Part shown: piece by piece, positions 1 through 64,000 of the stretch
How the letters are laid out: each line of letters opens with the position of its first letter
Numbering within the stretch: the stretch's first letter is position 1
Sequence record: MH791411.1
Strand: one strand, 5' to 3'
From: Escherichia phage Ecwhy_1
Length of the DNA: 64,000 nucleotides
The notes under the pieces: generated by a model
The model's input: only the letters and a program-made list of their open reading frames with translations
Database searches by the model: none
Told to the model about the DNA's origin: nothing
Made by a program: the position numbers and the translations under genes

Positions 1-495
1 TTCTGAATCTATTTTACTATACAAATCGAACATGTCAAGTAGATATTGATATGTATATGACTCCGATGACACACATGATTCTTGAAATAGACGTTCTTCC
101 ATATCATTTACTACTTCATCATTTGCGTCTCGAATCACACCATCTTTGTATGTGTAGTAAATCTCATCCCATTCATCTGATAAGCGGAATAGTAAAGGTT
201 TACCATTAAACATCTCAAGGTCATATGCATTGACTTCACTCAATAACATATCATCAGGATCAGGTGTGAAATCGAATTGAGCGAGTGAAGAACCATCATA
301 ATCCTTAAGGAATACACCAATAGCATTCAATTTAACTTCGCCATAATTGCCATTCTTGAACTTTACACGAATATTAATATCAATGTTTTGAACAGTATCA
401 TCATCTTGGAATTGATAATCAATTTTATACTTTTCCCAAAGTTTTTTAATATCTTTAAAGTACTTAATTTTACTTTCTATTTCTTTAAAGTTCAT
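1..495 (-). CDS. Fam-A paralog, partial (3' end beyond window)
   Basis: ATG at 495-493 on minus strand, open to position 1; contains EERLFQES core. Confidence 0.5.
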   Translation of the reverse strand, partial: MNFKEIESKIKYFKDIKKLWEKYKIDYQFQDDDTVQNIDINIRVKFKNGNYGEVKLNAIGVFLKDYDGSSLAQFDFTPDPDDMLLSEVNAYDLEMFNGKPLLFRLSDEWDEIYYTYKDGVIRDANDEVVNDMEERLFQESCVSSESYTYQYLLDMFDLYSKIDSE

Positions 496-1087
496 CTGGA
501 ACCGCCATCTCTTGTATGTTCTTGCATTTTATCATTGCACAATTAGTATGTAAAATGATAGCGTACTTGTGTAATGATTTAATTTTATAACACTCATTAA
601 GTACTGAAATGATGCCCCATAACTCTTCTACATCAATAGTGATAGGTTCACTAGTACTAAGTTGCATTAGTGCTGCTTCCACATCATCTTTGTTATTGAT
701 TTTGAACTGCATACCACGTTTCAGTATTTTGGTTTTTGGGTTATACTCTGCCATTACATCACCTTCAGGGTAACCCTCGTGTAATAATAATGTAGTCTCA
801 TAATCTCCACAATTGAAATTAATTTCATCATAGTCAGGAACACAAATCATTCCTTCACCATATTGATTATCTACTGATTCGATTGTTAAAATACGCTGAT
901 GTTCATTACTCAGGATAATAGAATCATGCCAGTACTGCGTAGTGAATTTACTACGTTTCTTTTGACAGCACATACTTGACATGGGACCATACTTTTTATA
1001 TAGGGACTTCTTGAATGCTATCGCATCAGGAGCCACCTTAATAACTTCTCGAATTAGGTCAATAGCTTCTTGATAACTTTTTCTCAT
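485..1087 (-). CDS. hypothetical protein, divergent Fam-A
   Basis: track ORF 485..1123 trimmed to internal ATG overlapping upstream stop (ATGA); C-terminal LMQLSTSEP resembles Fam-A core. Confidence 0.5.
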   Translation of the reverse strand: MRKSYQEAIDLIREVIKVAPDAIAFKKSLYKKYGPMSSMCCQKKRSKFTTQYWHDSIILSNEHQRILTIESVDNQYGEGMICVPDYDEINFNCGDYETTLLLHEGYPEGDVMAEYNPKTKILKRGMQFKINNKDDVEAALMQLSTSEPITIDVEELWGIISVLNECYKIKSLHKYAIILHTNCAMIKCKNIQEMAVPDEL

Positions 1088-1635
1088 TTGTCGTACCCAT
1101 ATAAAATATGATCTAGTGTGCATTGTACTTCTTCATGGAAGAACAGTGGGTAAATTTGTATCAATTTTTCTTTAAGTTCAAGTGAATGGCATAATTCTAA
1201 TGCTTTGATACAATCTTCATATTGAACTAAGCTATGTATTGTACTTAACTGGAAATGTTGTTCTTCAGAGTAAGCTAAATCATATACCAAATTATCATCT
1301 AAAAGGTTTGATTTCTTTGAAGGATCAAGTACTGTGTTGCTATGACCTACCCAGAAAAAAGCATTGGTGTTCATATTATTACAACCCCAACCTGCCCCCA
1401 TTTTCTGGTGAATAGCAAAGACACAACTATCATAGAGATTAATACCAAGACGTTCTTCGTTGACATAAATCGTAACACCATCGATTGTCATGGTTATTTG
1501 GAAACGCATTGAACCTTCACTTCGTGAACGTGCACAGAAGCCAAGATAACGGTTAATAATTGTATTGATTTTATCTGCCCATCCTTCCACATCTTTGGAT
1601 GCACATAATTTAAAAAGATCATGACTTTGATTCAT
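1084..1635 (-). CDS. Fam-A paralog
   Basis: core EEQHFQLSTIH; tightly coupled to neighbours. Confidence 0.6.
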   Translation of the reverse strand: MNQSHDLFKLCASKDVEGWADKINTIINRYLGFCARSRSEGSMRFQITMTIDGVTIYVNEERLGINLYDSCVFAIHQKMGAGWGCNNMNTNAFFWVGHSNTVLDPSKKSNLLDDNLVYDLAYSEEQHFQLSTIHSLVQYEDCIKALELCHSLELKEKLIQIYPLFFHEEVQCTLDHILYGYDK

Positions 1636-1646
1636 GTAGTTCTCCG

Positions 1647-2228
1647 TTAATCAAGCATAAGTGGCATCATCGCCCATATCTTTTTCATAATCATATCTTC
1701 AGTAAAAACAAACGTTTTAGGTGCAGTATATGATATTGACAACCCAAATGGAAGTACGATTGCATCATCAATTATATTATGAATATCAAACCATGTTTTT
1801 ACACAATCATATGGTGGAAGTTCATGTATTGTACTTAACTGAAAGTATTGTTCTTCACCAAATGTACTGCAATCAATATCACAAATTTTAGTGAATTGAT
1901 GATTCCATTTAGATATAATACTGTTTTTATTATTGAACATATTAGTTCTATGCATGAAACCATTTCTGCTAATATGATTTGATATTGCGTTTTCTTCAAT
2001 ATCATTGCTTATTTTAAAATTCATGTCAAAGTTGTAGTGCGAACTCGACGATTCTTTGAATTTTAAATGAAAATAACGATTGTTATTAATTTCCATTTCA
2101 ATACAAAACACATCCGAATCAAAACGATTAAACTTGTAATCGTTGTCTTCAGGTAGAGTCTGTAGTTTTTTCATAACACCAAGCATAGGGTGCACTAAGC
2201 TTCTAATAAAATCATTAGTTATTTTCAT
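1647..2228 (-). CDS. Fam-A paralog
   Basis: core EEQYFQLSTIH. Confidence 0.6.
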   Translation of the reverse strand: MKITNDFIRSLVHPMLGVMKKLQTLPEDNDYKFNRFDSDVFCIEMEINNNRYFHLKFKESSSSHYNFDMNFKISNDIEENAISNHISRNGFMHRTNMFNNKNSIISKWNHQFTKICDIDCSTFGEEQYFQLSTIHELPPYDCVKTWFDIHNIIDDAIVLPFGLSISYTAPKTFVFTEDMIMKKIWAMMPLMLD

Positions 2229-2721
2229 AGTATTCCTTTAGAACTTTAAATGATTCAACAATACAATCTTGTGTGTAATTAGAACTATATACAATTGCAT
2301 TTGATTTGATTGACCACAGATATGACATAAAGGTTATAACACTACTACATGAACTTAATGTATTGTTTTGGAATTCATTTTCTTCAATGTTATCAGTACT
2401 GGTATTGATGAATTGGATAGTATCTTGTTTCTGATTAGACATTGAAACTAAAGTACAATCAGTATAAGGAGTGTACAAAAACGTCTCATTACTAATTGAA
2501 CTATCATTAGTATATGATGGTTTGGTAATATAAATCAAACGCATGATATCACGCTCAATACCCGATTTACGACTTTCCACTAAAGAAATCATATCTATAT
2601 TTTTCATATGATCAACATTGACATGGAACTTTTTGTTTAGAATTACATCTTTTGGGGAATTTTTATATGAAGATAAGATCTCATACATCTCAACTAATTC
2701 TCGTGCATTTAATAAACTCAT
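2215..2721 (-). CDS. hypothetical protein, divergent Fam-A
   Basis: EENEFQNN motif; start uncertain. Confidence 0.45.
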   Translation of the reverse strand: MSLLNARELVEMYEILSSYKNSPKDVILNKKFHVNVDHMKNIDMISLVESRKSGIERDIMRLIYITKPSYTNDSSISNETFLYTPYTDCTLVSMSNQKQDTIQFINTSTDNIEENEFQNNTLSSCSSVITFMSYLWSIKSNAIVYSSNYTQDCIVESFKVLKEYYENN

Positions 2722-3146
2722 GTTTTGTCTCTTAATGAAAGAATATCCTTAGTATAAACTGAAACTGAAATATGATTATATTTCATCATTAATTTATACA
2801 CATAAGAAGCTAGTACTAAATCGTAAATTAATTTAGTATCATACAGTACTCCGTATTGTAAAGCAAGTGAATCAATATCATCTTTACTTTCAATATCCAG
2901 AAATGTGCCGAAATATGTAGTACCGTAGAGATGAAAATTGGAATTAATGCAATCAATGCATTCATTGTCCAACAGAGTAGATGATGATGCCCTCGGTGAA
3001 TCCCAAATAGTCACTGCGTGTATGCCCTCAACGAACAAATCTATCCATATTTTGTGTCGTTGTCTTTTTTTTGTTTTATAATTTTCTGGATTTGAAAGTG
3101 TAGTTTCAATTATATCCCATATGTATAAGCATTCATCTCTTGTCAT
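2718..3146 (-). CDS. hypothetical protein
   Basis: long ORF in co-oriented gene train; no clear family motif. Confidence 0.4.
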   Translation of the reverse strand: MTRDECLYIWDIIETTLSNPENYKTKKRQRHKIWIDLFVEGIHAVTIWDSPRASSSTLLDNECIDCINSNFHLYGTTYFGTFLDIESKDDIDSLALQYGVLYDTKLIYDLVLASYVYKLMMKYNHISVSVYTKDILSLRDKT

Positions 3147-3724
3147 TATAGCACCTTATCCATTGCTGCATTTAATGCTTTTAAACGATCAACATTCAAA
3201 GTATTGAAGATGTACGTTCCTAAAATGTGGAAATCGAACTGGTACTTTTTGTATGTGTGATAAATTAAACTACAAAAAATAACAGTACTAAGAACCTCTT
3301 CAGGTATAACGGTGCTCATCTGAAACAGTTCTTCATCAACTGTACTTGATTCTGGATTGATAGCTTTTAACTCATACTCTTTATCACCGAATAGTACTTT
3401 AATATTATATAAAACACCAACAGTACTAATATGAAATGGATGGTGTGAAAAACTTCCATCATCATTAATTTGGATATCGGATCTAATCTCGCACTCTTCA
3501 TTACTTTTACTATTATTTTTTACAATACAAATATTCCTGGCACCAGAAATAGTAAGAATACCGTGATCGTAATATTCTTTGGACATACATTTAGATGAAA
3601 ATGACACATCACGAATGAGGTAATGTTTGTTAATTTCTTTGGCACTACCAACAATGTGTAGCATCTTTGTACTGATATCATATAGCTGTTGGTGTCGGGC
3701 TGTCATATAACTATAAGCGTTCAT
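3146..3724 (-). CDS. Fam-A paralog
   Basis: core EELFQMSTV. Confidence 0.55.
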   Translation of the reverse strand: MNAYSYMTARHQQLYDISTKMLHIVGSAKEINKHYLIRDVSFSSKCMSKEYYDHGILTISGARNICIVKNNSKSNEECEIRSDIQINDDGSFSHHPFHISTVGVLYNIKVLFGDKEYELKAINPESSTVDEELFQMSTVIPEEVLSTVIFCSLIYHTYKKYQFDFHILGTYIFNTLNVDRLKALNAAMDKVL

Positions 3725-4295
3725 ATGTATCCTTGATGTTTTTGATTGCCGTGTGTAGCTCTTTTAATGTATCGGATTCACAGTTAATGAACTTACTATA
3801 CATTACCAATTCACCAGTGTCAATAGCTTTTGCAGTTTCATAGCAAAGCATCATGTACTCAAACTCCTTGAAGTTGTCAAGTACTGATCTCTGGAAAATG
3901 TATGCTTCACGAATGTCTTCACTTTGATCTAGTTCTGGTGGAATTTCCAAATATGTATCATTCTCTACGTCATCAAAATTAGATTCAACAATTCGATTAA
4001 TATCTTCGTGTAAAGCATTGACAAATATCATGTTTGGAGTAATGGAACCAATTCGCTCACTATGCCTTGATGTACGGATATACATTGCCATAGTATCCCA
4101 TGAACCTTTTTTTGTCGTTCCATAATCGTAAACTTTATAAGACTCCAGTACTACTGAACCAAAACGATATGGTGATTTGCATTCAACTTTAAGACGATAA
4201 TTTCCAATAGGCTCATGTTCAGTAATGTTGTGCTTTTCAGATAGTTCTGCAATGTCATGCATCAATTTCATAATTTGAATGTGTTCAGCTTGCAT
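3711..4295 (-). CDS. Fam-A paralog
   Basis: core EAYIFQRSVL. Confidence 0.55.
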   Translation of the reverse strand: MQAEHIQIMKLMHDIAELSEKHNITEHEPIGNYRLKVECKSPYRFGSVVLESYKVYDYGTTKKGSWDTMAMYIRTSRHSERIGSITPNMIFVNALHEDINRIVESNFDDVENDTYLEIPPELDQSEDIREAYIFQRSVLDNFKEFEYMMLCYETAKAIDTGELVMYSKFINCESDTLKELHTAIKNIKDTYERL

Positions 4296-4858
4296 TATAA
4301 GTCCTCTAATTTAACAGGTACATGTTCATTGATGAACGTCTTAAGAGCCAGTACTAGATCTTCTAATTCTTCTGTACTGAATTTTAATATAGTTTTAAAG
4401 ATTATCAATTCATTTCTTTCTATAATCTTTGGAATTTCATATGCTAACATAAGATTGCGAACAGTACCAGCGTTGTGTATGAGGTTCGCATTGAATAAAA
4501 GTACATCGTACTCGTCTTTTTTAATTTTATAATTGTACTCTTCAATTACTTCATGTGTGTATGTATTCTTATAAGCAATTTTATTTTTATGAAATTTATA
4601 ACCAACAGTAACACTATCATCATAAAATGTAGAACGATAATCTTGTTTTCTATCGCCGGACGAAATGATGTGTAATGCGGTGTATTTGTCCTCAACATCT
4701 AACTCAATGTTTGCATAACTGTTAACAGTTTCATTCTTTAGGACATTAATGTTATATTTCTCATTAACTTTAATGTACTGGCGTGCACCATTATCATCAA
4801 TGAACTTAAAACAATGCTTTATCAACAATGTGATTTCTTTAATTAATTCAGTGCTCAT
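4295..4858 (-). CDS. hypothetical protein, possible divergent Fam-A
   Basis: ORF preceded by TTTACA-N17-TATAAT promoter (4886-4914) and AGGAGA SD. Confidence 0.5.
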   Translation of the reverse strand: MSTELIKEITLLIKHCFKFIDDNGARQYIKVNEKYNINVLKNETVNSYANIELDVEDKYTALHIISSGDRKQDYRSTFYDDSVTVGYKFHKNKIAYKNTYTHEVIEEYNYKIKKDEYDVLLFNANLIHNAGTVRNLMLAYEIPKIIERNELIIFKTILKFSTEELEDLVLALKTFINEHVPVKLEDL

Positions 4859-4945
4859 ATCTTCTCCTGTACTCTGTTAAAAGCGATTATAACACACCTG
4901 AATGCTCATGTAAAGCACTAAACACAAAAAGACCCATAAGGGTCT

Positions 4946-5464
4946 TTATTTTGGTAAAACGCTGTCAATGTACGCTAGAGCCTCATCTCGGAGGTACGTT
5001 CCATCTATTGTTATGTAATAATTCTTAGGGATATCACTCCCAATCTTCTCGTAAATTTTCATACATGATATCACATCTTCATCACAAATGGTACTCAATT
5101 GAAACTGTACTTCATCAGTTAAAGGTACGATATCATGTTTAGATGGGGGGTTGGTATTTTCATTCAAAACAATATCAAACAAATTAGGAGTATTCTTTGA
5201 CGAAATGTAACGATGTTTACTACGAATTACCATTCTCGACAGAGAAATACTGGAACTCCATCTTTGGTCCACATCTTCGTATGTTAACGCAATTAACATT
5301 TCATAATAATCTTGGAATTTCATTGATGCATAATATGTTTTGTCCTCACCGTACATTCCAAATGATTTGAATTCAATGTCACCTACATTGTGTGTATCGC
5401 TATCACTATTCACGAATTTTAAAAGACTGTTGATTAGTCTGATTAGAATATCATCTTTATTCAT
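4946..5464 (-). CDS. Fam-A paralog
   Basis: core EVQFQLSTI; start trimmed to ATG 5464-5462 just after upstream stop; terminator hairpin directly downstream. Confidence 0.55.
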   Translation of the reverse strand: MNKDDILIRLINSLLKFVNSDSDTHNVGDIEFKSFGMYGEDKTYYASMKFQDYYEMLIALTYEDVDQRWSSSISLSRMVIRSKHRYISSKNTPNLFDIVLNENTNPPSKHDIVPLTDEVQFQLSTICDEDVISCMKIYEKIGSDIPKNYYITIDGTYLRDEALAYIDSVLPK

Positions 5465-6023
5465 TATCAGATAACTCCCTGTGCATGTTGTATAAATCTC
5501 TAAAGTCCTGATAGAAATCTTTTTCTTCAAGAATATCTTTTAAACTAGGAATCTCATCCATAATCTCATCGATATCAGTTTCAATAGTAAAACCTGATTT
5601 ATAATTTTGTAAGAGATAACTAAAAGCAACAAGATAAAGAATTTCATTTGGTTTATGAATTAACATGTGTTGGAACATAACTGATTCTAAATCAGATTCA
5701 GTACTAAGGTCAGCATAACATGTATCGTTGGTGTCAATTCGTACTGTACTTGAATTTGGATTCCATGTAAAGCAATGTGTTCCAACTGTTCCCAAACATC
5801 CTACTCTTGTACTATCATTTGTTCCCAAAAAGATATAAAAATACGTTTCATCTGTATAATCGTATTTTTGTACTTTACCTTTTTTAAGGCATAAATCATT
5901 ATCCTTTCGAAAAGTTTTAGATGATAGTGTATCAATGATGCACATTAATGTTTTTGCAAATGCAATACAATGACGTAATTCAAGTCTATGGAAATTATAA
6001 TTAGTAAAATTCATAAAATTCAT
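5457..6023 (-). CDS. hypothetical protein, divergent Fam-A
   Basis: motif ESVMFQHML; ATGA overlap with upstream gene. Confidence 0.5.
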   Translation of the reverse strand: MNFMNFTNYNFHRLELRHCIAFAKTLMCIIDTLSSKTFRKDNDLCLKKGKVQKYDYTDETYFYIFLGTNDSTRVGCLGTVGTHCFTWNPNSSTVRIDTNDTCYADLSTESDLESVMFQHMLIHKPNEILYLVAFSYLLQNYKSGFTIETDIDEIMDEIPSLKDILEEKDFYQDFRDLYNMHRELSDNE

Positions 6024-6562
6024 AATTGTACCTTCAATATTTTATCAGCAATTGATATAACCTTATCACTGAATACATTACCAATCTCAATTCTTATATA
6101 CATCGCAGGTGGAATCTTTCCCTGAAGTGCATAATATGTTTGTATACCTAAGTACTCATTATTTGATAATGAAAATTTGATTCTCTCCATATCTATGTCT
6201 GATGTTGGTAAATCTAGTAGTTCATGGTTGTAGTCAACATTTTCAGTGTATATCTGTTCGACGTAATTTGAATGATCACTACTAATGTAGATACTATCAT
6301 CACGAATAATTACTTTATAATCAGAAGGTTCAAACTTATCTTTAGGAGAAAAGAAGACATCATCTATCTTCTCTTCTCGGACACCGAATAACAATTTACC
6401 ATCGTACTTTACATCAAGCATACTACCTAGAATAGTAATTACACAATGATCATCAATATTATGACGTAAAGAACGAGTCTTGTATTTTGGGTTAATGAAA
6501 ATTTTCATTAATTTTATACAAATGTCGGCAATGCATTTTACATTATCATTTTCTATGTACAT
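6020..6562 (-). CDS. hypothetical protein
   Basis: ORF in coupled gene train; start uncertain. Confidence 0.45.
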   Translation of the reverse strand: MYIENDNVKCIADICIKLMKIFINPKYKTRSLRHNIDDHCVITILGSMLDVKYDGKLLFGVREEKIDDVFFSPKDKFEPSDYKVIIRDDSIYISSDHSNYVEQIYTENVDYNHELLDLPTSDIDMERIKFSLSNNEYLGIQTYYALQGKIPPAMYIRIEIGNVFSDKVISIADKILKVQL

Positions 6563-7040
6563 CGTAAATCCTCTTTAATTCTTTTACATTTTTAATGAAT
6601 ACTTTCATTGCAGAGATCTCAAAAGCTAATGATTTAAATTTGCAGTACTTTTTAAAGTACGACATAATGAATAGCATTTTGAGTTCTTTTTCTGTGTAAA
6701 TTAAACTATTTTGAAAGTAACTTTCTTCTGATAAATCATCAAGAAAAGGATATACAACTCCATTTGGAGTCAAGAACATGACACGTTCACTCCAAGATCT
6801 AAATGAAATGTAATCAGTCTTACCACATTCATATAAGGAGTTTATCATGCCATCAATCATTAAGGAGAACTCAATACTGTATCCTAATCGTTGACACTTG
6901 TATCTCTTATCTTCTTTCTTTGTAATTACAAAGTGACGACCCAATGCGTCTTTGTTATCGAAAATGAAATCAACTGTCTCTAAACACTCCTTAGCGAACT
7001 TCATAGTTTCTCTGTACTTTCGGTTCATTAGTCTCTCCAA
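6546..7040 (-). CDS. Fam-A paralog
   Basis: core EESYFQNSLIY. Confidence 0.6.
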   Translation of the reverse strand: MERLMNRKYRETMKFAKECLETVDFIFDNKDALGRHFVITKKEDKRYKCQRLGYSIEFSLMIDGMINSLYECGKTDYISFRSWSERVMFLTPNGVVYPFLDDLSEESYFQNSLIYTEKELKMLFIMSYFKKYCKFKSLAFEISAMKVFIKNVKELKRIYDVHRK

Positions 7041-7441
7041 ACTTTACCAGGGAAGTGTTTCTCGTAGAACTCATCATCACTTAACATATAATCAGGTGTT
7101 TCTACTTCTATGGGTTTGTAGAATGTTTCTGGAATGTGTGTAATTTTATTGGGTAGTACTTTATGTTCGCGTAAAACCTTCTGTATAGCTCCTAGACGTT
7201 GTAAATCAATACAGCCCGGCAGAACTAAGCTGTACTGAAATAGCTCATCAGGGGTCATTATAGATACATCCTTGGCTTGTTTGATTTTATTGTTGGCATC
7301 AATGAATATATCAAATCCAAGTACTGCATTATAGCTTACATATGTTGTTTTGTTTTTGTCAATAGCTGCACTTAAACTATATCCATATATTCCATGTTGG
7401 TCAACAATGCATCGTTGCATAATTTTAATCATTTCGAACAT
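7028..7441 (-). CDS. Fam-A paralog
   Basis: core DELFQYSLVL. Confidence 0.55.
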   Translation of the reverse strand: MFEMIKIMQRCIVDQHGIYGYSLSAAIDKNKTTYVSYNAVLGFDIFIDANNKIKQAKDVSIMTPDELFQYSLVLPGCIDLQRLGAIQKVLREHKVLPNKITHIPETFYKPIEVETPDYMLSDDEFYEKHFPGKVWRD

Positions 7442-7784
7442 AATTTACCTCGTATGTGTTATAATTCCACGTTTTAACACTATCCATTTGTATATCCTGA
7501 ACTTCATGGAAATATTTAAGTACCTTCTGGTATTCCATTAGTTCGTACACATCTTCAGTATTGACAGTGCTCTCCTGAAACAATTCCTCTTCTGATAAAG
7601 TACTATAATCAGGGATTTTTATTTCAGAATATATCTCATTCATATATGAATCATTTTGGTAAATCTGTAGATAAAACTGATTATATTCAGGGATATAGGT
7701 TACGAAATGGTTCTTGATGAATTCATATCTTGAAGCAAAGCAATCATTGCCATCCGTCATGTACTGAATTGTTGTATTATGCAT
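7425..7784 (-). CDS. Fam-A paralog
   Basis: core EEELFQESTV. Confidence 0.6.
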   Translation of the reverse strand: MHNTTIQYMTDGNDCFASRYEFIKNHFVTYIPEYNQFYLQIYQNDSYMNEIYSEIKIPDYSTLSEEELFQESTVNTEDVYELMEYQKVLKYFHEVQDIQMDSVKTWNYNTYEVNYVRND

Positions 7785-8259
7785 TCAAATAATCCACACA
7801 TTTATAGTATACTGCTAAATCTAAAAAGAATCGTTGTTTGTATTTGTAATGATGAAGTAGTGCACCATAAAGTAATATAGCATTAAGTACTTTTGCATCA
7901 TGAATACAAGACCCTTGGAAGTACATTTCTTCTGTCATGAAAACTAACTCATTGTACGGGATAAGCACTGAATCTCTAAATGTATCAATGTTAATCTTCA
8001 AATCGGACCCTTGGCAATATGAAATATATTCACCTCGGTAATGAAAGTCATTATCGTCAAAGTACTCAGCATATACTTGATTGTCCCTATTATTTTTAAA
8101 GGCAAGTCTTCCTTTGGTTGAACTGAATTGGTCATATTGGAACATTCCACCAAAAGGCATTCCACCGAAAGGTTGGGGACTTCTGAACTCCTTTGCAATG
8201 CGATGAATGTTAGATGCAAATTCTAAAACACCATCGTAATCATATTCTGTTGTAATCAT
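7777..8259 (-). CDS. Fam-A paralog
   Basis: core EEMYFQGSCI. Confidence 0.6.
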   Translation of the reverse strand: MITTEYDYDGVLEFASNIHRIAKEFRSPQPFGGMPFGGMFQYDQFSSTKGRLAFKNNRDNQVYAEYFDDNDFHYRGEYISYCQGSDLKINIDTFRDSVLIPYNELVFMTEEMYFQGSCIHDAKVLNAILLYGALLHHYKYKQRFFLDLAVYYKCVDYLNA

Positions 8260-8738
8260 AGACCATTTTTCTCCATGTACTCAATGATTTCATCTACGAA
8301 GTTTAAATCCATATAGAATCTATCATCTGCGTCATTGAGTTCATCTTTAAGTACTGTAAAAATTGTAGAACTAAACACGATTCTCTCATTGTACAAAGTA
8401 CTGTACTGGAAGAATTCTTCTTCTGATCTAACATTAAATGTGTCATATTCATATTCATCATCATTAAATCTAGGATGATAGTACTTAAAACTATCAGATG
8501 TATGGAAACAATATGAGATAAAATCCCCTGATGGTGCATCGTCAAGTACACGAATACCACAGAAATTCTCATCTGTAGTATGCAACAAATTGCTATTCAT
8601 TGACAAATAATTTTTGTACGCATAAAGTGTGCATCGTGGGAGAATTATATTCTCTTTAACTGTTACAAAGAACTTATGAAGTTTAATGATATTTTGTGCG
8701 ATTTTTTGTGCATTGCTAAATGATAGGTCTTTGGACAT
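8256..8738 (-). CDS. Fam-A paralog
   Basis: core EEEFFQYSTLY; own promoter TTGACA-N18-TGaTATAAT upstream. Confidence 0.6.
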   Translation of the reverse strand: MSKDLSFSNAQKIAQNIIKLHKFFVTVKENIILPRCTLYAYKNYLSMNSNLLHTTDENFCGIRVLDDAPSGDFISYCFHTSDSFKYYHPRFNDDEYEYDTFNVRSEEEFFQYSTLYNERIVFSSTIFTVLKDELNDADDRFYMDLNFVDEIIEYMEKNGL

Positions 8739-8771
8739 TGTGATATAACCCTTTACAATTAATATAAAGAG

Positions 8772-8801
8772 ATTATATCACAAAGATTTGGAGGGTGTCA
8801 A
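8772..8801 (-). promoter_or_regulatory. sigma70-type promoter with extended -10 (TTGACA ... TGaTATAAT)
   Basis: read on minus strand; 10-bp inverted repeat TGTGATATAA/TTATATCACA (8739-8782) spans -10 and leader. Confidence 0.5.
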
Positions 8802-9331
8802 GAGTTCTCACGAAGTTCTACCATTTCTTTCCATACTAAATGGTAATCTTCTAAGTCCAGATAGAAGTCTTCATTTAAGTGCTCATATAAGTACTTGTAC
8901 ATGAATAGTACACCTAAATTGTATTCAGTATTAAGTAATGATTGTTGGAAGTAGTTTTCTTCATTTAGTTCTATATCCATGAACTCAAATCTACCTAGAC
9001 CTTTTAATGTACGTATCTCAACATGTGAAGTATCTGTTTTACTGAAGCACATGAATCCACCTCTAAATTCGGGATCATATTCACATTCATACTGTCCACT
9101 GTTATTATAGAAATCTCTATTACCATCCTTATCTTTTGGCTTAACAACTGATACGTGAAGGTCGTCATCTTTGTACATTGTACGTTCTGGCGTTTTCACA
9201 CATTTTAACTTATTTTCTTTAATGTACTTGATAATATCAATTATATCTTGTGCAGTACTGATTGCTGCCTCGAACGTATCCAACTTAAGATGATTGTATT
9301 GTGTACCCTTGTTCTTTATTTTATCTAACAT
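8798..9331 (-). CDS. Fam-A paralog
   Basis: core EENYFQQSLL; track start is GTG at 9388, trimmed to ATG 9331-9329 with GAGG SD 8 nt after upstream stop. Confidence 0.55.
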   Translation of the reverse strand: MLDKIKNKGTQYNHLKLDTFEAAISTAQDIIDIIKYIKENKLKCVKTPERTMYKDDDLHVSVVKPKDKDGNRDFYNNSGQYECEYDPEFRGGFMCFSKTDTSHVEIRTLKGLGRFEFMDIELNEENYFQQSLLNTEYNLGVLFMYKYLYEHLNEDFYLDLEDYHLVWKEMVELRENS

Positions 9332-9338
9332 ACTAACC

Positions 9339-9677
9339 TCATAATTCATACATCTTTGATTTGAATTGCATTGGTCCACCAACTTCACATGGATAATTTT
9401 CCATAATACGATTCAAAAGTATCTGGTACTGTTGTAGTACTTCAATTTCCAAATGTATACTACTATCCAGTACTAATGACTCCTGGAACAATTCACCTGT
9501 ATCTAAACATGAAAAATCATTTATAGTTAGCATTGGCTTATCATTGGTACGCAATGTAAATGATTCCTCATTTCGGATTAATGTACAGAATTCATTATGT
9601 TTTCTGTTATAATCCATTTTAACCAATAATAACTTAGTGTGAGTTGCGTACATTATTTTTACTAATTCAGTCTTCAT
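9339..9677 (-). CDS. Fam-A paralog
   Basis: core GELFQESLVL. Confidence 0.6.
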   Translation of the reverse strand: MKTELVKIMYATHTKLLLVKMDYNRKHNEFCTLIRNEESFTLRTNDKPMLTINDFSCLDTGELFQESLVLDSSIHLEIEVLQQYQILLNRIMENYPCEVGGPMQFKSKMYEL

Positions 9678-10026
9678 AACGGAATAAAATTCTCCTGTAC
9701 TGCTCCGGCTTAGTACTCAATCTCTTCACCGGATAATTGTCGAAGATCCTTTTCATTTCTTTCTGGATTAAACAAAGAAAATCAAAATCACAATAGTATT
9801 TTTTATCCCATACTAAACTTTCTTGAAATAACTCATCTTCTTGCATTAGCGTAGTATCAATTGTATCTTCACGTGTATTTGAGTACGCTTCATGACATTG
9901 AAAACCATCTTCTGATAATTCTAATGTATATGCCGCCATTTCAAACATATCATCATTTGTCTTTAACGAAAGTAAACAACAAACGTATTTTTTCGTTGTG
10001 TAGTACGTAATACTAATGGTATTCAT
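9667..10026 (-). CDS. Fam-A paralog
   Basis: core EDELFQESLVW. Confidence 0.6.
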   Translation of the reverse strand: MNTISITYYTTKKYVCCLLSLKTNDDMFEMAAYTLELSEDGFQCHEAYSNTREDTIDTTLMQEDELFQESLVWDKKYYCDFDFLCLIQKEMKRIFDNYPVKRLSTKPEQYRRILFRYED

Positions 10027-10031
10027 GGCAT

Positions 10032-10634
10032 TTAAACCTCAGTATAAAGCTTACAATAGCTTTCATCGAAATCAAAAATACTTCTCAAGAACTGACAAAG
10101 GTCAGTAAAAATATTTACATTTGCTATATACACATTATCAAATTCTGTTCTTTCGAAGAATGTATGCATAGAATTTGTAATATATCTCATTGCAGATTCA
10201 CGCTGCATTGTTATATCATTTGTGAACATTGCATCTTCATCAGTACTGACTAATTCAATATCAAATGATTGCATATATGGGATACTCTTCCCTAGTGCAA
10301 AGCTATCACCGTATGATGCTTCAACTGCACCTTTAGAATACACCAATTGATATAAGTCCGAAATAGGGTTATAAAAAGTACGACATATTGATGAACATAA
10401 TTTATTATCTATCCAAAAGAAAACCCTATTTGTATTACCGTCAAATGCTATACGCAATCCATCACCATCTAACGATATATCACCATCGAGATTAAAAGAG
10501 AACTGAACTAATGCTTTTTCTAAGTCCATTCTTTTGTGATAAATGATTTCTTGCATATAGATAATATCATTTACTAATTTCTTAAAATACAAATGAACCT
10601 CAGTACTACAACATTTATTTGCATTTAATAACAT
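10032..10634 (-). CDS. hypothetical protein, degenerate Fam-A
   Basis: ORF in gene train; motif degenerate (DEDAMFTND). Confidence 0.45.
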   Translation of the reverse strand: MLLNANKCCSTEVHLYFKKLVNDIIYMQEIIYHKRMDLEKALVQFSFNLDGDISLDGDGLRIAFDGNTNRVFFWIDNKLCSSICRTFYNPISDLYQLVYSKGAVEASYGDSFALGKSIPYMQSFDIELVSTDEDAMFTNDITMQRESAMRYITNSMHTFFERTEFDNVYIANVNIFTDLCQFLRSIFDFDESYCKLYTEV

Positions 10635-11221
10635 AGTAGATCCTTATACATTGCATGTATTCTTACAATGTCTCTGTAATAACTCATATCTTCACGATTA
10701 TCATTAAAAACAGTAACACTGAATACAGCAGTACTAATTGAACTATCAACAATGTACTCTTTTAATTTATTATAAAGATATATGCACTTAGTAGATGTAT
10801 CATCCCACATAAGACTATTTTGAAAGATGTTTTCTTCTGTGTTAGGATATAAGTACTGCTCAATCTTGTACTCCAATGAACTATCACAGTTTTTATATAC
10901 AGAAATAGATGGGACATTCATATTGCACATAATACTAATAACATTATCATTGTATGTAGAAATTAAACTGGTACTGGATGCTACACTTTCATCATAATTC
11001 AGTACTGAAATTCTTGCATTATCTGTGCAGTACAGATGTTTCATTCCACCTCTCATAGCCATAGTAAGAAATTTATCAGTGAACCATATTCCTTTTGTTT
11101 TCAGTATAGTTTCATGCATAAGATAAGTTTCAATGAAGATTTTTACACGCTCAAATGCCAAGTCAAGTTCATTGTACATAACGGATATCCTTCTGTAAAG
11201 AATCAATATATTCTTTAACAA
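10625..11221 (-). CDS. Fam-A paralog
   Basis: core EENIFQNSLMW. Confidence 0.6.
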   Translation of the reverse strand: MLKNILILYRRISVMYNELDLAFERVKIFIETYLMHETILKTKGIWFTDKFLTMAMRGGMKHLYCTDNARISVLNYDESVASSTSLISTYNDNVISIMCNMNVPSISVYKNCDSSLEYKIEQYLYPNTEENIFQNSLMWDDTSTKCIYLYNKLKEYIVDSSISTAVFSVTVFNDNREDMSYYRDIVRIHAMYKDLLCY

Positions 11222-11360
11222 CTTGTTCCTGATACTGTGTGCCCAAATACATCAGTACTTTTAATTCTTTGAATTCAGTACTATATGAGTCAATTTGCAT
11301 CATTTTAGAAGAATATATATTGAATAGTTTAGCAATATCATCTTGGTCTATTATTTTCAT
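11169..11360 (-). CDS. Fam-B minigene (outlier copy)
   Basis: LGTQYQEQ core. Confidence 0.5.
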   Translation of the reverse strand: MKIIDQDDIAKLFNIYSSKMMQIDSYSTEFKELKVLMYLGTQYQEQVVKEYIDSLQKDIRYVQ

Positions 11361-11556
11361 ATATTCTCTTCTGGATTAGTTCCTGTAAGTGCTGAATATA
11401 ACCCTTCATTGCAACATCCTGTTTGTTAGAGCCAACGAAGAACAATAGCTTAAAGTCATGGTAATCCATTTTTGGTTTAGTAGTGAACCATATGTCCCAC
11501 ACTGCACTCACAGTTCTCATGTATTCAATTCGATTAAATGTTTTTGAATACTTCAT
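11338..11556 (-). CDS. Fam-B minigene (divergent outlier)
   Basis: VGSNKQDV core with conserved C-terminal helix pattern. Confidence 0.45.
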   Translation of the reverse strand: MKYSKTFNRIEYMRTVSAVWDIWFTTKPKMDYHDFKLLFFVGSNKQDVAMKGYIQHLQELIQKRIYENNRPR

Positions 11557-12070
11557 CGATGTTCATCGCCAATAAGTTAATATACAAATTACTGTTAAAT
11601 GCAATCTGCAATTCCATATAGAACTGAATGATAGCATAGTCAGGGTCAGTACACGATAGTTGAAAACACTGTTCGTCAAATGCATTGTAACTGTACTTAG
11701 GGATGTGAATTTCACGCTTCAAATCAGGTTGACCCCACTTCATCGCATACACACCAATGTTATTGTTCTTTTTCCTTTTCTTAAATGTTAATTGTTGAAT
11801 ATTTCCAGCGTTGTCTAGGAAAATAGTATTATTCGACACAGGTGCACCAATAGAAAACAATGATGTATCAATGACGTGTTTCTCACGTATCTCACACTTC
11901 TGGAATGCACCATTCCCTTGTAACAGTTTATGGAAATCGTACTTCTCATTAACAACAGTACTAGGATCAATTAATCCAGTACTGCATTTTTTCAGTACTG
12001 GTACGATAGTGCGAATCTTTTTTGATAAATCTTGTAATGCATCATAATCATTAATGTTAATTTTTCTCAA
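11534..12070 (-). CDS. Fam-A paralog
   Basis: core DEQCFQLSCT. Confidence 0.55.
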   Translation of the reverse strand: MRKININDYDALQDLSKKIRTIVPVLKKCSTGLIDPSTVVNEKYDFHKLLQGNGAFQKCEIREKHVIDTSLFSIGAPVSNNTIFLDNAGNIQQLTFKKRKKNNNIGVYAMKWGQPDLKREIHIPKYSYNAFDEQCFQLSCTDPDYAIIQFYMELQIAFNSNLYINLLAMNIDEVFKNI

Positions 12071-12513
12071 AAGGATGCCTCTTCTATAGTAACGAAATCA
12101 ACTAACCTATCAAGTTTTTCAGTGTCTAGATAAAATATATCCAGTACTGACTTCTGATATAGTACACTAAATGTACATAGATTGTCAAGTGTTCCTTCAT
12201 TATAAACAGTACTTCCCTGGAAGTACCCTTCTTCTGTACTCAGAGATAAAATATCAGAAATTTTAAAAGATTCTTCATTCTCATGACGCTCTATCGTAAC
12301 TTCATCATATTTTCTGTTCAATGAAATATAATCGTATGCTAATTCAATAGTACTACAGTTGTTGTTGCTAGTGTCAAATAAAGAATCAATTGTAATCTTC
12401 GTACCATTAGAAACTTCTCTGCGTTCATCATCTACGTATTCAGGATTTTCTTTGAAGAACTTAACAACTTTTAGAATATCATTTGCTTTCTTGATTGCAC
12501 TTTCATAACTCAT
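12067..12513 (-). CDS. Fam-A paralog (MSxxSA subfamily)
   Basis: core EEGYFQGSTVY. Confidence 0.65.
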   Translation of the reverse strand: MSYESAIKKANDILKVVKFFKENPEYVDDERREVSNGTKITIDSLFDTSNNNCSTIELAYDYISLNRKYDEVTIERHENEESFKISDILSLSTEEGYFQGSTVYNEGTLDNLCTFSVLYQKSVLDIFYLDTEKLDRLVDFVTIEEASF

Positions 12514-12952
12514 TTTTTCTGGACTCCATATATATCACCTGATTTAGTTCATATACATAATCTAAATCAATGAATATAGAATTATTAAAGTTCTCTTTCA
12601 GGAATGCATTAAAAACTACTAAAGCTCTTAACGCCCCATTTGGGTATATAGTACTGTACTGGAAGTAAGCATCTTCTGAATTTAAAAATAGTACTTCTTC
12701 TTCTGTGAATTCAAAATATTTGCCATCTTCCTCTATAGAATAGAAAGTTCCAGAATCCCATACGAAGTACTTGAATTCCAAATCATAATCATGGGACTCG
12801 TACTTATATTCATTACCTAATCCTAGTATATCTGTACCAACACTTATAGTACTAATATATGCCCCTTTATAGTCTAAGTACTTTACATTATTTTGAAAGA
12901 ACTTTACTATATTAACTAATTCTTCAGCGTGCTTAAGATCACTTTCGTACAT
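12503..12952 (-). CDS. Fam-A paralog
   Basis: core EDAYFQYSTIY. Confidence 0.65.
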   Translation of the reverse strand: MYESDLKHAEELVNIVKFFQNNVKYLDYKGAYISTISVGTDILGLGNEYKYESHDYDLEFKYFVWDSGTFYSIEEDGKYFEFTEEEVLFLNSEDAYFQYSTIYPNGALRALVVFNAFLKENFNNSIFIDLDYVYELNQVIYMESRKNEL

Positions 12953-13266
12953 TATATTTCAATCTCTATATATTTTTGGGTAATTAAGTAATCCCAGTAG
13001 TACTTCACTTGTTTTTGTATCTCAAGTAAAGCATAAAAATTAATTCTCTTATCCCATACAAGTGATTCCTGAAAAAGAAATGTTTCATGATCATCTCTGT
13101 AATCACATTCAAGGAAGTCAGGAATATAATCACAATCGTGAAGATATTCAATCATTAAAGATTCATTACATCTTCTAACGGCAAGGTGCTGGAAATTATC
13201 ATGATCGAAGAAATACATTAAACTAATTGTACCTGGAATGTACTGAATACTGTATAATAATTTCAT
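12952..13266 (-). CDS. Fam-A paralog
   Basis: core ETFLFQESLVW. Confidence 0.6.
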   Translation of the reverse strand: MKLLYSIQYIPGTISLMYFFDHDNFQHLAVRRCNESLMIEYLHDCDYIPDFLECDYRDDHETFLFQESLVWDKRINFYALLEIQKQVKYYWDYLITQKYIEIEI

Positions 13267-13706
13267 CGTTTACCCTTATGTGCTGCACGTACATATTCAT
13301 AATCCAAATAAAATCTTGTGCTATCAATACTTTTAAAGTACCACATAATAACTAAAGTATCTAGTACTTCATCATCATACAAAGTACTATTCTGAAAGTA
13401 ATACTCTTCACTATCCCACGGACCTTTCAGTACTTCAAAGTTCAATTTTAAAGGTCTGCTGCGATTATAAAAACGGATTTCACCACCATAAGCATAACTG
13501 ATAAATTCTGCATCTGGATTGTATTGTGAAAAATCTGCGGGACTTTTGGAATTCAGCCCAAGAATAACTGTAGTTGTGGTAAAATCACTATCCTTGTAGT
13601 AGTTACCATTCTCGGCTTTGTATACTTCTTCGAACTTCCCAGCCTTGATATCTTCAATATATACCTGTAGTTCTTTTGCTTTATCCAGAGCACTTTGTAA
13701 TGACAT
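13263..13706 (-). CDS. Fam-A paralog (MSLxSAL subfamily)
   Basis: GPWDSEEYYFQNSTLY ... WYFK; near-identical module in next four genes. Confidence 0.7.
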   Translation of the reverse strand: MSLQSALDKAKELQVYIEDIKAGKFEEVYKAENGNYYKDSDFTTTTVILGLNSKSPADFSQYNPDAEFISYAYGGEIRFYNRSRPLKLNFEVLKGPWDSEEYYFQNSTLYDDEVLDTLVIMWYFKSIDSTRFYLDYEYVRAAHKGKR

Positions 13707-14172
13707 TATCTTCCCCTACAGTATTCTCTACGTATTCATAATCGAAATAGAAACTATCAGAACCAATACTTTTAAAGTACCACATAATTACAATAACATC
13801 TAATTCTTCTTCATTGTACACAGTACTGTTCTGGAAGTAATATTCTTCACTATCCCACGGACCTTCCAGTACTGAATACGGAATGATTGTGTCATAATCA
13901 TCGTAATCAGGACTGTAAATTATAATATCTTCATCTCTACAATAACTAATGTACTGATTGTACATATGATATTCACAGTCATCAGTATCACCCGTATCAG
14001 TGTGTAGTACTAACGTTTCTGCACATATCTCTGACTCATCATAATCGTCGCGGTCTTTTACAAAAAATTCAGTATCAGATGTTTTATACACACCAGGCAC
14101 TGAACCTTCTTGTACCATAATCATGTACTCATGAATCTTCTTTGCTTCTTTCAATGCACTTTCTAATGACAT
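13681..14172 (-). CDS. Fam-A paralog (MSLxSAL subfamily)
   Basis: GPWDSEEYYFQNSTVY ... WYFK. Confidence 0.7.
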   Translation of the reverse strand: MSLESALKEAKKIHEYMIMVQEGSVPGVYKTSDTEFFVKDRDDYDESEICAETLVLHTDTGDTDDCEYHMYNQYISYCRDEDIIIYSPDYDDYDTIIPYSVLEGPWDSEEYYFQNSTVYNEEELDVIVIMWYFKSIGSDSFYFDYEYVENTVGEDNVITKCSG

Positions 14173-14174
14173 TA

Positions 14175-14615
14175 CTAATCCCCTGTACTTAAATATTCAC
14201 ATGCTCCCCAGTCAAGGAAGAAGGGTTCAAAATTCAATTCCTTAAAGTACCACAAAACAACCAAGGAATCAAGCATTTCTTGGTTAAAAATAAGACTCTG
14301 TTGGAAGTAATACTCTTCAGTACCCCACGGCCCATCAAGTACCCCGAAGTCAACAGGTGTATTTGATGTGTCAAAAGTAATCTTAGTACCTGGAATATAT
14401 ACAAAAAAACTAGTATATTGACTACATGAAGAGTACTGTATAGTATTGTCTTTATCATGGCCCATAAGTAAAATATCATCAGAGTATGTCTTTATACCTG
14501 ATAGATAATACTCATTACCAAATGCACTTACTTTATCACCATAGAAACCACTTTTTATGTTATCGTGGAAGTGATGTATTTTGTGTGCCAGTTTAAGTGC
14601 ACTTGCTAAACTCAT
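14175..14615 (-). CDS. Fam-A paralog (MSLxSAL subfamily)
   Basis: GPWGTEEYYFQQSLIF ... WYFK. Confidence 0.7.
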   Translation of the reverse strand: MSLASALKLAHKIHHFHDNIKSGFYGDKVSAFGNEYYLSGIKTYSDDILLMGHDKDNTIQYSSCSQYTSFFVYIPGTKITFDTSNTPVDFGVLDGPWGTEEYYFQQSLIFNQEMLDSLVVLWYFKELNFEPFFLDWGACEYLSTGD

Positions 14616-15082
14616 ATATCCTCTTTAATAACTCGTAGTAGATCCAAGTCCAAATAGAAGCTAGGACAATCTGTATTATTAAAGTACCACAGAATGACAA
14701 GCTTGTCAAGCACATATTCCTCGTAGATAGTATTCTGCTGGAAGTAGAACTCTTCACTTCCCCAGTCATTATCCAGTACTGAATACGGAAGATGTTTCTC
14801 TGCTGCACCAGTTATAATGTCAGTATATTGTATTAAAATATCAGCATCACGACAGAAGTACATGTAATTATCTTCCAGATTAACATCACACCCAGTGAGT
14901 GTTGTTTCAGAAGAATCTAAGTTTTCTTCGTACATGTGAATGTACTCACTACTGTCATCGTATATCATTCGACAATAAGCTTTACCTTCCTTGAATAGAT
15001 ACCCATTGAGTTGATTGAGTACTATTTCCTTTTTACATAAATCAATTAACTTAGCAATTTCTAATGCTCTTTCTAAACTCAT
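14612..15082 (-). CDS. Fam-A paralog (MSLxSAL subfamily)
   Basis: DWGSEEFYFQQNTIY ... WYF. Confidence 0.7.
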   Translation of the reverse strand: MSLERALEIAKLIDLCKKEIVLNQLNGYLFKEGKAYCRMIYDDSSEYIHMYEENLDSSETTLTGCDVNLEDNYMYFCRDADILIQYTDIITGAAEKHLPYSVLDNDWGSEEFYFQQNTIYEEYVLDKLVILWYFNNTDCPSFYLDLDLLRVIKEDI

Positions 15083-15083
15083 T

Positions 15084-15575
15084 TTAACCCCTGTTAATAC
15101 CGTTATCTACAGTTTTCTTTACGTATTTGTAATCGAAATAGAAGTTCCCAGAACCAATACTTTTAAAGTACCACATAATTATAATAACATCAAGTACTTC
15201 ATCATCGTAAACAGTACTTTGTTGGAAGTAATACTCTTCACTATCCCACGGACCTTCCAGTACTTCACTCGGAATTATAATGTCATCGGAATCGCTATCA
15301 GTACTGTAGATGGTATCTGTATCATTAATATAGACCATGTACTCATTATGCATATTAATGAAGCATTCATAATCATTAGGGTCGGTATCCAGTACACACG
15401 TTTCTGTATCCAGTACGCACGTTTCTGTATCTGAGTCGTCATTATTAAGGAGGTTATCCGGTACATAATATTGAGTACTTGTGTCTTTGAAAACACCGTA
15501 AACTGAACCTTCTTTTGCCATATTCATGTACTCATGAATCTTCTTTGCTTTTTCCAATGAACTCTGTAATGTCAT
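15084..15575 (-). CDS. Fam-A paralog (MSLxSAL subfamily)
   Basis: GPWDSEEYYFQQSTVY ... WYFK. Confidence 0.7.
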   Translation of the reverse strand: MTLQSSLEKAKKIHEYMNMAKEGSVYGVFKDTSTQYYVPDNLLNNDDSDTETCVLDTETCVLDTDPNDYECFINMHNEYMVYINDTDTIYSTDSDSDDIIIPSEVLEGPWDSEEYYFQQSTVYDDEVLDVIIIMWYFKSIGSGNFYFDYKYVKKTVDNGINRG

Positions 15576-15584
15576 TTTATAATC

Positions 15585-15944
15585 TCATATATTGAAATAA
15601 TAATTACTTGTTGTTGGTGTAGATGTATCAAAGGTGTTTTCTTTAACATATCTCTTCATTTCATTTTGTATAAAAATCATATCTTCTATTGTACATGAGT
15701 ACTTATTCTTGTCAAACACCAAAGAAGCTTGAAATAGTTCAACATCATCCAGTACTGTATAATCTGTAATACTTTCAGAGTTATAGTCGAAGTCATCATG
15801 CAATACATCAATGAAATTAAAACACAAATCCGAGTACTGAATATATAAACTCAACTCATGTTCCGAGTCACCCTTGACAAGATTACAGCACAAATCCCAC
15901 CCCGTTCTGGACTTGCAAACGTACATCGAATAATCAAATGTCAT
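15585..15944 (-). CDS. Fam-A paralog (DYTVLD-ELFQ subfamily)
   Basis: DYTVLDDVELFQASLVFDK. Confidence 0.65.
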   Translation of the reverse strand: MTFDYSMYVCKSRTGWDLCCNLVKGDSEHELSLYIQYSDLCFNFIDVLHDDFDYNSESITDYTVLDDVELFQASLVFDKNKYSCTIEDMIFIQNEMKRYVKENTFDTSTPTTSNYYFNI

Positions 15945-16300
15945 TCTGGAATTCCTATATTGAATTTGTATTCTTGATTAATACTGACATTGCCTTTATT
16001 CAAAGCAGCATACTCTTTCATTTCATTTTGTATTGCAATAACTTCTTCAAATGTACACAAGTACTTCTTATCAAATACTAATGACTCCTGAAATAGTTCA
16101 GCCTCATCAAGTACTGTATAATCCGGCATATCCTGATGCGGATACTGTAATGAATTGTAATCAATGAATGTAAATTTACCCTGAGTGAAATGAATATACT
16201 CATTTGCACTGTGCATTAAATCACCTTTGTTTAAATTACAAAAGTACTGAAAACTGTTCTTAAAAGAATGTACTGATATTACAAAATCAAATTCCATCAC
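15941..16300 (-). CDS. Fam-A paralog (DYTVLD-ELFQ subfamily)
   Basis: DYTVLDEAELFQESLVFDKKY. Confidence 0.65.
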   Translation of the reverse strand: MMEFDFVISVHSFKNSFQYFCNLNKGDLMHSANEYIHFTQGKFTFIDYNSLQYPHQDMPDYTVLDEAELFQESLVFDKKYLCTFEEVIAIQNEMKEYAALNKGNVSINQEYKFNIGIPE

Positions 16301-16710
16301 TCTTCCCCTAGATTGAAATGATTACAAAAATCAACTTCACCAGTACTGCACCAGATATCTATACATTCCCTGTGAATACATTTAATTCTACGCTGTAATT
16401 CAATCATCTCTTCTAATGTACAGATGTACTTCTTATCAAATACTAATGCCTCCTGAAACAGTGCAGCATCATCAAGTACTGTATAGTCCAACATCTCGGT
16501 TGCTTTACCCCTAAACCCAGTATTAAAATCCATCAAATAAAAGTCAGCATTTTCGTATTTTATAAGCTTGTCCCTTGTGTAGTTTAAATCACCCTTGTAT
16601 AAGTTAGAGTGCGTAACTAACTCACCAGTGTACATCCATGTCCTTGCACAAAATTCATTATATTTTATTTCCATCTTAATCTCTACTATAATTAATAAGG
16701 TAAACTCCAA
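16297..16710 (-). CDS. Fam-A paralog (DYTVLD-ELFQ subfamily)
   Basis: DYTVLDDAALFQEALVFDKKY. Confidence 0.65.
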   Translation of the reverse strand: MEFTLLIIVEIKMEIKYNEFCARTWMYTGELVTHSNLYKGDLNYTRDKLIKYENADFYLMDFNTGFRGKATEMLDYTVLDDAALFQEALVFDKKYICTLEEMIELQRRIKCIHRECIDIWCSTGEVDFCNHFNLGEE

Positions 16711-16868
16711 TATAAGGAGAACGTTCGCGGCGGGGTATTTTTTGTTTCAGGAAACATGAACTGTACTCTGAAAACACATTTTAAAACTTTATATTAAACA
16801 TATACCTTAACATGTTTTTCAGCGAAAATTTTTTTGACCCCCCAGCGGCCTGTGAAAATGAAACGTCT

Positions 16869-17084
16869 CTATTTATTCAGCCTAGAAAGCTTGATTTCTT
16901 CAATCCTTTTCATCGCACAAAGCCTTCGACTCGTCTTCTCGTATATATTCAATACTCGTTGTACTGCATCATCTGCAACTGCAATCTGAACCAAATATGT
17001 ATCCTTCAAAATCGAATCCATCATGTATTCAAAACCTTTCACACTATAACAATATACCACTTCCGGCTCTTCAAACGTAATCAT
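16869..17084 (-). CDS. hypothetical protein
   Basis: co-oriented ORF overlapping next gene start; preferred over plus-strand ORF 16812..17117. Confidence 0.4.
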   Translation of the reverse strand: MITFEEPEVVYCYSVKGFEYMMDSILKDTYLVQIAVADDAVQRVLNIYEKTSRRLCAMKRIEEIKLSRLNK

Positions 17085-17274
17085 AACTCCAATCCCCTAT
17101 TCCATCTAACCTTCTAAGATATCTTGCGTAAATTATTTCGAAATATCTGTGCAACGAAATTACGGATTGCTCATAATCATCATTCCTGTACATTGTGCAT
17201 GTAAGAAAATCATTTAAACCGTAATCTAAACTGCACTTGAACTTCTCCTTTGCAACATCTCTAAAATTATCCAT
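17071..17274 (-). CDS. hypothetical protein
   Basis: co-oriented ORF, ATG start. Confidence 0.4.
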   Translation of the reverse strand: MDNFRDVAKEKFKCSLDYGLNDFLTCTMYRNDDYEQSVISLHRYFEIIYARYLRRLDGIGDWSYDYV

Positions 17275-17428
17275 AATATGTCCTCTGCACAGCGTAGGTG
17301 TACTGTGAACTCAGCACCGTTAATAGGTAATCTATGTTGTAAGCACGATTTCCTCGTTGACTAGCACGACTAGAATAAAGAATATTATCCACATATGTAT
17401 CGAACTGTTCTTCAAATAACTCTTTCAT
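17267..17428 (-). CDS. hypothetical small protein (53 aa)
   Basis: hand-translated ATG..TAA ORF not in track (<60 aa); overlaps downstream start by 8 nt. Confidence 0.3.
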   Translation of the reverse strand: MKELFEEQFDTYVDNILYSSRASQRGNRAYNIDYLLTVLSSQYTYAVQRTYYG

Positions 17429-17437
17429 CAGCACCCT

Positions 17438-18064
17438 TTAGCACCCTTTAACAACTTTTGAAATGTAATCTTCTAATGCACCAATGTTCTTTGTATTCGT
17501 TCGAACTAAAAGATAACTTAAATTCTCGAACTCCTGAACATAATGCTTAACAGCGTACATGCATCGTAATTCAAAATCTGTATGAACCGTTTTGTACTGA
17601 AATAACATCTCTTCTGAAGCCTCTAAAAGCTCTGTAGCTTGTTCTGTACTGAACTTAAAGGGATTCTGTACTCCTGAACTAAAACACTTTTGTTCGTTCG
17701 TCTGGACACCCTGTGATAGATATAATCCTGTACTACCATCTTGTGTTGATATCGAATTGAAACCATTACTTGCAACCATTAAATCTGAACTCAATACAAA
17801 TAATAATTTATCTTCCTTATGAATTAATAAATCTGACTTCAGGGATTTTATTCCTGTACTGGTTATATCACCTATACTAAGATTGTCACTGAACTTCTCA
17901 GCGTTGTTCGCAATGCTCTGGACAAGATTTTTTAATCTCTTAATGGCACTTCTGTCTTTTTCTAATGTATCTAATAAACTCATTGAACTCATTGTACTTT
18001 CCTTACATATTTGTACCGAACAAAACGGAACTTTGAATGCCATTAATCGACACTTCATGTACAT
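17438..18064 (-). CDS. Fam-A paralog
   Basis: core EEMLFQYKTV; start uncertain. Confidence 0.55.
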   Translation of the reverse strand: MYMKCRLMAFKVPFCSVQICKESTMSSMSLLDTLEKDRSAIKRLKNLVQSIANNAEKFSDNLSIGDITSTGIKSLKSDLLIHKEDKLLFVLSSDLMVASNGFNSISTQDGSTGLYLSQGVQTNEQKCFSSGVQNPFKFSTEQATELLEASEEMLFQYKTVHTDFELRCMYAVKHYVQEFENLSYLLVRTNTKNIGALEDYISKVVKGC

Positions 18065-18347
18065 ATATATTTTGTCTGAATACCTGAAGCAATTGAACTA
18101 AACTCTGTTGCATAATAATATGCATCGCTAAATTATCAAAGGCCGTTTCGTGTTGGAATCGTGCAGCTTCATCTTCTATGAAATTCGGAACTTGGACTGG
18201 ATTCTCAAAATTTGTCCTTGTACTGAACTGTACATCATTGTCCTGTACCTTAATACCATATGAATTATCATTGTTATCAACTACATCAAATTCAATTAAA
18301 CTACCATCTTTACTGACGTTTACTATATAAACTGAAAATCTACTCAT
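18003..18347 (-). CDS. hypothetical protein, divergent Fam-A
   Basis: DEAARFQHE motif. Confidence 0.5.
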   Translation of the reverse strand: MSRFSVYIVNVSKDGSLIEFDVVDNNDNSYGIKVQDNDVQFSTRTNFENPVQVPNFIEDEAARFQHETAFDNLAMHIIMQQSLVQLLQVFRQNIYVHEVSINGIQSSVLFGTNM

Positions 18348-18982
18348 AATCCTATTTCCTTTAAATCTTCCAAAAATGTTTCATAATCACTTAAGGAAAA
18401 AAAGATATCCGTATCGATGTTCGCATCTAATACATTATACAAATTCTGCATCTGTAACACATCAGGAGCATCAATCAATGATTGCTGGAAATATGCAGCT
18501 TCATCTTCTAAAATATCCCTGAATGTTCTCTCTCGTACTCTGTGGTGTACTGAATTGAATATTGATTTCTCATCCTTAAGCATTGGTAGGTATCGAATGT
18601 ACATGTGTTCTCTTAGCTCAGGACTGATGGAACCCCTGAACTGTAACACGTATTCGAAGCACATAGCAACATCCTGAAGGTAATTGGCACTGTAATTATT
18701 GCTGTAAACAATCTTATGACTTCTGAACTCATCATCATTTCTGAACCAATTGTCACCTACTTTGGTGTACTTATGACTAAGCAATCCACCCTCTAACGCT
18801 TTGATGATCTTCAAAATGTTGTGTGCAAATGCATATGATGTATTGTACTTGGCCTGATACATGTGTGCCTCAACCTTATCTTGTGTTAAAATATTCACTG
18901 AAATGATTATAACACAAAAGCACCACGATGTTAAGCACTCTGTTGTCAAAATCATCTTGTGATGTAGGATGCAATGACGCAT
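18344..18982 (-). CDS. Fam-A paralog
   Basis: core DEAAYFQQSLI; true start may be internal (about 18862). Confidence 0.55.
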   Translation of the reverse strand: MRHCILHHKMILTTECLTSWCFCVIIISVNILTQDKVEAHMYQAKYNTSYAFAHNILKIIKALEGGLLSHKYTKVGDNWFRNDDEFRSHKIVYSNNYSANYLQDVAMCFEYVLQFRGSISPELREHMYIRYLPMLKDEKSIFNSVHHRVRERTFRDILEDEAAYFQQSLIDAPDVLQMQNLYNVLDANIDTDIFFSLSDYETFLEDLKEIGL

Positions 18983-19070
18983 TGATGTTAAAATTCACTA
19001 TATCATTGTGGAATTGGTATGTGAACAAATCAAACTTCGTATGCCTTTGTTTGATATCATAGGCGGTCAT
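18876..19070 (-). CDS. hypothetical small protein
   Basis: 64-aa ORF between two Fam-A genes; real only if 18344..18982 starts at internal Met. Confidence 0.3.
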   Translation of the reverse strand: MTAYDIKQRHTKFDLFTYQFHNDIVNFNINASLHPTSQDDFDNRVLNIVVLLCYNHFSEYFNTR

Positions 19071-19071
19071 A

Positions 19072-19680
19072 TTATATATTCAACCCTTTAACAATGGAAA
19101 TAAATTCTTTGTAAACATTTTCAGGTAAAGCTCTACTACCATAAAGAACACTAAATTCAGGTAACATATCCGAAATCTCTTTCGCTAAATTTATTTCATC
19201 CCTGAACATTTGCACAGGCATGATATCCTGTACCAATGATAACTGAAAGAAAAATGATTCAATATCTTCATGCACCTCTGAATTTAAATAAATCTCTTCT
19301 GGAAACTGGGCTGTACTGTAATAATAAAATACGTCAATTCTTTTTTCATTATTTTGTACAAGAGGTAAATTTCTTTCGTCTCTCTTATTAATATTTGTTT
19401 TCCATGACTCAATGTTATTCGGAACCCAAAACTCATAAGGTGTCTTCTCTCCTGAAATATTATCCAGCTTCAATCCATAATATTCACTTTCGCCGTACTT
19501 TTGCTTCAAAACAATACCTGTACTACTAATGTTTACAATGTACGTATCAACAATCCCTTCTGTGGTAAAAGGAATATTTAACTCTGAACCTTCAGGGTAC
19601 TTAGCATTGAATGCATCTAATGCTTTACTTAGCACTGGAATTGCACTTGCACTGTACTTCATTAATTGGTCTATGTTCAT
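19072..19680 (-). CDS. Fam-A paralog
   Basis: core ESFFFQLSLV. Confidence 0.55.
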   Translation of the reverse strand: MNIDQLMKYSASAIPVLSKALDAFNAKYPEGSELNIPFTTEGIVDTYIVNISSTGIVLKQKYGESEYYGLKLDNISGEKTPYEFWVPNNIESWKTNINKRDERNLPLVQNNEKRIDVFYYYSTAQFPEEIYLNSEVHEDIESFFFQLSLVQDIMPVQMFRDEINLAKEISDMLPEFSVLYGSRALPENVYKEFISIVKGLNI

Positions 19681-20321
19681 TTTAATTCCCCTGTAATCAC
19701 TGCATTTACTGCACTTGATGCAAATAAACTGATATTTGAACGATACATATCGTACACTGTACTTTCTTTCTTGTGCACAATGAAATCATAAAGATCAACA
19801 AATGCAGGAATAATAATCTTGAATGATTTATTTGGGTACGTCCCAAAATCAACTGTACTCAATTTTGCAACGAGCATAACAACAAAGATTTCTTCTGGAC
19901 TATACACTGTACTGTACTGAAAATAATCCTCTGCACTCATGGCACTCATTGCATTTATATCTTGTGTTTGTAATGTAATATTAAGACAATCAAAAATATA
20001 ATAAAACTCTGATTTGTTTTGTATTTTGTATTTGTCAATTGGGGTATCTCTCATGAACCATAAACGATCTTGTCCATAAAAAGGAATGATTGAATTTGGG
20101 GAAGCCAGAAATACTTCTTCTCTATCAATATCCTTTAACTCAATTTGCATACCGGATGAATTGGCAATAATTAATTCATTAAAAATATAATGAACCTTGT
20201 GTACAATCTCTTGTACTGAATTGAAATCATCTGGTATTTTAAAATTTTCCATAGGTATCTCCTTAAAATGATTACACATTGTACCATGCATTTGTACTCG
20301 TGTCAAACAAAAAAAGCCCAT
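19677..20321 (-). CDS. Fam-A paralog
   Basis: core AEDYFQYSTVY. Confidence 0.6.
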   Translation of the reverse strand: MGFFCLTRVQMHGTMCNHFKEIPMENFKIPDDFNSVQEIVHKVHYIFNELIIANSSGMQIELKDIDREEVFLASPNSIIPFYGQDRLWFMRDTPIDKYKIQNKSEFYYIFDCLNITLQTQDINAMSAMSAEDYFQYSTVYSPEEIFVVMLVAKLSTVDFGTYPNKSFKIIIPAFVDLYDFIVHKKESTVYDMYRSNISLFASSAVNAVITGELK

Positions 20322-20324
20322 ATC

Positions 20325-20822
20325 TTACGATACAGGCATGTTTATTTGAATTTCATTGTACAAATCATCAATATATAGACATGAAAACGATAAACTTTCT
20401 TTAACTATATTGTTGTGATAAAGCATTTTAAATGCAATATAGAAAAATAAATCAATATCATCATGTACTAAATTCTGCTGGAACCACCACTCTTCTGTTA
20501 AATCTTGTGCATTAAAATCATCAGGAACTACAATTGACGACATATCAGCATCTTCTTTGTACTCAAACCACATGTCGTCATTTGGATAACGTTCATGCTT
20601 CTCTGGGTAACAATTGCTGGGATTAAATGCTAAAATATAAAATGCCGTCGCAGAATGTTCTTTATTATAAAATGAATTATTCCACACCTGATACCTTTCA
20701 CCAACATCAAACTCTTTTGATACTGATGTTATTGCACATAATGTACGATATATTGTTTCTATTTTGTGAACAAATTTAAAGGCTGCATCTAAACTGAACT
20801 CTAAATCAGACATGCGGTGCAT
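20325..20822 (-). CDS. Fam-A paralog
   Basis: core EEWWFQQNLV. Confidence 0.55.
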   Translation of the reverse strand: MHRMSDLEFSLDAAFKFVHKIETIYRTLCAITSVSKEFDVGERYQVWNNSFYNKEHSATAFYILAFNPSNCYPEKHERYPNDDMWFEYKEDADMSSIVVPDDFNAQDLTEEWWFQQNLVHDDIDLFFYIAFKMLYHNNIVKESLSFSCLYIDDLYNEIQINMPVS

Positions 20823-21142
20823 AAAATTACCTCAACTAAAATAAGAACGGTATTGAATTCGATGCAACCTTTGATACCTTGATTGTACATGTACTTTGCT
20901 ACTACATATTTCTGTACTAAATTATAATTATTAAATTCCTCAAAATTGTAATTTAGAATGAAATTTGTACTCAAAAATAACTTATGCATCTCTAATGCAC
21001 TCTGATAATATTTGTACAACTCTCTGATATCAATACTTTGTAAATCACTTTGTTCATATCTATGATAAGGAATGGCTTCAATTTCAATACTATAAAACCA
21101 TTCTCTTAACTTCTTAATATCAAATGTATTATTCAGCTTCAT
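20801..21142 (-). CDS. hypothetical protein
   Basis: ORF in gene train, no family motif. Confidence 0.4.
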   Translation of the reverse strand: MKLNNTFDIKKLREWFYSIEIEAIPYHRYEQSDLQSIDIRELYKYYQSALEMHKLFLSTNFILNYNFEEFNNYNLVQKYVVAKYMYNQGIKGCIEFNTVLILVEVILCTACLI

Positions 21143-21698
21143 AACTCAATACCTCCATTAAGCACTCATAAACACCATCAATCGCATAAGCACAAAAACT
21201 GAAATTAATTTTGTTATTCTTGTGTAATGGACTATTGTATACTGTACTCAACATAACACTATAAAACAAAGAACGTTCATGTGTAAATAATGATTCCTGA
21301 AAAAATGCTTCCTCTGATTTAATTTTATTATATTCAATCGATTGATCATTAGAATAAAATGAATCTTGATTTGAATTGTACCATGTGTAATCCAAATCAT
21401 TCTTTGATATAACTGGTGTTGGATTAAACTGTAAAAGACTAATAACACTACGGGCATTTGGGGTATCAGGTGTATTGAATCGTTTGTCAAAATAACTTGT
21501 GCACGCAATATGTGAATCAAAATCAGATGGTTTAAACCCCATGAATGCGTTAATGATTCTTGTATATGGTTTTTTATTATGTGCTGCTTTCTGTACATTA
21601 TATAAGGCTGCAACAATACAAGCTAACTTTTGTCCCATTAGGATTGCATTAGCGTAGGTGTACTGAATTTCATTGCTGGTACGGTACTTCGAGATCAT
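21129..21698 (-). CDS. Fam-A paralog
   Basis: core EEAFFQESLF. Confidence 0.6.
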   Translation of the reverse strand: MISKYRTSNEIQYTYANAILMGQKLACIVAALYNVQKAAHNKKPYTRIINAFMGFKPSDFDSHIACTSYFDKRFNTPDTPNARSVISLLQFNPTPVISKNDLDYTWYNSNQDSFYSNDQSIEYNKIKSEEAFFQESLFTHERSLFYSVMLSTVYNSPLHKNNKINFSFCAYAIDGVYECLMEVLSYEAE

Positions 21699-22020
21699 GG
21701 AACAGCCTCACTTTGCCTAACTCGTCATTGGATATTAATTCGTTAACAGCTTTCTGTATATTCTTTAATAATAGCACATCAAATCCTTTTGTGTCAAGCA
21801 CACATTGCATTTGGAAGAATTCTTCTTCTGATAATGTATTAAAATCCACAAAATTGTCTAATATTACGTCATTATCCAAATGTGCCATGTACCATGTATT
21901 TCTTTCGGAGCGTTTGATAAAATTCCATCCATCTGGATAATCGGGTTCTAATTCTACATATATCCCTGATAATGTATAAAGCATTTTATACTTCATAACT
22001 ATTGTACTCATTGCTTTCAC
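21670..22020 (-). CDS. Fam-A paralog
   Basis: core EEEFFQMQCV; close paralog of next gene. Confidence 0.65.
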   Translation of the reverse strand: MKAMSTIVMKYKMLYTLSGIYVELEPDYPDGWNFIKRSERNTWYMAHLDNDVILDNFVDFNTLSEEEFFQMQCVLDTKGFDVLLLKNIQKAVNELISNDELGKVRLFHDLEVPYQQ

Positions 22021-22328
22021 TGTACGTCGATGTCATAATACGCTCCTACCTCATAATCTTTCTTGCTTTGGAATTCATTAACGGCTTTCTGTATATTTCT
22101 TAATGTTACCATGTCATGTCCGTACATGTCAACCACCAATTGCATTTGGAAAAATTCTTCTTCAGATAATGTATTAAAATCTATAAAATAATCCGTAACA
22201 ACCTGTGCGTCTAAATTTGCCATGTACCATTGATTGGTATCGACCTCTTTAACCAAATTCCATGCATCTGAATCGGATTCTAATTCTACATATATTAATG
22301 TTAATGTATACAGCATTTTATACTTCAT
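22017..22328 (-). CDS. Fam-A paralog
   Basis: core EEEFFQMQLV. Confidence 0.65.
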   Translation of the reverse strand: MKYKMLYTLTLIYVELESDSDAWNLVKEVDTNQWYMANLDAQVVTDYFIDFNTLSEEEFFQMQLVVDMYGHDMVTLRNIQKAVNEFQSKKDYEVGAYYDIDVQ

Positions 22329-22878
22329 AACTATATCCTTGCATTAAAAGATCATAAGCAATATCAACTAATTCTAAACGAATGAAAAATTTTAAATTAT
22401 CTTTCAATGGATTCAAATGCATTGTACTAAACAACATAAGATACTTCATTTGATTTGTATTGTATATTAGGGATGTCTGAAATACTTCTGCTTCATTGTA
22501 AGGATCAATGAATTTTATACCTTCTTCACTATAATCCGTTTTGGAATTCTGATATATAAAATAATCATCACCATAATTGTACCACAAATAACCTTCAAAA
22601 CTGGAATCAAATTCTGAATTTTCATTTCGCATTAAAGGTGATACTGAAATTGGATTTGAACCAACTGTTGCACAAACCTCAATGAAAGCATCTTCATTTC
22701 CCTTAACTTCTTCTTTGATTTTATCATTGTACTGTCCTGCAAAACCAGCTTTTACTTCCAAATATAAACTACTCCCAACTTTATTAATTCTTAAAAGGGA
22801 ACTCTGTACTGTATTCGCATTGTCCAGCACTAACGATATTGTGCAAATCTTATGTACCAATAACTCAATATCATTCAT
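22318..22878 (-). CDS. Fam-A paralog
   Basis: core EAEVFQTSLIY. Confidence 0.55.
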   Translation of the reverse strand: MNDIELLVHKICTISLVLDNANTVQSSLLRINKVGSSLYLEVKAGFAGQYNDKIKEEVKGNEDAFIEVCATVGSNPISVSPLMRNENSEFDSSFEGYLWYNYGDDYFIYQNSKTDYSEEGIKFIDPYNEAEVFQTSLIYNTNQMKYLMLFSTMHLNPLKDNLKFFIRLELVDIAYDLLMQGYSYEV

Positions 22879-22889
22879 ATTGGTATTCC

Positions 22890-23072
22890 TTAATTTGGTG
22901 GATTTGGATGTAATAACTGATCTATATAATTTAAATGTTCTATTGTAACTAATGAAAGATAATAATTGTAATTATCTATACCACCCTTTAAATGTATATT
23001 GTAATACATCTTGATACTTACTAATAAAGAATCATTTAAATCATTTATTGCTTTTGTATTAACGGTTTTCAT
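22890..23072 (-). CDS. hypothetical small protein
   Basis: 60-aa co-oriented ORF. Confidence 0.3.
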   Translation of the reverse strand: MKTVNTKAINDLNDSLLVSIKMYYNIHLKGGIDNYNYYLSLVTIEHLNYIDQLLHPNPPN

Positions 23073-23211
23073 TAATGTTCTTCTCTTAAAAAACGCTTAA
23101 TGGCACAATCTAAATAAAAATCATAATACATCATATCTCTATTCTTAACCCATACACAATAATCTGCATTAATATTTCTTAATAATATATTCATATTATA
23201 ATCTTCACACC

Positions 23212-23622
23212 CTAATCGTGCCATTTAATAGGATACTCCGTTCCATTTATTGTATAAGATATAATCCATCCGTAATGAATAGGATGATTTTTGTCTGAAA
23301 CAGGAATAAAATATAAAGATGTACTGGGGTTATAACTGAATAAATCGTTGTTACCAATTGTAAAATGTGATAACTCAATCTTCCTTGTACCTGTACTTGG
23401 ACGAAGAACATTCTTAACACCGAAGACTGTACCTTGATATTTCTCGGAAAATTCAAACAATGCATCTGCAATTAAATCACGAAACTCCGCATGTATGGTT
23501 TCAAAAAAATCTATATTACACGATGTTTTAATATCCTTGAACTCCTTATATAAAGAGCTTCTTGTATTCAAAAGAAATATTACTTTTTTAAGATCCTGAA
23601 CTATTTCTGGATTCATATTCAT
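23212..23622 (-). CDS. hypothetical protein
   Basis: 136-aa ORF, no family motif. Confidence 0.45.
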   Translation of the reverse strand: MNMNPEIVQDLKKVIFLLNTRSSLYKEFKDIKTSCNIDFFETIHAEFRDLIADALFEFSEKYQGTVFGVKNVLRPSTGTRKIELSHFTIGNNDLFSYNPSTSLYFIPVSDKNHPIHYGWIISYTINGTEYPIKWHD

Positions 23623-23872
23623 TTATCTCATTCTGTAACTTAAGCATCAAAATTTGCATATTAATTTTTTGTACAAGATGATTGAGAAATTTCTGTACTG
23701 TATCTTCTTGTTCTTTTGTACCAAGATAAAATAACATATTAAATTCAGATAATCTCAGAGCGAAATCTTCCTCTCCCCCTCGTAAACAAAAATCCCTGTA
23801 CTTTGAAGCATACAAATAAGCATCTATCTTTTTATACCTTTGGGTCTGCATTGTATCTCCTTTTTCATGCAC
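23588..23872 (-). CDS. Fam-B minigene (outlier)
   Basis: LGTKEQED core. Confidence 0.45.
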   Translation of the reverse strand: MHEKGDTMQTQRYKKIDAYLYASKYRDFCLRGGEEDFALRLSEFNMLFYLGTKEQEDTVQKFLNHLVQKINMQILMLKLQNEINEYESRNSSGS

Positions 23873-24036
23873 CTTATTAGATTATCAACGTATTGATCCT
23901 GTACTATTGTCCCTAGATAAAATGATACTTCGAACTCTGATAATTTTATATTGAAAGGATCTACATATACATCTTTAATAAACTCTTTGTACTTCAACAT
24001 ATATGCATTAGGTATATTCTTATATATCGATTTCAA
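23824..24036 (-). CDS. Fam-B minigene (outlier)
   Basis: LGTIVQDQ core. Confidence 0.45.
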   Translation of the reverse strand: MKSIYKNIPNAYMLKYKEFIKDVYVDPFNIKLSEFEVSFYLGTIVQDQYVDNLIRCMKKEIQCRPKGIKR

Positions 24037-24331
24037 TGATCCTCCCTGACATACCTTGTATTAGCTTATCATACATATCGAGCATCACTTTTTGAATACT
24101 AATTAATACTGGCATCGTGCAAATATCAATGTCGTATATTAAGCTGTACTGGAATAATTCCTCTTCCTGCATGTGTACTAAATTAGGTAAAAGATAATTG
24201 TCTGCCTCTTCATCCTGGTACTTGAAATGCATAACACCATCCTTTTTGTACAAAAGAATGTCAATATCACCTAACTCTTCTGCATAACCAAAAATACATA
24301 TACTCGATGTTTTTGCTATATTAAATTTCAT
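24020..24331 (-). CDS. Fam-A paralog
   Basis: core EEELFQYSLIY. Confidence 0.6.
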   Translation of the reverse strand: MKFNIAKTSSICIFGYAEELGDIDILLYKKDGVMHFKYQDEEADNYLLPNLVHMQEEELFQYSLIYDIDICTMPVLISIQKVMLDMYDKLIQGMSGRIIEIDI

Positions 24332-24340
24332 ATTCTTCTC

Positions 24341-24691
24341 TTATATGTAGAATTCACATACGCGTTGAACAAAATTCTTTGGAAGATGACAATGTGCAAT
24401 CATCTGCTTTTGTACTTCCTTCATGTCTTCGAATGTAAATCCTAAAGAATCATCATGTACTAACAAGTACTGAAACTCTTCTTCTTCAGAGATAGAACAT
24501 AAATTCGGTACTGAAATTGTTTTTGCTTTTCTTGCACCCAATTTCCAATGAAAAGAATTATTGCATTTTCTGTACTCAAATATCTTCAACCCAGAACCTG
24601 TATTAAAATCAGCTACTACAATGTAACATGAATTCTTACGTACAATACAATTGAACTTACGCATTATCTCCACCTCTCTCCGTCTGTACAA
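24341..24691 (-). CDS. Fam-A paralog
   Basis: core EEEEFQYLLV; likely starts at MRKFN (about 24664). Confidence 0.55.
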   Translation of the reverse strand: MYRRREVEIMRKFNCIVRKNSCYIVVADFNTGSGLKIFEYRKCNNSFHWKLGARKAKTISVPNLCSISEEEEFQYLLVHDDSLGFTFEDMKEVQKQMIAHCHLPKNFVQRVCEFYI

Positions 24692-24909
24692 GAGTACTGG
24701 TACGTTGTCGTTAGGGTAGGGACCATGTTGGTAATGGGCATATTATTAACAATAACGGTAACAGGCATAAGTATCGTCTCTACTCTACTCTGTCCTGTCC
24801 TTGTGCAATTCATCTTTTGCATTTCATCGGACTCCATGAAATACAATACAAATGGTGCAATCCCAAGAACAATACACAAGACGATAAGGAAATTTAAAAA
24901 ATTCAACAT
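24664..24909 (-). CDS. small membrane protein (N-terminal TM helix)
   Basis: hydrophobic MLNFLNFLIVLCIVLGIAPFVLYF; TTGACA-N17-TATAGT promoter upstream; stop overlaps downstream ATG. Confidence 0.45.
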   Translation of the reverse strand: MLNFLNFLIVLCIVLGIAPFVLYFMESDEMQKMNCTRTGQSRVETILMPVTVIVNNMPITNMVPTLTTTYQYSCTDGERWR

Positions 24910-24970
24910 AATTTTCTACCCTAATGATTAACGTACAGGTACTATATCAGTAATGAAAAGTACTGTCAAG

Positions 24971-25345
24971 CTAGTATTGCACTGTTCTAATGAAAGTACC
25001 TTTACTCATGGATTTAAGCTTATGAACCTCTTCCTGTATACCCTTGATTAACCCTAAAGGTATAGGTACATCATGTACTAAGCTGTACTGAAAGTATTCT
25101 TCTTCAGATAAAGTACTAACATCTGGAATACCAATTTTAGTTATATAATCTTGATGTGTTGACCAATAAATTATATCTTCAGTACTATTGTACTCCCCAT
25201 ATACTGAACAATATTGATGAATATCTTTCATGTATCCTTGAGCAATAAAGAACTTATCTACTGCATTACCAGCATTAATAGAATTCACTTCGATTGTCAC
25301 AGTACTTGAGCTTGTTTTTCCTTTACTATGCATATTAATCCCCAA
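24971..25345 (-). CDS. Fam-A paralog
   Basis: core EEEYFQYSLV. Confidence 0.6.
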   Translation of the reverse strand: MGINMHSKGKTSSSTVTIEVNSINAGNAVDKFFIAQGYMKDIHQYCSVYGEYNSTEDIIYWSTHQDYITKIGIPDVSTLSEEEYFQYSLVHDVPIPLGLIKGIQEEVHKLKSMSKGTFIRTVQY

Positions 25346-25521
25346 ATTAGATATCGAACACTATCAGCTTGATAGTTAGTTCCTACTGTGTGTTTTAATA
25401 TTAACTCATCTTTCAGTACTGAACATTCTGCATTAGATATAGGAAGAGAATTAATTCTTTGAATTTCTGGTCGCAAAATACCGCGAAGCTTGCGGTAATC
25501 TTCGTATGATAATATTTTCAT
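25297..25521 (-). CDS. Fam-B minigene
   Basis: VGTNYQAD core. Confidence 0.5.
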   Translation of the reverse strand: MKILSYEDYRKLRGILRPEIQRINSLPISNAECSVLKDELILKHTVGTNYQADSVRYLIWGLICIVKEKQAQVL

Positions 25522-25524
25522 TGT

Positions 25525-25866
25525 TTAGTACTCAACGATGTGTTCTTCATAACCATTAAACTCCGGTTTAGTTTCTTTCATTAGGACTACCATTTTATGT
25601 ACTAATGGCATAGGAAATTCTAAATCCCATACTAATGATTCTTGAAAGTATTCTTCTTCAGATAAAGTACTTAAATCTTTAATATCAACGTGCTTGTATA
25701 TTTTATTTTCGTAATTAAGAAATGATATATATAAATCATTAACATCAGAATCATAAGTAATTGTGAATGGCTTACCCTTGTAGTCCATTACATCTTTACA
25801 TAGACTGCATTTGATATATGTATGTTCTTCTGAACTGTATACATTGAGTTGTATATTAGTTTTCAT
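25525..25866 (-). CDS. Fam-A paralog
   Basis: core EEEYFQESLVW. Confidence 0.6.
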   Translation of the reverse strand: MKTNIQLNVYSSEEHTYIKCSLCKDVMDYKGKPFTITYDSDVNDLYISFLNYENKIYKHVDIKDLSTLSEEEYFQESLVWDLEFPMPLVHKMVVLMKETKPEFNGYEEHIVEY

Positions 25867-26140
25867 ATTTCTCTTTATTAGCTTGTTTAGATTGTGTGGT
25901 TTTATAGTGAATTAAATCTATTAATGTAATCAAGTACAACGTCAAATAGTACTCTTGTTGATCTGTACCTAATGATACAAAGAACTTGTGCTCATAGATT
26001 AAAACCTGTTTCTCATAACAAGAACACTTAATCCTATGTATAGGTTTCAGTAAATGTGAGTACTTATTAAATCTCATACCCATTTCTATTTCAGATAGTA
26101 CTTTCATATTAAACATGTACTCCATTAGCTGTAGCATCAC
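25856..26140 (-). CDS. Fam-B minigene
   Basis: array member, LGTDQQEY. Confidence 0.5.
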   Translation of the reverse strand: MMLQLMEYMFNMKVLSEIEMGMRFNKYSHLLKPIHRIKCSCYEKQVLIYEHKFFVSLGTDQQEYYLTLYLITLIDLIHYKTTQSKQANKEKYEN

Positions 26141-26330
26141 GTAAAGCTCTCAAATACTTCTGTACTGCTTGCTCTTGATGATCTGTACCTAAAAGTATAT
26201 ACATCCATAATTCACTGTAATGTACATCTTGTGTATAAGGGTTGTTGTAACTTTTTGATAATATAGCATCAAATTCAGATGCATGAACCCTTGCGAACTT
26301 AAGCATATCTTGTTGTGTTATGATTCTCAT
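26109..26330 (-). CDS. Fam-B minigene
   Basis: array member, LGTDHQEQ. Confidence 0.55.
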   Translation of the reverse strand: MRIITQQDMLKFARVHASEFDAILSKSYNNPYTQDVHYSELWMYILLGTDHQEQAVQKYLRALRDATANGVHV

Positions 26331-26542
26331 ATCTTTTCCTGTACTATCTGCATAAGAATCTCTATGTGTGAATTAACAGTTCTCTCTTGATGCTGTGTTC
26401 CTAAGAGTGTCAGTACTATCATATCTGAACGCAAAAGATTTTTTTCAAGTTCACTTATATCAGTTCTTGAATCAAGTGCCATATATTTGTGATTATTCTT
26501 CCTGAATAGTGCCAAGTACTCTTGATTTGATATTTCCTTCAT
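26327..26542 (-). CDS. Fam-B minigene
   Basis: array member, LGTQHQER. Confidence 0.55.
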   Translation of the reverse strand: MKEISNQEYLALFRKNNHKYMALDSRTDISELEKNLLRSDMIVLTLLGTQHQERTVNSHIEILMQIVQEKI

Positions 26543-26778
26543 AGTTTATCCCTGATGCCATTTAAAAGTGCTCTAATATGCTCCTGTACGAATTTGTACT
26601 GACTGTCTGTTCCTAGAGTGAGTAGTAATCTTAAATCTGAACTTTTGATATGATATTCTAAATCATTATTTGATTCTTGCATCAGTTTCTTAAAGGATGA
26701 GAAGTTTGCAGCCATTAGTTCAATGTATTCTGCTGTTCCTAGGGGTTTGTGTATTGGCTGTTTGTGCTGTCTGTGCAT
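26539..26778 (-). CDS. Fam-B minigene
   Basis: array member, LGTDSQYK. Confidence 0.55.
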   Translation of the reverse strand: MHRQHKQPIHKPLGTAEYIELMAANFSSFKKLMQESNNDLEYHIKSSDLRLLLTLGTDSQYKFVQEHIRALLNGIRDKL

Positions 26779-26990
26779 TTTAATTTTATTACCCTTTTGA
26801 GTGTATTAATGTAATTATACACATTGGCTTCTTGATAGTTTGTTCCTAGAGTAGCTTGAACGTAGATTTCATTTAACTTAATAATTTTATCAGTATCTGG
26901 AAGTTTTGATGTGTTAATGGCAAATAACTTCGAAAACAGTCCATTTATGATTGTTAGGTATTCTTCGTCGGTAATGATTCGCATTTGCAT
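26739..26990 (-). CDS. Fam-B minigene
   Basis: array member, LGTNYQEA; start likely internal. Confidence 0.55.
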   Translation of the reverse strand: MQMRIITDEEYLTIINGLFSKLFAINTSKLPDTDKIIKLNEIYVQATLGTNYQEANVYNYINTLKRVIKLKCTDSTNSQYTNP

Positions 26991-27196
26991 TGGATAAACC
27001 TTTTTAGTTCTTTGATGTAATCATTAATATTACATTCTTGATAGTTAGTCCCTAGGGTAGAATTAACATAGATTTCACTCATTAGAATATTTTTTTCTTC
27101 ATCAGGTAAATCTGTGGTCTTTGCTATATACAATTTTAGAATTAAACTACTTAATAGTTCGTGGTATTCACTTGGTGAAAGGATTTTCATTTGCAT
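26954..27196 (-). CDS. Fam-B minigene
   Basis: array member, LGTNYQEC. Confidence 0.55.
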   Translation of the reverse strand: MQMKILSPSEYHELLSSLILKLYIAKTTDLPDEEKNILMSEIYVNSTLGTNYQECNINDYIKELKRFIQCKCESLPTKNT

Positions 27197-27402
27197 GTTC
27201 TCAGTACAGATTCTTTAAGTTCATCGATGTAGTCCTCAACGAATTGCTCTTGGAAGTTAGTTCCAACATATAAAAGAACTCTTAAATCTGCTCTAAGTAA
27301 CTCTTTTTCATCCTCATCTATATCAGACAATGTTATGTTTAAGAATTTACTTGTATTAAAGATTAACAATTCTGTTTGTTCACTGTGGCTTAAAATTTTC
27401 AT
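27187..27402 (-). CDS. Fam-B minigene
   Basis: array member, VGTNFQEQ. Confidence 0.55.
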   Translation of the reverse strand: MKILSHSEQTELLIFNTSKFLNITLSDIDEDEKELLRADLRVLLYVGTNFQEQFVEDYIDELKESVLRTCK

Positions 27403-27610
27403 AATCTCTTTTTGCTTTCCTCGACAGTAGGTACAAATACGATTCTTCGTATTGTGCTTGGAAGTTTGTGTTTAAGAGTCGAAACAACTTCTGTTCTGCT
27501 AGAACGAGTTGCTTATCTTCATAACAACGGTAGCGTATCAACTTTTTGTATTCGATGTTGATTACATCCATTACTATAAGCCCATGTTCATCATCTGTCA
27601 AGTGCTTCAT
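27380..27610 (-). CDS. Fam-B minigene
   Basis: array member, LNTNFQAQ. Confidence 0.5.
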   Translation of the reverse strand: MKHLTDDEHGLIVMDVINIEYKKLIRYRCYEDKQLVLAEQKLFRLLNTNFQAQYEESYLYLLSRKAKRDYENFKPQ

Positions 27611-27848
27611 GCTTTTTTCTTTTCCTGATGTGTTTAGTTAAAAGGTATATTAGTTTTCTGATGTATTCTTCTTGATAGTTTGTTCCTAGGAGTGCCAGAA
27701 GTTTTGCTTCAACTAAAGCTAATTGACGTTCTTCAAATGTGTGTTCCAGTATGTACTTTGGGTTTGATTTTTTAGATATTGCACTATTAGTTTTCATTAC
27801 AATCTTATGATATTCATTAACTGTTAGGATTTTTAAATTCTTGAGCAT
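27591..27848 (-). CDS. Fam-B minigene
   Basis: array member, LGTNYQEE. Confidence 0.55.
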   Translation of the reverse strand: MLKNLKILTVNEYHKIVMKTNSAISKKSNPKYILEHTFEERQLALVEAKLLALLGTNYQEEYIRKLIYLLTKHIRKRKKHEALDR

Positions 27849-28074
27849 GTACCTTTTCCTTTATAGAGAATTTAAGATATCGAAGCATACTTTCAATGTA
27901 ATACTCTTGTCTGTCAGTGCCAAGAAAGTACATGAGTTGAATGTATAAAACTTCTGCACTCCTTTCGGCATGTGACTTGTTTGTGTCGTTTGGAAGTTGA
28001 TTTGTAAGTTTTCTGGATTTAATTAGTCGTTCTTTTAACTCATCGTCTGTTAAGTATTTCATTTCATTTTGCAT
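27817..28074 (-). CDS. Fam-B minigene
   Basis: array member, LGTDRQEY. Confidence 0.55.
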   Translation of the reverse strand: MQNEMKYLTDDELKERLIKSRKLTNQLPNDTNKSHAERSAEVLYIQLMYFLGTDRQEYYIESMLRYLKFSIKEKVHAQEFKNPNS

Positions 28075-28294
28075 TTACTTTTTCCTTAATACTCATTACA
28101 AGATGTTCAATCATATTTTGAACCATAAATTCTTGTTTATCAGTTCCAAGAACGTATGGTAGCTTCTGAAACAATACATTCGCAGACATTTCATATATTG
28201 ATTGATTTGGAACGAACTTAAGAGTAATGTTATTGGCTTTTAACATCTTCTCTTGAAATTCTTCATTCGTTAAGTATATCATTTCACTTTGCAT
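28064..28294 (-). CDS. Fam-B minigene
   Basis: array member, LGTDKQEF. Confidence 0.55.
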   Translation of the reverse strand: MQSEMIYLTNEEFQEKMLKANNITLKFVPNQSIYEMSANVLFQKLPYVLGTDKQEFMVQNMIEHLVMSIKEKVNAK

Positions 28295-28520
28295 TTACTT
28301 TTTCCATAATAGTAATTTTGAGATATTTAATTATACGTTCAATGTGATACTCTTGCCTATCAGTTCCAAGAATGTATGGTAATCTTTGGAATAAAACTTC
28401 TGCACTCCTTTCCGCTGGGGTTTGGTTTGGGTTGTGTGGAAGATATTTTGTAAGTTTTTTGGATTTATCTAGTCTTTCTGTTAACTCATCATGTGTTAAG
28501 TATATCATTTCATTTTGCAT
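28284..28520 (-). CDS. Fam-B minigene
   Basis: array member, LGTDRQEY. Confidence 0.55.
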   Translation of the reverse strand: MQNEMIYLTHDELTERLDKSKKLTKYLPHNPNQTPAERSAEVLFQRLPYILGTDRQEYHIERIIKYLKITIMEKVNAK

Positions 28521-28756
28521 TTAATGTTCCTTACGTAAATTGTCTGGATTAAACAATCAATCCAAGTTTGAATATATTGGTTTTGATACTGTGTGCCTAA
28601 GAGACTCTGCATTTTAAACTCTGCTTCAAGTTCATATCTCTTTTCTATAGAAAAGCTCAAATGACCATATTCTTTATCGTATCTTCTCAGTGCTTCCCCA
28701 ATTCTATCAAATCTTTCTGCTAATCTGATGTTATTCACAATATTCATCGCATTCAT
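28505..28756 (-). CDS. Fam-B minigene
   Basis: array member, LGTQYQNQ. Confidence 0.55.
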   Translation of the reverse strand: MNAMNIVNNIRLAERFDRIGEALRRYDKEYGHLSFSIEKRYELEAEFKMQSLLGTQYQNQYIQTWIDCLIQTIYVRNIKCKMK

Positions 28757-29031
28757 CGATCAGTACACCTCAGTGGTTGGGTCATTTGATGAAAGTACAG
28801 CTTACCTCTGATTTCCAGTAGTAACTCAGCAATTAAGCGATTTACTTCTGGCTCTTGATAGTTTGTTCCTAAGAATACACCCATCTTTAACTCACGCATC
28901 ATAATCATTTTCTTACTGTGTTGAATTTCTGGGTTGTGATAGATTGTATTACGTTTGTGCGTAATTTTTGTCATACGCTCGGTATATTCATCTTTACTTA
29001 AATTGATCATTTGCATGTTCATCAACCTCAC
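28753..29031 (-). CDS. Fam-B minigene
   Basis: array member, LGTNYQEP. Confidence 0.55.
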   Translation of the reverse strand: MRLMNMQMINLSKDEYTERMTKITHKRNTIYHNPEIQHSKKMIMMRELKMGVFLGTNYQEPEVNRLIAELLLEIRGKLYFHQMTQPLRCTDR

Positions 29032-29242
29032 ATTTATTTTCGATACAAATCATGAGTTCTCTAAGATAGTTTTTTACCTTACCTGCCTGATAGTTCGTCC
29101 CCAGGAAGTTGCATAACTCTGCTTCTATCATTTTGATTCTTCTGTTATCAGGTTTCAATTTTTTGTTATTGAAGATTTGAATCCTTATATCCCTTGATGC
29201 ATTTAAACGTTTTTGATATTCATGGAAAGATAAATTAATCAT
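28994..29242 (-). CDS. Fam-B minigene
   Basis: array member, LGTNYQAG. Confidence 0.55.
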   Translation of the reverse strand: MINLSFHEYQKRLNASRDIRIQIFNNKKLKPDNRRIKMIEAELCNFLGTNYQAGKVKNYLRELMICIENKCEVDEHANDQFK

Positions 29243-29457
29243 TTACTTTGTATCTCTCTCTTGAGGGCATCAATTAACAACAGTACAGCATTCTCTTGAT
29301 AGTTTGTTCCTAAGACTGAAAGCATCTTAATCTCATTTACTACGATCAACTTCTTTGAGCGTTCAATAATGTTACTATTATAAACGGCGTTACGTGCTGG
29401 ATAAGTTTTTGCAAGACGTTCATAATATTCATCTTTACTTAAATTAATCATTTGCAT
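29239..29457 (-). CDS. Fam-B minigene
   Basis: array member, LGTNYQEN. Confidence 0.55.
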   Translation of the reverse strand: MQMINLSKDEYYERLAKTYPARNAVYNSNIIERSKKLIVVNEIKMLSVLGTNYQENAVLLLIDALKREIQSK

Positions 29458-29666
29458 TTACTTTTGACCTCCTTGACTAATGCATCAACCCACATGTCTA
29501 TATACATTTGTTGATAGTTTGTCCCTATGAGTGCCCCTGCATAGAGTTCAGCTATCAATGCATGTTTTAGGTTGGCAGGGATGCTCTTATCAGATTGAAT
29601 CTTTACTCTTCTGTTGGCACATGTTTTCAGGAGTCTGATGTATTCAAAGCCTTGTAATTTTCTCAT
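29448..29666 (-). CDS. Fam-B minigene
   Basis: array member, IGTNYQQM. Confidence 0.55.
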   Translation of the reverse strand: MRKLQGFEYIRLLKTCANRRVKIQSDKSIPANLKHALIAELYAGALIGTNYQQMYIDMWVDALVKEVKSKCK

Positions 29667-29878
29667 TCTTTTGATATCACCTTGTTACGTAAGGCACTTA
29701 ACAATACGTCAGTGTAGATGTTTTGATAGTTTGTTCCTACGAATACACCCAACTTCATTTCAGCTATTATAACACATTTGTCCTCTTGTGCAATAGACTT
29801 GTCTAAAGAAATACTAACAACTTTCCTTCTTATAGCTTGTAACCTCCAATGATACTGAAACTCATTTAGGGTTATCAT
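29663..29878 (-). CDS. Fam-B minigene
   Basis: array member, VGTNYQNI. Confidence 0.55.
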   Translation of the reverse strand: MITLNEFQYHWRLQAIRRKVVSISLDKSIAQEDKCVIIAEMKLGVFVGTNYQNIYTDVLLSALRNKVISKE

Positions 29879-30113
29879 TCTCTCGCCTCCATATCTCGGT
29901 TCTAATGTGTTGACATTGTGCTTCGATGAACATATCTATTGATTTGGCAATTGCTTTTTTATCAGTGCCTGTCATCAGTACAAGCATCTCGGCCTCACAG
30001 TGAAGTAAACGCATGATATCATAGGGTAATATTCCAGATACCGTGTCATAGTGTTTCTGTGCCAGTGTCTGTAATAGTTTACAATACATTTTGTGATTTA
30101 GTCTTTGTCGCAT
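29862..30113 (-). CDS. Fam-B minigene (divergent)
   Basis: array member, TGTDKKAI. Confidence 0.45.
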   Translation of the reverse strand: MRQRLNHKMYCKLLQTLAQKHYDTVSGILPYDIMRLLHCEAEMLVLMTGTDKKAIAKSIDMFIEAQCQHIRTEIWRRENDNPK

Positions 30114-30370
30114 TGTCTATTCCATTCTTTTTTGGCCTTGATGGTTTTATATTGGATTTGGTTTCTTAATGCTGATAAGTATCGTTGAATGAACAGATCT
30201 TGATAGTTTGTTCCAATGAATTTCATAAGATAAAGTTCACCGTTGATAACATCCACTTCAGGTGCACCATATAAGGCATTGTTTTTTCTAAGGGCATGGA
30301 TTAAAGAGAATAGGGCAGTTTGATACTCAACTCCTGATAAAGTCTTCATGTTTTGTGAGCCAATAATCAT
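30098..30370 (-). CDS. Fam-B minigene
   Basis: array member, IGTNYQDL. Confidence 0.55.
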   Translation of the reverse strand: MIIGSQNMKTLSGVEYQTALFSLIHALRKNNALYGAPEVDVINGELYLMKFIGTNYQDLFIQRYLSALRNQIQYKTIKAKKEWNRQCDKD

Positions 30371-30590
30371 CTAGTTTATCCTGTATAACATTCATTAATT
30401 GTTCGACATATTCTGTGCAAAACTTATCTTGATATTGAGTCCCCATAAAGTACAGCAACCATAGCTCATTAACTTTAGCTCGCATTTGGTTCCATGTAAG
30501 GCTGGGGTCATCGTAGACTATCCTTGCTATAGGGGTTAGTTTACGGACTATAGTTTCATATTCATCTAGTGTTAAGTGTTTCATTTGCAT
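30327..30590 (-). CDS. Fam-B minigene
   Basis: array member, MGTQYQDK. Confidence 0.55.
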   Translation of the reverse strand: MQMKHLTLDEYETIVRKLTPIARIVYDDPSLTWNQMRAKVNELWLLYFMGTQYQDKFCTEYVEQLMNVIQDKLDDYWLTKHEDFIRS

Positions 30591-30799
30591 TTGTCCCTTA
30601 TTAAATCAGTGAGGGCAACTATGTGTGCAACAACATACTCTTCCTGAAAGTTCGTCCCCAGTACAGCCATCATGCGTATATCGGTGGTGTTTATTCTGTG
30701 TTCCCTTACACATAAACCTTCTGTGTGAGGAAGTGTAAAATATTTGTTTATTGCAGCAACGATAATTTTATTCTTCTCGTAATTACTTAAATGTTTCAT
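30581..30799 (-). CDS. Fam-B minigene
   Basis: array member, LGTNFQEE. Confidence 0.55.
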   Translation of the reverse strand: MKHLSNYEKNKIIVAAINKYFTLPHTEGLCVREHRINTTDIRMMAVLGTNFQEEYVVAHIVALTDLIRDKCK

Positions 30800-31008
30800 A
30801 GTTTGCTCTTAATGTATTTCTGGAGTGCAATTATATACTCATTCAAGAAGTGCTCCTGATAATCTGTGCCGAGGAATGCACCCAATAGTATATCATTTTC
30901 CAATACTAATGCTAAGTTTAAATCATCAGTCTCTTCATATACTATGAGAATTTCAAGTTGTCTGGCAGCGACGCGTTCGGTATATAGATTTGAGTTAATG
31001 CTATTCAT
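30796..31008 (-). CDS. Fam-B minigene
   Basis: array member, LGTDYQEH; near-duplicate of next gene. Confidence 0.6.
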   Translation of the reverse strand: MNSINSNLYTERVAARQLEILIVYEETDDLNLALVLENDILLGAFLGTDYQEHFLNEYIIALQKYIKSKL

Positions 31009-31217
31009 AGTTTACTCTTAATGTAATTCTGGAGTGCAATTAAGTATTCCCCTACATAATACACCTGAAAGTCTGTATCCAAAAATGCACCCATAAGTAA
31101 ATCTTTTTCTAATACCCTTGATAAGTTAAGGTCTGCATTTGAATTGTATATAATTAAGATTTTATTCTGGACAGAAACAAAACGTATCTTATATTCTTCT
31201 GGTGTTAAAAAAATCAT
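31005..31217 (-). CDS. Fam-B minigene
   Basis: array member, LDTDFQVY. Confidence 0.55.
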   Translation of the reverse strand: MIFLTPEEYKIRFVSVQNKILIIYNSNADLNLSRVLEKDLLMGAFLDTDFQVYYVGEYLIALQNYIKSKL

Positions 31218-31423
31218 AGTTTACTCTTAATATCTTCTATTAAAAAATGAATCCAATCATCAACATACTCTTCCTGATGGTTTGTGTTCAGTACAGCCAA
31301 CATGCGGATCTCTGCTCTTGCAACTTGGATTTCAGTTTTAGAAAGGTCTTTGCTGATATCAAACATTAAGTCCATGTATTTCAAGATAAGACCGAATGAT
31401 TGGGTTCGTGTTATAGTTTTCAT
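31214..31423 (-). CDS. Fam-B minigene
   Basis: array member, LNTNHQEE. Confidence 0.55.
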   Translation of the reverse strand: MKTITRTQSFGLILKYMDLMFDISKDLSKTEIQVARAEIRMLAVLNTNHQEEYVDDWIHFLIEDIKSKL

Positions 31424-31620
31424 TGTTTCCTCGTGGACAATATTTCATTTTTCAATGCATCCATATATTGAATCACCCATCTTCCCTGATAGCTTGTACC
31501 CAATGTAATCAAAAGGTATAACTCAATTCGTTCTAAGTTTGTGTCTGTGTTATAAATCTTTACCATGTTTTTACGTAACAGTTCTTGATAATCTTCTTTA
31601 TTTAAAATACGCATTTTCAT
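31420..31620 (-). CDS. Fam-B minigene
   Basis: array member, LGTSYQGR. Confidence 0.55.
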   Translation of the reverse strand: MKMRILNKEDYQELLRKNMVKIYNTDTNLERIELYLLITLGTSYQGRWVIQYMDALKNEILSTRKQ

Positions 31621-31814
31621 AGTCTACCTTTTATGTCCCTTCGTAATTCTTGTAAGTATAGTTCGATATACTTTTCTTGATAGTTAGTTCCTATGAAAAG
31701 TTTCATAACCAATTCACGCTTATATGCAATACCACGGATATGTGACATATGTAAGATATATGCCATGTTGGATATGAGTGTGTGGTTGTGCTCTTCTTGA
31801 GTTAAAATACGCAT
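31617..31814 (-). CDS. Fam-B minigene (first of array)
   Basis: IGTNYQEK; TTGACT ... TATTAT promoter about 31840-31875 upstream. Confidence 0.55.
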   Translation of the reverse strand: MRILTQEEHNHTLISNMAYILHMSHIRGIAYKRELVMKLFIGTNYQEKYIELYLQELRRDIKGRL

Positions 31815-32063
31815 AGGGACTCCATTAAAAATAATATCAATCCAATAATATACGATTCATATAAAAAGTCAATAACATTTTATAAGTAATACCCCTTTAT
31901 CGAAGTCGCTAAGGTTACCCGCCCTTTAGCCCCCTACGCATTTTGCCATAGTCCAATCCCTTTTTATTCATAAAAGTCAAGGGATTACCTATGCATTTTT
32001 TTAACGCTGAAGTTTAAAAATGCCTTGACTTTTTTATGATTCAGTACTAAATCCTTTTACGCA

Positions 32064-32273
32064 TTAATCCTTCGTTACGCTTACGATTATCTGTGTATCC
32101 CCATAGTCCTGCCATACTTCCACGCCAGCCGTCGCCTTGGTTAGTCGTGCTGTCATCTGCTTAATGGTCTTAGGCTTTAGTGGAACCTGTTGCAGTACTG
32201 TACGCATAGCACTATCGACGTTATCATGTACGCCTGCAATAGTGCCTAGAACGCTATATACTGTATAGATCAT
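32064..32273 (-). CDS. hypothetical small protein
   Basis: 69-aa ORF at start of cassette region. Confidence 0.4.
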   Translation of the reverse strand: MIYTVYSVLGTIAGVHDNVDSAMRTVLQQVPLKPKTIKQMTARLTKATAGVEVWQDYGDTQIIVSVTKD

Positions 32274-32341
32274 GTGTATGTACTCCTGATATAGTTAAGG
32301 CCGCTAGAGAGCGGCCTATGATGTTTGATGATGTGTAACGC

Positions 32342-32743
32342 TTACAGTCCTAAGATAGTGCGTGCTTCGTTACGTTCCGTACACAGCTGCATGATGTGAG
32401 CAAGTAAGTCCTTGCTAATGTATCCGGTGTTCATAGCTTCACGAATAGATACATCATAAGCACCGAACCCAGTGCGAACGATACGCACATCATTCAGGTT
32501 AGTATTATAGATACCGCCGAGATCAACGGCTTCGAATACTACATCAACAGAATATTCATTGTTGCCATCGTGGAAGTTTTCCAGTGCAATAGTATTGGAA
32601 ACCGCCCAACGTTTGCAGTTTCCAATGATGCGGCACTGTTCCGGTTGGATAGTGCCATTACTTACAGCGTACTCCAGTGCATCTTTACCAAAAGTCCGAG
32701 CCAGTACTAAAACGTCAGCGAAGGAAGTGATTGAGAAGGTCAT
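32342..32743 (-). CDS. hypothetical protein
   Basis: track ORF trimmed to ATG after TAAGGAG SD; N-terminal extension MYNVLHREGE is translated promoter/hairpin. Confidence 0.5.
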   Translation of the reverse strand: MTFSITSFADVLVLARTFGKDALEYAVSNGTIQPEQCRIIGNCKRWAVSNTIALENFHDGNNEYSVDVVFEAVDLGGIYNTNLNDVRIVRTGFGAYDVSIREAMNTGYISKDLLAHIMQLCTERNEARTILGL

Positions 32744-32828
32744 GATAAAACTCCTTAATTTAGGAGGGAGAACCATTTCCCCCTCTCTATGTAAAACATT
32801 ATACATGAATCTAAGTACTATGCAAGTA

Positions 32829-33164
32829 CTATTTCATTTTAATACCTGGATTCAGGTAGCGGTGAGATCCATATTCTGGATCGGTTTCGGTCCAGTACTG
32901 TAAATCTATAGTACCTTTAGCGTTAATCTTATCTACCAGCTTATTCATCTTAGCGTATACTACATCAGCATCGATGCGTTTAAAGCCAGTGGCTTTAGTG
33001 AAGTAGTAGTGATTTGCTTCACTATCATTCAGGATGTACCGAGAACCGTCAGCCGTTTGTGCGACAATGAATGAGAATGATACTTTACGATCAAGGCCGT
33101 CGCAGTATACAGATGAATCATTGGTACGGATGAAAGCTTTAACGATAGCGATTGAAGTAGTCAT
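32829..33164 (-). CDS. hypothetical protein
   Basis: 111-aa ORF with promoter cassette upstream. Confidence 0.5.
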   Translation of the reverse strand: MTTSIAIVKAFIRTNDSSVYCDGLDRKVSFSFIVAQTADGSRYILNDSEANHYYFTKATGFKRIDADVVYAKMNKLVDKINAKGTIDLQYWTETDPEYGSHRYLNPGIKMK

Positions 33165-33409
33165 TTTGAATCTCCTAACTTTGTGGGCCGTCGCACCATT
33201 GCCGCCCTACGAGATACATTATTGCAGTACTGATATACTTTGTCAATACTTTTTTATTAATAGTTTTAGTTCCACCAGCAGATAGTTACTCACCGTTATT
33301 AACTATATATTTTGGATACACTTATGCACCCTGTGGGCTAGTTTTTGTCTATGCGTATATAATAGCAAAGGGACTGACCTGAGTCAATCCCTTTTTTTAT
33401 TCTTTTTTG

Positions 33410-33610
33410 TTAGATGATTCTCCAATCATCAACGATCATGGTAAGATACCGAACCAGTGATTCGAGTGATTCGTGTTCTCGATAGTCTGACGCACCGCCA
33501 GCGGTACAAGTACAGCCGATTAAGCCGTTTTGCAATTCCTTAATCTGTACATCGATAAGGTTGGCTTTAGCTTCTTTCAGTACTTCAACCAGGGCGATAG
33601 CGATAGACAT
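33410..33610 (-). CDS. hypothetical small protein
   Basis: 66-aa ORF, cassette upstream. Confidence 0.45.
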   Translation of the reverse strand: MSIAIALVEVLKEAKANLIDVQIKELQNGLIGCTCTAGGASDYREHESLESLVRYLTMIVDDWRII

Positions 33611-33700
33611 AATGTTTTACTCCAAACTATTGGCGGGAGAACTATTCCCCCGCTCTATGTAAAACATTATACATTACTGGTTAGTACTGTCAAATAGTTT

Positions 33701-33958
33701 TTATGAAATATCTTCGATGTAGTCGGCCCATTTCATTTTTTCAGTACTGTCAATGGCTACCGGATTATTTGGATCAAACCATTCACCATTACCGCAATAC
33801 ATACCAACGGCTACGGTTTTATAGCCATCCTGGGCCGTACACCACGACATTGCACGATAGATATGGCCTTTAACTGGTTGTAGTACTGGTAACGTTTTAT
33901 GGTCTTCTACGTAGGCCATCGCTTGATGATTTACCCGATATTGTGTGAACTGTTCCAT
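33701..33958 (-). CDS. hypothetical protein
   Basis: 85-aa ORF, cassette upstream. Confidence 0.45.
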   Translation of the reverse strand: MEQFTQYRVNHQAMAYVEDHKTLPVLQPVKGHIYRAMSWCTAQDGYKTVAVGMYCGNGEWFDPNNPVAIDSTEKMKWADYIEDIS

Positions 33959-34034
33959 TATGTTTCCCCTTGTAGTTAGTAAAGTTATTACATCAGTACT
34001 ATCAAGCTATGTCAATAGTACTGAAATAAAACTT

Positions 34035-34259
34035 TTAGATTAGATTATTGAGGCCGTCAATGGTAGACTCACTTTCTTCTTTCTCCCATTGTCGGTAGTA
34101 CTTCCATGCTTCATGATAGGTGGCGATTAGTTCATCTTTTTGATCCTGGTTACATGCCAGTACTGAATCACGGTGAGCGGTGTTATAGATAGAATCGAAT
34201 GATTTCTTCTCTTCTGCCAGGTTAGCTACTTCCCGCATCAGTTCATCAAAGTTAGCCAT
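34035..34259 (-). CDS. hypothetical small protein
   Basis: 74-aa ORF; AAAGGAG SD 7 nt before ATG; promoter plus hairpin upstream. Confidence 0.5.
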   Translation of the reverse strand: MANFDELMREVANLAEEKKSFDSIYNTAHRDSVLACNQDQKDELIATYHEAWKYYRQWEKEESESTIDGLNNLI

Positions 34260-34326
34260 TTTATTACTCCTTTTAGTGGGGGAGGATATCTCCCCCTATG
34301 CAAAACATTATACTTTGTTTTAGTTA

Positions 34327-34590
34327 TTATGCAAGTACTTTTTTCATATAAACATTAAATTCTACACCGCCGTAACCTTCCACGATGATATGTTTTGCGT
34401 TATCACGTTTGCACATAGTGAAACCATCGTTTACGTGTTTTGCATTTTCCAGGGCGACATCACCGATAGCGGCACATACGGCACTAATAACAGTATTCCG
34501 CAAAGTACTGGTATCATTGGCGGTCATAGTAGTTTGCAGTACTACGTTGTCGTATACGTGTGCATTGATAGTGATTTCGATAGTGTTCAT
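34327..34590 (-). CDS. hypothetical protein
   Basis: trimmed to MNTIEITINAHV; track N-terminus MFYIERGKWF is translated leader. Confidence 0.45.
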   Translation of the reverse strand: MNTIEITINAHVYDNVVLQTTMTANDTSTLRNTVISAVCAAIGDVALENAKHVNDGFTMCKRDNAKHIIVEGYGGVEFNVYMKKVLA

Positions 34591-34677
34591 GGTGTATCTC
34601 CTGGACTTGAGGGGAAACCATTTCCCCCTCTCGATATAAAACATTATACGTTAATCTAACTACAATGCAAGTACTTT

Positions 34678-34869
34678 TTAAATTTTATTTCCGATATAGT
34701 CCGGCATGTTCTTTTCAGTCATACGCTTTGCTAATGTCTGCATATGGCTTATAGCGTTCAAGGTGTCTTCCTCCAGGGATGAATCGAGATAATCAGGATC
34801 ATTCTTCACCTTGCAATGATTATGATAGCGTAGTACTGCCAGTACTTTTTTAACTTCTTCTACTGTCAT
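34678..34869 (-). CDS. hypothetical small protein
   Basis: 63-aa ORF coupled to upstream gene. Confidence 0.4.
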   Translation of the reverse strand: MTVEEVKKVLAVLRYHNHCKVKNDPDYLDSSLEEDTLNAISHMQTLAKRMTEKNMPDYIGNKI

Positions 34870-35138
34870 AATAAGTACCCCACTTCGTTAGCTTTCAGGT
34901 TAGTATCAATCATCAGTGGATTTTTGTAGTTCACAAAACGAGTAGTTTTCTCGATAGCGAATCCCATATAATCCAGCTTACTAACAGTACATTCATTCTT
35001 AAAAACTTCTTTCGCTGCATCGATGGCTGATTGCATGGATAACCGACCATCTAAATTAATGTTTCCAAATGATCCACCAGCAGAAGTAGGATTACCGTTC
35101 ATATCTTTAATGATCATAGTAGCGGAGTAGCTGGACAT
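34866..35138 (-). CDS. hypothetical protein
   Basis: 90-aa ORF, cassette upstream. Confidence 0.45.
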   Translation of the reverse strand: MSSYSATMIIKDMNGNPTSAGGSFGNINLDGRLSMQSAIDAAKEVFKNECTVSKLDYMGFAIEKTTRFVNYKNPLMIDTNLKANEVGYLL

Positions 35139-35227
35139 AATTTTGTTTCCTTTTATTGGTGTGGGGAGAACTATTCTCCCCTTGATGTAAACTATTATAC
35201 AGTACTAAAATACTTTGTCAAATACTT

Positions 35228-35635
35228 TTATTCGCCCATATAGATTAGATTATCATCGCCTACATAGGGATCGCAAACGTTGATTTCTTCACAGTACTTC
35301 GTGAATACATCGCCATAGTGACCTAAACCACGATCCCAAAAACCAGTTCCGTGACCTTCGCGGGTAAGGAACAGATCATGACCAGCTTGCTCATAACCGT
35401 AATCAATAAACATACCGCGAACTACTTCCAGATCATTACCGTGTTTCTCAATGAAGCGAGAACATGCAATCACCGCCGCTTGACGTGCTTCATCAGATAA
35501 CTCATAATCTTCCAGGTAATCGCCGTTATCATTATGTACAGTACTGAATTGCATAGCTTCAATGTAAGCTACAACCATTGCAGCATGATTTTTATCGTTA
35601 GTGATGTTCCGAGCGAGATTAGTAGTAGTAGACAT
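35228..35635 (-). CDS. hypothetical protein
   Basis: 135-aa ORF; promoter (35688-35715), leader hairpin (35657-35675) and AAGGAA SD upstream. Confidence 0.55.
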   Translation of the reverse strand: MSTTTNLARNITNDKNHAAMVVAYIEAMQFSTVHNDNGDYLEDYELSDEARQAAVIACSRFIEKHGNDLEVVRGMFIDYGYEQAGHDLFLTREGHGTGFWDRGLGHYGDVFTKYCEEINVCDPYVGDDNLIYMGE

Positions 35636-35656
35636 GATTTTATTCCTTATTGTATT

Positions 35657-35675
35657 GGGGAGAACTATTCTCCCC
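35657..35675 (-). promoter_or_regulatory. 5' leader stem-loop GGGGAGAAtagTTCTCCCC (representative)
   Basis: perfect GC-rich palindrome between promoter and SD; same design upstream of most cassette genes. Confidence 0.6.
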
Positions 35676-35687
35676 TTGATGTAAACT

Positions 35688-35715
35688 ATTATACAGTACT
35701 GATATACTTTGTCAA
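35688..35715 (-). promoter_or_regulatory. sigma70-type promoter TTGACA-N16-TATAAT with CAGTACTG in spacer (representative)
   Basis: read on minus strand: TTGACAaagtatatcagtactgTATAAT. Confidence 0.65.
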
Positions 35716-35718
35716 TAC

Positions 35719-35940
35719 TTAATTACGTTTAAAATGATATGTGCCTTTATCATCCTGTACGCCCCATACTGATTTACCATCAACACCAGTGAAGCCGGAT
35801 TGTAATTCAATATGGAAACCATTATTATCAACTACAAAAACTTTTTTATTTTCATCCCGATAACATTGATATTCTGAATCAACATTAAAGGCCGCATCAT
35901 TCAGACGATTGGAAGCGTAAATGCAAGTCATTGTAGTCAT
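35719..35940 (-). CDS. hypothetical small protein
   Basis: trimmed to MTTMTCIYAS after leader. Confidence 0.4.
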   Translation of the reverse strand: MTTMTCIYASNRLNDAAFNVDSEYQCYRDENKKVFVVDNNGFHIELQSGFTGVDGKSVWGVQDDKGTYHFKRN

Positions 35941-36164
35941 GATTTTATTCCTTAATATACCAGGGAGAACCATTCCCCCTCTCGATATAAAACATTATAC
36001 TTGATTCTAAGTACAATGCAAGTACTTTTTTAAAAATAGTTTTCAGTACTGAATACTTATATAATAGATACACTTCCGCACCCTATGGGTCAGTGAGTTA
36101 TCTCTCAATGGATATATAATAGCAAAGGGACTGACCGGAGTCAATCCCTTTTTTTAATCTTTTT

Positions 36165-36749
36165 TTATCGTGTTACCTTACTTGCTGCCACATCACGCTT
36201 TTTATAGTACTGATTCCAGATATTGCTGGTTAAACCGTAATCAAGTACTTTAATAAGTCCATTACGATCCTGGCCGATATTCTGTTTTCTGATATCTCTT
36301 ATCGTTAGTGTTGATAATGTATCATCAACGTGTTGTAGTGCATCAGCAAAGCGGTGCTGGCGTTCGATTGCATTACGTTTAATATTGTACTTTAATTCAT
36401 TGCACGCGTTTACGTGCTTCACACTGCCTTTGCTTGCAGTACTCAACCGATCCATAACGATAAACATATTATCAGGATCGCATAAATGCATATGCACCTT
36501 TGCAAAGTACTGTTTCAATTGAGGGCGGTCATAGTCTAAAAAATTCCATACCTTACATTCAGTTTCATTTTGTTCTACACCCGCATCACAATTCGCGACC
36601 TTAATCACTAACCGATCATTTAAAGCGAAAACTATACGGGAAGAACCAGCACCGATGATCTCCAGGCCAGCTAACCGACAAGCTGAAAGGATCTCTTTGT
36701 TGGTTTCCATTTCTGACAGTGTACGGATGAATTTAGTATAATTACGCAT
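36165..36749 (-). CDS. protein-kinase-like protein (putative Ser/Thr kinase)
   Basis: G-loop IGAGSSRIVF, VIKV lysine, catalytic-loop-like IRDIRKQN, DFG-like LDYG; trimmed to ATG after AAGGAG SD. Confidence 0.55.
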   Translation of the reverse strand: MRNYTKFIRTLSEMETNKEILSACRLAGLEIIGAGSSRIVFALNDRLVIKVANCDAGVEQNETECKVWNFLDYDRPQLKQYFAKVHMHLCDPDNMFIVMDRLSTASKGSVKHVNACNELKYNIKRNAIERQHRFADALQHVDDTLSTLTIRDIRKQNIGQDRNGLIKVLDYGLTSNIWNQYYKKRDVAASKVTR

Positions 36750-36780
36750 TGCATGTTCTCCTTGAGTTAATGAAACTATA

Positions 36781-37023
36781 TTACAGTACTTTACTATCAA
36801 TGGCAACTACTTTTTTAACATTAACGGCGTGGATCACTTCCTTCGTGTTTTTAGTACTGAATACTTTCGCCGCTCCTTGTTCGACCGTGATACGATAGCG
36901 ACCATTAACATCAACCATATTAATAAAGTCCGGCGTGCTGAATGGTGTTGTTTTACATTTGAGTACTGTTAACAGTTCCACCAGCGATGTAGTTTCTTTG
37001 ATACGTTTTTCTAAAGTAATCAT
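36781..37023 (-). CDS. hypothetical protein
   Basis: trimmed to MITLEKRIKE; track N-terminus is translated leader. Confidence 0.45.
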   Translation of the reverse strand: MITLEKRIKETTSLVELLTVLKCKTTPFSTPDFINMVDVNGRYRITVEQGAAKVFSTKNTKEVIHAVNVKKVVAIDSKVL

Positions 37024-37080
37024 TTTGTTTCCCCCGTGTTGGTATGTACATATAGTACTAAAACATTTGAGTACTGTCAA

Positions 37081-37299
37081 TTAGATAATATTATATTTCT
37101 TAAAATAAAATGCGTCCTGTGTTGGTTGATACTCGATACCGTTACCGTTATTGACTTCAACTAATAAACCTTTGTCAATTAGTTTTTTAATAGTACGATA
37201 CCCTTGTTGAAAATTGGTAAAATGTGAATCATTACGAAAGGTATAACCGTGCTTAACTGCTTCATCAATAGTTTTCTTTTCGATTTTAGATAATTTCAT
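37081..37299 (-). CDS. hypothetical protein
   Basis: trimmed to MKLSKIEKK; same leader as previous gene. Confidence 0.45.
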   Translation of the reverse strand: MKLSKIEKKTIDEAVKHGYTFRNDSHFTNFQQGYRTIKKLIDKGLLVEVNNGNGIEYQPTQDAFYFKKYNII

Positions 37300-37352
37300 T
37301 TTGTTTCTCCCGTGTTGGTATGTGTACATAGTACTAAAACAATTGAGTACTG

Positions 37353-37607
37353 TCAACGTGATATTAGTTTTATTTTCTTATTGTATTGTTGATGCTCATA
37401 AAGGTTTATCTTTCCTGTGTTCTCGATTACTATCCTGTTGTTAGTGTCCACGTCGATTACACGCAGTTTCCCGTTGCTTAACTTCCTAGGTAATAGGTTA
37501 CCATTAATAAACTCATTAGCAAGCTGTACGGCCTTTGTGATGATTCTCTGAGGTGCTTTATAGTGTACCCGTAAGATGTTATCTTTATATAGTTGAACCT
37601 TAATCAT
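37353..37607 (-). CDS. hypothetical protein
   Basis: 84-aa ORF. Confidence 0.4.
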   Translation of the reverse strand: MIKVQLYKDNILRVHYKAPQRIITKAVQLANEFINGNLLPRKLSNGKLRVIDVDTNNRIVIENTGKINLYEHQQYNKKIKLISR

Positions 37608-37625
37608 TTTGTTTGTCCTATAAAA

Positions 37626-37648
37626 AAGGCGGGAACTGATCCCGCCGT
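37626..37648 (-). terminator. rho-independent terminator
   Basis: minus-strand hairpin GGCGGGAtcagtTCCCGCC followed by T-run. Confidence 0.6.
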
Positions 37649-37668
37649 GTTGTTAGTACTGCAAGTTA

Positions 37669-38073
37669 TTAGATAACCTGGCGGCGTTTACTGTATACTG
37701 TTACACGATTACCCTTACGATCATGTCGGATCTCTTTCTGGTTGCGAATCAGTTCACTTGGACGCTTAAGGTTTGCCAGGTGATCCGCGTGAGTCCATGC
37801 GGTGTGGTTTACCTGTACTTTGATATCAGAATCAGCGATAAACTCATCTTGTGCGTCAAGTATTGCCGCCAGCATATCCGCTCGTTTTAGTTCTGCTGCT
37901 GTCAGTACTGGCTCAGGTGAATTCACAATATCAGAGATTTCTTTGAACTGTACGGCCCAGCGTTGACCTTTCGTTGCATCTTTGCCCATGTCTTTAAATG
38001 CTGCTCCTTCCTCGCGTGCAACAATACGGGCAGCTTCACGGGTAGCGTAGAATTTAGTAATCATGGTATACAT
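37669..38073 (-). CDS. hypothetical protein (paralog of 51079..51342)
   Basis: shared KFYATREAARI ... FKDMG ... RWA ... DRKGNRVTVY; start may be M4. Confidence 0.55.
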   Translation of the reverse strand: MYTMITKFYATREAARIVAREEGAAFKDMGKDATKGQRWAVQFKEISDIVNSPEPVLTAAELKRADMLAAILDAQDEFIADSDIKVQVNHTAWTHADHLANLKRPSELIRNQKEIRHDRKGNRVTVYSKRRQVI

Positions 38074-38159
38074 CCTATTAGTTGAGTTAGTACTACAAGT
38101 TAGAGTCTATTATAAAGTACTATCTGGGCAATGTCAAATAGTACTTTAAATGGATTCTA

Positions 38160-38483
38160 TTACATGTCTTTCTTACGTTTTACATCGTGGTAGCGAACTG
38201 TTATTTCTTTGTTGATCTCTTCCTCGATGCGATGAATAACTTTTTCTTTCGGGTTGAAACCTATAACGGTTTCTTTAATGATCTCCAAGCCCGTGTATTC
38301 GCCTTGTGTACCGTAACCGTATGTAAAGGTTTCGTGTCCCAGGTCTTCCCAGCGGTCGCCAATTAACGCAGACACGTAGCAAGAGTGGTAAGTATTGCCG
38401 TGTGAATCAGTCCACCGATTAACGTTAATGTCAAAGGAGGTTACAATTTTCAATTCTACTTTCTGGGCAAGGATCATAGCCAT
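38160..38483 (-). CDS. hypothetical protein (paralog of 45003..45326)
   Basis: shared RWTDSxGNTYHSC ... FTYGY ... VKRKKD. Confidence 0.55.
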   Translation of the reverse strand: MAMILAQKVELKIVTSFDINVNRWTDSHGNTYHSCYVSALIGDRWEDLGHETFTYGYGTQGEYTGLEIIKETVIGFNPKEKVIHRIEEEINKEITVRYHDVKRKKDM

Positions 38484-38570
38484 TTTTATTTCTCTCTCTT
38501 TGTTAGGAGGGGAACCATTCCCCTCGCTTGATGTAAACTATTATACAGTACTAAGATACTTTGTCAATAC

Positions 38571-38753
38571 TTATTTTTTGGAAAGTTTACGCATTAATTC
38601 TACGCTTTCTTGTGAACGTTTTGCTACCTGGCAAGCTGTATGGGCAGTAAACATTTTTGTATAGTCTGACGCTTTGCCACCGAACCGAGCGGCACGTTCA
38701 CGGGCACTTGGAACTAATACTATTTCTTTATTACAGATAGTGCACTTAGCCAT
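38571..38753 (-). CDS. small Cys-rich protein (possible zinc ribbon)
   Basis: trimmed to MAKCTICNK; CxxC ... HTAC spacing. Confidence 0.4.
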   Translation of the reverse strand: MAKCTICNKEIVLVPSARERAARFGGKASDYTKMFTAHTACQVAKRSQESVELMRKLSKK

Positions 38754-38841
38754 TTTTATTTCTCTCTCTTTGTTAGGAGGGGAACCGTTTCCCCTCACTT
38801 GATGTAAACTATTATACAGTACTAAGATACTTTGTCAATAC

Positions 38842-39117
38842 TTAAGTATTGTAAATGTCGTGAATAGTGATAAAGTTTTTACGACCGTAAACATGTAAAT
38901 CAGTATCAATGTAGTGCTTATCAAGTACATCCTCGACGCTTAAAGACGTGTCGTGAATATCTTCATAAAATTGTGGATCAACAATCGTGCTTAAGTCATC
39001 TGGCGTTAACTTATCGTTAAGGCATTGAACCGCCTGGATATCTGCTTCACGTTTCCATTGTTCCAGATTAGTAGTCAGTACTTGCTCGATTTCGTTAGCT
39101 GTAAGTAAAGTCCGCAT
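38842..39117 (-). CDS. hypothetical protein
   Basis: 91-aa ORF preceded by duplicated tandem-promoter leader. Confidence 0.45.
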   Translation of the reverse strand: MRTLLTANEIEQVLTTNLEQWKREADIQAVQCLNDKLTPDDLSTIVDPQFYEDIHDTSLSVEDVLDKHYIDTDLHVYGRKNFITIHDIYNT

Positions 39118-39578
39118 TTTAATGTTTCCTTATCAGTGGTTGATGTAAGTATTATACTCGTTTACTTTCTATTGTCAAACTATTTTATCAGGGGAGTTTT
39201 TCGTATGTCTTACTCCTGGACTACTTAACGGGGTTACTTATTTCGTTCCCCGTCCTGATGTAAAACATTATACTTGATTCTAAGTACAATGCAAGTACTT
39301 TTTTAAAAATAGTTTTCAGTACTAGCCACCAGCAAACAATAGATACATTTATGCACCCTGTGGGCTAATTTGTTTCTATGCGTATATAATAGCAAAGGGA
39401 CTGACCGGAGTCAATCCCTTTTTCAAATATTTTTAAACTTCTTTCGGGTTGCGATATGTGATAGCGTTCGGGTACATTTGTTTAATGTTATTCCATGCCT
39501 GGTTAACATTATAACCACTTGATCGAATCAGTTGGTTATTACCGACACCTTGAAACACTACTTCAAATAAGAATTCTT

Positions 39579-39752
39579 TCATGCTTTCACCTCTCGATCT
39601 GCTTTGCCTTTACGCCAGGCCGTTGCTAATTGTTCGCGTTGCCATAAGTCGAGTGATACGTAAAGTTTTGCATTATCACCCTTCGGATATTCGCCAGTAG
39701 TACCAATCCGATAAAACAGATCTTTCAGTACTGTTAATTCTACCTGGACCAT
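39579..39752 (-). CDS. hypothetical small protein
   Basis: trimmed to MVQVELTVLK. Confidence 0.4.
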   Translation of the reverse strand: MVQVELTVLKDLFYRIGTTGEYPKGDNAKLYVSLDLWQREQLATAWRKGKADREVKA

Positions 39753-39839
39753 TATACTTTCCTCTTTGTTAGGAGGGGAACTATTCCCCTTCCGATATAA
39801 AACATTATACACTTTATTCAGTACTGTGCAAGTACTTTT

Positions 39840-40052
39840 TTAATCTTTCAGCCAATGATCCTGAATGAATTTTTCACCGGAACCTTGCTGCATTGATTGT
39901 AACAGACGTTCGCGATGAGCGGCGGCGAATTGCTCAGTACTATGCGTTACACCTGGTTGATATCTGGATTCACCATTTGGGGCGATGTATTGTACATCCC
40001 ACGGTTTTTCGTTAGTATCAGACCATTTACGAACGATTAGTTGACCTTGCAT
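39840..40052 (-). CDS. hypothetical small protein
   Basis: 70-aa ORF, cassette upstream. Confidence 0.45.
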   Translation of the reverse strand: MQGQLIVRKWSDTNEKPWDVQYIAPNGESRYQPGVTHSTEQFAAAHRERLLQSMQQGSGEKFIQDHWLKD

Positions 40053-40135
40053 TTTTCTTTCCTCTTAGTGGGGAGAATCATTTCTCCCCTTCATGTAAAC
40101 TATTATACAGTACTGGATTGCATTGTCAATAGTTT

Positions 40136-40459
40136 TTATTCACCTTGTTTGAATATAGTTTTCTCCATTGATTCCATGATTGCAACCAATACAGCATGGA
40201 TCTCACTTAACGCGGCATCACTAAAAGCATTAATGAATAGGCAATCATTCTCGCGAATATTTTTAATGTACTTATCAGCAGTGGTTGCGAATTCATTCAA
40301 CGGCAGATCAAATGCTTTATCCCATAATGGATGGCGTAACTGTAACAGTACTGGATTATCACGATCACCAGGGGAAAACGTACCAGTGATGAAACATACG
40401 CCCGGAATACTTTCGAACTGGCAACGGACTTCCTTTGTGATAGTAGTATGAATGTACAT
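40136..40459 (-). CDS. hypothetical protein
   Basis: 107-aa ORF. Confidence 0.45.
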   Translation of the reverse strand: MYIHTTITKEVRCQFESIPGVCFITGTFSPGDRDNPVLLQLRHPLWDKAFDLPLNEFATTADKYIKNIRENDCLFINAFSDAALSEIHAVLVAIMESMEKTIFKQGE

Positions 40460-40486
40460 TTATTGTTATCCTCTATTAAATTAATA

Positions 40487-40675
40487 TTACAGTTTATGAA
40501 TTAATTCTTTATCTAAGCGATAGCGTACATTATTAATGGTAACAGCATTATTTTTAATGCTACGCTGTACGGGTCCACCAGCAATAACAAACGTTGCTTT
40601 ATTGCCCCGAACAATGATAGCACTTCCAGGATTACCGAAATCATCTTGTACTAAAATACTTGATAAGTTTTCCAT
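40487..40675 (-). CDS. hypothetical small protein
   Basis: 62-aa ORF, cassette upstream. Confidence 0.4.
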   Translation of the reverse strand: MENLSSILVQDDFGNPGSAIIVRGNKATFVIAGGPVQRSIKNNAVTINNVRYRLDKELIHKL

Positions 40676-40753
40676 TTTTATTTCCTCTTAGTAGGGGAAG
40701 ATGTTTCCCCTTGATGCAAGTACTATAACAGTACTGAAAACTAAATGCAAGTA

Positions 40754-41110
40754 CTATGATAAAATCATGATAGGATATTCACTATCTATCAATACCTCGA
40801 ATCCGAAACCTTCGTACCATTCTTTAAGATTAAAGGCGTTATCTTCTCCCGTATCGCATTCTAAGATGATACAATCTGAATCATCGGCGGCATCAATAAA
40901 GGCATTCATTAATTCGTTACCTTCACCATTGCCCCGACTATCAGGATCAACATAAAGAGAATCAATAAACGCTACACGGTCATAATCAAGATCCGGTGCA
41001 ATGATTCCACGTTTAACAAACCAGTACTGCAATTGTGCTACTTTGCCCTGTACTTGATAGCCAGTGATCTCGCCATTGTCAGTAGTACGCGTGATATGTT
41101 GTATTCCCAT
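40754..41110 (-). CDS. GNAT-family N-acetyltransferase-like protein
   Basis: motif-A-like VDPDSRGNGEGNELM and motif-B-like WYEGFGFE; short (118 aa). Confidence 0.45.
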   Translation of the reverse strand: MGIQHITRTTDNGEITGYQVQGKVAQLQYWFVKRGIIAPDLDYDRVAFIDSLYVDPDSRGNGEGNELMNAFIDAADDSDCIILECDTGEDNAFNLKEWYEGFGFEVLIDSEYPIMILS

Positions 41111-41173
41111 GATTACTATCCTCAGTTAAGATATAAAACATTATACACTATCTTTCAGTACTGTCAATACTTT

Positions 41174-41431
41174 TTATCTCATAGATCTATGCCAACAATT
41201 ACGCGGATCTCTTTTAAAAGTACTATCATGATCCTCCTGGCAAGTAATACAATACATGCACCCTATAACGGCCTGGCGTCGATTCTCAGGGATTTTATCG
41301 CCGCAGTCGAGGCAATGTACAAGTGATTCTCTTTGTGCGTTAATTTGCTTTCTAGCGTGGTTAACGGCGGCCTGAATCACTGCATGAATCTCGTCTTGTT
41401 CGGCCCCGTCTTTCGCGTATCCTACTGCCAT
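41174..41431 (-). CDS. TraR/DksA-family C4 zinc-finger protein
   Basis: CLDCGDKIPENRRQAV ... CITCQ matches CxxC ... IP..RR ... CxxC signature. Confidence 0.6.
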   Translation of the reverse strand: MAVGYAKDGAEQDEIHAVIQAAVNHARKQINAQRESLVHCLDCGDKIPENRRQAVIGCMYCITCQEDHDSTFKRDPRNCWHRSMR

Positions 41432-41594
41432 TATTTTAACCTCATTATAAAAATACTATAGTACTGTAATGCTACAATAATACTACTAGTGTTTATCTTA
41501 TTCAAACCATATGATACTACATATCCACCAGCATTACCACGAATAGTAACGCCTTTGTACTGTCTATATAAATTCAACTGCGTATATTGCCTTT

Positions 41595-41665
41595 GATCAA
41601 GAATTGATCAGAATTATACGCCTTATGCTAAATTGATCCAGTACTTTTTTGATCATTTATTGATC
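41595..41665. repeat. cluster of five TTGATC(A) repeats (5 GATC sites in 71 bp)
   Basis: GATC at 41595, 41606, 41635, 41651, 41662; in long leader upstream of TraR-like gene. Confidence 0.5.
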
Positions 41666-41760
41666 GATATTATATAGTTACATTTGTGCACCCTATGGGT
41701 TAGTGACGTTCTCGTCTTGATGTAAGTATTATGCCAGTACTGGAGGATATTGTCAATAGA

Positions 41761-41964
41761 TTATTTTAATTTTTTTCTGTCATTGATTAATGCTTTCAGT
41801 ACTATACTAATAACTTGCAATGATTCATCAATGACAATGAAATTATTCTCTTTCATTAGATGATAGTTACCATTGATTGTATATTCTAACGAGTACTGTT
41901 TACGTTTAATTTTTGATAATGTTTCTATTTGTTTTTGTACTGATTTCATGCTAATCATTGTCAA
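41761..41964 (-). CDS. hypothetical small protein
   Basis: 67-aa ORF. Confidence 0.4.
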   Translation of the reverse strand: MTMISMKSVQKQIETLSKIKRKQYSLEYTINGNYHLMKENNFIVIDESLQVISIVLKALINDRKKLK

Positions 41965-42063
41965 ACGTCCTGTAACGCATTCTAACGAGATAAACGGTTT
42001 AGTACTGGCATTGTATAGGGTAAATGATTAAAGCCCACCAGCGTTAACCAGTGGGCTATAATA

Positions 42064-42207
42064 TTACATCTTGCGGATAATCTTAACAGTATCTTTCACC
42101 GATTTACCGTTTTGCTGACATTGCTCGATCATCGCGTATTGTTCTGCGGTCAGATCCTCGCCAGTTTTTGCCAGTACTGCGTCGATGAATGAATCCAGTG
42201 CGATCAT
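42064..42207 (-). CDS. hypothetical small protein (47 aa)
   Basis: hand-translated ATG..TAA ORF; GCCCAC/GTGGGC terminator hairpin directly downstream. Confidence 0.35.
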   Translation of the reverse strand: MIALDSFIDAVLAKTGEDLTAEQYAMIEQCQQNGKSVKDTVKIIRKM

Positions 42208-42297
42208 TTTATTTCTCTCTTAGGTTAAGTTAACTACTGTTTATAAAACTTATTATACAGTACTATCAATCTATGTCAATAGTACTGGTAATATATT

Positions 42298-42477
42298 TTA
42301 GCGGTAGTCGTCGTATGCTTTATTCACCTGGCGAATATAACTTTCAAAGGCTTCGTCTACCGTTTCATACTCCCGAACATAATCACCATATGAAACTACA
42401 TACATACCTTTTTGATCTTCAAACGTCATGATGATAGAATCCAGACCAACGATTTCAGTTTTTGCGATGATAGCCAT
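42298..42477 (-). CDS. hypothetical small protein (59 aa)
   Basis: hand-translated ATG..TAA ORF in cassette-like spacing. Confidence 0.35.
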   Translation of the reverse strand: MAIIAKTEIVGLDSIIMTFEDQKGMYVVSYGDYVREYETVDEAFESYIRQVNKAYDDYR

Positions 42478-42560
42478 TTTTTAATTCCTTAGTAGTGTAG
42501 TTGATAAAAGTTATTATGTCAGTACTATCAAACTATGTCAATAGTACTGTGATAATATTT

Positions 42561-42773
42561 TTAGTTAATGATAGTCAGTGTAAAATTGTAATCACCGCAG
42601 CGATATAGCACGTTATTCCCAAATGTCCCAACTAATCGCACATCACACAAAACGCCGGTTTTTTCTTTTACTTCCTTGATACTTGTAACTCCTGTAATAT
42701 CTTTATTAAAGTATTCATGATCTGAAAATAAAACTTGTTTTGCATTTTTTAATTTCGACCGGATATTAGCCAT
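42561..42773 (-). CDS. hypothetical small protein
   Basis: 70-aa ORF with hairpin leader. Confidence 0.45.
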   Translation of the reverse strand: MANIRSKLKNAKQVLFSDHEYFNKDITGVTSIKEVKEKTGVLCDVRLVGTFGNNVLYRCGDYNFTLTIIN

Positions 42774-42869
42774 TTTGTTTTCTCTCTCTGTTAGTGGGGA
42801 GAAGTTTTTCTCCCCTTGATGTAAACTATTATACAGTACTATAATCTATTGTCAAACTATTTTTTTATA

Positions 42870-43211
42870 TTATTCGAAATCTTCTGGACCGGACTGATAA
42901 TCATCTTCACCGTATGCACTTTCTAACCGCTCGCCAGTGTGATCATCAGTTAGTGAGTCATCCTCATAGTTCACGTCTACGCCAGTGATGTAAAACTGGC
43001 TATCGTCTGGATCATTGAAATTAATTTTCTGTATGTTTACAATAACTGTATTGATGCCCAGGACACCGCCATCAGCCGTTACAAAGTACTGATAGTTTTC
43101 GCAACCGCCTGAATTGAAACCGTAATTAATTTCGGCCCGACCATCATTTAAACGCAGTGCCTGGGCGATGATTTCGTTTTCAAAGTTAGATTGAGCAATT
43201 GAGATAGTCAT
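42870..43211 (-). CDS. hypothetical acidic protein
   Basis: trimmed to MTISIAQSNF; acidic C-terminus. Confidence 0.45.
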   Translation of the reverse strand: MTISIAQSNFENEIIAQALRLNDGRAEINYGFNSGGCENYQYFVTADGGVLGINTVIVNIQKINFNDPDDSQFYITGVDVNYEDDSLTDDHTGERLESAYGEDDYQSGPEDFE

Positions 43212-43420
43212 GATTTGTTTCCTTATTACCAGGGGAAACCGTTTCCCCCTCTCGATGTAAAACATTATACGCTTATTGAGATAGTTTGCAAGTACTTTCT
43301 ACAAATACTTTTAAAATAGTTTTCAGTACTCAATACTCATATAATAGATACACTTATGCACCCTGTGGGCTAGTGAGCTATCTCTCAATGAATATATAAT
43401 AGCAAAATGGCTGACCGGAG

Positions 43421-43576
43421 TCAACCACTTTTTTCATTTATTTTTAGCTTTTAGAATCGCCGCCTTTCGCGTCATGCCTTGCTTGATGTATTCTTGTACT
43501 TTCGCTTTACGTGCATTCGCTTTATTTGCTTTCGTAAATGCCGAACAACTTTTATAGTTTAAACCTGTTGGATTCA
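43421..43576 (-). CDS. small basic protein (about 51 aa)
   Basis: hand-translated; Lys/Arg-rich; directly follows TM-peptide ORF; coordinates +/-1. Confidence 0.3.
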
Positions 43577-43667
43577 TTTAAATCACCATAAAGAATAGAT
43601 AGGTTACTAACAACGCCGCGATCAATGCACCGACCAGGGCCGAACTATAGTAAGCTAATGTTTTCAT
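43577..43667 (-). CDS. small hydrophobic peptide (about 29 aa, single TM helix)
   Basis: MKTLAYYSSALVGALIAALLVTYLFFMVI; ATGA overlap with upstream stop; coordinates +/-1. Confidence 0.3.
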
Positions 43668-43816
43668 TTTTTAGCCTGAAAGTAATGTTTAATTTGAGCG
43701 GCGGTCAGTGCACAATTACGCAGGAAGTTTTCTGTATAACTGCGGCGAGTACTGAAAGAGAATTGACCTTTGCCGTTACCGATAGTAACATCAAACCGAG
43801 CGTTGTATTGTTTCAT
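43664..43816 (-). CDS. hypothetical small protein
   Basis: trimmed to MKQYNARFDV after hairpin leader. Confidence 0.4.
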   Translation of the reverse strand: MKQYNARFDVTIGNGKGQFSFSTRRSYTENFLRNCALTAAQIKHYFQAKK

Positions 43817-43897
43817 TTTGATTCTCCTGTTATTGGGGAGAATCATTTCTCCCCTTCATGTAAAACATTATACAGTACTAAAAACTAATTGCAAGTA

Positions 43898-44044
43898 CTA
43901 TTTTTTAGATTTACGCAAACTTTCTACCATCTCAGGAGTAAGGCCCGGCGGGTAGGAAACTACTTCATCAACGAAACGTAAAGGGAATACCCCAGCGAAA
44001 GGTGAACGTGCTTTCTTAGTATTACTCTTTTTTGATGCTTTCAT
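43898..44044 (-). CDS. small basic protein (47 aa)
   Basis: hand-translated ATG..TAG ORF with promoter and hairpin upstream. Confidence 0.35.
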   Translation of the reverse strand: MKASKKSNTKKARSPFAGVFPLRFVDEVVSYPPGLTPEMVESLRKSKK

Positions 44045-44113
44045 TTCATATTCCTTAATTAGTGGGGAGAATCATTTCTCCCCTTCATGTAAAACATTAT
44101 ACGCGTTTAAAAA

Positions 44114-44323
44114 CTAATTGCAAGTACTATTTGAAAGTAAATGCTCATACGCTGCATTAACTACGTTTTCAATAACCGACTGTACAGAAAGATCCCCCAC
44201 GTCCTGGCTATAGTAGAAATCGCTTACAGTGGTGTCATCGTATGCAAATACTTTACCAGGTACTGCATCAATCACATACATATTAACCTTTAAGATGTCG
44301 ATCTTATCCTGTACAGTAAGCAT
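44114..44323 (-). CDS. hypothetical small protein
   Basis: 69-aa ORF. Confidence 0.45.
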   Translation of the reverse strand: MLTVQDKIDILKVNMYVIDAVPGKVFAYDDTTVSDFYYSQDVGDLSVQSVIENVVNAAYEHLLSNSTCN

Positions 44324-44328
44324 ATTAA

Positions 44329-44601
44329 TTAACCTTTTAAGTACTGGCTTAAGTAGTCTTGTTGATCTTCGGTGATTGCAGCCATCTTCCCTAGTACTGG
44401 ATTAATGATATAATCCCCTGTAACGTCCTGTAACGCATTCTCAGGCGGTTTAACGGCTGGGGTAGCCATAGCCATCGCCTGGACTTGTTCGACGCTATAA
44501 CGCTCATATAGGCGGCATTCTTCCGGTGTTAACATAGCATCAATGCGTTTCATTGGTTTAATGATGCTTTCAACTTCATTCAGTACTTGATTAACGTTCA
44601 T
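44329..44601 (-). CDS. hypothetical protein
   Basis: 90-aa ORF. Confidence 0.45.
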   Translation of the reverse strand: MNVNQVLNEVESIIKPMKRIDAMLTPEECRLYERYSVEQVQAMAMATPAVKPPENALQDVTGDYIINPVLGKMAAITEDQQDYLSQYLKG

Positions 44602-44652
44602 GGTATAATCCCCAATATAAGCGGCCTGAATCGACCGCTAACGATGTTTTGA

Positions 44653-44922
44653 TTAATAGGTGTATGGTTGACGTTCAAACAATGATTGCACGTTGTACGC
44701 CCCACTAATGGGCTTTGCTGGTAAATCAATTTTATATTGCTCACGCTTAAAGATAATAAAACGGCAATTGTTTTTAACATCAAAATTGATTGAACGTTCC
44801 AGTAGTTTACCATCGTGCACAAATACAAGATAACCGCTCGCTACTTGTTTTGTAGTACTGGTTGCAACCATAGACCGCCGAACATGTGTACCTGCGTCGA
44901 TTAAAGTACTGATATTTTTCAT
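44653..44922 (-). CDS. hypothetical protein
   Basis: 89-aa ORF. Confidence 0.45.
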   Translation of the reverse strand: MKNISTLIDAGTHVRRSMVATSTTKQVASGYLVFVHDGKLLERSINFDVKNNCRFIIFKREQYKIDLPAKPISGAYNVQSLFERQPYTY

Positions 44923-45002
44923 TATACGTTCCTCTTAAGTTAATTTAATTTCTTTCCCCTATGCAGACACTATATCAAAGTATCTGCATAAAGTAAAGCT
45001 AA

Positions 45003-45326
45003 TTAAAGATCTTTTTTGCGTTTAACATTCTGTACAGTACAATGCAACGGGATATTAAGATCATTGCACAAACGAGTAAGGGAGGTTTCATCAGTATTAA
45101 GCCCGTCTACTGATTCCTTTAATAGATCTAACGCCGTTTGTTGATATGCATCTTCATAGCCATAAGTAAATGATTCAACCGCCAGATCATTCAAACCGTT
45201 ATCCAGTTCGACGCTTACATGACAAGAATGATAAGTATTGCCATATGAATCAGTCCAACGTTTACCGTCAACATTGATTGCACGGATTGCAGCCAGGGAA
45301 ACGGTGTTAATGATAGTTTTAGCCAT
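45003..45326 (-). CDS. hypothetical protein (paralog of 38160..38483)
   Basis: shared RWTDSYGNTYHSCHV ... FTYGY ... VKRKKD. Confidence 0.55.
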   Translation of the reverse strand: MAKTIINTVSLAAIRAINVDGKRWTDSYGNTYHSCHVSVELDNGLNDLAVESFTYGYEDAYQQTALDLLKESVDGLNTDETSLTRLCNDLNIPLHCTVQNVKRKKDL

Positions 45327-45415
45327 TTTTGTATTCCTTAAATTAATATGTTGTCTTGATAAAATCTATTATGCCAGTACTATCAAACTATGTCAATAGT
45401 ACTGTGATAATATTT

Positions 45416-45628
45416 TTACTTACTTTCTTTCGCTGCTTTGTGCGTTGCCACTGCCATAACCACATCAGCACGAACAAAGTTTTTAACCGTGTCGCTGTAA
45501 TAATTGATCGCTTCATCAATATCTGCGAACATCCGATACATACCGCACCACGATACTTTATAACCTGCTTTCACTTCTTCCAGCTTAACCAGTGATTTGT
45601 TAACTTTGATTTTAGTAATGATAGCCAT
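45416..45628 (-). CDS. hypothetical small protein
   Basis: 70-aa ORF. Confidence 0.45.
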   Translation of the reverse strand: MAIITKIKVNKSLVKLEEVKAGYKVSWCGMYRMFADIDEAINYYSDTVKNFVRADVVMAVATHKAAKESK

Positions 45629-45707
45629 TTTATTTTCCTCAGTTGTCTTGATAAAATCTATTATGCCAGTACTATCAAACTATGTCAATAGCACTGTGAT
45701 AATATTT

Positions 45708-45851
45708 TTACTTACTTTTTGCTTTCTTGATTGCTTCCACCTGGTCGGCCCATTCTTTACCCCATACTTGTAAATTATAATGGTACTGGCAAAGAGCAAC
45801 GCCCCGCTTTAAACCCGTAATAGATTTCTGACCACATTGACAAGTTTTCAT
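45708..45851 (-). CDS. small Cys/His-containing protein (47 aa)
   Basis: hand-translated ATG..TAA ORF; CQCG ... CQYH spacing; hairpin leader upstream. Confidence 0.35.
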   Translation of the reverse strand: MKTCQCGQKSITGLKRGVALCQYHYNLQVWGKEWADQVEAIKKAKSK

Positions 45852-45937
45852 TTTAGTTTCCTTGTAGTGGGGAGAACCATTTTCTCCCCTTGATGTAATG
45901 TATTATACTTTATTCGATTTACTTTGCAAGTACTTTT

Positions 45938-46165
45938 TTAATTTAATTCATCAAGGCAAAGGATACGCTCAACGCCCAAATCAGTTAAACTAATCGACGG
46001 CACTTGATAGGTTTCAATGTATGCTACACTTGCCCACTGACCGAACTCATTAACGGCCCAGGTATTCATTGCATTTTGCAATTCCGCACCTTCCTTGTTG
46101 GTAATGACTGCAACTACTTGTTCGTTGCCAGTAGTACCAGATACGCGAGTAATGATAATAGCCAT
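45938..46165 (-). CDS. hypothetical small protein
   Basis: trimmed to MAIIITRVSG. Confidence 0.4.
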   Translation of the reverse strand: MAIIITRVSGTTGNEQVVAVITNKEGAELQNAMNTWAVNEFGQWASVAYIETYQVPSISLTDLGVERILCLDELN

Positions 46166-46406
46166 TGTTTTGATTCCTTTGATTTGGAAGGAGAACCGTT
46201 TCCCCCTCTCGATGTAAAACATTATACGCTAATCTCTTAATCGTGCAAGTACTTTTTATTACTTTTTGCAAAATACTTTAAACGCTCTCAATCGCGTTCT
46301 TACAGCCTTAACGCCACCAGCTAGGGCAATGCATCAGATAATCAGTTTAATGCGTTAGAATCGTTTCTAGGCGGTGCTGGTGGCATGGTAAACGATAAAC
46401 ACAAAA

Positions 46407-46430
46407 AAGCCCACCGTTTAAGGTGGGCTA
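46407..46430 (-). terminator. rho-independent terminator
   Basis: GCCCACC ... GGTGGGC hairpin followed by T6 on minus strand. Confidence 0.65.
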
Positions 46431-46450
46431 GTGATTCAGTACTTTAATTG

Positions 46451-46933
46451 TTATGCTTCAACTTTGCGATGAGATTCGATCCATTCCTCGCGAGTCATAC
46501 CGCTGGCGTTAATCGCGTCCAGTACTACCGCAATGCAGTTACCACGCACCGGAATCAGATATTCTTCCCCGTTGTCCAGTACTACCGCTACGCGTTCCTG
46601 AATCCATTTTTTGGCTTTTACTTCTGGCTTGTCTTCCCCATACTTAACCGCCAGGGCTTTTTGTGCCATCTCTGTAACTACTTCCAGATCCAATCCAACT
46701 ACTGCCGCCTGAATACTTTCGATTGTTGCTTGTAGTTCTGCTTCACGGGCCGCCTTTGCCGCTTCAATTTCTGCCGCTTTATTTGCTTGTAGTTCTTTCG
46801 CAGTACTGTACGCGATGTTAAAATTATTGCGTACCGCTTTCATGGTATCGTTATCCAGTTCAGCCAGGATCTCAGCCGCGACGTTAGTTTCATTTGCTAC
46901 CAGTGCTTTGATGAATGATTTTACATTAGCCAT
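46451..46933 (-). CDS. hypothetical protein with Ala/Glu-rich helical segment
   Basis: trimmed to MANVKSFIK; terminator directly downstream. Confidence 0.5.
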   Translation of the reverse strand: MANVKSFIKALVANETNVAAEILAELDNDTMKAVRNNFNIAYSTAKELQANKAAEIEAAKAAREAELQATIESIQAAVVGLDLEVVTEMAQKALAVKYGEDKPEVKAKKWIQERVAVVLDNGEEYLIPVRGNCIAVVLDAINASGMTREEWIESHRKVEA

Positions 46934-47142
46934 TTTATAAATCCTCAATTAAAGTTTAGTTTACGTTTATTAGTGTATCAAAGTTTTCTCGACGTGTCCA
47001 GTTTTTCGTTCGACTTACTGGCGGTCTACTTAGTGCTCCCCGTCTTGATGTAATACATTCTACGCTTTTCTGCGGTAATGTCAACTACTTTCTTAAAACT
47101 ATTTTCAAAGTATCTCAGTACTACGATACTACAAAAACAAAA

Positions 47143-47160
47143 AAGCCCACCAGGTGGGCT
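47143..47160 (-). terminator. rho-independent terminator
   Basis: GCCCACC/GGTGGGC hairpin plus T-run on minus strand. Confidence 0.6.
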
Positions 47161-47166
47161 ATGTAC

Positions 47167-47397
47167 TTAATCAGTGAGTAAAATATTAAACACTTTACCA
47201 TTTAACGTTATTGGTGCACTGCTACCAGGCACAAGATCCGTTAGTATACCTGCAATCGCTTTATCATTGGCTACCTTTCCAGTGTCCAACAGTACTACAG
47301 TACTGATAAGATTAACGCTCGTTTCAATATCATAATGCACGGCGTTAAGTAGTTGTGTAGTACTGCTTTCGTTAAGTAAAACAATTCGCTTAGTCAT
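47167..47397 (-). CDS. hypothetical small protein
   Basis: 76-aa ORF with terminator downstream. Confidence 0.45.
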   Translation of the reverse strand: MTKRIVLLNESSTTQLLNAVHYDIETSVNLISTVVLLDTGKVANDKAIAGILTDLVPGSSAPITLNGKVFNILLTD

Positions 47398-47418
47398 GAT
47401 GTTACCCCGTAGTATCTA

Positions 47419-47718
47419 TCAACGGCAATTAATAACGCCGGTATGAGTTACTTTCTCGGTATCCATTACAGTGACCGAACCGCGTTTAGCACTGGCATCA
47501 TAATAAATTGTCGTGCTACCGTTTTCGTCTTCTTCATGGAACGGGCCGTTTTTAAATGCTTCCGGCTGGATCTCTAAATCCTTTAATACAATCTCGCCAG
47601 TTCTTTCATCGGTCATTGCAACAGTGCACTGAATGAATTTTTCACTACTTACATCTAATGACGCATTAACAGCGAAAGAGGAAACAGATAAAGCCAGGGC
47701 GATGATTGCAATTTTCAT
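47419..47718 (-). CDS. secreted/periplasmic small protein (signal peptide)
   Basis: N-terminus MKIAIIALALSVSSFAVNA: charged-hydrophobic-AxA pattern. Confidence 0.5.
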   Translation of the reverse strand: MKIAIIALALSVSSFAVNASLDVSSEKFIQCTVAMTDERTGEIVLKDLEIQPEAFKNGPFHEEDENGSTTIYYDASAKRGSVTVMDTEKVTHTGVINCR

Positions 47719-47802
47719 TTGATTATCCTTAGTTACCAGGGGAAACCGTTTCCCCTTGCGATGTAAAATATTATACAGTACTAAAAACTAATTGCAAGTA
47801 CT

Positions 47803-48039
47803 TTATGATTTTTTATAAAACATTTCAGCAGTGATATTTTTACCCGTTGGCTGTACTTTATCCAGAATTTTTTGATGCCCTGGTCGTCCAAAGGAATATG
47901 ATCCGTAAACAGTAAACCAGTAGTTACCCTCAGTGTTTACATGTACAGCACAATAAGGAACACCACGCGATTCATCACTAGTAAAGTGTGATACCGTTCC
48001 CGTTACATTCGCAGACGTTGATTTGATTTGTTCGACCAT
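47803..48039 (-). CDS. hypothetical small protein
   Basis: 78-aa ORF, cassette upstream. Confidence 0.45.
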   Translation of the reverse strand: MVEQIKSTSANVTGTVSHFTSDESRGVPYCAVHVNTEGNYWFTVYGSYSFGRPGHQKILDKVQPTGKNITAEMFYKKS

Positions 48040-48147
48040 TTTCTTATTCCTTAGTTACCAGGGGAACCGCTCCCCCTATGCAAAACATTATACGCGTTTA
48101 AAAACTAATTGCAAGTATTTTAATAAAAAGTATTTGAAAAATAGTTG

Positions 48148-48290
48148 TTGACAAGTGCATCCAGTACTGGCATAATTACTACATCAAGACGAAACAGTCA
48201 CTAACCCACCGGGTGCCGAGATCCGTCTATTAAATGATTCAGTACTGAAAAAGTAACGGGGAGTTATTATCTCCCCGTGTTGTTATTTTG
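48148..48290 (+). ncRNA. candidate small RNA / orphan plus-strand transcription unit
   Basis: TTGACA-N17-CATAAT promoter (48148-48176), no ORF, ends at bidirectional terminator hairpin CGGGGAGttattatCTCCCCG plus T-run. Confidence 0.3.
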
Positions 48291-48504
48291 TAAGGTATAA
48301 ACAGAAGTCGCCTTTATTTGCTACGCCGCCAGTGTAACGCGAGGAATAGTTAGAAACGTCCTGGACTTCTGCTATTACCAGGGTATCATCATTCAATTCG
48401 TCGCAGAAGCAAACGGCTGGATCTTGTACGCCGATTTTGTCGGCATGTTCCCGCATAGATTTAACCAGTGCTTCCAGTTGGGAAAGAGTAGTGATATTAG
48501 CCAT
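48283..48504 (-). CDS. hypothetical small protein
   Basis: trimmed to MANITTLSQL. Confidence 0.45.
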   Translation of the reverse strand: MANITTLSQLEALVKSMREHADKIGVQDPAVCFCDELNDDTLVIAEVQDVSNYSSRYTGGVANKGDFCLYLTK

Positions 48505-48588
48505 TTTATTTTCCTCATTACCAGGGAGAACCATTTCTCCCTTTGATGTAAACCATTATACAGTACTGAAAACTAATTGCAAGTACTT

Positions 48589-48777
48589 TTAATTAAATTC
48601 CATAAAATCATTTTCAACGTGCACAACAATCTGATTATTTTTAAAGGACGCAGAAAACTCTATACAATCATAAACCGCTTTTTCTGTTACCAGACTATGA
48701 GCACCAATCGGATTAATTGGGGATTGAATTGTTTCAATCTCGTTACCTTGTTCATTAACGATTAAAATATTAAACAT
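48589..48777 (-). CDS. hypothetical small protein
   Basis: 62-aa ORF, ATG verified. Confidence 0.45.
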   Translation of the reverse strand: MFNILIVNEQGNEIETIQSPINPIGAHSLVTEKAVYDCIEFSASFKNNQIVVHVENDFMEFN

Positions 48778-48816
48778 TGCCGTTACTCCTGGATAGTGTT
48801 AACTCGATATAAAGTA

Positions 48817-48999
48817 TTATACGCCTTTATTGCTTAGTGTCCAGTGATCACGCATCATACGCCCCGCACGATCCCAGCTAGTAGGCATGGGTATGCCTTG
48901 CAATTCGTTAGGGGAGATCTCGACCTCGATCCCTACATCAATAACAGTCATTCCAGCTTTCGCAGCTTGCTCGCGGATAACCTCAGATAATGTTGTCAT
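48817..48999 (-). CDS. hypothetical small protein
   Basis: 60-aa ORF. Confidence 0.4.
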   Translation of the reverse strand: MTTLSEVIREQAAKAGMTVIDVGIEVEISPNELQGIPMPTSWDRAGRMMRDHWTLSNKGV

Positions 49000-49073
49000 G
49001 ATTAAAGCTCCTGGATAGTGTTAACTCGATATAAAGTATTATACAGTACTGAAAACTAATTGCAAGTACTTTT

Positions 49074-49334
49074 TTAATATTGTTTGTCGTCGTCTTCCTC
49101 GATGAATTGACCGACGAAATGATCTACTTTCGCTTTGAGGCTTTTATAATCTTCTTCTACTTCCGTTAAACGTTCCTGGTAGTATTCCAATGCTTCAAGA
49201 TACGCCGCCTCAGCAGTTTTTGCACGCATAGCTAAATTCATTCCACGCGTTTCATCAAATAGCCAATAACCATCGGTGCACTGGCTAATAGATAATGACT
49301 TGCTTAGTACTGTATAGCTAATTACTTTACTCAT
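49074..49334 (-). CDS. hypothetical protein
   Basis: 86-aa ORF with terminator-like hairpin downstream. Confidence 0.45.
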   Translation of the reverse strand: MSKVISYTVLSKSLSISQCTDGYWLFDETRGMNLAMRAKTAEAAYLEALEYYQERLTEVEEDYKSLKAKVDHFVGQFIEEDDDKQY

Positions 49335-49391
49335 TAGATAACCCTCAGTAAAGGCGGGAACTATTACCCGCCATTATCTCAGTACTGAATA

Positions 49392-49631
49392 TTACATTCC
49401 AACCATTGCAGCACGGATCGCAGTAGTGCTATACTTAAAGCCGTCCGGCGTTGTAGTAGTACCGTTGGCTTTTAATCTGCGGTACATACATTCCGCAGCA
49501 ATATCTTTAGTTCTACTTTGTGCGATGCAACTTTGAGCAAGCCGATACAATGACTCACCGTTATTAATCCAAAGGCTTACATTCCAATGAGTTTTGTTTT
49601 TGTGTCCGTTGTAAGTTTTAGTACTAGCCAT
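49392..49631 (-). CDS. hypothetical protein (paralog of 51432..51671)
   Basis: shared GHKNKTHWNVSLWINN ... TPDGFKYSTTAIRAAMVGM. Confidence 0.55.
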   Translation of the reverse strand: MASTKTYNGHKNKTHWNVSLWINNGESLYRLAQSCIAQSRTKDIAAECMYRRLKANGTTTTPDGFKYSTTAIRAAMVGM

Positions 49632-49721
49632 TTTTAAATCCTCGTTTGAGCGGGGAACCACTCCCCGCCTCGATATAAAGTATTATACGCTTTTAAACTT
49701 AGTTTGCAAGTACTTTTTAAA

Positions 49722-50333
49722 TTAATATTCGATTGATTCCACTACGCCATCAATAACATTGAATTGATACTCGTTACCCTCAATCAGTGCCGTAATGTTT
49801 TCAGTAGTGAATTGATCCTCATATGCATTCTCTAAATCACGGTACAACTTGCGGGACAATTCACGAATAGTTTCAGTGAGTAGTTCCTCAAGCTCATTAA
49901 CTAACGTTTCTTGTTTTGCGGTTAAATCAGTGTAAGCCGATTCAATGTACCCGCTTACAGTATTCTCATGCGAGTAGTGGGAGTGCGAACGTTTTACACT
50001 CATCGCCAAATCATCTTCATTCAGCAAGTGACGGATTGAGCGATACTTAGTTAATGCTCTTACCTTGCGTAAAAACTTCACTGCGTCAACGTGGTCAGTA
50101 CTGATTGATGCACCGTCACCCTGGGACCAAAAACCACTGAATTGTATTTCAGCGTCATTAATGCCATATTCCGGTAGTACTGTTTCTTTATAGTATTCAA
50201 TTTCACTTTCAGAAAAATAATTGTCGTTTGAGTTTTTTTCACGTTCCCGAACCAGTTCGATAGCTGACGTTTGTTGTTCTGCGTTCAATTCAGAAAAAGC
50301 CATAACATAAGTAGTAGTAGTGATAGTTTTCAT
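49722..50333 (-). CDS. hypothetical protein
   Basis: 203-aa ORF; FSGFWSQGDGASI motif of unknown affiliation; tandem promoters upstream. Confidence 0.5.
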   Translation of the reverse strand: MKTITTTTYVMAFSELNAEQQTSAIELVREREKNSNDNYFSESEIEYYKETVLPEYGINDAEIQFSGFWSQGDGASISTDHVDAVKFLRKVRALTKYRSIRHLLNEDDLAMSVKRSHSHYSHENTVSGYIESAYTDLTAKQETLVNELEELLTETIRELSRKLYRDLENAYEDQFTTENITALIEGNEYQFNVIDGVVESIEY

Positions 50334-50557
50334 TTTGTAACCCTCATTCAGTAGTTGATGTAAGTATTATACGCTTTTAAAAACATTTGTCAAACTATTT
50401 TATCAGGGGAGTTTTTCGTGTGCCTTACTCCTGGGCTACTTAACGGGAAGTTACTTATTTCGTTCCCCGTCCTGATGTAAAACATTATACGCCTTTAAAC
50501 ATAGTTTGCAAGTACTTTTTAAAAATAGTTTTCAGTACTGAATAGTAAAAAAAAGTA

Positions 50558-50586
50558 TTGACAGCATTATCAAGTACTGGTATAAT
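50558..50586 (+). promoter_or_regulatory. orphan sigma70-type promoter TTGACA-N17-TATAAT
   Basis: plus strand, no ORF downstream; faces minus-strand promoter at 50702-50730. Confidence 0.5.
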
Positions 50587-50701
50587 ATACCCCATGACAA
50601 CAGCTAACCCACCGGGTGCACAATTGTAACTATACTAAACTAATTTTTCTATAGATACACTCCCGCACCCTATGGGCTACGGCTTATCTGCCAATGAATA
50701 C

Positions 50702-50730
50702 ATTATGCCAGTACTGACAAAATAAGTCAA
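50702..50730 (-). promoter_or_regulatory. sigma70-type promoter TTGACT-N17-CATAAT (convergent partner)
   Basis: read on minus strand; leader contains AGCCCATAGGGTGC. Confidence 0.5.
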
Positions 50731-50760
50731 TACCGGCAATTGTAAAGATTTGTAAACTGC

Positions 50761-50997
50761 TTATACTGCAATCGCGTCCAGGCTATAATAATAATAAGTG
50801 CCGTATTGGTGTACTTTATTACCTTTTATTTCAGTACTGAATGAATCCGAACGGTTTGCATATGATGTTAATTTAAAGTACTTTGATTTGCTGATACGTT
50901 GCCATACACCACAGATCCGCTGTAAGTAAGTAGTTTTATTCGTGGTAGTATCTTTTACGGTTTTAACTTCAGTCATATACATATTAGTCATTTTCAT
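50761..50997 (-). CDS. hypothetical small protein
   Basis: 78-aa ORF. Confidence 0.4.
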   Translation of the reverse strand: MKMTNMYMTEVKTVKDTTTNKTTYLQRICGVWQRISKSKYFKLTSYANRSDSFSTEIKGNKVHQYGTYYYYSLDAIAV

Positions 50998-51078
50998 TAC
51001 TCCAGGTTATAGGCGGGAAGAGTTCCCGCTCTCGATGTAAAACATTATACGCCATTAAACATAGTTTGCAAGTACTTT

Positions 51079-51342
51079 TTATTCAAGTACTGCAATCTTT
51101 TTAGTACGGTACACGGTCACGCGGTTGCCCTTTCGGTCGAGCTTTATTTCTACCACTCGACGCGATACACTATCGGGACTTTTTAAGGCCGCTAACCAGT
51201 ACTGTAATGATCTGGCGGTACTACGCTTTACAATGGCCCAACGTTTACCACGTTCCGATTGTACGCCCATATCTTTAAACGTTGCCCCGTCCTGGCGTGC
51301 GGCGATCCGAGCTTGTTCACGCGTCGCAAAATACTTAATTTT
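51079..51342 (-). CDS. hypothetical protein (paralog of 37669..38073)
   Basis: trimmed to MKIKYFATREQ; shared motifs with 37669..38073. Confidence 0.5.
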   Translation of the reverse strand, partial: KIKYFATREQARIAARQDGATFKDMGVQSERGKRWAIVKRSTARSLQYWLAALKSPDSVSRRVVEIKLDRKGNRVTVYRTKKIAVLE

Positions 51343-51431
51343 CATGCTGTTGCCCTTATCGTTGGTGTATGAATAAAACACTATTATAAAGTACTATCGC
51401 AAAAAAATGATAGTACTTTAAATAAATTCTA

Positions 51432-51671
51432 TTACATTCCAACCATCGCCGCACGGATCGCAGTAGTGCTATATTTGAATCCGTCCGGTGTTTTATCTTG
51501 TCCAGTCTGTTCTAAAAATAACATCATATGACGGGCCGCATCATTGCGATTAGTGCTATCGTTAATAAAGTCCTGGGCCAACCGATACAATCCCTCATCG
51601 TTATTAATCCAAAGGCTTACATTCCAATGAGTTTTGTTTTTGTGACCTAAGAACATTTTTGATTTAGCCAT
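51432..51671 (-). CDS. hypothetical protein (paralog of 49392..49631)
   Basis: trimmed to MAKSKMF; C-terminus identical to paralog. Confidence 0.55.
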   Translation of the reverse strand: MAKSKMFLGHKNKTHWNVSLWINNDEGLYRLAQDFINDSTNRNDAARHMMLFLEQTGQDKTPDGFKYSTTAIRAAMVGM

Positions 51672-51764
51672 TTTTTTAATCCTCTTATATAGTGGGGAAC
51701 TATTCCCCACCTGATGTAAAACATTATACGCCATTAAACATAGTTTGCAAGTACTTTATTAAAC

Positions 51765-52127
51765 TTATTTGTAAATTTTGCCACTGTCAGCCCATACCAG
51801 GAAACGAGGCATATTATCCCATGCATCTTGTTTTAAGTTTAAGCCGTGCAATTCCTCAGTTGTTGCCATCCCTGGTACTGGCTTACTACACACCGCGAAA
51901 TTTTCGCCCATATACTGATAAACCATCGTCAAATCATTTGAGATCATTATATGGATCATTGAATCCAGCATCAAAGTAGCGGCGTATTGTTCACGCTTAA
52001 GCGGCAACATTGCAATAAGTTCCCGATAAGCTGCAATGTGAATTTTTACAGTTTCAGCCGGAAGACCTTTCATCTCATCGCGGAAGTTTACCAGGTTAAG
52101 CATGATTTTATTGATTTGAGTCGCCAT
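51765..52127 (-). CDS. hypothetical protein
   Basis: trimmed to MATQINKIML. Confidence 0.45.
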   Translation of the reverse strand: MATQINKIMLNLVNFRDEMKGLPAETVKIHIAAYRELIAMLPLKREQYAATLMLDSMIHIMISNDLTMVYQYMGENFAVCSKPVPGMATTEELHGLNLKQDAWDNMPRFLVWADSGKIYK

Positions 52128-52490
52128 CGTTTTAATCTCTCTTAATGTGTAGCGGGAAGTGTTCCCGCTCTCGATGTAAAACATTATACGCTTTTATCAG
52201 TACGGTGCAAGTACTTTCTACAAATACTTTTAAAATAGTTTTCTTTCTATATAGGAGTACTATTATTCAGTACTGCAATCATCCAGGGGAACTATCTTTC
52301 TATATAGGAGTACTATTATTCAGTACTGAATCAATCCACTAAATCATCCCTATACCCCGTAAAACGTCCTCAGACGCATTCTAACGCATTAATACACATA
52401 AGCTATACATTTGCACCATTCCAATCATTCCAGGGCTTTACAGGCCGTTTAAACGCGTTAAATTATTTTCAATTATTTTGTTTTTAGGTA

Positions 52491-52518
52491 TTGACTTGAT
52501 CCTGAAAAAGCGTATAAT
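52491..52518 (+). promoter_or_regulatory. orphan sigma70-type promoter TTGACT-N16-TATAAT
   Basis: plus strand in ORF-poor region. Confidence 0.45.
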
Positions 52519-52716
52519 TACTACATAGACGCGAGAAAGCGGATACCCCAGGGGGTGGGAAGATCCGTCCAAAATTCAAGATATAAAAAAAGGATACACT
52601 CCCGCACCCTAGCAGGTAAACGCACTTTCTCAGTACTGAAATATAGTACCATAGTCCGGCCCAGGATAGCAAGCAAATTAATTAAAACTTTTTTGCTTCC
52701 AGGGTATTGCTTTATT

Positions 52717-52744
52717 TTTCCAGTACTGTATAATAGTTCCATCA
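52717..52744 (+). promoter_or_regulatory. orphan promoter (TTGCTT ... CAGTACTG-TATAAT)
   Basis: plus strand; leader contains AGCCCACCGGGTGC. Confidence 0.4.
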
Positions 52745-52956
52745 AGTCGAGAAAGACTCAAGCCCACCGGGTGCATAGTTACGCCCAAAATTCAGTACTG
52801 AAAAAATTTTTAAAAATATCCGGCCAGGCCGTTGACATTGCCCCCAGTTTATAAGATAATGATTCCAGATTCAGAAAAATCTAACACCAGATACTGCGGG
52901 GAAACTATCCCCACGCGGTAGGGGAACTATTGGAAAAAACAAAATAAAATTTTGAT

Positions 52957-53100
52957 TTAGCCGTCTATACTTCCAGACGTGTAACCATCTAGCCGTTTAG
53001 CCGTCCAAACGTCTAGCCATCCAGCCATCCAGAAATCTAGCCGTTTAGCCGTCTAGATGGATAGCCATCTTTACTTCCAGACTTCTGGAGGGCTAGACAT
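52957..53100. repeat. 8-bp periodic tandem repeat array (about 18 units, consensus TAGCCGTC)
   Basis: in-register 8-mers tagccgtc/tagccgtt/tagccatc/cagccatc ...; flanked by TACTTCCAGAC repeats and CCAGAcTTCTGG palindrome. Confidence 0.7.
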
Positions 53101-54166
53101 ATCTACGCCCAAAATCCATCCAGGGTAACTACGCCCAAAATCCGTCAGTACTATACCATAGATCTATCTTTTGAAAGGGAGTATTCAGTACTGCCATCAT
53201 AGCCCTCACTATGTTACCCTAGGAGGATGAAGACCATCATGTAGTACTGAATACTGTTAGAGGGAATCCACCAGCTTGTGCTGGTGGCATAATGCTTTAG
53301 ATTAAAATCAGTACTGACACCATTCTGTTAATATCAGTACTGTTATTACGATTTTCATATGAGGTTCAAAAAGATGTACCACCACAGGAGGAACTATCTT
53401 TTCTGTACTGTCTCACGACAGGAGGTAGAGTAAATGAATTGTTCGCAGCAACTCATCACCCTATGTAGAACATTATACAGTACTGAATCATAAAGTCAAT
53501 AACTTTCTTTCATCTTTCAGTACTGATATTCTTGAGAACTACCCGACTACAAACATCATTATATCCCACAAATCATAAACGTCCCAACGTAAATTTCAAC
53601 TTTCGAAGATCCAACTTTTATTTCATAGGTACTCCAAAATTTTTAGGATCGAGATTTAGGATGGAGTACTAACCAACTTTTTGCTGGAGCCTCAAGGGGT
53701 AATGGAATTTTACCCCGAAGGGTAAAGGGGTAATTGAAATTAAGGTGAAAGTAATAATTCAGTACTAATCATTGCGTGATTACTTTTGATTACATTTGAT
53801 GTAATTTGCAAAATGGAAAAGGAGCTTGGAAACTACAAAGTACGGCAGACTTCCTCTGCCTACTTAGTGGGATATCGCCACCTTCAGTACTGAATACTTT
53901 TAGGGCAGTACTGAATCCTTCCCTAGCATTCTTGAGTAATCTTGTCTATAATAATCAGTACTGAATCATATATAATCATTCTGTGATTCTACGGTGCTCA
54001 TATAAATGTTTATATATGATTACTTATGACTACATATGATTACGGGGTTTAGCCTGGGGAGAATCCTAGTGATCGCATTTGTCCAGGCTGAATTTTAACA
54101 ATTCTTCTAATTGTTAAAGCCTGTCCAATGCTTTCCCTGCGGAGCTTCCCCTGTCTATATGTTGAA

Positions 54167-54373
54167 TTACTTCCTATATATAAGCATTAACATATAGTAG
54201 TACTGATTATGCTGTACATTCTCTTTAATATTATAAGGGTCTATAGCAATCTCGGTACATCTGTTAAATGCATATCTATTAAATGCCAGTACTATTATAG
54301 ATCTAATCCATGCTTGGTCAGTCGGTGGTAGTTTACTTATATAGTACTCTTTATAGTTTTTTATGTTCTGCAT
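54167..54373 (-). CDS. Fam-C minigene
   Basis: KEYY N-terminus, LIYRK C-terminus. Confidence 0.5.
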   Translation of the reverse strand: MQNIKNYKEYYISKLPPTDQAWIRSIIVLAFNRYAFNRCTEIAIDPYNIKENVQHNQYYYMLMLIYRK

Positions 54374-54384
54374 AGTATACCTTA

Positions 54385-54576
54385 TTATTTCAAAGTACCA
54401 TATAGTACTCTTAATAGGAAGTAGTACGTATTAGAGATATCATTAGTAGTTAAAACAATCTTTGTACACATATTAAATTCGTATTGAGTCATTGCCAGGG
54501 GGATTAAATTGTTAACCCATGCTTGTTCGTTTTCTTTTAGTTTACTTATATAGAAATCTTTATGTTCTTTATTCAT
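54385..54576 (-). CDS. Fam-C minigene
   Basis: MNKEHKDFY ... LRVLYG. Confidence 0.5.
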   Translation of the reverse strand: MNKEHKDFYISKLKENEQAWVNNLIPLAMTQYEFNMCTKIVLTTNDISNTYYFLLRVLYGTLK

Positions 54577-54778
54577 ATAGGAATAGTATACCTATGATGC
54601 CGGAGTACATATTAGTACTGTTATTATTGTCGTTTGCGTTTAAAGTCATTTGAATACAATTATTGTAGCATACTCTGCCGAAATAAGTATCAGTACTTAA
54701 AGGTGCTGTAGTCCTTAGAAACATTTGTTCTGTGGGGCTGAGGTGTTTGGAGTAGAATTCTTTATGTTCTTTATTCAT
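54569..54778 (-). CDS. Fam-C minigene
   Basis: MNKEHKEFY; near-duplicate of 55152..55358. Confidence 0.55.
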   Translation of the reverse strand: MNKEHKEFYSKHLSPTEQMFLRTTAPLSTDTYFGRVCYNNCIQMTLNANDNNNSTNMYSGIIGILFLYE

Positions 54779-54783
54779 ATTAG

Positions 54784-54969
54784 TTAGTGTCTGTATATAA
54801 GTAATAGTAAGAATACGTACTGCACCTGTTCATCTTTAGTATTGAGTACTGTACGTATTGCGTCATGGAACAAGAATATAGTACTTGGGTCATTAGAATT
54901 TAAGGGGTTTACGGGGACGGCGTGTTTGTAGTTCCCTTTAACAAATTGTGTGTAGTATTCTCTATGCAT
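54784..54969 (-). CDS. Fam-C minigene
   Basis: MHREYY ... LLLIYRH. Confidence 0.5.
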   Translation of the reverse strand: MHREYYTQFVKGNYKHAVPVNPLNSNDPSTIFLFHDAIRTVLNTKDEQVQYVFLLLLIYRH

Positions 54970-54970
54970 A

Positions 54971-55159
54971 TCAGTACCTATATATTAGGGCGAGAATGTA
55001 GTACAGTTTATATGTATTATAATCTGGGTTGATAGCACATAGTGTGTGGTAGTGGAATTGTTTGGTATTTTTCTTATCCTTGATATCTATTGGGTTTAGT
55101 GGTATAAGCATTTGGGAGTTTAGTTCCAGATGGTTTAAGTAGAATTCTTTGTTATTCAT
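54971..55159 (-). CDS. Fam-C minigene
   Basis: MNNKEFY ... LALIYRY. Confidence 0.5.
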   Translation of the reverse strand: MNNKEFYLNHLELNSQMLIPLNPIDIKDKKNTKQFHYHTLCAINPDYNTYKLYYILALIYRY

Positions 55160-55358
55160 AGAAGAATATTAGTCCCATTACGCCTGAGTACTGAATATTT
55201 TTGTTATTGTTTTCTAAAGCTTCTAGAGTAATACGTATACAATTATTAAAGCAATCTCTGGCGTGTGGTGTATCTAAACTTAAAGGTGATACACTCCTTA
55301 GAAACATTTGTTCTGATGCACTGAGGTGTTTGGTGTAAAATTCTTTCTGTTCGTTCAT
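55152..55358 (-). CDS. Fam-C minigene
   Basis: MNEQKEFYTKHLSASEQMFLR. Confidence 0.55.
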   Translation of the reverse strand: MNEQKEFYTKHLSASEQMFLRSVSPLSLDTPHARDCFNNCIRITLEALENNNKNIQYSGVMGLIFFYE

Positions 55359-55368
55359 ATTGGCCTCT

Positions 55369-55557
55369 TTAGTACACGAAAGCTAGGTACAGGGTATGAT
55401 ACAGTACTCGATGATAGCTATCAAAATCTAGTATACATGCTTTAGTGCACATAGTAAAGTACACTTTATCGTTTTGAGCATTGATACCGCGAGGTTTATC
55501 TAATAGATTAGTACTGAGGTACATTGGGAAATATTTTGTGTAGTATTCTTTATGCAT
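55369..55557 (-). CDS. Fam-C minigene
   Basis: trimmed to MHKEYYTKYF. Confidence 0.45.
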   Translation of the reverse strand: MHKEYYTKYFPMYLSTNLLDKPRGINAQNDKVYFTMCTKACILDFDSYHRVLYHTLYLAFVY

Positions 55558-55558
55558 A

Positions 55559-55747
55559 TTAGTACCTGAATATAAGTAGGATAGTGTTATATAATTGGTC
55601 ATAGCTACTACTATTTTCTATACTGCGTTCTATGCAATTATTGAATCCCAGTACTGCCAAATCGTTATCCAGGGGGACTTTATATCTGGCGTAGTGTTCA
55701 AAAATACTGGGGAGAAATTGTGTGTAGTATTCTTTGTGGTTGTTCAT
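55559..55747 (-). CDS. Fam-C minigene
   Basis: MNNHKEYY ... LLIFRY. Confidence 0.5.
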   Translation of the reverse strand: MNNHKEYYTQFLPSIFEHYARYKVPLDNDLAVLGFNNCIERSIENSSSYDQLYNTILLIFRY

Positions 55748-55748
55748 A

Positions 55749-55940
55749 TTAGTACTTATATATTAGTAAAAGGATGTGATACAGTACTCTATTATAGTCC
55801 TCAATATCTATCGAGGATTTAGTGCACTTAATGAAATAGTCTTTTTCGTAGTCTTTTTCTATACTCAATTGTTTTGTTGGTACAAGGTGTTGGAGATACA
55901 TTGGGAGTTTCTCTATGTAGTATTCTTTGTGGTTATTCAT
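55749..55940 (-). CDS. Fam-C minigene
   Basis: MNNHKEYY ... LLLIYKY. Confidence 0.5.
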   Translation of the reverse strand: MNNHKEYYIEKLPMYLQHLVPTKQLSIEKDYEKDYFIKCTKSSIDIEDYNRVLYHILLLIYKY

Positions 55941-55948
55941 ATTATGTG

Positions 55949-56122
55949 TTATTTCGTGAAAACAAGGGTTAGTACTGCATAGTACAAGTCATACGTATCT
56001 TTAGGGTTAATAGCACCTTTAATACATTCTTTCATTACTTCATTATAGATAATTTTAGTACTGAATGTATTGGATGTTACTATATCGGAATTAAGGTACG
56101 AGAGGTAGAATTCTTTATACAT
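55949..56122 (-). CDS. Fam-C minigene
   Basis: trimmed to MYKEFYLSYL. Confidence 0.45.
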   Translation of the reverse strand: MYKEFYLSYLNSDIVTSNTFSTKIIYNEVMKECIKGAINPKDTYDLYYAVLTLVFTK

Positions 56123-56774
56123 AGTTTGTAATATACGTAATGAGGTGATGAAATTTCTTATCAGTACTGATAAGTTCCTGTACATGTTTTGTTAGTTTGT
56201 ACGCGTTTTTATAGAGTCCTGGATTATCGATTACAGTACTGTACATGAATTCTTCTTCCTCGGATAATTCTTTGTGTTCTAGTTCTTTGAGGAATTGCAG
56301 TACTGTATCAGTTTCGTTAGTACGTTGCTTTTGGAAGAAGTGCATGTTATCGTGTATTTTTTCTGAACCCATGCAGTACATATCGCCGATTTGGAATTGT
56401 GCAGTACTGATATCATGGGTGCTATTACAATTCCCGAAGAAGTATACATTCCCGAAAGATAGAATTATAGTGCACGGGATATTATCCATGTGTATATAGA
56501 TAGATGCATTCTTTAGTGCTTTTGTGCTGGTATTAGTACTCAATACTTTTAAATCAGTATTATAGATATTAATAAAAGCAAGAGCTATATTATTTTTCTT
56601 CAAGTACGATTTGAGGTTCTTAGATACGAGAACATTTCTGGATTTTTTCTTTTTATTTCGTTTCTTTAGTACATTTGGGTCGTAAGTATATACTGGTGTA
56701 AAAGATTCTGCTTGAATACTGTTGAGGTATTTAAAGTGCTTAAGGTATTGTTTACTGTGTGCATTAAGTTTCAT
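56115..56774 (-). CDS. Fam-A-like protein (outlying copy)
   Basis: core SEEEEFMYSTV near C-terminus. Confidence 0.5.
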   Translation of the reverse strand: MKLNAHSKQYLKHFKYLNSIQAESFTPVYTYDPNVLKKRNKKKKSRNVLVSKNLKSYLKKNNIALAFINIYNTDLKVLSTNTSTKALKNASIYIHMDNIPCTIILSFGNVYFFGNCNSTHDISTAQFQIGDMYCMGSEKIHDNMHFFQKQRTNETDTVLQFLKELEHKELSEEEEFMYSTVIDNPGLYKNAYKLTKHVQELISTDKKFHHLITYITNYV

Positions 56775-56785
56775 TTGGTTTTCCT

Positions 56786-56965
56786 TTATACAGATGCGAG
56801 AGCGAGGATTTCCCTGAAGGGATTATCTTTTGTTAGTGCGTGATGAATGCAGCTATTGAGATTAATATTTTTAGTACTGTTAGTTGCCAGGTTGTAGTAC
56901 TTCACGAAGGTGTCGTACATGAAACGGTCTTTAATGCTTATGTGTTCTATATAGTATTCTTGCAT
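56786..56965 (-). CDS. Fam-C minigene (59 aa)
   Basis: hand-translated MQEYYIEHI ... ILALASV; below track size cutoff. Confidence 0.4.
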   Translation of the reverse strand: MQEYYIEHISIKDRFMYDTFVKYYNLATNSTKNINLNSCIHHALTKDNPFREILALASV

Positions 56966-56973
56966 ATTATTCC

Positions 56974-57162
56974 TTACATAGAGATGAGTTTCAGTACATC
57001 AATATACATATAACGTTCAGATGACATTACACGGGTAGTGATAATCTCAATCGATATATTTTTAATTCCATGTGCAGATGATTGATGGTGCTGAATAAAT
57101 GAGTTGTGCATACTTTGTTCTATGTGGTTTAGTTTATTGAAGTAGTACTCAAAAGTGTTCAT
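56974..57162 (-). CDS. Fam-C minigene
   Basis: MNTFEYYFNKL ... VLKLISM. Confidence 0.5.
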   Translation of the reverse strand: MNTFEYYFNKLNHIEQSMHNSFIQHHQSSAHGIKNISIEIITTRVMSSERYMYIDVLKLISM

Positions 57163-57168
57163 GTCTAC

Positions 57169-57348
57169 CTTAGATTGAGATTAGTTTAAGTACTTCTCTG
57201 TACGTGTACTTTTCGTTTTGTGCTTCTACTGTACATGATAGTAGGTATCGTTTTTTATCTCTTTTGTTCCCGACTGTGTAGTACCTTTGGAATTTATTAT
57301 AGTTGTATCTATCTTTGTGCTGGAGGTTATAGATATAGAATTCTTGCA
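57169..57348 (-). CDS. Fam-C minigene (59 aa)
   Basis: hand-translated MQEFYIYNL ... YTYREVLKLISI; coordinates approximate. Confidence 0.4.
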
Positions 57349-57357
57349 TAGAGTACC

Positions 57358-57543
57358 TTATATTGCTATCAGTTTGAGTACTTCAATATATGTGCGGTAC
57401 TCTGCTTTAATTAAATTTGTACACACTGTAAGGGAATTTCTTTGTATAAGTTTATTGCCGCTTTTATACGCATTTCTCCACACATAGAGATGAGATCTTT
57501 CAGGCATAGATAGTTTATTTGTATAGTACTCAAATGTATTCAT
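57358..57543 (-). CDS. Fam-C minigene
   Basis: MNTFEYYTNKL ... VLKLIAI. Confidence 0.5.
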   Translation of the reverse strand: MNTFEYYTNKLSMPERSHLYVWRNAYKSGNKLIQRNSLTVCTNLIKAEYRTYIEVLKLIAI

Positions 57544-57551
57544 ATATTACC

Positions 57552-57734
57552 TCAAATAGAGATTAGTTTAAGTACTTCTCTGTATGTGTACTTTTCGTTT
57601 TGTGCATCTCTTGTGCTTGTATATAGGTATCCTCGACGATATTTGTTGCTCCCGTTCTTGTAGTTGAATTCGAACTTATTGTAGATGAATCTATCGCCAG
57701 GCTGTAATTTACTTAAGTACAATTCAATGCTCAT
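57552..57734 (-). CDS. Fam-C minigene
   Basis: trimmed to MSIELYLSKL; C-terminus YTYREVLKLISI. Confidence 0.5.
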   Translation of the reverse strand: MSIELYLSKLQPGDRFIYNKFEFNYKNGSNKYRRGYLYTSTRDAQNEKYTYREVLKLISI

Positions 57735-57744
57735 AGTATTCTCT

Positions 57745-57930
57745 TTACATATCAATAAGTTTCAGTACTGCTCTGTACGTGTACTTAGTTGTTAGTGCTT
57801 CTTTTATAGCAATACAGAAGTAATGTTGTTTGTCTCTTATACTACCGCGTTTGTAGTACCATACATTGGAGTTGTGGGTGTACTTGTCCCTGTCGGATAG
57901 ATTTAGGTAATAGTATAATATATGATTCAT
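57745..57930 (-). CDS. Fam-C minigene
   Basis: MNHILYYYLNL ... VLKLIDM. Confidence 0.5.
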   Translation of the reverse strand: MNHILYYYLNLSDRDKYTHNSNVWYYKRGSIRDKQHYFCIAIKEALTTKYTYRAVLKLIDM

Positions 57931-58139
57931 GGTAATGTAATTAGCCTTATTATGTTAAAGTACTCGGTCCCTGGTACACCTTGTAGAATATTATCAACTA
58001 CATTTTCTTGGTGCAGGATTAATACATTCGGTGCGGTTCTTTTAAGGTTTTTTAAAGTACTGTATTCTTGTTTAAGGATGAACTGTACATCTTTAGGGAG
58101 AATATCTAAGTAGTACTGGTGTATGTTCATAGTTTTCAT
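57927..58139 (-). CDS. Fam-C minigene
   Basis: QYYLDILP ... IIRLITLP. Confidence 0.5.
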   Translation of the reverse strand: MKTMNIHQYYLDILPKDVQFILKQEYSTLKNLKRTAPNVLILHQENVVDNILQGVPGTEYFNIIRLITLP

Positions 58140-58150
58140 ATAGTACTCTT

Positions 58151-58336
58151 TTAGAACTTAAAGATGAGGTTCATGATAGATAAGTACTTAGTTTCAGGAA
58201 ATTGATGTTCTATTGCATAACGTGTCTCCAGTCTGAAGTCAAATTTATAAAAGGGACTATTCATATCCATAGGTTCATTGGGAAATGAATCTCTGTATTG
58301 TTTGTGCAGCTTACTACAGTAGAATTCTTTATACAT
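58151..58336 (-). CDS. Fam-C minigene
   Basis: MYKEFYCSKL ... MNLIFKF. Confidence 0.5.
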   Translation of the reverse strand: MYKEFYCSKLHKQYRDSFPNEPMDMNSPFYKFDFRLETRYAIEHQFPETKYLSIMNLIFKF

Positions 58337-58337
58337 A

Positions 58338-58550
58338 TTAGTGCTCGATTAAAAGGGTTAGGATGTAATAGTATTGCATACTTTCTACCCCTTGTACAGC
58401 ATTTCTTATTTTATTATTCCTGTACGAGTTCAAGAGTTTAGGACAATGTTTGAAGTTTATATAATTATTTTGTGTATACAGTAGGCTTTCTCGTAGACCT
58501 TTTGTTGGTAGTGCATCGATGTAGTACTGTTCAATGTTCATAGTGTTCAT
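58338..58550 (-). CDS. Fam-C minigene
   Basis: EQYYIDALP ... LTLLIEH. Confidence 0.5.
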   Translation of the reverse strand: MNTMNIEQYYIDALPTKGLRESLLYTQNNYINFKHCPKLLNSYRNNKIRNAVQGVESMQYYYILTLLIEH

Positions 58551-58774
58551 AGAGCTACCAGTACTAAGATTTTTGATAATTGTTTGTTTCTATCCCCGCA
58601 GATGTTGTTGTGTAAAATGCTCACTACAAGGGTATCAAGTGCATTGTTCAGCATAAGGTTACATCCAGTACTGTTATATTTTTTTAGCTCAATTAGCCAC
58701 GAACAATCCGCGAGAAATTTCCCGTACTCTAGTTCATTTAGCGTATTAATGTAGTACTTAAGTGTAGTTGTCAT
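58547..58774 (-). CDS. Fam-C-like minigene (first of minus-strand block)
   Basis: LKYYINTL ... ILVLVAL; upstream region is divergent with plus-strand block. Confidence 0.45.
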   Translation of the reverse strand: MTTTLKYYINTLNELEYGKFLADCSWLIELKKYNSTGCNLMLNNALDTLVVSILHNNICGDRNKQLSKILVLVAL

Positions 58775-58845
58775 GTGTAGTTCTCCTTATATTCCTTCTA
58801 TAGTACACCAGTACTGAAAGGATGTCAAGGGTTTTGTTTATGGGG

Positions 58846-58853
58846 TATAAATA
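58846..58853 (+). promoter_or_regulatory. TATAAATA box (T4-late-promoter-like) upstream of first RCC1-like gene
   Basis: TATAAATA about 28 nt before ATG, followed by AAAGGAG SD; no -35 hexamer. Confidence 0.35.
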
Positions 58854-58880
58854 TGATATAATGAATAAAGGAGAAGAAAT

Positions 58881-60029
58881 ATGTTACCTTTTGTTAGAAT
58901 GTTTGATTATGGGAATGAAGCACCTACCAACTCTGGGCGTTTTAAAATATATTCCAGTGATTCTATGTATCTTCATGATACTTATACTGACAAGTTGTAT
59001 GCATCTTCTGCGACGAATTGGGGTACTGGTACAGGTGTAGCATCGAGTAAATTTATTCTTTGTGCGGAGAATGTTAAACGAGTTCTATTGGAAGATAACA
59101 GTAGTGATTGTCAATTGTATGAAGAGAAAGGTACTGGAAAAGTTTTTATCACTGGTAACACGAAGGCATTCACTGGTGTAACTGATAGAAAAACTTTGTG
59201 GACGGACTGTACTACGTGGATAACATCAAGTGGTATTAATGTTTCTGATATAAAATACATGAGTAGTTTTTATGATATGAAGGTGAATTTGATAACAAAC
59301 GATGGTACATTGTATTGTTGTGGAGCTAACAATATATCGAACATATCATCATTTGGTGATGGCACAAACATTAATTCTTTTAACACATTCAAAAGAGTAG
59401 ATACTATAACTTCGGTTAAAAAGGCAGTTGGTAACATTTATTTGCGAGAAGATAATACTTTATGGGGTTGTGGTTTTAACTATTACTACCAGTTGGGCAC
59501 GGGTAATCAAACTTCTATTACTGGGGTGACGATGATTTCTTCGGATGTTATAGATTTTAATGTAAGTTATCAGAGTACATTTTTTATCAAATCGGATAAT
59601 AATTTGTACGCTTGTGGTAAACAGTTCGGTGCACAATATGGGAACGAATTTGGTACAGGTGGTACTTCTACATCTACAGATATACAATATAAAACTCCCA
59701 CATTATTGAGTGCAGGTGTTTATAGTTTATATACTTGTGTTGGTAACATGGCATCACATATAGTTAAAGGTGATGAAGTACTTTATGCATCTGGAAGCAA
59801 CTCGTCTGGTCAATTAGGTGTTGGTAATAATAATAATCAGTACTCCTATACTCCTTCATATACTTCGTTTAATACCTCTTGTAATTTGGTACGCACCCCA
59901 TCTGGTTCACTTATACTTACTGATACTGGAAAATTATATTATTGTGGCCTTGCAATAGTAGTAATGGGTGGTATTTCTGGACAGAACGTTCTTAATTATA
60001 CAGAAGTCGATATGTCATTTTTGCAGTAA
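58881..60029 (+). CDS. RCC1-like repeat (beta-propeller) protein
   Basis: seven or so GxNxxGQLGxG-type repeats; N-terminus MLPFVRMFDYGN shared with downstream paralogs. Confidence 0.7.
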   Translation: MLPFVRMFDYGNEAPTNSGRFKIYSSDSMYLHDTYTDKLYASSATNWGTGTGVASSKFILCAENVKRVLLEDNSSDCQLYEEKGTGKVFITGNTKAFTGVTDRKTLWTDCTTWITSSGINVSDIKYMSSFYDMKVNLITNDGTLYCCGANNISNISSFGDGTNINSFNTFKRVDTITSVKKAVGNIYLREDNTLWGCGFNYYYQLGTGNQTSITGVTMISSDVIDFNVSYQSTFFIKSDNNLYACGKQFGAQYGNEFGTGGTSTSTDIQYKTPTLLSAGVYSLYTCVGNMASHIVKGDEVLYASGSNSSGQLGVGNNNNQYSYTPSYTSFNTSCNLVRTPSGSLILTDTGKLYYCGLAIVVMGGISGQNVLNYTEVDMSFLQ

Positions 60030-60037
60030 ATTAATAT

Positions 60038-60062
60038 GCCAGTACTTGATACTGGCTTTTTT
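60038..60062 (+). terminator. rho-independent terminator
   Basis: GCCAGTActtgaTACTGGC hairpin plus T6. Confidence 0.65.
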
Positions 60063-60096
60063 GATTAAATATAGTATAATGAATAAAGGAGGAAAT

Positions 60097-61206
60097 ATGT
60101 TACCTTTTGTAAGAATGGTTAAGTACGGGAATATTGCACCAGTACCGAAAAAAATAAAGAAAGTTATAGCAGGATATGATAATTTATATGTACTATATGG
60201 TGATGGTTCGCTATATGGTTGTGGAATCAATAACTATCAACAGTTAAATATTGATGGAACTGCTACACAAAATAATTGGGTACTAATTACCAATGGTGTT
60301 AGTAATGCATGGGCTGGTGGATACAATATTTTATATTTGAAAGAAGATAAATTTATAATGCACGGAACTAATGTCTCATTAGGTTTAGGAAATACTACAA
60401 TTCCATTAGGTGGAGTAGATGTAACTTCTTCATTCCCAGATATCTCTAATATTAAAATGATATCCATTGGTTTTGATTCAATGCACTATGTTAGTGCTGA
60501 TGGTACAACTGTATATGGAAGAGGTATGAACACAAATGGTTCTGTTGGTTCAGGTAGTACTTACTCACAGAGTACTTTCACTTCAGTACTGAATAATGGA
60601 ACTAATCAGGTTATTGATATATTTGGTAACGTTAATAATACAGTGCTTCTAACATCGAATGGTGAGCTTCGAGCATGTGGGACAAGTGCTTATGGTTCTA
60701 TAGGAAATGAAACTGGTAAGTGGACATCGTTTGGTTTAAAATTATCTGGCACTAAAATAATGGGTGGTAATGGGTATAGTACGCTTGCATATACAAATTC
60801 GGGAATGTACCACTCAGGGTGGCAGTTAAATGGGGAACTAGGAAATGGTTTAGATACTAACGTACAGGTATATCCATTTCAATTTAACTCTAAAACGATA
60901 GATAGCAAGATAGATAAAATTGCCAAATCATCATCTGGGTCATATGTTAACATGTACTCAACAACAGAAGGAAAGATATATACGACAGGTTCGTTTGGTA
61001 AAAACGGGTCAACTACTGCATTGAATTTGTTCACCAATACATTAACACTTATAAATTACAATCCAGATACCGCCTCGTTGTATACGTGCACAAACTTCAG
61101 TGTTGTGTATGATGGTAATGAAACTATTGCTGTAAGTGGTAGTCCTACATATGTACCAGGGGGCGTTGCCGCTAATAGATGGACTACAATTCCATTACCC
61201 AAGTAA
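60097..61206 (+). CDS. RCC1-like repeat protein
   Basis: track ORF 59968..61206 trimmed to ATG after AAAGGAGG SD; N-terminus MLPFVRMVKYGN. Confidence 0.7.
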   Translation: MLPFVRMVKYGNIAPVPKKIKKVIAGYDNLYVLYGDGSLYGCGINNYQQLNIDGTATQNNWVLITNGVSNAWAGGYNILYLKEDKFIMHGTNVSLGLGNTTIPLGGVDVTSSFPDISNIKMISIGFDSMHYVSADGTTVYGRGMNTNGSVGSGSTYSQSTFTSVLNNGTNQVIDIFGNVNNTVLLTSNGELRACGTSAYGSIGNETGKWTSFGLKLSGTKIMGGNGYSTLAYTNSGMYHSGWQLNGELGNGLDTNVQVYPFQFNSKTIDSKIDKIAKSSSGSYVNMYSTTEGKIYTTGSFGKNGSTTALNLFTNTLTLINYNPDTASLYTCTNFSVVYDGNETIAVSGSPTYVPGGVAANRWTTIPLPK

Positions 61207-61212
61207 TACTAT

Positions 61213-61245
61213 GCCAGTACTTGAGTACTGGCTTTTCTTTTTGAT
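61213..61245 (+). terminator. rho-independent terminator
   Basis: GCCAGTACttgaGTACTGGC hairpin plus T-run. Confidence 0.65.
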
Positions 61246-61277
61246 TAAATATAGTATAATGAATAAAGGAGGGAAAT

Positions 61278-62459
61278 ATGTTACCTTTTGTTAGAATGTT
61301 TGATTATGGGAACGTCGTTGAGCCACCTGTGGGTACACGTTATACCTGTAGTGACTATAGTGCGACTTATAGTTTAATAAAGGATGGTGTGTTATATGTA
61401 TCTGGGATGAATAACTATTATCAGTTAGGTAATAACACTAACGTAACACGTTACAACGAGTGGTTAAAAGTTCCAGAGACTGATAGTGTTAAGTTTTGTA
61501 GTACTGGTTATAGTCAGACAATGTATCTGACTAACAATGGTAGGATAATGATAGCAGGTGAAGATCCTACTTCCAGTGCGACGGCGGTAAGTGTAAAGGT
61601 TTGGACGGATATAACTTCTAGATTTAGTGCAGTTGATACTAAAAAGATTGTTTATATTTCAATAGAACGTTATGGTGTAATGATGATCATGGAAGATGGT
61701 TCAGTATGGGCGTGTGGTGTTGATAATACTGGTTGGAGTGGACAAGGGAGTAAGACTGTTGGTTTCTTTACTTTCAGACAAATATACACCGGAAGTGCAG
61801 GAAGTGCAGTTGCTTGTACTGCTGGTACTGGCACTTCGAGGATTCTATTAGTTGATGGTACAATATTGTCCTCTGGTACTAATACATATCATCAATGTAA
61901 TGCTAGTACTGATCTGGCTGTTCTAACATACACTGAATCATTCCCTGGGGTTGATCCTTCATTGATATATCAAGTCAAGATGTGTAATAACAACTGTATT
62001 ATATTCTTGAGTGATAAGAGATATTATGGTACTGGTTGGGGGAGTTTTGGTGCTTTGGGTGATGGTGATATTTCGGGTTCGAATAATAAATTCTATGCTG
62101 GTACATTGTCAGTTGCTCCTAAAAACATGCGTGCTTATATGTCGTATCTATGTAGTTCTGCTGGGGATTCTAGTATGTACATAGGCGATGATAATTTCAT
62201 ATACACCTGCGGTTATCGTGGGAGGAACTTAATAAATGCCACTACAGATATTGGGACGTTCACGAAATGCATTCAAAGTGCACAAGGATACAAGAATGGA
62301 CTTATATATAGTGGGAATTATTGTGCTGTAGTTTTTGATCCAGATTTGGGTTCAGGAATGACATATGCGGTTTCATCACCAAAAGTGAATGCACCAGCAC
62401 CACAGGCGAGTGTTCCAACATTGGGTATGAGTTCGTTACAAGCTATTATTTTACCATAA
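61278..62459 (+). CDS. RCC1-like repeat protein
   Basis: N-terminus MLPFVRMFDYGN; RCC1-type Gly-rich repeats; AAAGGAGGG SD. Confidence 0.7.
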   Translation: MLPFVRMFDYGNVVEPPVGTRYTCSDYSATYSLIKDGVLYVSGMNNYYQLGNNTNVTRYNEWLKVPETDSVKFCSTGYSQTMYLTNNGRIMIAGEDPTSSATAVSVKVWTDITSRFSAVDTKKIVYISIERYGVMMIMEDGSVWACGVDNTGWSGQGSKTVGFFTFRQIYTGSAGSAVACTAGTGTSRILLVDGTILSSGTNTYHQCNASTDLAVLTYTESFPGVDPSLIYQVKMCNNNCIIFLSDKRYYGTGWGSFGALGDGDISGSNNKFYAGTLSVAPKNMRAYMSYLCSSAGDSSMYIGDDNFIYTCGYRGRNLINATTDIGTFTKCIQSAQGYKNGLIYSGNYCAVVFDPDLGSGMTYAVSSPKVNAPAPQASVPTLGMSSLQAIILP

Positions 62460-62466
62460 CATTATA

Positions 62467-62500
62467 CCAGTACTGAAATACGTACTGGTATTTTTTTTGT
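62467..62500 (+). terminator. rho-independent terminator
   Basis: CCAGTACtgaaatacGTACTGG hairpin plus T8. Confidence 0.6.
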
Positions 62501-62535
62501 AAATACATTATAATTATTATATGGAGATTTTAGTT

Positions 62536-63729
62536 ATGTTACCTTTTGCAAGAATGGTTAAGTACGGGAATAAACTGCCTATTCCTGAACCAGTTGAGTT
62601 CACTGATGTTTTACAGCAACATTATACTAATGCTATGTATCTACATAAGCCCACGAATACACTATACGGTTATGGTGGTAATAACTTGAGCCAATTAGGT
62701 CTAGGGAATCAATCGGCAGTTTCAACTTTTACAGTACTGGCAACGCACTGTGCAGCCTTTTGGTTAGGCGTTCATGGATCATTGATGATTGACTTGGATA
62801 ATAGAATATATTTCACAGGGAATACAGTAGCATTCCCCGATTATGGAGATGCAACTCCAGTTAATGGTTATTTTAGAACATGGACTGATGTTACTGCCGC
62901 ATTTAACAAAATAAATATACACGCTAATTTAATCAAGAGTGTACATATAGGTGAAAGTACTAGAATATTACTACACGATGGAAGAGTCGTTGTTTGTGGT
63001 AAAAATGCAAATGCCGAATGTGGAACAGGTAACCAAAATCCCATTCCAGTACTAACAGTTGTTACTGGTATGGGTGAAGTTTCTCAATTGGCGTGTTCAT
63101 TACAGGGTACGCACTATCTCAAAACAAATAAAGAAGCATGGTTTTGTGGTAAGGATAACTTTGGTGAAAGTGGTGGTGGGACTAGCTCATACGTTTTTAC
63201 TAATAAATTAATACGAACCAACGTCGATTATATAAGTACTACTTATGATGTTACCTGGTGGTTTACTGCCGGTAGGGTGTACTGGAGTGGTAGAAACAAT
63301 TCTGGACAAGCTGGGAATGGTACTACTTCAACTACAAACCAATTAACTACAGTTCAGAATTCACAGGTTATAGTGAATATTAGTGATGGTTTCCTGTGTC
63401 CTAGTAATATGGGTAACTCAACAATTGGTGCACCTATGGCTCAATACCCATCATATGTCAGGAGTGCAGGCATCAATACATATGGTCAAGAAGGGACGGG
63501 AAATACAACAATAATTACTTCGTGGGGGGCGTTTTCTTTAAGTGCGATACAGGGTGGATATGACAATGTTCTTATGGCATCCAAAGACTGGTCCAGAACA
63601 ATAATTATAACTAAAGATTATAAATTATATGCATGTGGGGGCTTTAACGGTTCAGGTAGTAAATTACCGGATGGTACTTACTTAATTAAAACATTAACAT
63701 TAATGCCAACGCAGTTATGGCAACAATAG
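62536..63729 (+). CDS. RCC1-like repeat protein
   Basis: track ORF 62521..63729 trimmed to MLPFARMVKYGN; RCC1-type repeats. Confidence 0.65.
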   Translation: MLPFARMVKYGNKLPIPEPVEFTDVLQQHYTNAMYLHKPTNTLYGYGGNNLSQLGLGNQSAVSTFTVLATHCAAFWLGVHGSLMIDLDNRIYFTGNTVAFPDYGDATPVNGYFRTWTDVTAAFNKINIHANLIKSVHIGESTRILLHDGRVVVCGKNANAECGTGNQNPIPVLTVVTGMGEVSQLACSLQGTHYLKTNKEAWFCGKDNFGESGGGTSSYVFTNKLIRTNVDYISTTYDVTWWFTAGRVYWSGRNNSGQAGNGTTSTTNQLTTVQNSQVIVNISDGFLCPSNMGNSTIGAPMAQYPSYVRSAGINTYGQEGTGNTTIITSWGAFSLSAIQGGYDNVLMASKDWSRTIIITKDYKLYACGGFNGSGSKLPDGTYLIKTLTLMPTQLWQQ

Positions 63730-63737
63730 GAGGAATT

Positions 63738-64000
63738 ATGTTACCTTTTGTAAGACTATTTGATTATGGGAATATTACACCTGGTCCTAAAAATATAATA
63801 AAAGTTGGTGCTTCTACACAAGGTCAATTCGTATTGACTGATTCACATGAATTATATTACATAGGCAGAAATCAAGGTGGTGAATCTGGAAATGGTAATA
63901 AAAACACGGTATCTTCTTGGACATTAGTAAGTGCAGATGTTTCTAATTTTTTCACTGGAGGACGAACACTTGTTATTATTAAAAATGACAATACGATATG
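63738..64000 (+). CDS. RCC1-like repeat protein, partial (continues past window end)
   Basis: AGGAGG SD then ATG; N-terminus MLPFVRLFDYGN; coupled to previous gene. Confidence 0.6.
   Translation, partial: MLPFVRLFDYGNITPGPKNIIKVGASTQGQFVLTDSHELYYIGRNQGGESGNGNKNTVSSWTLVSADVSNFFTGGRTLVIIKNDNTI

What the first reader, a model, noticed from the sequence alone, without database searches (positions are those of the whole stretch)
43421..43816. Micro-operon of three very small ORFs including a 29-aa single-TM peptide
Three coupled ORFs (about 50, 29 and 51 aa) share one promoter and leader. The middle one is almost entirely hydrophobic (MKTLAYYSSALVGALIAALLVTYLFFMVI) and the last is Lys/Arg-rich. 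Such peptide sets can act as membrane-depolarising toxins, holin-like factors or inhibitors of host membrane complexes. The two smaller ORFs are below the ORF-track size cutoff and were found by hand.
Basis: inference. Interest (0 to 1): 0.4.

Follow-up and report, generated by a model that had tools for sequence, protein, structure and literature searches.

The report
Three-gene early cassette with membrane micropeptide
A jumbo coliphage carries a real, tightly packed three-gene mini-operon whose middle gene encodes a conserved 29-residue membrane-spanning peptide that many annotations miss; it is an ordinary kind of phage early gene set whose function is still unknown.

Summary
One sigma-70-type promoter (43894-43867), a 5' hairpin leader, then ORF A (50 aa, 43816-43664), ORF B (29 aa, 43667-43578) and ORF C (47 aa, not 51; 43577-43434) joined by ATGA and TAAATG junctions, then a hairpin/T-run terminator (43431-43404). 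The window is an Asteriusvirus (121Q/PBECO4-like) jumbo phage. The cassette is one of 22 like-built small-gene cassettes and lies in the ~21-kb terminal repeat, where a related phage transcribes its genes early. A (phrog_7119) and C (phrog_29913) are annotated hypothetical proteins. B is annotated in only some records. B is intact in 34 of 34 relatives, and its changes are conservative. B-like peptides follow the A homolog in two other jumbo-phage lineages and share Y7, A14xxxA18, F25 and I29. A also occurs without B in rV5-like and CR3-like phages. C is restricted to this genus. No family, fold or literature match assigns a function. Most likely B is a non-lytic inner-membrane micropeptide that packs against a membrane partner early in infection. 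A holin role is disfavoured. A depolarising toxin is not excluded. Modest interest; new member of a known kind.

The parts
43867..43894 (-). Sigma-70-type promoter TTGCAA-16 nt-TATAAT, followed by the conserved extension GTTTTACA
   Evidence: Promoter scan, 10 of 12 consensus. It is one of 22 near-identical promoter modules on the minus strand between 32.8 and 52.2 kb, against 0.03 expected by chance.
43835..43854 (-). 5'-proximal leader hairpin GGGGAGAA-AUGA-UUCUCCCC, starting about 5-7 nt after the inferred transcription start
   Evidence: RNA fold -13.9 kcal/mol, z -3.3, 0 of 200 shuffles as stable. Most sister cassettes have an equivalent hairpin with a different but complementary stem sequence.
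43824..43828 (-). Shine-Dalgarno AGGAG, 7 nt upstream of the ORF A start codon
   Evidence: Read directly from the sequence.
43664..43816 (-). ORF A, 50 aa, soluble small beta-rich protein, phrog_7119 (function unknown)
   Evidence: PHROG E 7e-28. pN/pS 0.10, P 8e-7. AlphaFold2 pLDDT 91, four strands, two short helices and a final strand. Best solved-structure neighbours are SH3-like at Z no higher than 3.8. Homologs occur in RaK2-like, rV5-like and CR3-like phages.
43578..43667 (-). ORF B, 29 aa, single-pass membrane micropeptide (Lys2 at the N-terminus, hydrophobic run 10-29 to the C-terminus); its ATG overlaps the ORF A stop codon (ATGA)
   Evidence: Best 19-residue window has mean Kyte-Doolittle hydropathy 2.69 and summed Hessa dG -3.35. 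Intact in 34 of 34 records at 86-100% identity. 7 synonymous and 8 conservative changes, against 1-2/12-13 and 4/11 in the shifted frames. Related B-like peptides follow the A homolog in L022/L023 and in RaK2/K64-1/Muenster.
43434..43577 (-). ORF C, 47 aa, Lys/Arg/Ala-rich helical hairpin, phrog_29913 (function unknown); its ATG directly follows the ORF B stop (TAAATG), with GGTGA 5 nt upstream
   Evidence: PHROG E 1.3e-21. Found only in Asteriusvirus-type sequences. All indels are in frame (9 and 15 nt) and the C-terminal half is invariant. pN/pS 0.33, P 0.002. AlphaFold2 model has helices 8-32 and 37-46, pLDDT 74.
43404..43431 (-). Intrinsic terminator: 12-bp stem, 4-nt loop, followed by UUUU
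   Evidence: Terminator scan. Fold -16.9 kcal/mol, z -5.2. G17 annotates a terminator at the same place.

Best explanation
This is one self-contained early-type transcription unit of an Asteriusvirus jumbo phage. Host sigma-70 RNA polymerase starts at a near-consensus promoter. The mRNA begins with a stable hairpin, probably a 5' stabiliser. Ribosomes load at a strong Shine-Dalgarno before ORF A and pass to B and C through the ATGA and TAAATG junctions, so the three products are made together. Transcription ends at an intrinsic terminator. ORF A is a soluble 50-aa beta-rich mini-domain of a phage family found in several myovirus groups. ORF B is a genuine 29-aa single-pass inner-membrane micropeptide, oriented with the N-terminal Lys in the cytoplasm and the C-terminus at the periplasmic face. 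Its conserved Tyr7, Ala14-xxx-Ala18 and Phe25 form a helix-packing face. ORF C is a genus-specific basic helical hairpin. The most likely role of B (inferred, not shown) is to pack against another membrane protein, either a host inner-membrane complex or its own oligomer. In this reading B acts as a non-lytic modulator during host takeover or superinfection exclusion. A is a frequent but dispensable companion, and C is an unrelated passenger in the same transcript. Shown: the anatomy, the coding constraint and the cross-lineage conservation of the A-B neighbourhood. Inferred: early timing, membrane insertion, topology and partner binding. The confidence given (0.5) is a blend: about 0.85 for the anatomy and coding claims, about 0.4 for the partner-binding mechanism.
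For: Anatomy. Phage identity and terminal-repeat location: vB_Ec-M-J annotates 'Direct Terminal Repeats' under the match; the fEgEco12 match lies at 8.8-9.7 kb; fEgEco12 repeat of 20,993 bp; the Muenster A'-B' pair lies inside the predicted terminal repeat. Early timing by analogy: 22 sigma-70 cassettes; CBB paper PMC5259590; PA5oct RNA-seq showing terminal-repeat genes transcribed early, PMC7318152. B is coding: intact in 34 of 34 records; conservative substitutions and a synonymous excess only in its own frame; extreme hydrophobicity that is effectively unique on the coding strand. A-B module: a B-like ORF immediately follows the A homolog in L022/L023 (A 72% identical), RaK2, K64-1 and Muenster, with TAATG or TTGA junctions. 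Sequence relatedness against composition-preserving shuffles: window-L022 p 0.0004, L022-Muenster p 0.0014, L022-RaK2 p 0.01. Invariant Y7, A14, A18, F25, I29. The RaK2-type B is intact in 9 of 9 Klebsiella jumbo-phage records, including KP13-7 where a 332-aa gene separates it from A'. Non-lytic context: neighbours are uncharacterised small proteins plus a DksA-like protein, with no endolysin or spanin. Precedent for an early small membrane protein that binds host membrane enzymes: PhiNM1 Gp11, PMC11237401.
Against: There are no expression, localisation or phenotype data for any of the three proteins. The selection signal on B within Asteriusvirus is weak taken alone (pN/pS 0.41, P 0.074). In Alcyoneusvirus it does not separate the B frame from one shifted frame. 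Window B versus RaK2 B is not significantly similar when compared directly (p 0.63), so homology rests on the L022 intermediate. A occurs without B in many phages, so an A-B functional partnership is not required by the data. No family, fold or PDB match assigns a function to A, B or C. A peptide this hydrophobic, with one N-terminal basic residue, also resembles the Ibs-type toxins (my own knowledge), so partner binding and membrane damage cannot be told apart from sequence.
Confidence: 0.5

Rival explanations
1. B is a membrane-damaging peptide, either a type-I-toxin-like depolariser or a holin/pinholin-like hole former, and it acts by itself to collapse the proton-motive force.
For: It is very short and extremely hydrophobic, with a single N-terminal basic residue. 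In composition it resembles Ibs/ShoB-type toxins (my own knowledge). Small-xxx-small motifs also support self-oligomerisation.
Against: The promoter is of the early sigma-70 type and the cassette sits in the terminal-repeat early array, not in a lysis cassette. No endolysin or spanin lies nearby. B lacks the hydrophilic charged C-terminal tail typical of holins, because the sequence ends inside the hydrophobic run. It matches no Pfam, NCBIfam or PHROG toxin or holin family. No Rfam antisense RNA was found, and no opposite-strand promoter stands out above the chance level. Early collapse of membrane energy would harm a jumbo phage that has a long replication programme (inference).
Confidence: 0.17
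2. B is the membrane anchor of a two-part module. It recruits the SH3-like protein A to the inner membrane, by non-covalent binding or by occasional -1 slippage on the A6 run at the junction (GCT AAA AAA TGA) that would fuse A to B. A is then the effector at the membrane.
For: A-B adjacency with overlapping or abutting start and stop codons is conserved in three lineages. The Asteriusvirus junction sits on an invariant run of six A residues, with B in the -1 frame.
Against: A family members in rV5-like and CR3-like phages and in L026, L027 and L028 have no B. KP13-7 keeps B with a 1-kb gene inserted between A' and B. The junction sequences and relative frames differ between lineages (TAATG, TTGA, TAA-A-TTG), so no slippery site is conserved. 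No natural A-TM fusion exists among the family representatives.
Confidence: 0.12
3. B is not a functional peptide. The open frame is a by-product: a translated spacer that merely relays ribosomes from A to C, or a chance ORF in U-rich DNA.
For: Selection statistics on B alone are marginal (P 0.074; one search is not discriminating). Most annotation pipelines skip it.
Against: It is intact, with invariant length and junctions, in 34 of 34 records. All eight amino-acid changes are conservative. Hydrophobic peptides with the same Y..AxxxA..F pattern sit at the same position in lineages where the nucleotide sequence has diverged and where the downstream gene is not C. B is retained in KP13-7 without A upstream. 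It is an extreme hydrophobicity outlier.
Confidence: 0.06

Closest known systems
Small early-gene membrane proteins of phages that bind host membrane machinery (example: Staphylococcus phage PhiNM1 Gp11, which binds MurG and DivIC; PMC11237401)
   Same: A phage early-region product that is small and membrane-embedded, with no enzymatic domain; the inferred mode of action is binding a larger membrane protein.
   Different: There is no sequence relationship. The host is Gram-negative. B is a bare 29-aa TM helix with almost no extramembrane residues. The target, toxicity and timing are all untested here.
Bacterial small regulatory inner-membrane proteins of 50 aa or less (AcrZ, KdpF, MgtS, CydX, PmrR class; my own knowledge)
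   Same: The size (29 aa, like KdpF and PmrR), the single TM helix, the small-residue packing motif, and the fact that gene callers miss it.
   Different: It is phage-encoded, it matches none of these families, it has no homolog in 5,426 E. coli genomes, and its partner is unknown.
Type I toxins of the Ibs/ShoB/TisB kind (my own knowledge; survey in PMC2887945)
   Same: A peptide of 19-35 aa that is almost purely hydrophobic, with a basic residue near the N-terminus.
   Different: No antisense RNA partner was detected, there is no family match, it sits mid-operon with translational coupling behind a strong constitutive-type promoter, and it is carried by a virulent phage rather than a chromosome or plasmid.
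Phage holins and pinholins
   Same: A phage-encoded small membrane protein.
   Different: Holins are usually 60 aa or longer, have a charged C-terminal tail, and sit in late lysis cassettes beside an endolysin. None of this applies here.
Pre-early or early small-gene arrays in phage terminal repeats (T5 first-step-transfer region, my own knowledge; PA5oct terminal-repeat early genes, PMC7318152; CBB early region, PMC5259590)
   Same: Location in a long direct terminal repeat, many short ORFs each behind a strong sigma-70 promoter, and a presumed host-takeover function.
   Different: Early timing has not been measured for Asteriusvirus. The uniform promoter plus 5'-hairpin cassette design seen here was not described in the papers I read.

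Membership tests
phrog_7119 (ORF A family, function unknown) | Significant full-length match to the family profile | tested here: met
   E 7.3e-28, residues 1-50 on profile positions 3-52 of 52. SHEFM2K annotates the ortholog as phrog 7119.
phrog_29913 (ORF C family, function unknown) | Significant full-length match to the family profile | tested here: met
   E 1.3e-21, residues 1-47 on profile positions 1-45 of 45.
Holin / pinholin | At least one TM segment followed by a hydrophilic, charged C-terminal tail | tested here: not met
   B ends ...TYLFFMVI-stop with no residue after the hydrophobic run, and its only charged residue is Lys2.
Holin / pinholin | Located in a lysis cassette next to endolysin and spanin genes, under late control | tested here: not met
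   The promoter is of the sigma-70 early type. The ten flanking genes are of unknown function or are DksA-like and acetyltransferase-like.
Holin / pinholin | Forms lethal membrane lesions that release endolysin | not testable with these tools
   This needs expression and lysis assays.
Type I toxin-antitoxin (Ibs, ShoB, TisB, Hok, Ldr) | Small hydrophobic peptide with one TM helix | tested here: met
   29 aa, with a summed Hessa dG of -3.35 over residues 11-29.
Type I toxin-antitoxin (Ibs, ShoB, TisB, Hok, Ldr) | Cis- or trans-encoded antisense RNA antitoxin | tested here: inconclusive
   No Rfam family was found in 32-53 kb. The only opposite-strand promoter-like site near the operon is a 9-of-12 match, which is at the chance level. 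An uncatalogued sRNA cannot be excluded.
Type I toxin-antitoxin (Ibs, ShoB, TisB, Hok, Ldr) | Sequence membership in a known toxin family | tested here: not met
   No hit in Pfam or NCBIfam. The only PHROG hit is a non-significant match to an unknown family.
Small regulatory inner-membrane proteins (AcrZ/KdpF/MgtS class) | 50 aa or less, a single TM helix, and physical binding to a larger membrane complex | not testable with these tools
   Size and TM helix are met, and a conserved AxxxA packing motif is present. Binding needs two-hybrid or co-purification experiments.
Conserved A-B two-gene module of Rak2-like jumbo phages (proposed here) | A hydrophobic micropeptide ORF immediately downstream of, and overlapping or abutting, the phrog_7119 gene | tested here: met
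   Asteriusvirus 18 of 18 aligned copies; L022 and L023; RaK2, K64-1 and Muenster. Exceptions: KP13-7 has an insertion, and L026 has a different 59-aa soluble ORF in that slot.
Translationally coupled operon | Stop and start codons overlap or abut, with no intergenic spacer | tested here: met
   ATGA at the A/B junction and TAAATG at the B/C junction, invariant in 18 copies. Actual reinitiation was not measured.

The most novel reading that the evidence does not exclude
A and B form a conserved two-component membrane-targeting module of Rak2-like jumbo phages. The 29-38-aa peptide, through its Y..AxxxA..F face, docks onto a specific host inner-membrane complex and brings along the SH3-like protein A. 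This might occur in Asteriusvirus partly as a frameshift fusion on the A6 run. The result would be a previously undescribed early host-takeover, superinfection-exclusion or anti-defence device.
Probability: 0.12. Interest if true: 0.55.

Novelty: new member of a known kind. Interest (0 to 1): 0.3.

Why it matters
Jumbo phages of the 121Q/RaK2 clade carry hundreds of tiny early genes of unknown function, and standard gene callers silently drop the smallest ones. This case shows that a 29-codon ORF skipped by many of the annotations examined here is a conserved membrane micropeptide with a recognisable cross-lineage signature. It also gives a concrete, cheap target for testing how such phages act on the host inner membrane early in infection. 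The gain is incremental, because small hydrophobic early phage proteins are a known category and nothing here points to a new principle.

Tried and rejected
1. Family assignment: Pfam, PHROGs and NCBIfam scans of A, B and C returned only unknown-function PHROGs. The sub-threshold hits (SAM_SMF for A, aureocin A53 and SUV3_C for C) were rejected because they fall below the curated cut-offs.
2. PDB profile search for A gave weak homeodomain helix2-helix3 matches (E 1e-3 to 1). I considered a helix-turn-helix reading but dropped it, because the confident AlphaFold2 model is a beta-rich mini-domain rather than a three-helix bundle.
4. The word-indexed homology search found few relatives, and the exhaustive HMMER search found only 7 cluster representatives for A. 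One of these, P0013, is an FG-GAP-like repeat protein that matches only the GNGxGxFSFS hairpin, and I discarded it as a motif match.
5. The IMG/VR locus search returned only 121Q itself.
7. tblastn with the L022-type B peptide found no phage record, so that lineage is known only from metagenomes.
8. The pairwise pN/pS test on RaK2-type B was not discriminating between frames.
9. There is no Rfam family in the array and no E. coli chromosomal or prophage homolog of the operon.
10. The phAPEC6 and fEgEco12 papers say nothing about promoters or these genes.

Full report
**1. What is there**

The three ORFs lie on the minus strand.
- ORF A: 43816..43664, 50 aa, MKQYNARFDVTIGNGKGQFSFSTRRSYTENFLRNCALTAAQIKHYFQAKK.
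- ORF B: 43667..43578, 29 aa, MKTLAYYSSALVGALIAALLVTYLFFMVI.
- ORF C: 43577..43434, 47 aa, MNPTGLNYKSCSAFTKANKANARKAKVQEYIKQGMTRKAAILKAKNK.

The A stop and B start overlap (ATGA), and the B stop is followed directly by the C start (TAAATG).

Upstream lies a TTGCAA-16-TATAAT promoter at 43894..43867. A hairpin, GGGGAGAA/UUCUCCCC at 43854..43835, folds at -13.9 kcal/mol with z -3.3. An AGGAG Shine-Dalgarno sits 7 nt before ORF A. Downstream, a 12-bp hairpin plus a U-run at 43431..43404 folds at -16.9 kcal/mol with z -5.2. The finding's coordinates therefore bracket one complete transcription unit.

**2. Genomic setting**

The window is 90-98% identical to Asteriusvirus jumbo coliphages such as 121Q, PBECO4, G17, phAPEC6 and JNE01. 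The promoter with its extension (TATAATGTTTTACA) recurs 22 times on the minus strand between 32.8 and 52.2 kb, where 0.03 matches are expected by chance. Most copies are followed by a 5'-proximal GC-rich hairpin. The stem sequence differs between cassettes but remains complementary. The operon is thus one cassette in a long array of short genes.

In fEgEco12 the homologous stretch lies at 8.8-9.7 kb of a genome with a 20,993-bp direct terminal repeat. vB_Ec-M-J annotates "Direct Terminal Repeats" over it. In Klebsiella phage Muenster the homologous A'-B' pair lies in the predicted terminal repeat.

For the related phage CBB, the sigma-70-promoter region full of short ORFs is presumed to be early (PMC5259590). 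For PA5oct, RNA-seq showed that most terminal-repeat genes are highly transcribed early (PMC7318152). Early expression of this cassette is therefore a well-motivated inference. It is not a measurement.

The neighbouring cassettes encode uncharacterised small proteins. Further along are a DksA-like zinc-finger protein and an acetyltransferase-like protein. No lysis genes are present.

**3. Are the ORFs real genes?**

A and C are annotated as hypothetical proteins in most relatives (and others). They belong to phrog_7119 and phrog_29913, both of unknown function.

B falls in an unannotated gap in many records, including JNE01, UE-S1, G17, BF17, A4, slurp01, UB, PBECO4, SP27 and ph0011. It is called as a CDS in phAPEC6 (gp520c), SHEFM2K, ELP-22, SD-15_S21 and E9.1, and its counterpart is called in K64-1 as gp442.

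tblastn finds B at full length in 34 of 34 Asteriusvirus records, at 86-100% identity. I aligned 18 copies of the operon. All three ORFs are intact in every copy, except that in two copies a 1-nt deletion in the A-run just after the ORF C stop codon removes that stop, so C reads through there. Both junctions are invariant. All indels in C are in frame (9 and 15 nt).

| ORF or frame | pN/pS | P (synonymous excess) |
|---|---|---|
| A | 0.10 | 8e-7 |
| C | 0.33 | 0.002 |
| B | 0.41 | 0.074 |
| B region, frame +1 | 4.2 | 0.98 |
| B region, frame +2 | 0.9 | 0.53 |

All eight amino-acid changes in B are conservative: K/R, S/T, L/F, L/V, V/I, G/V, L/M and T/A. B is the second most hydrophobic of 277 ATG-ORFs of 25-60 aa in the window. 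It is the only strongly hydrophobic hidden mini-ORF on the coding strand of the array; one marginal GTG-started ORF also passed the cut-off.

**4. Evidence from other lineages**

ORF A has relatives in Klebsiella jumbo phages (RaK2, K64-1, Muenster; about 54% identity), rV5-like phages (47-49%) and CR3-like phages (46%). A metagenomic relative is 72% identical (P0003; loci L022 and L023).

| Lineage | What follows the ORF A homolog |
|---|---|
| L022/L023 | 33-aa hydrophobic ORF ending FLFFTLI (window B ends YLFFMVI) |
| RaK2, K64-1 | TAATG-coupled 38-aa hydrophobic ORF, then ATGA into the next gene |
| Muenster | Same arrangement, but a TTGA junction (TTG start, TGA stop) |
| rV5, CR3, L027 | No hydrophobic ORF |
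| L026 | A 59-aa soluble ORF in that slot |
| L028 | A 28-aa basic ORF in that slot |
| KP13-7 | A 332-aa gene with no Pfam domain, then B intact |

I tested relatedness of the B-like peptides against composition-preserving shuffles.

| Pair | p |
|---|---|
| window B vs L022 B | 0.0004 |
| L022 B vs Muenster B | 0.0014 |
| L022 B vs RaK2 B | 0.01 |
| window B vs RaK2 B | 0.63 |

Homology between the window peptide and the RaK2-type peptide is therefore transitive, through the L022 intermediate. The joint alignment has invariant Y7, A14, A18, F25 and I29, which is a Tyr followed by an AxxxA helix-packing spacing. The RaK2-type peptide is intact in 9 of 9 Klebsiella jumbo-phage records.

ORF C has no relative outside Asteriusvirus-type sequences. 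In RaK2 and L022 the gene after B is an unrelated ~101-aa protein.

In summary, A is a widespread small phage protein, B is a micropeptide family that rides behind A in three jumbo-phage lineages, and C is a genus-specific passenger.

**5. What the proteins look like**

- ORF A gives a confident AlphaFold2 model (pLDDT 91). It has four short strands, two short helices and a terminal strand.
  - The nearest solved folds are SH3-like small barrels at Z no higher than 3.8.
  - In BFVD it matches only its own uncharacterised family.
  - A sub-threshold homeodomain-like sequence match and a sub-threshold Pfam SAM_SMF hit are not supported by the model.
- ORF C models as a basic helix-turn-helix hairpin. 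Only the C-terminal half is confident (pLDDT 74 overall), and there is no structural or PDB-sequence neighbour.
- ORF B has one charged residue (Lys2) and a hydrophobic run from residue 10 to the C-terminus. This predicts an N-in, C-out single-pass helix with no extramembrane tail (the topology follows from the positive-inside rule and is an inference).

None of the three proteins matches any NCBIfam model. The operon has no homolog in 5,426 complete E. coli genomes. No Rfam family lies in the array.

**6. Mechanism**

The following are shown: a promoter-to-terminator unit, overlapping or abutting start and stop codons, coding constraint on all three ORFs, and cross-lineage conservation of the A-B arrangement and of the B motif. 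The following are inferred: early sigma-70 transcription, protection of the 5' end by the hairpin, coupled translation, and membrane insertion of B.

My preferred reading is that B is a non-lytic inner-membrane micropeptide. It would use its conserved small-xxx-small face to pack against another membrane protein, either a host complex or itself, during early infection. It would then resemble bacterial regulatory micropeptides and the early membrane protein Gp11 of phage PhiNM1, which binds MurG and DivIC (PMC11237401). I put about 0.85 on the anatomical and coding claims and about 0.4 on this mechanism.

The rivals are as follows.
- **A depolarising toxin or holin-like peptide (0.17).** The composition is compatible with Ibs-like toxins. 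However, the early cassette context, the absence of lysis genes, the absence of a C-terminal tail and the absence of a family match all argue against a holin, and none of the evidence specifically supports a toxin.
- **B as a membrane anchor for A (0.12).** This includes a speculative -1 slip on the invariant A6 run at the junction. It is weakened by the many phages that carry A without B and by the non-conserved junctions.
- **A non-functional relay or chance ORF (0.06).** The conservation data contradict this.

**7. Novelty and verdict**

Small hydrophobic proteins in phage early regions are a known category. A and C are already in PHROGs, and B is already a CDS in several GenBank records.

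What this analysis adds is:
- evidence that B is a conserved micropeptide family with a Y..AxxxA..F signature linked to phrog_7119 in three jumbo-phage lineages;
- the finding that C is an unrelated passenger in the same transcript;
- the observation that the cassette shares a uniform promoter plus 5'-hairpin design with 21 neighbouring cassettes.

The function remains unknown. I rate the novelty as a new member of a known kind, and interest at 0.3.

Noticed in passing
window 32790-52210, minus strand: There are 22 near-identical promoter modules (TTGCAn-16-TATAATGTTTTACA), each heading a cassette of one to a few short ORFs. Most are followed about 6 nt later by a GC-rich hairpin. The stem sequence differs between cassettes but stays complementary (GGGGAGAA/TTCTCCCC, GCGGGAA/TTCCCGC, GTGGGGAA/TTCCCCAC, ACGGGG/CCCCGT). 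This looks like a selected 5' mRNA element, either a stabiliser or a regulator binding site. No Rfam family matches it.
   Followed up: partly
window 43434-43577 (ORF C), and L001-L021: ORF C exists in two allelic N-terminal forms (NPTGLNYKSCSAFTKA versus NPNG[IL]IYSTPKTKA). It has in-frame 9-nt and 15-nt indels and an invariant C-terminal half (KV.EYIKQGMTRKAA). The mosaic distribution among otherwise close genomes suggests recombination within the gene.
   Followed up: partly
window 43323-43431, minus strand: A second promoter-like site (TTGACT-17-TATTAT with a TG extension, 43424..43396) overlaps the operon's terminator. About 110 nt of conserved spacer follow before the next cassette's promoter. 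PHANOTATE-type annotations call a 33-aa ORF here in SHEFM2K, ELP-22, SD-15_S21 and E9.1. It has no PHROG and overlaps the terminator, so it may be an over-call or a small RNA.
   Followed up: no
window 43664-43672 (A/B junction GCT AAA AAA TGA): An invariant run of six A residues lies immediately before the ORF A stop codon, with ORF B in the -1 frame. Ribosomal or transcriptional slippage there would produce a 79-aa A-B fusion, that is, a tail-anchored form of A. The junction is not conserved in RaK2, Muenster or L022.
   Followed up: no
L030 261-1259 (Klebsiella phage KP13-7, OP617745.1 140860-141858): A 332-aa ORF with no Pfam domain is inserted exactly between the ORF A homolog and the B-type micropeptide, and it changes the C-terminus of the A homolog. 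It may be a mobile or moron gene.
   Followed up: partly
window 43898-44044, minus strand: The upstream cassette has a near-identical promoter and leader (44123..44088). It encodes a 48-aa Lys-rich protein (MKASKKSNTKKARSPFAGVFPLRF...) with no PHROG or Pfam match.
   Followed up: no
window 41174-41431 and 40754-41110, minus strand: A DksA-like zinc-finger protein (phrog_54, E 8e-19) and an acetyltransferase-like protein lie within the same cassette array. They are candidate early modifiers of host transcription or host proteins.
   Followed up: no
phage records MG065646, MG065659, MG065661, MG065666, MG065672: Records named 'Campylobacter phage' carry an ORF A homolog identical in score to those of E. 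coli rV5-like phages, and they have rV5-like genome sizes. They look like mislabelled or contaminating rV5-like coliphage genomes.
   Followed up: no
P0013 (347 aa): The N-terminal hairpin motif of ORF A (TIGNGKGQFSFS) matches the repeated blade motif (ISNGNGTFSFS) of an FG-GAP/VCBS-like repeat protein. This is probably convergent beta-hairpin sequence rather than homology.
   Followed up: no
L028 1379-1465: In a distant metagenomic relative, the ORF A homolog is followed 2 nt later by a 28-aa highly basic ORF (MFQRIMLKTKADRNKPHGKPGKKKDKKA). It is reminiscent in composition of ORF C but unrelated in sequence. Whether it is a real gene is unknown.
   Followed up: no

What the first reader, a model, noticed from the sequence alone, without database searches (positions are those of the whole stretch)
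48148..48290. ORF-less plus-strand transcription unit ending at a bidirectional terminator
A near-consensus plus-strand promoter (TTGACA-N17-CATAAT) sits between two minus-strand genes; about 100 nt downstream is a GC hairpin followed by a T-run on the plus strand that also terminates the converging minus-strand gene 48283..48504. No ORF with a start and SD is present, so the predicted product is a roughly 100-nt RNA carrying the conserved ACAUCAAGACGAAACAGUCACUAACCCACCGGGUGC leader.
Basis: inference. Interest (0 to 1): 0.5.

Follow-up and report, generated by a model that had tools for sequence, protein, structure and literature searches.

The report
Repeated early non-coding RNA module
The gene-less promoter-to-hairpin unit is real, and it is one of eleven copies of an undescribed conserved promoter-plus-leader module found only in the terminal repeat (the early, host-takeover region) of giant Rak2-like phages; its function is still unknown.

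Summary
A near-consensus sigma-70 promoter lies at 48148-48176 (TTGACA-N17-CATAAT, with TG). A GC hairpin at 48256-48278 is shared with the converging gene 48283-48504. No ORF lies between them, so the predicted RNA is about 105 nt.

The window is an Asteriusvirus jumbo coliphage, and the unit lies inside its roughly 22-kb direct terminal repeat. Its core, RCCCAYMGGGTGC, occurs 9 times exactly and 11 times by covariance model, all inside the repeat. Each copy sits 14-27 nt downstream of a strong promoter, and copies occur in both orientations.

The same module occurs 8-13 times in the terminal repeats of Klebsiella, Pectobacterium and Erwinia relatives. It was absent from bacterial genomes and from Rfam, and the papers I searched do not describe it. 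Orthologues keep the promoter, the start site, the core and a hairpin at a fixed distance, while the sequence between diverges.

It is non-coding. A 5' hairpin with varying, complementary arms points to an RNA-level role. Function is unresolved. I favour a protein-binding 5' RNA domain made at the very start of infection. The rivals are a cis-acting pause or attenuation element and a DNA operator.

The parts
48148..48176 (+). Sigma-70-type promoter of the unit: -35 TTGACA (48148-48153), 17-nt spacer containing CAGTACTG (48162-48169), extended -10 TG (48168-48169), -10 CATAAT (48171-48176)
   Evidence: -35 and -10 invariant in 8 orthologues
48183..48183 (+). Predicted transcription start: the A of a CAT that is conserved in nearly all family members, 7 nt after the -10
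   Evidence: inferred from sequence; TACAT invariant in orthologues; CAT seen across paralogues
48188..48199 (+). P1: short 5'-proximal hairpin, GAC (48188-48190) / GTC (48197-48199), with an A-rich loop GAAACA
   Evidence: 41 of 58 distinct units have a stem of at least 3 bp, built from at least 12 different arm pairs; changes on both sides in all 4 P1 pairs
48204..48216 (+). Invariant core ACCCACCGGGTGC (family pattern RCCCAYMGGGTGC); can form P2, ACCC (48204-48207) / GGGT (48211-48214), with a 3-nt loop
48223..48230 (+). C element CCGTCT plus AT, at a fixed register 6 nt after the core (family pattern GYRTCT-AT)
48177..48240 (+). Covariance-model match to the whole conserved block (58.3 bits)
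48240..48247 (+). CAGTACTG palindrome between the conserved block and the hairpin; also present in the orthologues
48256..48290 (.). GC hairpin (48256-48278) shared with converging gene 48283-48504; + strand tail GTTGTTATTTTG, - strand tail TTACTTTTTCA
   Evidence: the hairpin starts 48-54 nt after the core in 10 distinct units from several genera
33302..33364 (-). Family copy (66.3 bits), same direction as the genes; promoter TTGACT-17-TATTAT with its -35 inside a 12-bp hairpin (33394-33367)
36054..36117 (-). Family copy (62 bits), same direction as the genes, followed by the ordinary gene promoter
39329..39391 (-). Family copy (66.2 bits), same direction as the genes; a Chi site follows directly (39326-39333)
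41664..41727 (-). Family copy (54.7 bits) and closest paralogue of the finding; upstream of a DksA/TraR zinc-finger gene (41174-41431)
43334..43397 (-). Family copy (63 bits), same direction as the genes
50581..50703 (.). Convergent pair of family copies: 50581-50643(+) and 50641-50703(-), with promoters at 50558-50586(+) and 50730-50702(-)
52519..52645 (.). Degenerate convergent pair: 52519-52582(+) at 25.3 bits and 52580-52645(-) at 15.6 bits. In the minus copy the P3 hairpin (52610-52591) is followed by seven T and scores as a terminator
52735..52798 (+). Family copy (40.8 bits) about 1.07 kb from the left genome end, pointing outwards

Best explanation
The unit is a real, selected, non-coding early transcription module. 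Host sigma-70 RNA polymerase starts at A48183 and transcribes a conserved block of about 45 nt. The block consists of a 5'-proximal hairpin P1 with an A-rich loop, a CUA linker, the invariant core RCCCAYMGGGUGC (mini-hairpin P2), a 6-nt spacer and the element GYRUCU-AU.

At this locus the module is inverted relative to the gene array. It runs into the terminator hairpin of the converging gene, which gives an RNA of about 105 nt. It is one of 11 copies in this genome's direct terminal repeat. The family is confined to the terminal repeats of Rak2-like jumbo phages.

Shown: the anatomy, the copy number, the restriction to the terminal repeat, the conservation across genera and the lack of coding capacity.

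Inferred: transcription from the predicted start. The block acts as RNA, because P1 keeps its pairing through arm changes and uses G-U pairs. Its never-varying core is a sequence-specific handle for a protein (host or phage), made in many copies in the first minutes of infection. The working part is therefore the 5' domain, whatever lies 3' of it.

I consider a trans-acting binding or decoy role the most likely version of this, but only weakly so.
For: Core enrichment. The core occurs 9 times against 0.16 expected. The covariance model finds 11 copies, all between 33.3 and 52.8 kb, which is inside the terminal repeat mapped to 31912-53864.

Family distribution. The model gives 74 hits in Rak2-like loci: Muenster, RaK2, 121Q, the 378-kb contig I take to be CBB, two other jumbo contigs and a 109-kb metagenome contig. 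It gives none in the 23 unrelated IMG/VR loci that merely shared the 16-mer. Exact 16-mers cluster in one 16-20-kb region per genome. A 24-position pattern from the block (19 specified bases) gives only 6 hits in GTDB species representatives, all in unrelated taxa.

Promoter link. In the copies listed, a strong promoter lies upstream at a constrained distance in all but a degenerate copy at the Muenster genome end.

Orthologue conservation. The orthologue alignment keeps the -35, the -10, the CAT start, the core and the TCT of the C element across genera, while the rest diverges.

Hairpin geometry. 10 of 61 distinct units have a GC hairpin starting 48-54 nt after the core, with different stem sequences. 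That is a conserved RNA geometry.

P1. 41 of 58 units have a stem of at least 3 bp, built from at least 12 arm pairs. Stems of at least 4 bp number 27, against a shuffle mean of 14.6 and a maximum of 22. All 4 model pairs show changes on both sides, and no shuffle reaches the observed covariation score. Wobble pairs such as TGGC/GCTA fit RNA on this strand only.

P2. P2 is paired in 99% of cells, and its closing pair alternates A-U and G-U.

Non-coding. In the only open frame, many copies have an in-frame stop 6-9 nt upstream with no start codon, or a stop right after the core.

Precedent. The distantly related jumbo phage PA5oct has two highly expressed, RNA-seq-verified ncRNAs in its terminal repeat (PMC7318152).
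Against: No expression or binding data exist. Promoter use, the start site and the 3' end are all predictions.

The CCC/GGG pairs of P2 never covary. The core is therefore as well explained by recognition as DNA, or by the transcribing polymerase, as by RNA structure.

Only about a fifth of units have a downstream hairpin. About half run into the next promoter and gene, and a quarter sit in convergent pairs. That is unusual for a trans-acting sRNA.

Copies in the gene direction are spaced every 2-3 kb at operon boundaries, which suits a cis role.

The whole 110-nt RNA does not fold better than shuffles (z = -1.46).

17 of 58 units lack a P1 stem of 3 bp or more.

No candidate partner was identified. 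There is no complementarity to rRNA beyond 8 nt.
Confidence: 0.5

Rival explanations
1. The block is a cis-acting transcription-elongation signal. It would act on the polymerase that makes it, as a promoter-proximal hairpin-assisted pause, as an attenuator switching between P2 (CCC:GGG) and P3 (GGGUGC:GYRUCU), or as a nut/put-like site that loads a factor or alters termination downstream.
For: The distance from promoter to block is fixed, and the module works in any 3' context.

Copies in the gene direction sit right after a terminator hairpin and before a gene promoter, every 2-3 kb in a terminator-rich array.

The two helices are mutually exclusive. P3 pairs in 91.7% of cells, against 31-66% when the register is slid. 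C40-to-G occurs together with C47.

In the copy at 52610-52591 the P3 hairpin is followed by seven T and scores as a terminator.

GG-N8-TG, the spacing of the elemental pause consensus (from memory of Larson et al. and Vvedenskaya et al. 2014), fits the 25 of 44 seed units that have G at column 47 (pair 40-47).
Against: P3 energy ranges from -6.9 to +4.9 kcal/mol. It is +0.7 in this copy and at or above 0 in the whole CCGTCT/CTGTCT subfamily.

P3 variation is one-sided and consists of transitions opposite G or U, which cannot be told apart from transition bias.

The pause consensus is not met in this copy, which has C at the +1 position.

There is no boxA sequence, and the triloop hairpin does not match lambda boxB.

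The reappearance of a new unit after each boundary argues against processive antitermination.

Inverted copies have no gene downstream to regulate.
Confidence: 0.22
2. The block is a DNA-level element. It could be an operator or roadblock for a phage or host DNA-binding protein that shuts off the strongest early promoters, or a transcription-activated origin or R-loop site in the terminal repeat.
For: The core never varies, even where pairing would allow it, which is typical of direct sequence read-out.

The conserved register extends 26 bp without gaps.

Inverted pairs of the core at quantised spacings (+59, +70, +77) look like paired binding sites.

The location in the terminal repeat, the outward-facing copy 1.07 kb from the genome end and the AT-rich DNA downstream fit an origin or end function.
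Against: Among the copies inspected, all but a degenerate one at the Muenster genome end have a promoter in the same orientation at a fixed distance. A pure DNA site would not need that.

The core is not a dyad.

P1 next to it keeps its pairing through arm changes and includes G-U pairs, which is a strand-specific, RNA-type signal.

No known operator consensus matched by eye. A DnaA box matches only 7 of 9 positions in the best variants (comparison from memory).
Confidence: 0.13
3. This copy is a cis-antisense regulator of the converging early gene 48283-48504, like lambda OOP. The plus-strand RNA, or read-through of it, would pair with the 3' end or body of that mRNA, or its polymerase would collide with the gene's polymerase.
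For: The strong promoter fires against the gene array and shares the gene's terminator.

The + strand U-tract is weak in several orthologues, so read-through antisense RNA is plausible.

The inverted orientation is conserved in Muenster, RaK2, 121Q and Hallingskeid.
Against: This does not explain the invariant 5' block, which most copies carry without facing any gene.

If termination works, the overlap is only the self-paired terminator plus about 8 nt of coding sequence.

In the inverted units from different genera, the genes facing the unit were not shown to be homologous.
Confidence: 0.08
4. The block encodes a micropeptide. Candidates are the frame L-(T/A)-H-R-V through the core, the mini-ORF RTG-TAT-CTA-TAG after a GGGUG Shine-Dalgarno-like sequence, or a leaderless AUG in the CATG copies.
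For: The variable positions of the core are synonymous or conservative in one frame: CAC/CAT = His, AGG/CGG = Arg, ACC/GCC = Thr/Ala (read). 25 of 44 seed units have G, and nearly all have T before it, at the codon position 5 nt after GGGUGC, so an NTG triplet is possible there.
Against: Many copies have an in-frame stop 6-9 nt upstream of the core with no start codon. Several stop immediately after HRV. Most in-frame TTG or GTG codons lie inside the promoter.

The other two frames contain stops within the core variants (TAA/TAG and CCA-TAG).

The mini-ORF is absent from this copy and from the whole ATC/GTC subfamily.
Confidence: 0.02
5. A promoter-like and a terminator-like site lie together by chance in AT-rich intergenic DNA, and nothing functional is there.
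For: AT-rich phage DNA gives many weak promoter-like hits: 22 found against 14 expected at the 9/12 threshold.
Against: At the 11/12 threshold there are 5 against 0.54 expected. The unit is conserved in position and in parts across genera, and its core is 56-fold enriched.
Confidence: 0.02

Closest known systems
Lambda OOP RNA (and similar short phage antisense RNAs such as P22 sar); comparison from memory
   Same: It is a short ORF-less RNA made by host polymerase from a constitutive-looking promoter. It is oriented against the surrounding genes and ends at an intrinsic terminator that abuts the 3' end of a converging gene.
   Different: OOP is single-copy, and its function lies in about 55 nt of antisense overlap with cII. 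Here the overlap is only the terminator. The conserved part is a 5' block shared by 11 copies, most of which face no gene.
ncRNA001 and ncRNA002 in the direct terminal repeat of Pseudomonas jumbo phage PA5oct (PMC7318152)
   Same: They are ORF-less, highly transcribed regions inside the long terminal repeat of a distantly related jumbo phage that relies on host RNA polymerase. Their function is unknown.
   Different: They are 236 and 451 nt long, and no promoter is known for them. The covariance model finds no match in either region (best 11.9 bits, E = 1.3). There is no evidence that they form a repeated family.
PeSL cassettes (promoter-early stem-loop) of T4-like phages (PMC2839356, PMC4122927)
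   Same: They are composite terminator stem-loop plus near-consensus sigma-70 early promoter elements, repeated between small early or ORFan genes. Four unit promoters here (33394, 36151, 39421, 43431) have their -35 inside a 12-bp hairpin that scores as a terminator.
   Different: As described in those papers, a PeSL is a promoter plus stem-loop, with no conserved transcribed block. The finding's own promoter has no stem-loop. PeSLs are proposed to drive recombinational shuffling, not to make an RNA.
Lambda nut sites and HK022 put RNAs (promoter-proximal RNA elements that modify the transcribing polymerase); comparison from memory
   Same: They are conserved RNA elements just downstream of early promoters, present on divergent early transcripts, in a terminator-rich early region. 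The P2 stem GCCC/GGGU resembles the GCCC/GGGC stem of lambda boxB.
   Different: There is no boxA. The loop is 3 nt, not the 5-nt boxB loop. There are 11 copies rather than 2, including copies with nothing to read through to. Put RNAs are two-hairpin elements of about 70 nt with no sequence resemblance to this block.
Host-takeover modules in the terminal redundancy of SPO1 and the pre-early region of T5; comparison from memory
   Same: They are terminal repeats packed with small genes of unknown function, strong host-type promoters and terminators.
   Different: As far as I know, no repeated conserved transcribed block has been described for them.

Membership tests
Any Rfam 15 family | Covariance-model match at or near the gathering score | tested here: not met
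   There are no hits at gathering score in the whole window. At E up to 10, three units give only terminator-like or noise matches, at most 23 bits against cut-offs of 37-140.
tRNA / tmRNA | ARAGORN-detectable cloverleaf or tag peptide | tested here: not met
   No genes found in the window.
Terminator-bounded bacterial or phage sRNA gene | Own promoter with a plausible start site | tested here: met
   The promoter matches 11/12 positions and has an extended -10. It is conserved in 8 orthologues.
Terminator-bounded bacterial or phage sRNA gene | Intrinsic terminator (GC hairpin plus U-tract) on the RNA's own strand | tested here: inconclusive
   The hairpin is present and sits at a conserved distance. 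The U-tract is interrupted here, and weak or absent in several orthologues.
Terminator-bounded bacterial or phage sRNA gene | No translated ORF | tested here: met
Terminator-bounded bacterial or phage sRNA gene | Detected transcript of defined size | not testable with these tools
   No transcriptome was found for Asteriusvirus or Alcyoneusvirus.
Lambda OOP-type cis-antisense RNA | Substantial antisense overlap with the coding region of the converging gene | tested here: not met
   If the RNA ends at about 48288, the overlap with gene 48283-48504 is about 6-8 nt of coding sequence plus the shared hairpin. It would be met only through read-through.
Lambda nut site | boxA (CGCTCTTA-like) followed by a boxB hairpin with a 5-bp stem and a 5-nt GNRA-like loop | tested here: not met
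   The consensus of 58 units shows an A-rich segment, CTA, and a 4-bp stem with a 3-nt loop. There is no boxA. The consensus sequences compared are from memory.
PeSL (T4-like promoter-early stem-loop) | Terminator-like stem-loop fused to a sigma-70 early promoter | tested here: not met
   There is no stem-loop at the -35 of the 48148 promoter. The feature is met for four other units. The conserved transcribed block is not part of the PeSL definition (PMC4122927).
Elemental/hairpin pause signal (G-10 Y-1 G+1) | GG-N8-YG in register with an upstream RNA hairpin | tested here: not met
   This copy reads GGGTGCCGAGAT-C, so the +1 base is C. The pattern fits the 25 of 44 seed units with G at column 47.
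Small protein gene | Open frame with a start codon inside the transcript, kept across copies | tested here: not met
The new family itself (terminal-repeat promoter plus RCCCAYMGGGUGC block) | Strong sigma-70 promoter, CAT start, core 14-27 nt downstream, C element 6 nt after the core, location in the terminal repeat of a Rak2-like phage | tested here: met
   This copy scores 58.3 bits with model R1. All features were read at 48148-48230. It lies inside the terminal repeat.

The most novel reading that the evidence does not exclude
The terminal repeat of Rak2-like jumbo phages carries a dedicated RNA-based host-takeover device. Eight to thirteen very strong early promoters would flood the cell, within the first minute, with RNAs that share an invariant 5' domain. 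That domain would capture or reprogramme a conserved enterobacterial factor, such as RNA polymerase itself, an RNA chaperone or nuclease, or a defence sensor. The convergent pairs would add a second output, either double-stranded RNA or arrested polymerases. This would be a new class of phage regulatory RNA with no counterpart in model phages.
Probability: 0.25. Interest if true: 0.8.

Novelty: new variant of a known kind. Interest (0 to 1): 0.6.

Why it matters
Jumbo phages of the Rak2 group (Asteriusvirus, Alcyoneusvirus, CBB and others) are candidates for phage therapy, yet most of their genes have no known function (83% in phAPEC6, PMC7247149). Their terminal repeats are thought to be the early, host-takeover region, but they are annotated only as lists of hypothetical proteins.

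This analysis shows that the repeat also carries a strongly selected, multi-copy non-coding module that no annotation or RNA database records. It gives a concrete, testable handle on the very first events of infection: eleven predicted start sites, a 13-nt core to mutate, and a 45-nt RNA to pull down.

If the module binds a host factor, it would be a new kind of phage takeover RNA. If it acts on the polymerase, it would be a new promoter-proximal control element. In either case it should be modelled as an RNA family so that these genomes are annotated properly.

Tried and rejected
- **Rfam:** searched at gathering score on the whole window and at E up to 10 on three units. Nothing but terminator-like noise.
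- **tRNA/tmRNA:** none.
- **Coding capacity:** all three frames through the core, the leaderless AUG in CATG copies and the mini-ORF after GGGUG were examined. Rejected because of in-frame stops, missing starts and absence from whole subfamilies (and the alignment).
- **Host origin or prophage copies:** a 24-position pattern from the block (19 specified bases) gives 6 hits in one-genome-per-species bacteria and archaea, none in Enterobacterales.
- **Pairing with or mimicry of E. coli rRNA:** the rrnB operon (16S, 23S, 5S, leader and spacer) shares no word longer than 8 nt in either sense. A duplex-energy scan timed out.
- **Long-range covariation:** mutual information across the block is dominated by subfamily structure. 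No pair beyond P1 stands out.
- **P3 as a universal helix:** rejected, because it is unstable in the CCGTCT/CTGTCT subfamilies, which include this copy.
- **Paralogy of downstream genes** (a shared leader for one gene family): none found. Pfam gives only a DksA/TraR finger and a DUF.
- **PA5oct terminal-repeat ncRNAs as homologues:** no model match.
- **Look-alikes compared by eye with consensus sequences recalled from memory, and dropped:** DnaA box (7/9 at best, and it does not explain GGGTGC); EcoKI site AAC-N6-GTGC (the spacing here is N7, and only in some copies); Ter/Tus (8-9 nt of TGTAACTA in two copies only); hammerhead core (CGAAAC...GUC without room for stem III); N4-type promoter hairpins.
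- **Literature:** searches on Asteriusvirus, phAPEC6, fEgEco12, CBB, Sharanji, RaK2 transcriptomes and cappable-seq of jumbo phages found no description of the motif.
Full report
**What the window is.** The region 47700-48700 matches 38 phage records at 80-99% identity. All are Escherichia or Salmonella jumbo phages of the Asteriusvirus group, including PBECO4, 121Q, phAPEC6, G17 and fEgEco12. Position 1 of fEgEco12 aligns to window 53864. That phage's termini were set by PhageTerm and checked by restriction digestion (PMC13070987). The end of its 20,993-bp direct terminal repeat aligns to about 31912. The finding therefore lies about 5.6 kb inside a roughly 22-kb terminal repeat. Both borders of that repeat are physical genome ends. 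The repeat is a dense array of small minus-strand genes. Most genes have their own promoter (TTGCAA-N16-TATAAT), a 5' leader hairpin and a Shine-Dalgarno sequence.

**The observation.**
- TTGACA-N17-CATAAT at 48148-48176 matches 11 of 12 positions and has an extended -10 TG.
- Such near-consensus sites are not background. The + strand of the repeat holds 5 of them, against 0.54 expected from shuffles.
- The hairpin at 48256-48278 scores as terminator-like on both strands.
- No ORF of 20 aa or more lies on the + strand of the unit. The only ATG and GTG open 4- and 6-codon frames without a ribosome-binding site.
- With a start at A48183 and an end near 48288, the RNA would be about 105 nt.
- The whole RNA does not fold better than shuffled sequence (z = -1.46). 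The terminator hairpin is its only strong structure.

**The leader is a repeated element.**
- Its 3' part, CTAACCCACCGGGTGC, has 8 relatives. The 13-nt core RCCCAYMGGGTGC occurs 9 times exactly, against 0.16 expected.
- A covariance model built from 44 distinct units finds 11 copies in the window. Seven are on the gene strand and four on the opposite strand.
- All copies lie between 33.3 and 52.8 kb, inside the terminal repeat. None lies in the other 42 kb of the window.
- Each copy inspected sits downstream of a strong promoter, with the core 14-27 nt after a conserved CAT, the likely start.
- Conservation runs without gaps from about 10 nt before the core to about 26 nt after its first base: aAA....cTA-RCCCAYMGGGTGC-N6-GYRTCT-AT. 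It then stops.

**Distribution.**
- A sensitive DNA search with the 156-nt unit finds it in 51 records. Besides about 30 Asteriusvirus genomes at 85-99% identity, it hits the Klebsiella phages RaK2, K64-1 and Muenster at about 72%. The core region alone also matches Erwinia phage Hallingskeid, Salmonella phage Munch and its relatives, and Klebsiella phage fENko-Kae01.
- In Muenster and fENko-Kae01 the match lies inside the annotated terminal repeat.
- Muenster's repeat holds 8 copies of the core.
- An exact-pattern scan of IMG/VR hit jumbo-phage contigs whose lengths match RaK2, 121Q and CBB, two further jumbo contigs and a 109-kb metagenome contig. The hits in each genome cluster in one 16-20-kb region.
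- The model gives 74 hits in these loci. It gives none in the 23 unrelated loci that shared the 16-mer by chance.
- Bacterial and archaeal genomes hold only a handful of matches to a longer pattern, in unrelated taxa.
- Rfam has nothing, and no paper I could find mentions the element.

**Orthologues of this unit.** I aligned eight orthologues: the window, phAPEC6, PBECO4, TH47, 121Q, Muenster, RaK2 and Hallingskeid.
- The -35, the -10, TACAT, the core, the TCT of the C element and an AGTA are invariant. Other positions diverge.
- All eight have a GC hairpin, built from four different stem sequences (GGGGAG, GGGGATC, GGGAGAC, GGGGGAA).
- Across 61 distinct units, 10 have a perfect GC hairpin starting 48-54 nt after the core. 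That distance is remarkably constant across genera. An eleventh hit, at +122, is the leader hairpin of the next gene.
- The U-tract on the unit's strand varies. It is good in Muenster and RaK2, interrupted here, weak in TH47, PBECO4 and 121Q, and absent in Hallingskeid. The hairpin is therefore first of all the terminator of the converging gene.
- Of the other units, 16 form 8 convergent pairs with the antisense core at +59, +70 or +77. About half run on into the next promoter and gene.

**Coding or not.** One frame through the core reads L-(T/A)-H-R-V, and the variable positions are synonymous in it. However, many copies have an in-frame stop 6-9 nt upstream with no start codon. Several stop right after the core. 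Most in-frame start codons lie inside the promoter. The other frames contain stops within core variants. A mini-ORF after the core exists only in one subfamily and not in this copy. I therefore reject coding.

**Structure.**
- *P1, a short hairpin a few nucleotides from the 5' end.* It has at least 12 different complementary arm pairs closing an A-rich loop (AGAACAA, AGATAA, GCGAAA, GAAACA). 41 of 58 units have at least 3 bp. Stems of at least 4 bp number 27, against a shuffle mean of 14.6 and a maximum of 22. On the model alignment all four P1 pairs show changes on both sides, and no shuffle reaches the observed score, although only 51% of cells pair. Some stems use G-U pairs. This is the best sign that the block works as RNA.
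- *P2 (RCCC/GGGU, 3-nt loop).* It pairs in 99% of cells, but the CCC/GGG pairs never vary. The core is therefore read as sequence, not merely as a helix.
- *P3, an alternative helix.* GGGUGC with GYRUCU pairs in 91.7% of cells, against 31-66% in slid registers. The variation is one-sided. Its energy runs from -6.9 to +4.9 kcal/mol and is +0.7 in this copy, so it is not universal. In one degenerate copy (52610-52591) P3 is followed by seven T and looks like a real terminator.

**What it most likely does.** The facts to explain are these:
- strict coupling to a strong host-type promoter at a fixed distance;
- an invariant core next to a freely varying hairpin;
- 8-13 copies confined to the earliest-expressed DNA;
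- use in either orientation and with any 3' context;
- conservation across phages of Escherichia, Klebsiella, Pectobacterium and Erwinia.

I think the best fit is a non-coding 5' RNA domain that a conserved protein recognises. It would be produced in bulk at the very start of infection. This locus is the version in which the domain is released as an RNA of about 105 nt. I put about 0.5 on this RNA-level reading as a whole, and less on the specific trans-acting decoy or handle version.

The main rival (about 0.2) is a cis-acting signal for the transcribing polymerase: a pause, a P2/P3 attenuator or a factor-loading site. It fits the spacing of gene-direction copies at operon boundaries. It fits poorly with the inverted copies and with the unstable P3. 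A DNA operator, or an origin or R-loop site, is possible (about 0.13) because the core never covaries. It does not explain the obligatory promoter or P1. A lambda OOP-like antisense role could apply to this copy if termination is leaky (about 0.08), but it cannot explain the family.

**Comparison with known systems.**
- By architecture this copy resembles lambda OOP RNA: a short, ORF-less RNA, antisense-oriented and ending at the foot of a converging gene. It fails the defining overlap.
- The setting resembles the PeSL promoter/terminator cassettes of T4-like phages (PMC2839356, PMC4122927). Four unit promoters are indeed embedded in terminator-like hairpins. PeSLs, however, have no conserved transcribed block.
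- PA5oct shows that terminal-repeat ncRNAs can be highly expressed in a related jumbo phage (PMC7318152), but they are not homologous.
- Nut and put elements are functional analogies only. Their defining sequence features are not met.

I therefore file this as a new variant of a known kind, a phage early non-coding RNA or leader element. It is not a member of any described family.

**Verdict.** Function is unresolved but directly testable. Interest: 0.6.

Noticed in passing
window 33272-46383 and 53268-53287: Chi sites (GCTGGTGG) number 12 in the window against 0.46 expected. Eight lie on the minus strand between 33.3 and 46.3 kb. By my recollection of Chi polarity, that orientation would stop RecBCD entering at the right genome end (window about 31912). 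Sites 53280(+) and 46376(+) face the left end (about 53864). An inverted pair CCACCAGC-ttgt-GCTGGTGG sits about 0.6 kb from the left end. Chi also lies in the promoter spacers of units in other phages. This looks like an end-protection array.
   Followed up: partly
whole window, densest at 32000-54000: The palindrome CAGTACTG occurs 69 times against 0.62 expected. It lies in promoter spacers (TTGACA-N9-AGTACTG-NN-ATAAT), next to -35 elements (AAAAAGTACTTGCAA), and free-standing between units and hairpins. It probably binds a dimeric regulator. Its AGTACT centre resembles the SlmA-binding sequence GTGAGTACTCAC (from memory, untested).
   Followed up: no
window 52962-53113: A tandem array with an 8-bp period (CGTCTAGC-like, about 18 units, family D13) lies about 0.8 kb inside the left genome end. 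It sits in a gene-free stretch of about 1 kb (52800-53864) that also holds eight CAGTACTG sites and the Chi pair.
   Followed up: no
window 32789-53517 (26 copies, families D1-D3): A standard early-gene cassette is repeated before most small genes: an UP-like AAAAAGTAC, TTGCAA-N16-TATAAT, a start at ACATC, a 5' leader hairpin (GGGGAGAA...TTCTCCCC) and a Shine-Dalgarno sequence. The finding's RNA begins with the same ACATCAAG.
   Followed up: partly
window 33394-33367, 36151-36124, 39421-39394, 43431-43404 (minus strand): Four unit promoters have their -35 (TTGACT) inside a 12-bp hairpin, AAAGGGATTGACTCCGGTCAGTCCCTTT, which scores as a terminator for upstream transcripts. This terminator/promoter fusion resembles the PeSL cassettes of T4-like phages.
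   Followed up: partly
window 50558-50730 and 52491-52660; L019 980-1104 and 3790-3914; L003 2766-2899 and 8022-8163: Units often come as convergent pairs. Their predicted starts are about 100-150 bp apart, so the two RNAs would be complementary over their conserved blocks. The antisense core lies at quantised distances of +59, +70 or +77. The possible consequences (double-stranded RNA, polymerase collision, cruciform) were not explored.
   Followed up: partly
window 41174-41431 (minus strand): The early gene downstream of unit 41664-41727 encodes an 85-aa DksA/TraR-type C4 zinc-finger protein (Pfam PF01258, E = 3.7e-09). Proteins of this family bind the secondary channel of RNA polymerase (from memory), so it may be a host-polymerase modulator.
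   Followed up: no
window 52832-52860 (+) and 52735-52798 (+): A family unit and a second near-consensus promoter (TTGACA-17-GATAAT) both point outwards, towards the left genome end about 1 kb away. On the linear genome they would give run-off transcripts. Muenster has a degenerate core 18-30 nt from its predicted end.
   Followed up: no
window 48023-48151 (+): WPEC3 (PV611058.1) annotates a 40-aa 'hypothetical protein' that corresponds to a TTG-started ORF here. It overlaps the start of gene 47803-48039 and spans the two divergent promoters. It is most likely a spurious call.
   Followed up: partly

What the first reader, a model, noticed from the sequence alone, without database searches (positions are those of the whole stretch)
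50558..50730. Convergent, face-to-face promoter pair with no ORF between them
A plus-strand TTGACA-N17-TATAAT (50558-50586) and a minus-strand TTGACT-N17-CATAAT (50702-50730) point at each other across about 115 bp lacking any ORF. Their predicted transcripts would be fully complementary over about 100 nt and each carries the conserved CCCAC.GGGUGC motif. This geometry is typical of transcriptional-interference switches or sense/antisense RNA pairs.
Basis: seen in the sequence. Interest (0 to 1): 0.5.

Follow-up and report, generated by a model that had tools for sequence, protein, structure and literature searches.

The report
Face-to-face pair of phage small-RNA genes
The two facing promoters are real, and each drives one copy of a previously undescribed, highly repeated small structured RNA found only in the terminal-repeat early region of RaK2-like jumbo phages, where head-to-head pairs are a conserved layout; what the RNA does is not known.

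Summary
A 12/12 sigma-70 promoter (50558-50586, +) faces a 10/12 one (50730-50702, -), with 115 bp between the -10 elements and no conserved ORF.

It is not a one-off switch. Each promoter drives one member of a repeated, ORF-less unit:
- a promoter;
- an optional 5' hairpin (P1, strongly covarying);
- an invariant core, CCCAYNGGGUGC;
- a 3' segment, YRYCY, that varies only by transitions that keep G-C/G·U and U-A/U·G pairs with the core's GGGUG.

The window holds 10 such units, all inside the direct-terminal-repeat part (about 31.9-53.9 kb). A covariance model finds 91 units in relatives from several genera: Asterius-, Alcyoneus-, Mimas- and Eneladusvirus, and Munch. I found none in bacteria, plasmids, Rfam or the papers searched.

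Of the 91 units, 36 sit in 18 convergent pairs, with 115-147 nt between -10 elements. No unit pair is divergent. Gene-antisense units that could be checked mostly end at an intrinsic terminator or at a facing partner.

Best reading: two independent immediate-early small-RNA genes set head-on, so that each stops the other's transcription. This part is inferred. The RNA's function is unknown. The interference-switch reading is only partly supported.

The parts
50558..50586 (+). Sigma-70 promoter of the + unit (TTGACA-17-TATAAT, TG-extended -10, A-tract upstream)
   Evidence: 12/12 match. Invariant in 8 orthologues apart from the base before the -10.
50594..50644 (+). + unit RNA of the P1-less subclass. 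Leader AUGACAACAGCUAA (50594-50607), core CCCACCGGGUGC (50608-50619), P2 hairpin GGGUGC/GUAACU (50614-50631), A/U tail. The 3' end is not mapped.
   Evidence: Model hit 50578-50644, 44.6 bits. Anatomy. The start site is inferred from the -10 position.
50632..50652 (.). 21-nt A/T-rich spacer between the two P2 hairpins. This is the presumed zone where converging polymerases meet.
   Evidence: Sequence. The start offset between partner units is 62 nt in 7 of 18 pairs.
50645..50695 (-). - unit RNA. Start about A50695, P1 hairpin GGC-AGAUAA-GCC (50692-50681), core CCCAUAGGGUGC (50676-50665), P2 GGGUGC/GUAUCU (50670-50653), tail.
   Evidence: Model hit 50640-50705, 51.2 bits. This half is also conserved at DNA level in Klebsiella, Pectobacterium, Cronobacter and Salmonella jumbo phages.
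50702..50730 (-). Sigma-70 promoter of the - unit (TTGACT-17-CATAAT, TG-extended -10)
   Evidence: 10/12 match. Invariant in 8 orthologues.
50712..50743 (-). Hairpin GCCGGTATTGAC-TTATTTT-GTCAGTACTGGC that contains the -35 of the - promoter and follows the stop of the upstream - strand ORF (50761-50997). It reads as a combined terminator and promoter.
   Evidence: Sequence. The same design (GGGGTTGAC-TTCG-GTCAGCCCC-TTTT) occurs at units 33337, 36089, 39364 and 43369 and in relatives. The terminator role is inferred.
33301..33367 (-). Family member, gene-sense, single
   Evidence: 59.4 bits
36053..36119 (-). Family member, gene-sense, single
   Evidence: 67.9 bits
39328..39394 (-). Family member, gene-sense, single
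   Evidence: 59.3 bits
41663..41729 (-). Family member, gene-sense, single
   Evidence: 53.8 bits
43333..43399 (-). Family member, gene-sense, single
   Evidence: 65.1 bits
48175..48290 (+). Family member, gene-antisense, single, ending at the intrinsic terminator 48256-48278. Predicted RNA of about 105 nt.
   Evidence: 54.8 bits. Terminator.
52517..52583 (+). Family member, gene-antisense, facing a decayed partner
   Evidence: 47.6 bits
52591..52614 (-). Decayed - strand partner. The core reads CUGCUAGGGUGC (CCCA lost), and P2 is followed by U7. It sits in the same 69-nt geometry relative to the 52547 core.
   Evidence: Terminator-like site 52610-52591. Sequence. Not detected by the model at E <= 1.
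52733..52799 (+). Family member, gene-antisense, single
   Evidence: 48.4 bits

Best explanation
The locus is two head-on copies of a multi-copy small-RNA gene of RaK2-like jumbo phages.

Shown:
- Each copy has its own near-consensus host sigma-70 promoter.
- Each encodes a short ORF-less RNA with an optional 5' hairpin, an invariant CCCAYNGGGUGC core, and a 3' segment that can pair with the core's GGGUG.
- The copies lie only in the roughly 21-kb direct terminal repeat that carries the early genes.
- Head-on pairing is a conserved layout.

Inferred:
- Host RNA polymerase fires both promoters as soon as the DNA enters the cell.
- Each polymerase finishes its roughly 45-50-nt structured part. 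About 60-70 nt out, it runs into the polymerase bound at, or coming from, the facing promoter.
- The partner thus takes the place of a terminator. It keeps the gene-antisense copy from reading into the - strand genes, and keeps the gene-sense copy from reading on.
- The products act in trans as abundant early RNAs. About 10 genes per repeat means about 20 per packaged genome.
- They most plausibly act as a decoy or ligand for a factor shared by Enterobacterales hosts or by these phages. The target is not known.
For: Family and RNA level.
- The core motif occurs 10 times against 0.75 expected.
- The model finds 91 units in 13 of the 19 sources searched (the window plus 12 loci), and exactly 10 in the window.
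- 87 of 91 units have a promoter scoring 9/12 or better, with its -10 ending 20-30 nt before the core.
- P1: all 4 pairs carry 30-36 double-sided changes among 89 sequences, and 0 of 500 shuffles reach this. The alignment is fitted to the model, which favours the structure. Per-unit folds show at least 12 different stems.
- P2: 90-91% of cells are paired against 34-66% when slid. All five strong pairs vary only through G-C/G·U and U-A/U·G, which fits RNA of this strand only.
- P0: the alternative hairpin RCCC/GGGU is 99% paired.
- Orthologues keep promoters and cores but swap leader types, with a 7-nt indel. This excludes a coding reading.

Place.
- All units fall within window positions about 31,912-53,870, the terminal-repeat equivalent (fEgEco12 repeat length from PMC13070987).
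- Whole-genome pattern scans hit only one region of about 20 kb, or both repeat copies, in RaK2, 121Q, GAP32 and CBB.

Pairing.
- There are 18 convergent pairs. No unit pairs closer than 400 nt are divergent, and only one is tandem.
- All 18 have facing promoter-like elements (8-12 of 12), with 115-147 nt between -10 elements.
- In the window and four annotated relatives, my scan found no terminator within 170 nt of 24 of the 27 gene-sense single units. Most gene-antisense units are either paired or followed by an intrinsic terminator about 25 nt after P2.
Against: - No transcript ends are known. The units lack a canonical terminator, so read-through cannot be excluded.
- Collision as the stop is inferred from polymerase footprints, not measured.
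- Read-through RNAs would fold into long hairpins (-28.8 and -42.7 kcal/mol, z -4.6 and -5.4). These could matter in their own right.
- Single units fold no better than shuffled sequence (z -0.3 to -2.3).
- P0 and P2 compete for the same GGGU, and I could not decide between them.
- Gene-sense single units would read into the next gene, so they could equally be leaders.
- Not every gene-antisense unit has a clear stop. Window 52733 and GAP32 15962 have neither a partner nor a convincing terminator.
- Nothing identifies a target. There is no excess complementarity to rRNA and no host homologue.
Confidence: 0.55

Rival explanations
1. Cis-acting polymerase-modifying leader, like HK022 put or a lambda-type nut site. 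The nascent hairpin-plus-core RNA would bind the transcribing polymerase, or load a factor on it, so that it ignores the many terminators between the early genes.
For: - The unit is promoter-proximal, with two short hairpins and an invariant element. Invariance across phages of different host genera would fit a conserved host target such as RNA polymerase.
- P1 has a purine-rich loop and a freely covarying stem, as boxB does.
- Gene-sense single units mostly have no terminator before the next gene.
- put is about 70 nt with two stem-loops, close to its promoter (PMC9378689).
Against: - About a third to 40% of units point against the genes. Most of those are bounded by a terminator or a facing partner. 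That is the opposite of what an antiterminator needs.
- The family model finds nothing in the whole HK022 genome with filters off.
- There is no boxA-like sequence within 150 nt of any unit in the window.
- About a quarter of units lack P1.
Confidence: 0.15
2. One reading: a transcriptional-interference switch or a sense/antisense regulatory RNA pair, in which the stronger promoter silences the weaker, or the two RNAs pair and are degraded.
For: - Two strong promoters face each other, with starts about 100 nt apart.
- Read-through RNAs would be fully complementary and would fold or pair strongly.
- Promoter strength is asymmetric (12/12 against 10/12).
Against: - Neither promoter has a regulated gene downstream.
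- Both RNAs are the same family, and 55 of 91 members are unpaired.
- Partners show no extra complementarity beyond the family consensus.
- The same layout recurs up to three times per genome. That argues for a packaging rule rather than a decision point.
Confidence: 0.12
3. A DNA-level element. The pair would be an imperfect palindrome with an A/T-rich centre and two conserved boxes, used as a replication origin, a recombination or cruciform site, or the site of a dimeric DNA-binding protein. Transcription would only activate it.
For: - Inverted cores with a 21-nt A/T-rich centre. In GAP32 the arms reach about 25 bp of near-perfect symmetry.
- The location is in the terminal repeat.
- Wide-spaced pairs in relatives carry a Fur-box-like palindrome at the centre.
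Against: - Most units are single.
- Variation in P2 and P1 keeps G·U pairs. These only make sense in RNA of the transcribed strand.
- Partners are not selected for symmetry.
- The core always has a fixed distance and orientation relative to a promoter.
Confidence: 0.08
4. Chance promoter-like hexamers in AT-rich intergenic DNA, with no function.
For: Promoter-like hits are only modestly above expectation in this region (42 against 33.4).
Against: - The family recurs 91 times, always with promoters in register.
- P1 shows covariation.
- The units are conserved across genera.
- Promoters are invariant among orthologues while leaders change.
Confidence: 0.02

Closest known systems
Convergent-promoter interference modules of temperate phages (for example coliphage 186 pR/pL); recalled from memory
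   Same: Two sigma-70 promoters face each other at about 100-150 bp, so polymerases must collide or occlude each other.
   Different: Those modules choose between two gene sets. Here neither promoter has its own gene. Both make the same kind of small RNA. The module is repeated within a genome and conserved across genera.
HK022 put RNAs (PMC9378689)
   Same: A phage RNA element just downstream of a strong early sigma-70 promoter, built of two stem-loops with highly conserved residues.
   Different: There is no sequence or structure match. The unit is shorter (about 50 nt against about 70). Many copies face away from any operon and are deliberately stopped.
Lambda-type nut sites (boxA plus boxB); recalled from memory
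   Same: A hairpin with a covarying stem and purine-rich loop sits next to an invariant linear element in early transcripts.
   Different: The order is reversed, the linear element is not boxA, the hairpin is dispensable in a quarter of copies, and orientation is not tied to the genes.
Multi-copy 'sibling' regulatory or sponge RNAs of bacteria (CsrB-type sponges, Qrr-type siblings); recalled from memory
   Same: Many copies of a short invariant motif are produced at high level, which suggests titration of, or redundant action on, one partner.
   Different: These are separate genes, each with its own promoter, rather than repeats inside one RNA. No partner is known. They are restricted to a phage terminal repeat.
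Plasmid sense/antisense pairs (ColE1 RNA I/RNA II, R1 CopA/CopT); recalled from memory
   Same: Overlapping convergent transcription gives complementary structured RNAs.
   Different: Neither RNA here is a primer or an mRNA. Complementarity is a by-product of two like units facing each other.

Membership tests
Convergent-promoter transcriptional-interference switch | Two convergent promoters whose transcription paths overlap | tested here: met
   12/12 and 10/12 promoters with 115 nt between -10 elements.
Convergent-promoter transcriptional-interference switch | Each promoter, or at least the sensitive one, expresses genes whose output is set by the interference | tested here: not met
   There is no ORF downstream of the + promoter. 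The next - strand gene has its own promoters at 50511-50484 and 50393-50366.
Convergent-promoter transcriptional-interference switch | Activity of one promoter measurably lowers the other | not testable with these tools
   Needs reporter fusions or in vitro transcription.
Cis-antisense regulatory RNA pair | The antisense RNA overlaps a distinct functional target (mRNA leader or primer) | tested here: not met
   Both transcripts are members of one ORF-less family. 55 of 91 members have no partner.
Cis-antisense regulatory RNA pair | Partner-specific complementarity is maintained by selection | tested here: not met
   Identity of the variable parts is 0.51 between partners and 0.55 between non-partners, p = 0.87.
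HK022 put antiterminator RNA | Sequence and structure similarity to putL/putR | tested here: not met
   Family model, filters off, whole HK022 genome: no hit at E <= 10.
HK022 put antiterminator RNA | Lies upstream of, and co-oriented with, an operon containing terminators | tested here: not met
   Gene-antisense units are mostly bounded by terminators or partners. This holds only for the gene-sense single units.
HK022 put antiterminator RNA | Binds the beta' zinc-binding domain and suppresses termination | not testable with these tools
   Biochemical property (PMC9378689).
Lambda-type nut site | boxA-like element (CGCUCUUUA) next to a boxB hairpin | tested here: not met
   No boxA-like match from 60 nt upstream to 150 nt downstream of any of the 10 units. 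The conserved element is CCCAYNGGGUGC.
Any Rfam family | Score at or above the family's gathering threshold | tested here: not met
   0 hits in the whole window. The best sub-threshold hit in 50400-50900 scores 16.6 bits against a threshold of 46.7, on unrelated families.
Intrinsic (bidirectional) terminator | G+C-rich hairpin followed by a U tract on the transcribed strand | tested here: not met
   No terminator-like site between 50587 and 50701 on either strand. P2 is weak (three G·U pairs), and its tail is A/U-mixed.
New family defined here (terminal-repeat small RNA of RaK2-like phages) | A sigma-70 promoter with its -10 ending 20-30 nt upstream of CCCAYNGGGUGC, followed after 6-8 nt by YRYCY | tested here: met
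   Both units of the finding.
Protein-coding gene | An ORF conserved among orthologues | tested here: not met
   Only 20-36 aa ORFs at the edges. Orthologues show a 7-nt leader indel and swapped leaders. The 121Q gp270 annotation is not conserved.

The most novel reading that the evidence does not exclude
The units are a new class of immediate-early phage RNA. About 20 promoter-equipped copies per packaged genome, in the first DNA region presumed to be transcribed, would flood the cell with an invariant 12-nt structured motif. That motif would bind and neutralise or redirect one factor conserved across Enterobacterales, such as RNA polymerase, an RNA-binding protein or an immune sensor. Head-on gene pairs would be a terminator-free way of making short RNAs by polymerase collision.
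Probability: 0.3. Interest if true: 0.75.

Novelty: new variant of a known kind. Interest (0 to 1): 0.6.

Why it matters
Jumbo phages of the RaK2 group are being developed for therapy, yet their early programme is almost entirely 'hypothetical protein'. This analysis identifies a conserved, highly repeated non-coding component of that programme which current annotations miss, or wrongly call as small CDSs.

If the RNAs are abundant early products, they are candidates for host take-over or anti-defence functions carried out by RNA rather than protein.

The conserved face-to-face layout would also give a natural system for studying head-on polymerase collision used as a way to end transcription.

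Practically, the family model gives annotators a tool to mark these loci and to locate the terminal-repeat early region in new genomes.

Tried and rejected
- Known RNA families: none at Rfam gathering thresholds or at E <= 10. No tRNA or tmRNA genes.
- Host or plasmid origin, or mimicry of a host RNA: no BLAST match in E. coli genomes or plasmids. The 70 pattern hits in bacterial genomes are about the number chance predicts. They score at most 29.7 bits, against roughly 27-68 bits for the accepted units (most above 35 bits), and cover little more than the searched pattern.
- Base-pairing to rRNA or the rrn-operon tRNAs: best duplexes are -20 to -21 kcal/mol, which is worse than most shuffled cores.
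- A long-range helix between the leader and the 3' arm, suggested by single-sequence folds: no association across units. 23 of 200 permutations did as well, and the contingency table is flat.
- Selection for an extended palindrome or long hairpin in pairs: rejected.
- Homology to HK022 put: rejected. boxA: absent.
- Coding potential, including a leaderless 11-codon ORF starting at A50594: not conserved.
- A Fur box in this window's pair: absent. Only 2-mismatch matches to the 13-mer occur elsewhere in the window.
- Literature: the CBB and fEgEco12 genome papers describe promoters and terminal repeats but not these units. No paper contains the motif in a relevant context. No transcriptome of this phage group turned up.
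- I could not decide between the two competing core helices, P0 and P2.

Full report
**What the window is.** Region 50300-51100 is 95-99.8% identical to jumbo coliphages of the genus Asteriusvirus (121Q, PBECO4, G17, fEgEco12 and others). In phage vB_Ec-M-J the matching DNA lies inside an annotated 21.5-kb direct terminal repeat. I mapped both ends onto fEgEco12. Its 20,993-bp repeat and termini were confirmed experimentally (PMC13070987). This puts the repeat-equivalent part of the window at about 31,912-53,870, with the physical left end near 53,870. The region is an array of small genes on the - strand, transcribed inward from that end, each with its own promoter.

**Checking the observation.**
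- The scan reports + TTGACA-17-TATAAT at 50558-50586 (12/12) and - TTGACT-17-CATAAT at 50730-50702 (10/12). Both have a TG-extended -10.
- There are 115 nt between the -10 hexamers.
- Only four ORFs of 20-36 aa touch the edges of the interval.
- The + strand carries CCCACCGGGTGC at 50608-50619. The - strand carries CCCATAGGGTGC at 50676-50665.
- Promoter-like hexamer pairs are common here (42 against 33.4 expected in 10 kb), so the promoters alone prove little. The motif and its context are the real evidence.

**The motif defines a family.** CCCANNGGGTGC, allowing one mismatch, occurs 10 times in the window against 0.75 expected. Every copy lies downstream of a strong promoter and has no ORF. 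The same arrangement occurs in:
- Klebsiella phage RaK2 (Alcyoneusvirus);
- Pectobacterium phage CBB and Cronobacter phage GAP32 (Mimasvirus);
- Salmonella phage Munch;
- metagenomic relatives, including a contig the size of Yersinia phage fHe-Yen9-04 (Eneladusvirus).

A covariance model built from 49 units finds 91 units in 13 of the 19 sources searched (the window and 12 related loci), and exactly 10 in the window. Of the 91, 87 have a sigma-70 match of 9/12 or better (78 at 10/12 or better). The -10 ends 20-22 nt before the core in units without the 5' hairpin, and 25-30 nt before it in units that have one.

**Anatomy and the case for RNA.**
- *P1.* After the start site (a conserved CAU) comes a short hairpin with a purine-rich loop, for example GGC-AGAUAA-GCC, AGCA-AGAACA-UGCU or GGAG-GCGAAA-CUCC. 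Per-unit folds show at least 12 different stems. On the model-fitted alignment, all four pairs show 30-36 double-sided changes among 89 sequences. None of 500 shuffles reaches the observed covariation (this alignment leans towards the structure).
- *P1-less units.* About a quarter of units, including the finding's + unit, have a short A-rich leader instead.
- *Core.* Next comes the invariant R-CCC-AYN-GGGUGC.
- *P2.* After 6-8 nt comes YRYCY. This pairs with GGGUG in 90-91% of cells, against 34-66% when the partner is slid. It varies only through G-C/G·U and U-A/U·G. Such wobble-preserving changes make sense only in RNA of the transcribed strand.
- *P0.* A competing hairpin, RCCC/GGGU with a 3-4-nt loop, is 99% compatible. 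It is the one favoured in most single-sequence folds. I could not decide between P0 and P2. They may form one after the other.

Single units do not fold better than shuffled sequence (z -0.3 to -2.3). The case for RNA therefore rests on comparative evidence, not on folding energy.

**Orthologues.** In eight Asteriusviruses the two promoters and both cores are essentially invariant. The leaders are swapped between the P1 and P1-less types on either side, with a 7-nt length change, and the loop dinucleotide varies. This rules out the small CDSs that some records annotate here, such as 121Q gp270.

**Pairs are a conserved layout.**
- Among the 91 units there are 18 convergent pairs, covering 36 units.
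- No unit pair closer than 400 nt is divergent, and only one is tandem.
- Start offsets cluster at 62 nt (7 pairs, including this one, three in CBB and three in GAP32) and at about 73-85 nt.
- All 18 pairs have facing promoter-like elements (8-12 of 12), with 115-147 nt between -10 elements. The window's pair is the tightest.
- The window holds a second pair of the same geometry: unit 52547 (+) faces a decayed copy at 52614-52591.

In the window and four annotated relatives, my scan found no terminator within 170 nt of 24 of the 27 gene-sense single units. Most gene-antisense units are either in a pair or followed by an intrinsic terminator about 25 nt after P2. The window's example is the terminator at 48256-48278. 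Window 52733 and GAP32 15962 have no clear stop.

Partners are no more alike in their variable parts than non-partners (0.51 vs 0.55, p = 0.87). The strong long hairpins predicted for read-through RNAs therefore look like a by-product of two family members facing each other, not a selected palindrome.

**How it most likely works.**

Shown:
- Two promoter-equipped copies of a conserved structured RNA gene sit head-on.
- The layout is conserved.
- In most cases examined, a partner or a terminator bounds the gene-antisense copy.

Inferred:
- Both promoters are used by host RNA polymerase at once on DNA entry.
- An open complex covers to about +20, and an elongating polymerase leads its active site by about 15 nt. 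Each polymerase would therefore meet the facing complex after making about 60-70 nt.
- That is just enough for the 45-50-nt structured part to clear the RNA exit channel.
- The partner so replaces a terminator and insulates the neighbouring genes.

The RNA's own role is unknown. Several features fit a trans-acting decoy or ligand better than a cis leader: many gene copies, strong promoters, an invariant core across phages of different host genera, and indifference to orientation. This is a proposal only.

**Rivals.**
- *A put- or nut-like cis element.* It fits the promoter-proximal hairpins. It is contradicted by the gene-antisense, deliberately stopped copies, by the absence of any match in HK022 and by the absence of boxA.

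**Novelty.** I found no match in any of these places:
- Rfam;
- E. coli genomes and plasmids;
- 185,579 bacterial and archaeal species genomes, where hits were at chance level and scored below nearly all real units;
- the genome papers for CBB and fEgEco12;
- the searchable literature for the motif.

Within the limits of these resources, the family is undescribed. It is a new variant of a known kind: phage small-RNA genes and convergent promoters.

Noticed in passing
window 33272-53287 (12 sites in the whole window; list): Chi sites (GCTGGTGG) are about 25-fold enriched: 12 against 0.46 expected. Eleven of them lie in the terminal-repeat part, and nine are on the - strand. Two sit just 3' of family units (39326-39333 and 33272-33279). 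This suggests RecBCD protection of the genome ends.
   Followed up: partly
whole window, 69 sites, e.g. 50533-50540, 50709-50716, 50832-50839: The 8-bp palindrome CAGTACTG occurs 69 times against 0.62 expected. It sits in promoter spacers abutting the -10 (AGTAC is in the spacer of 29 of 91 unit promoters), about 10-15 nt after P2 of many units, and as AGTACTTGCA-N16-TATAAT in the gene promoters. It is probably the site of an unknown DNA-binding regulator.
   Followed up: partly
window 50712-50743, and the promoters of units 33337, 36089, 39364 and 43369: Promoters of gene-sense units are built into terminator-like hairpins (GGGGTTGAC-TTCG-GTCAGCCCC-TTTTG..TATTAT). The -35 is in the 5' arm and the -10 is in the U tract. 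This is a compact module that ends one transcript and starts the next.
   Followed up: partly
L005:22364-22443 and 28757-28843; L002:27929-28080; L006, L009, L010, L022, L026: The wide-spaced convergent pairs of relatives (about 80 nt between unit starts) carry a Fur-box-like palindrome at their centre (AATGATAATCATT, 14-16 of 19 matches to GATAATGATAATCATTATC by eye). This could be a host-protein roadblock or iron-dependent control. This window's pair lacks it.
   Followed up: partly
L028:1480-1665 (121Q gp270), and small CDSs in A4 and WPEC3: Several GenBank records annotate 'hypothetical proteins' across the unit pair. These ORFs are not conserved between orthologues and are probably false gene calls.
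   Followed up: yes
window 52962-53113: Nine overlapping copies of a direct repeat spaced mostly 8 bp apart (CGTCTAGC / CATCCAGC ...), about 0.8 kb from the inferred genome end (family D3). Function unknown.
   Followed up: no
window 46170-52222 (families D1, D2 and D5): The early genes share a repeated promoter plus 5'-UTR cassette on the - strand: AGTACTTGCAA-N16-TATAAT, then ACAUCGAG, a GGGGAA..UUCCCC hairpin and the ribosome-binding site. This is a second conserved leader family, distinct from the units.
   Followed up: no
window 50733-50752, and upstream of several - units in RaK2, CBB and GAP32: A conserved AATCTTTACAA element lies 10-20 nt upstream of the -35 of a subset of gene-sense units. 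In the window it reads GTTTACAAATCTTTACAATTG.
   Followed up: no
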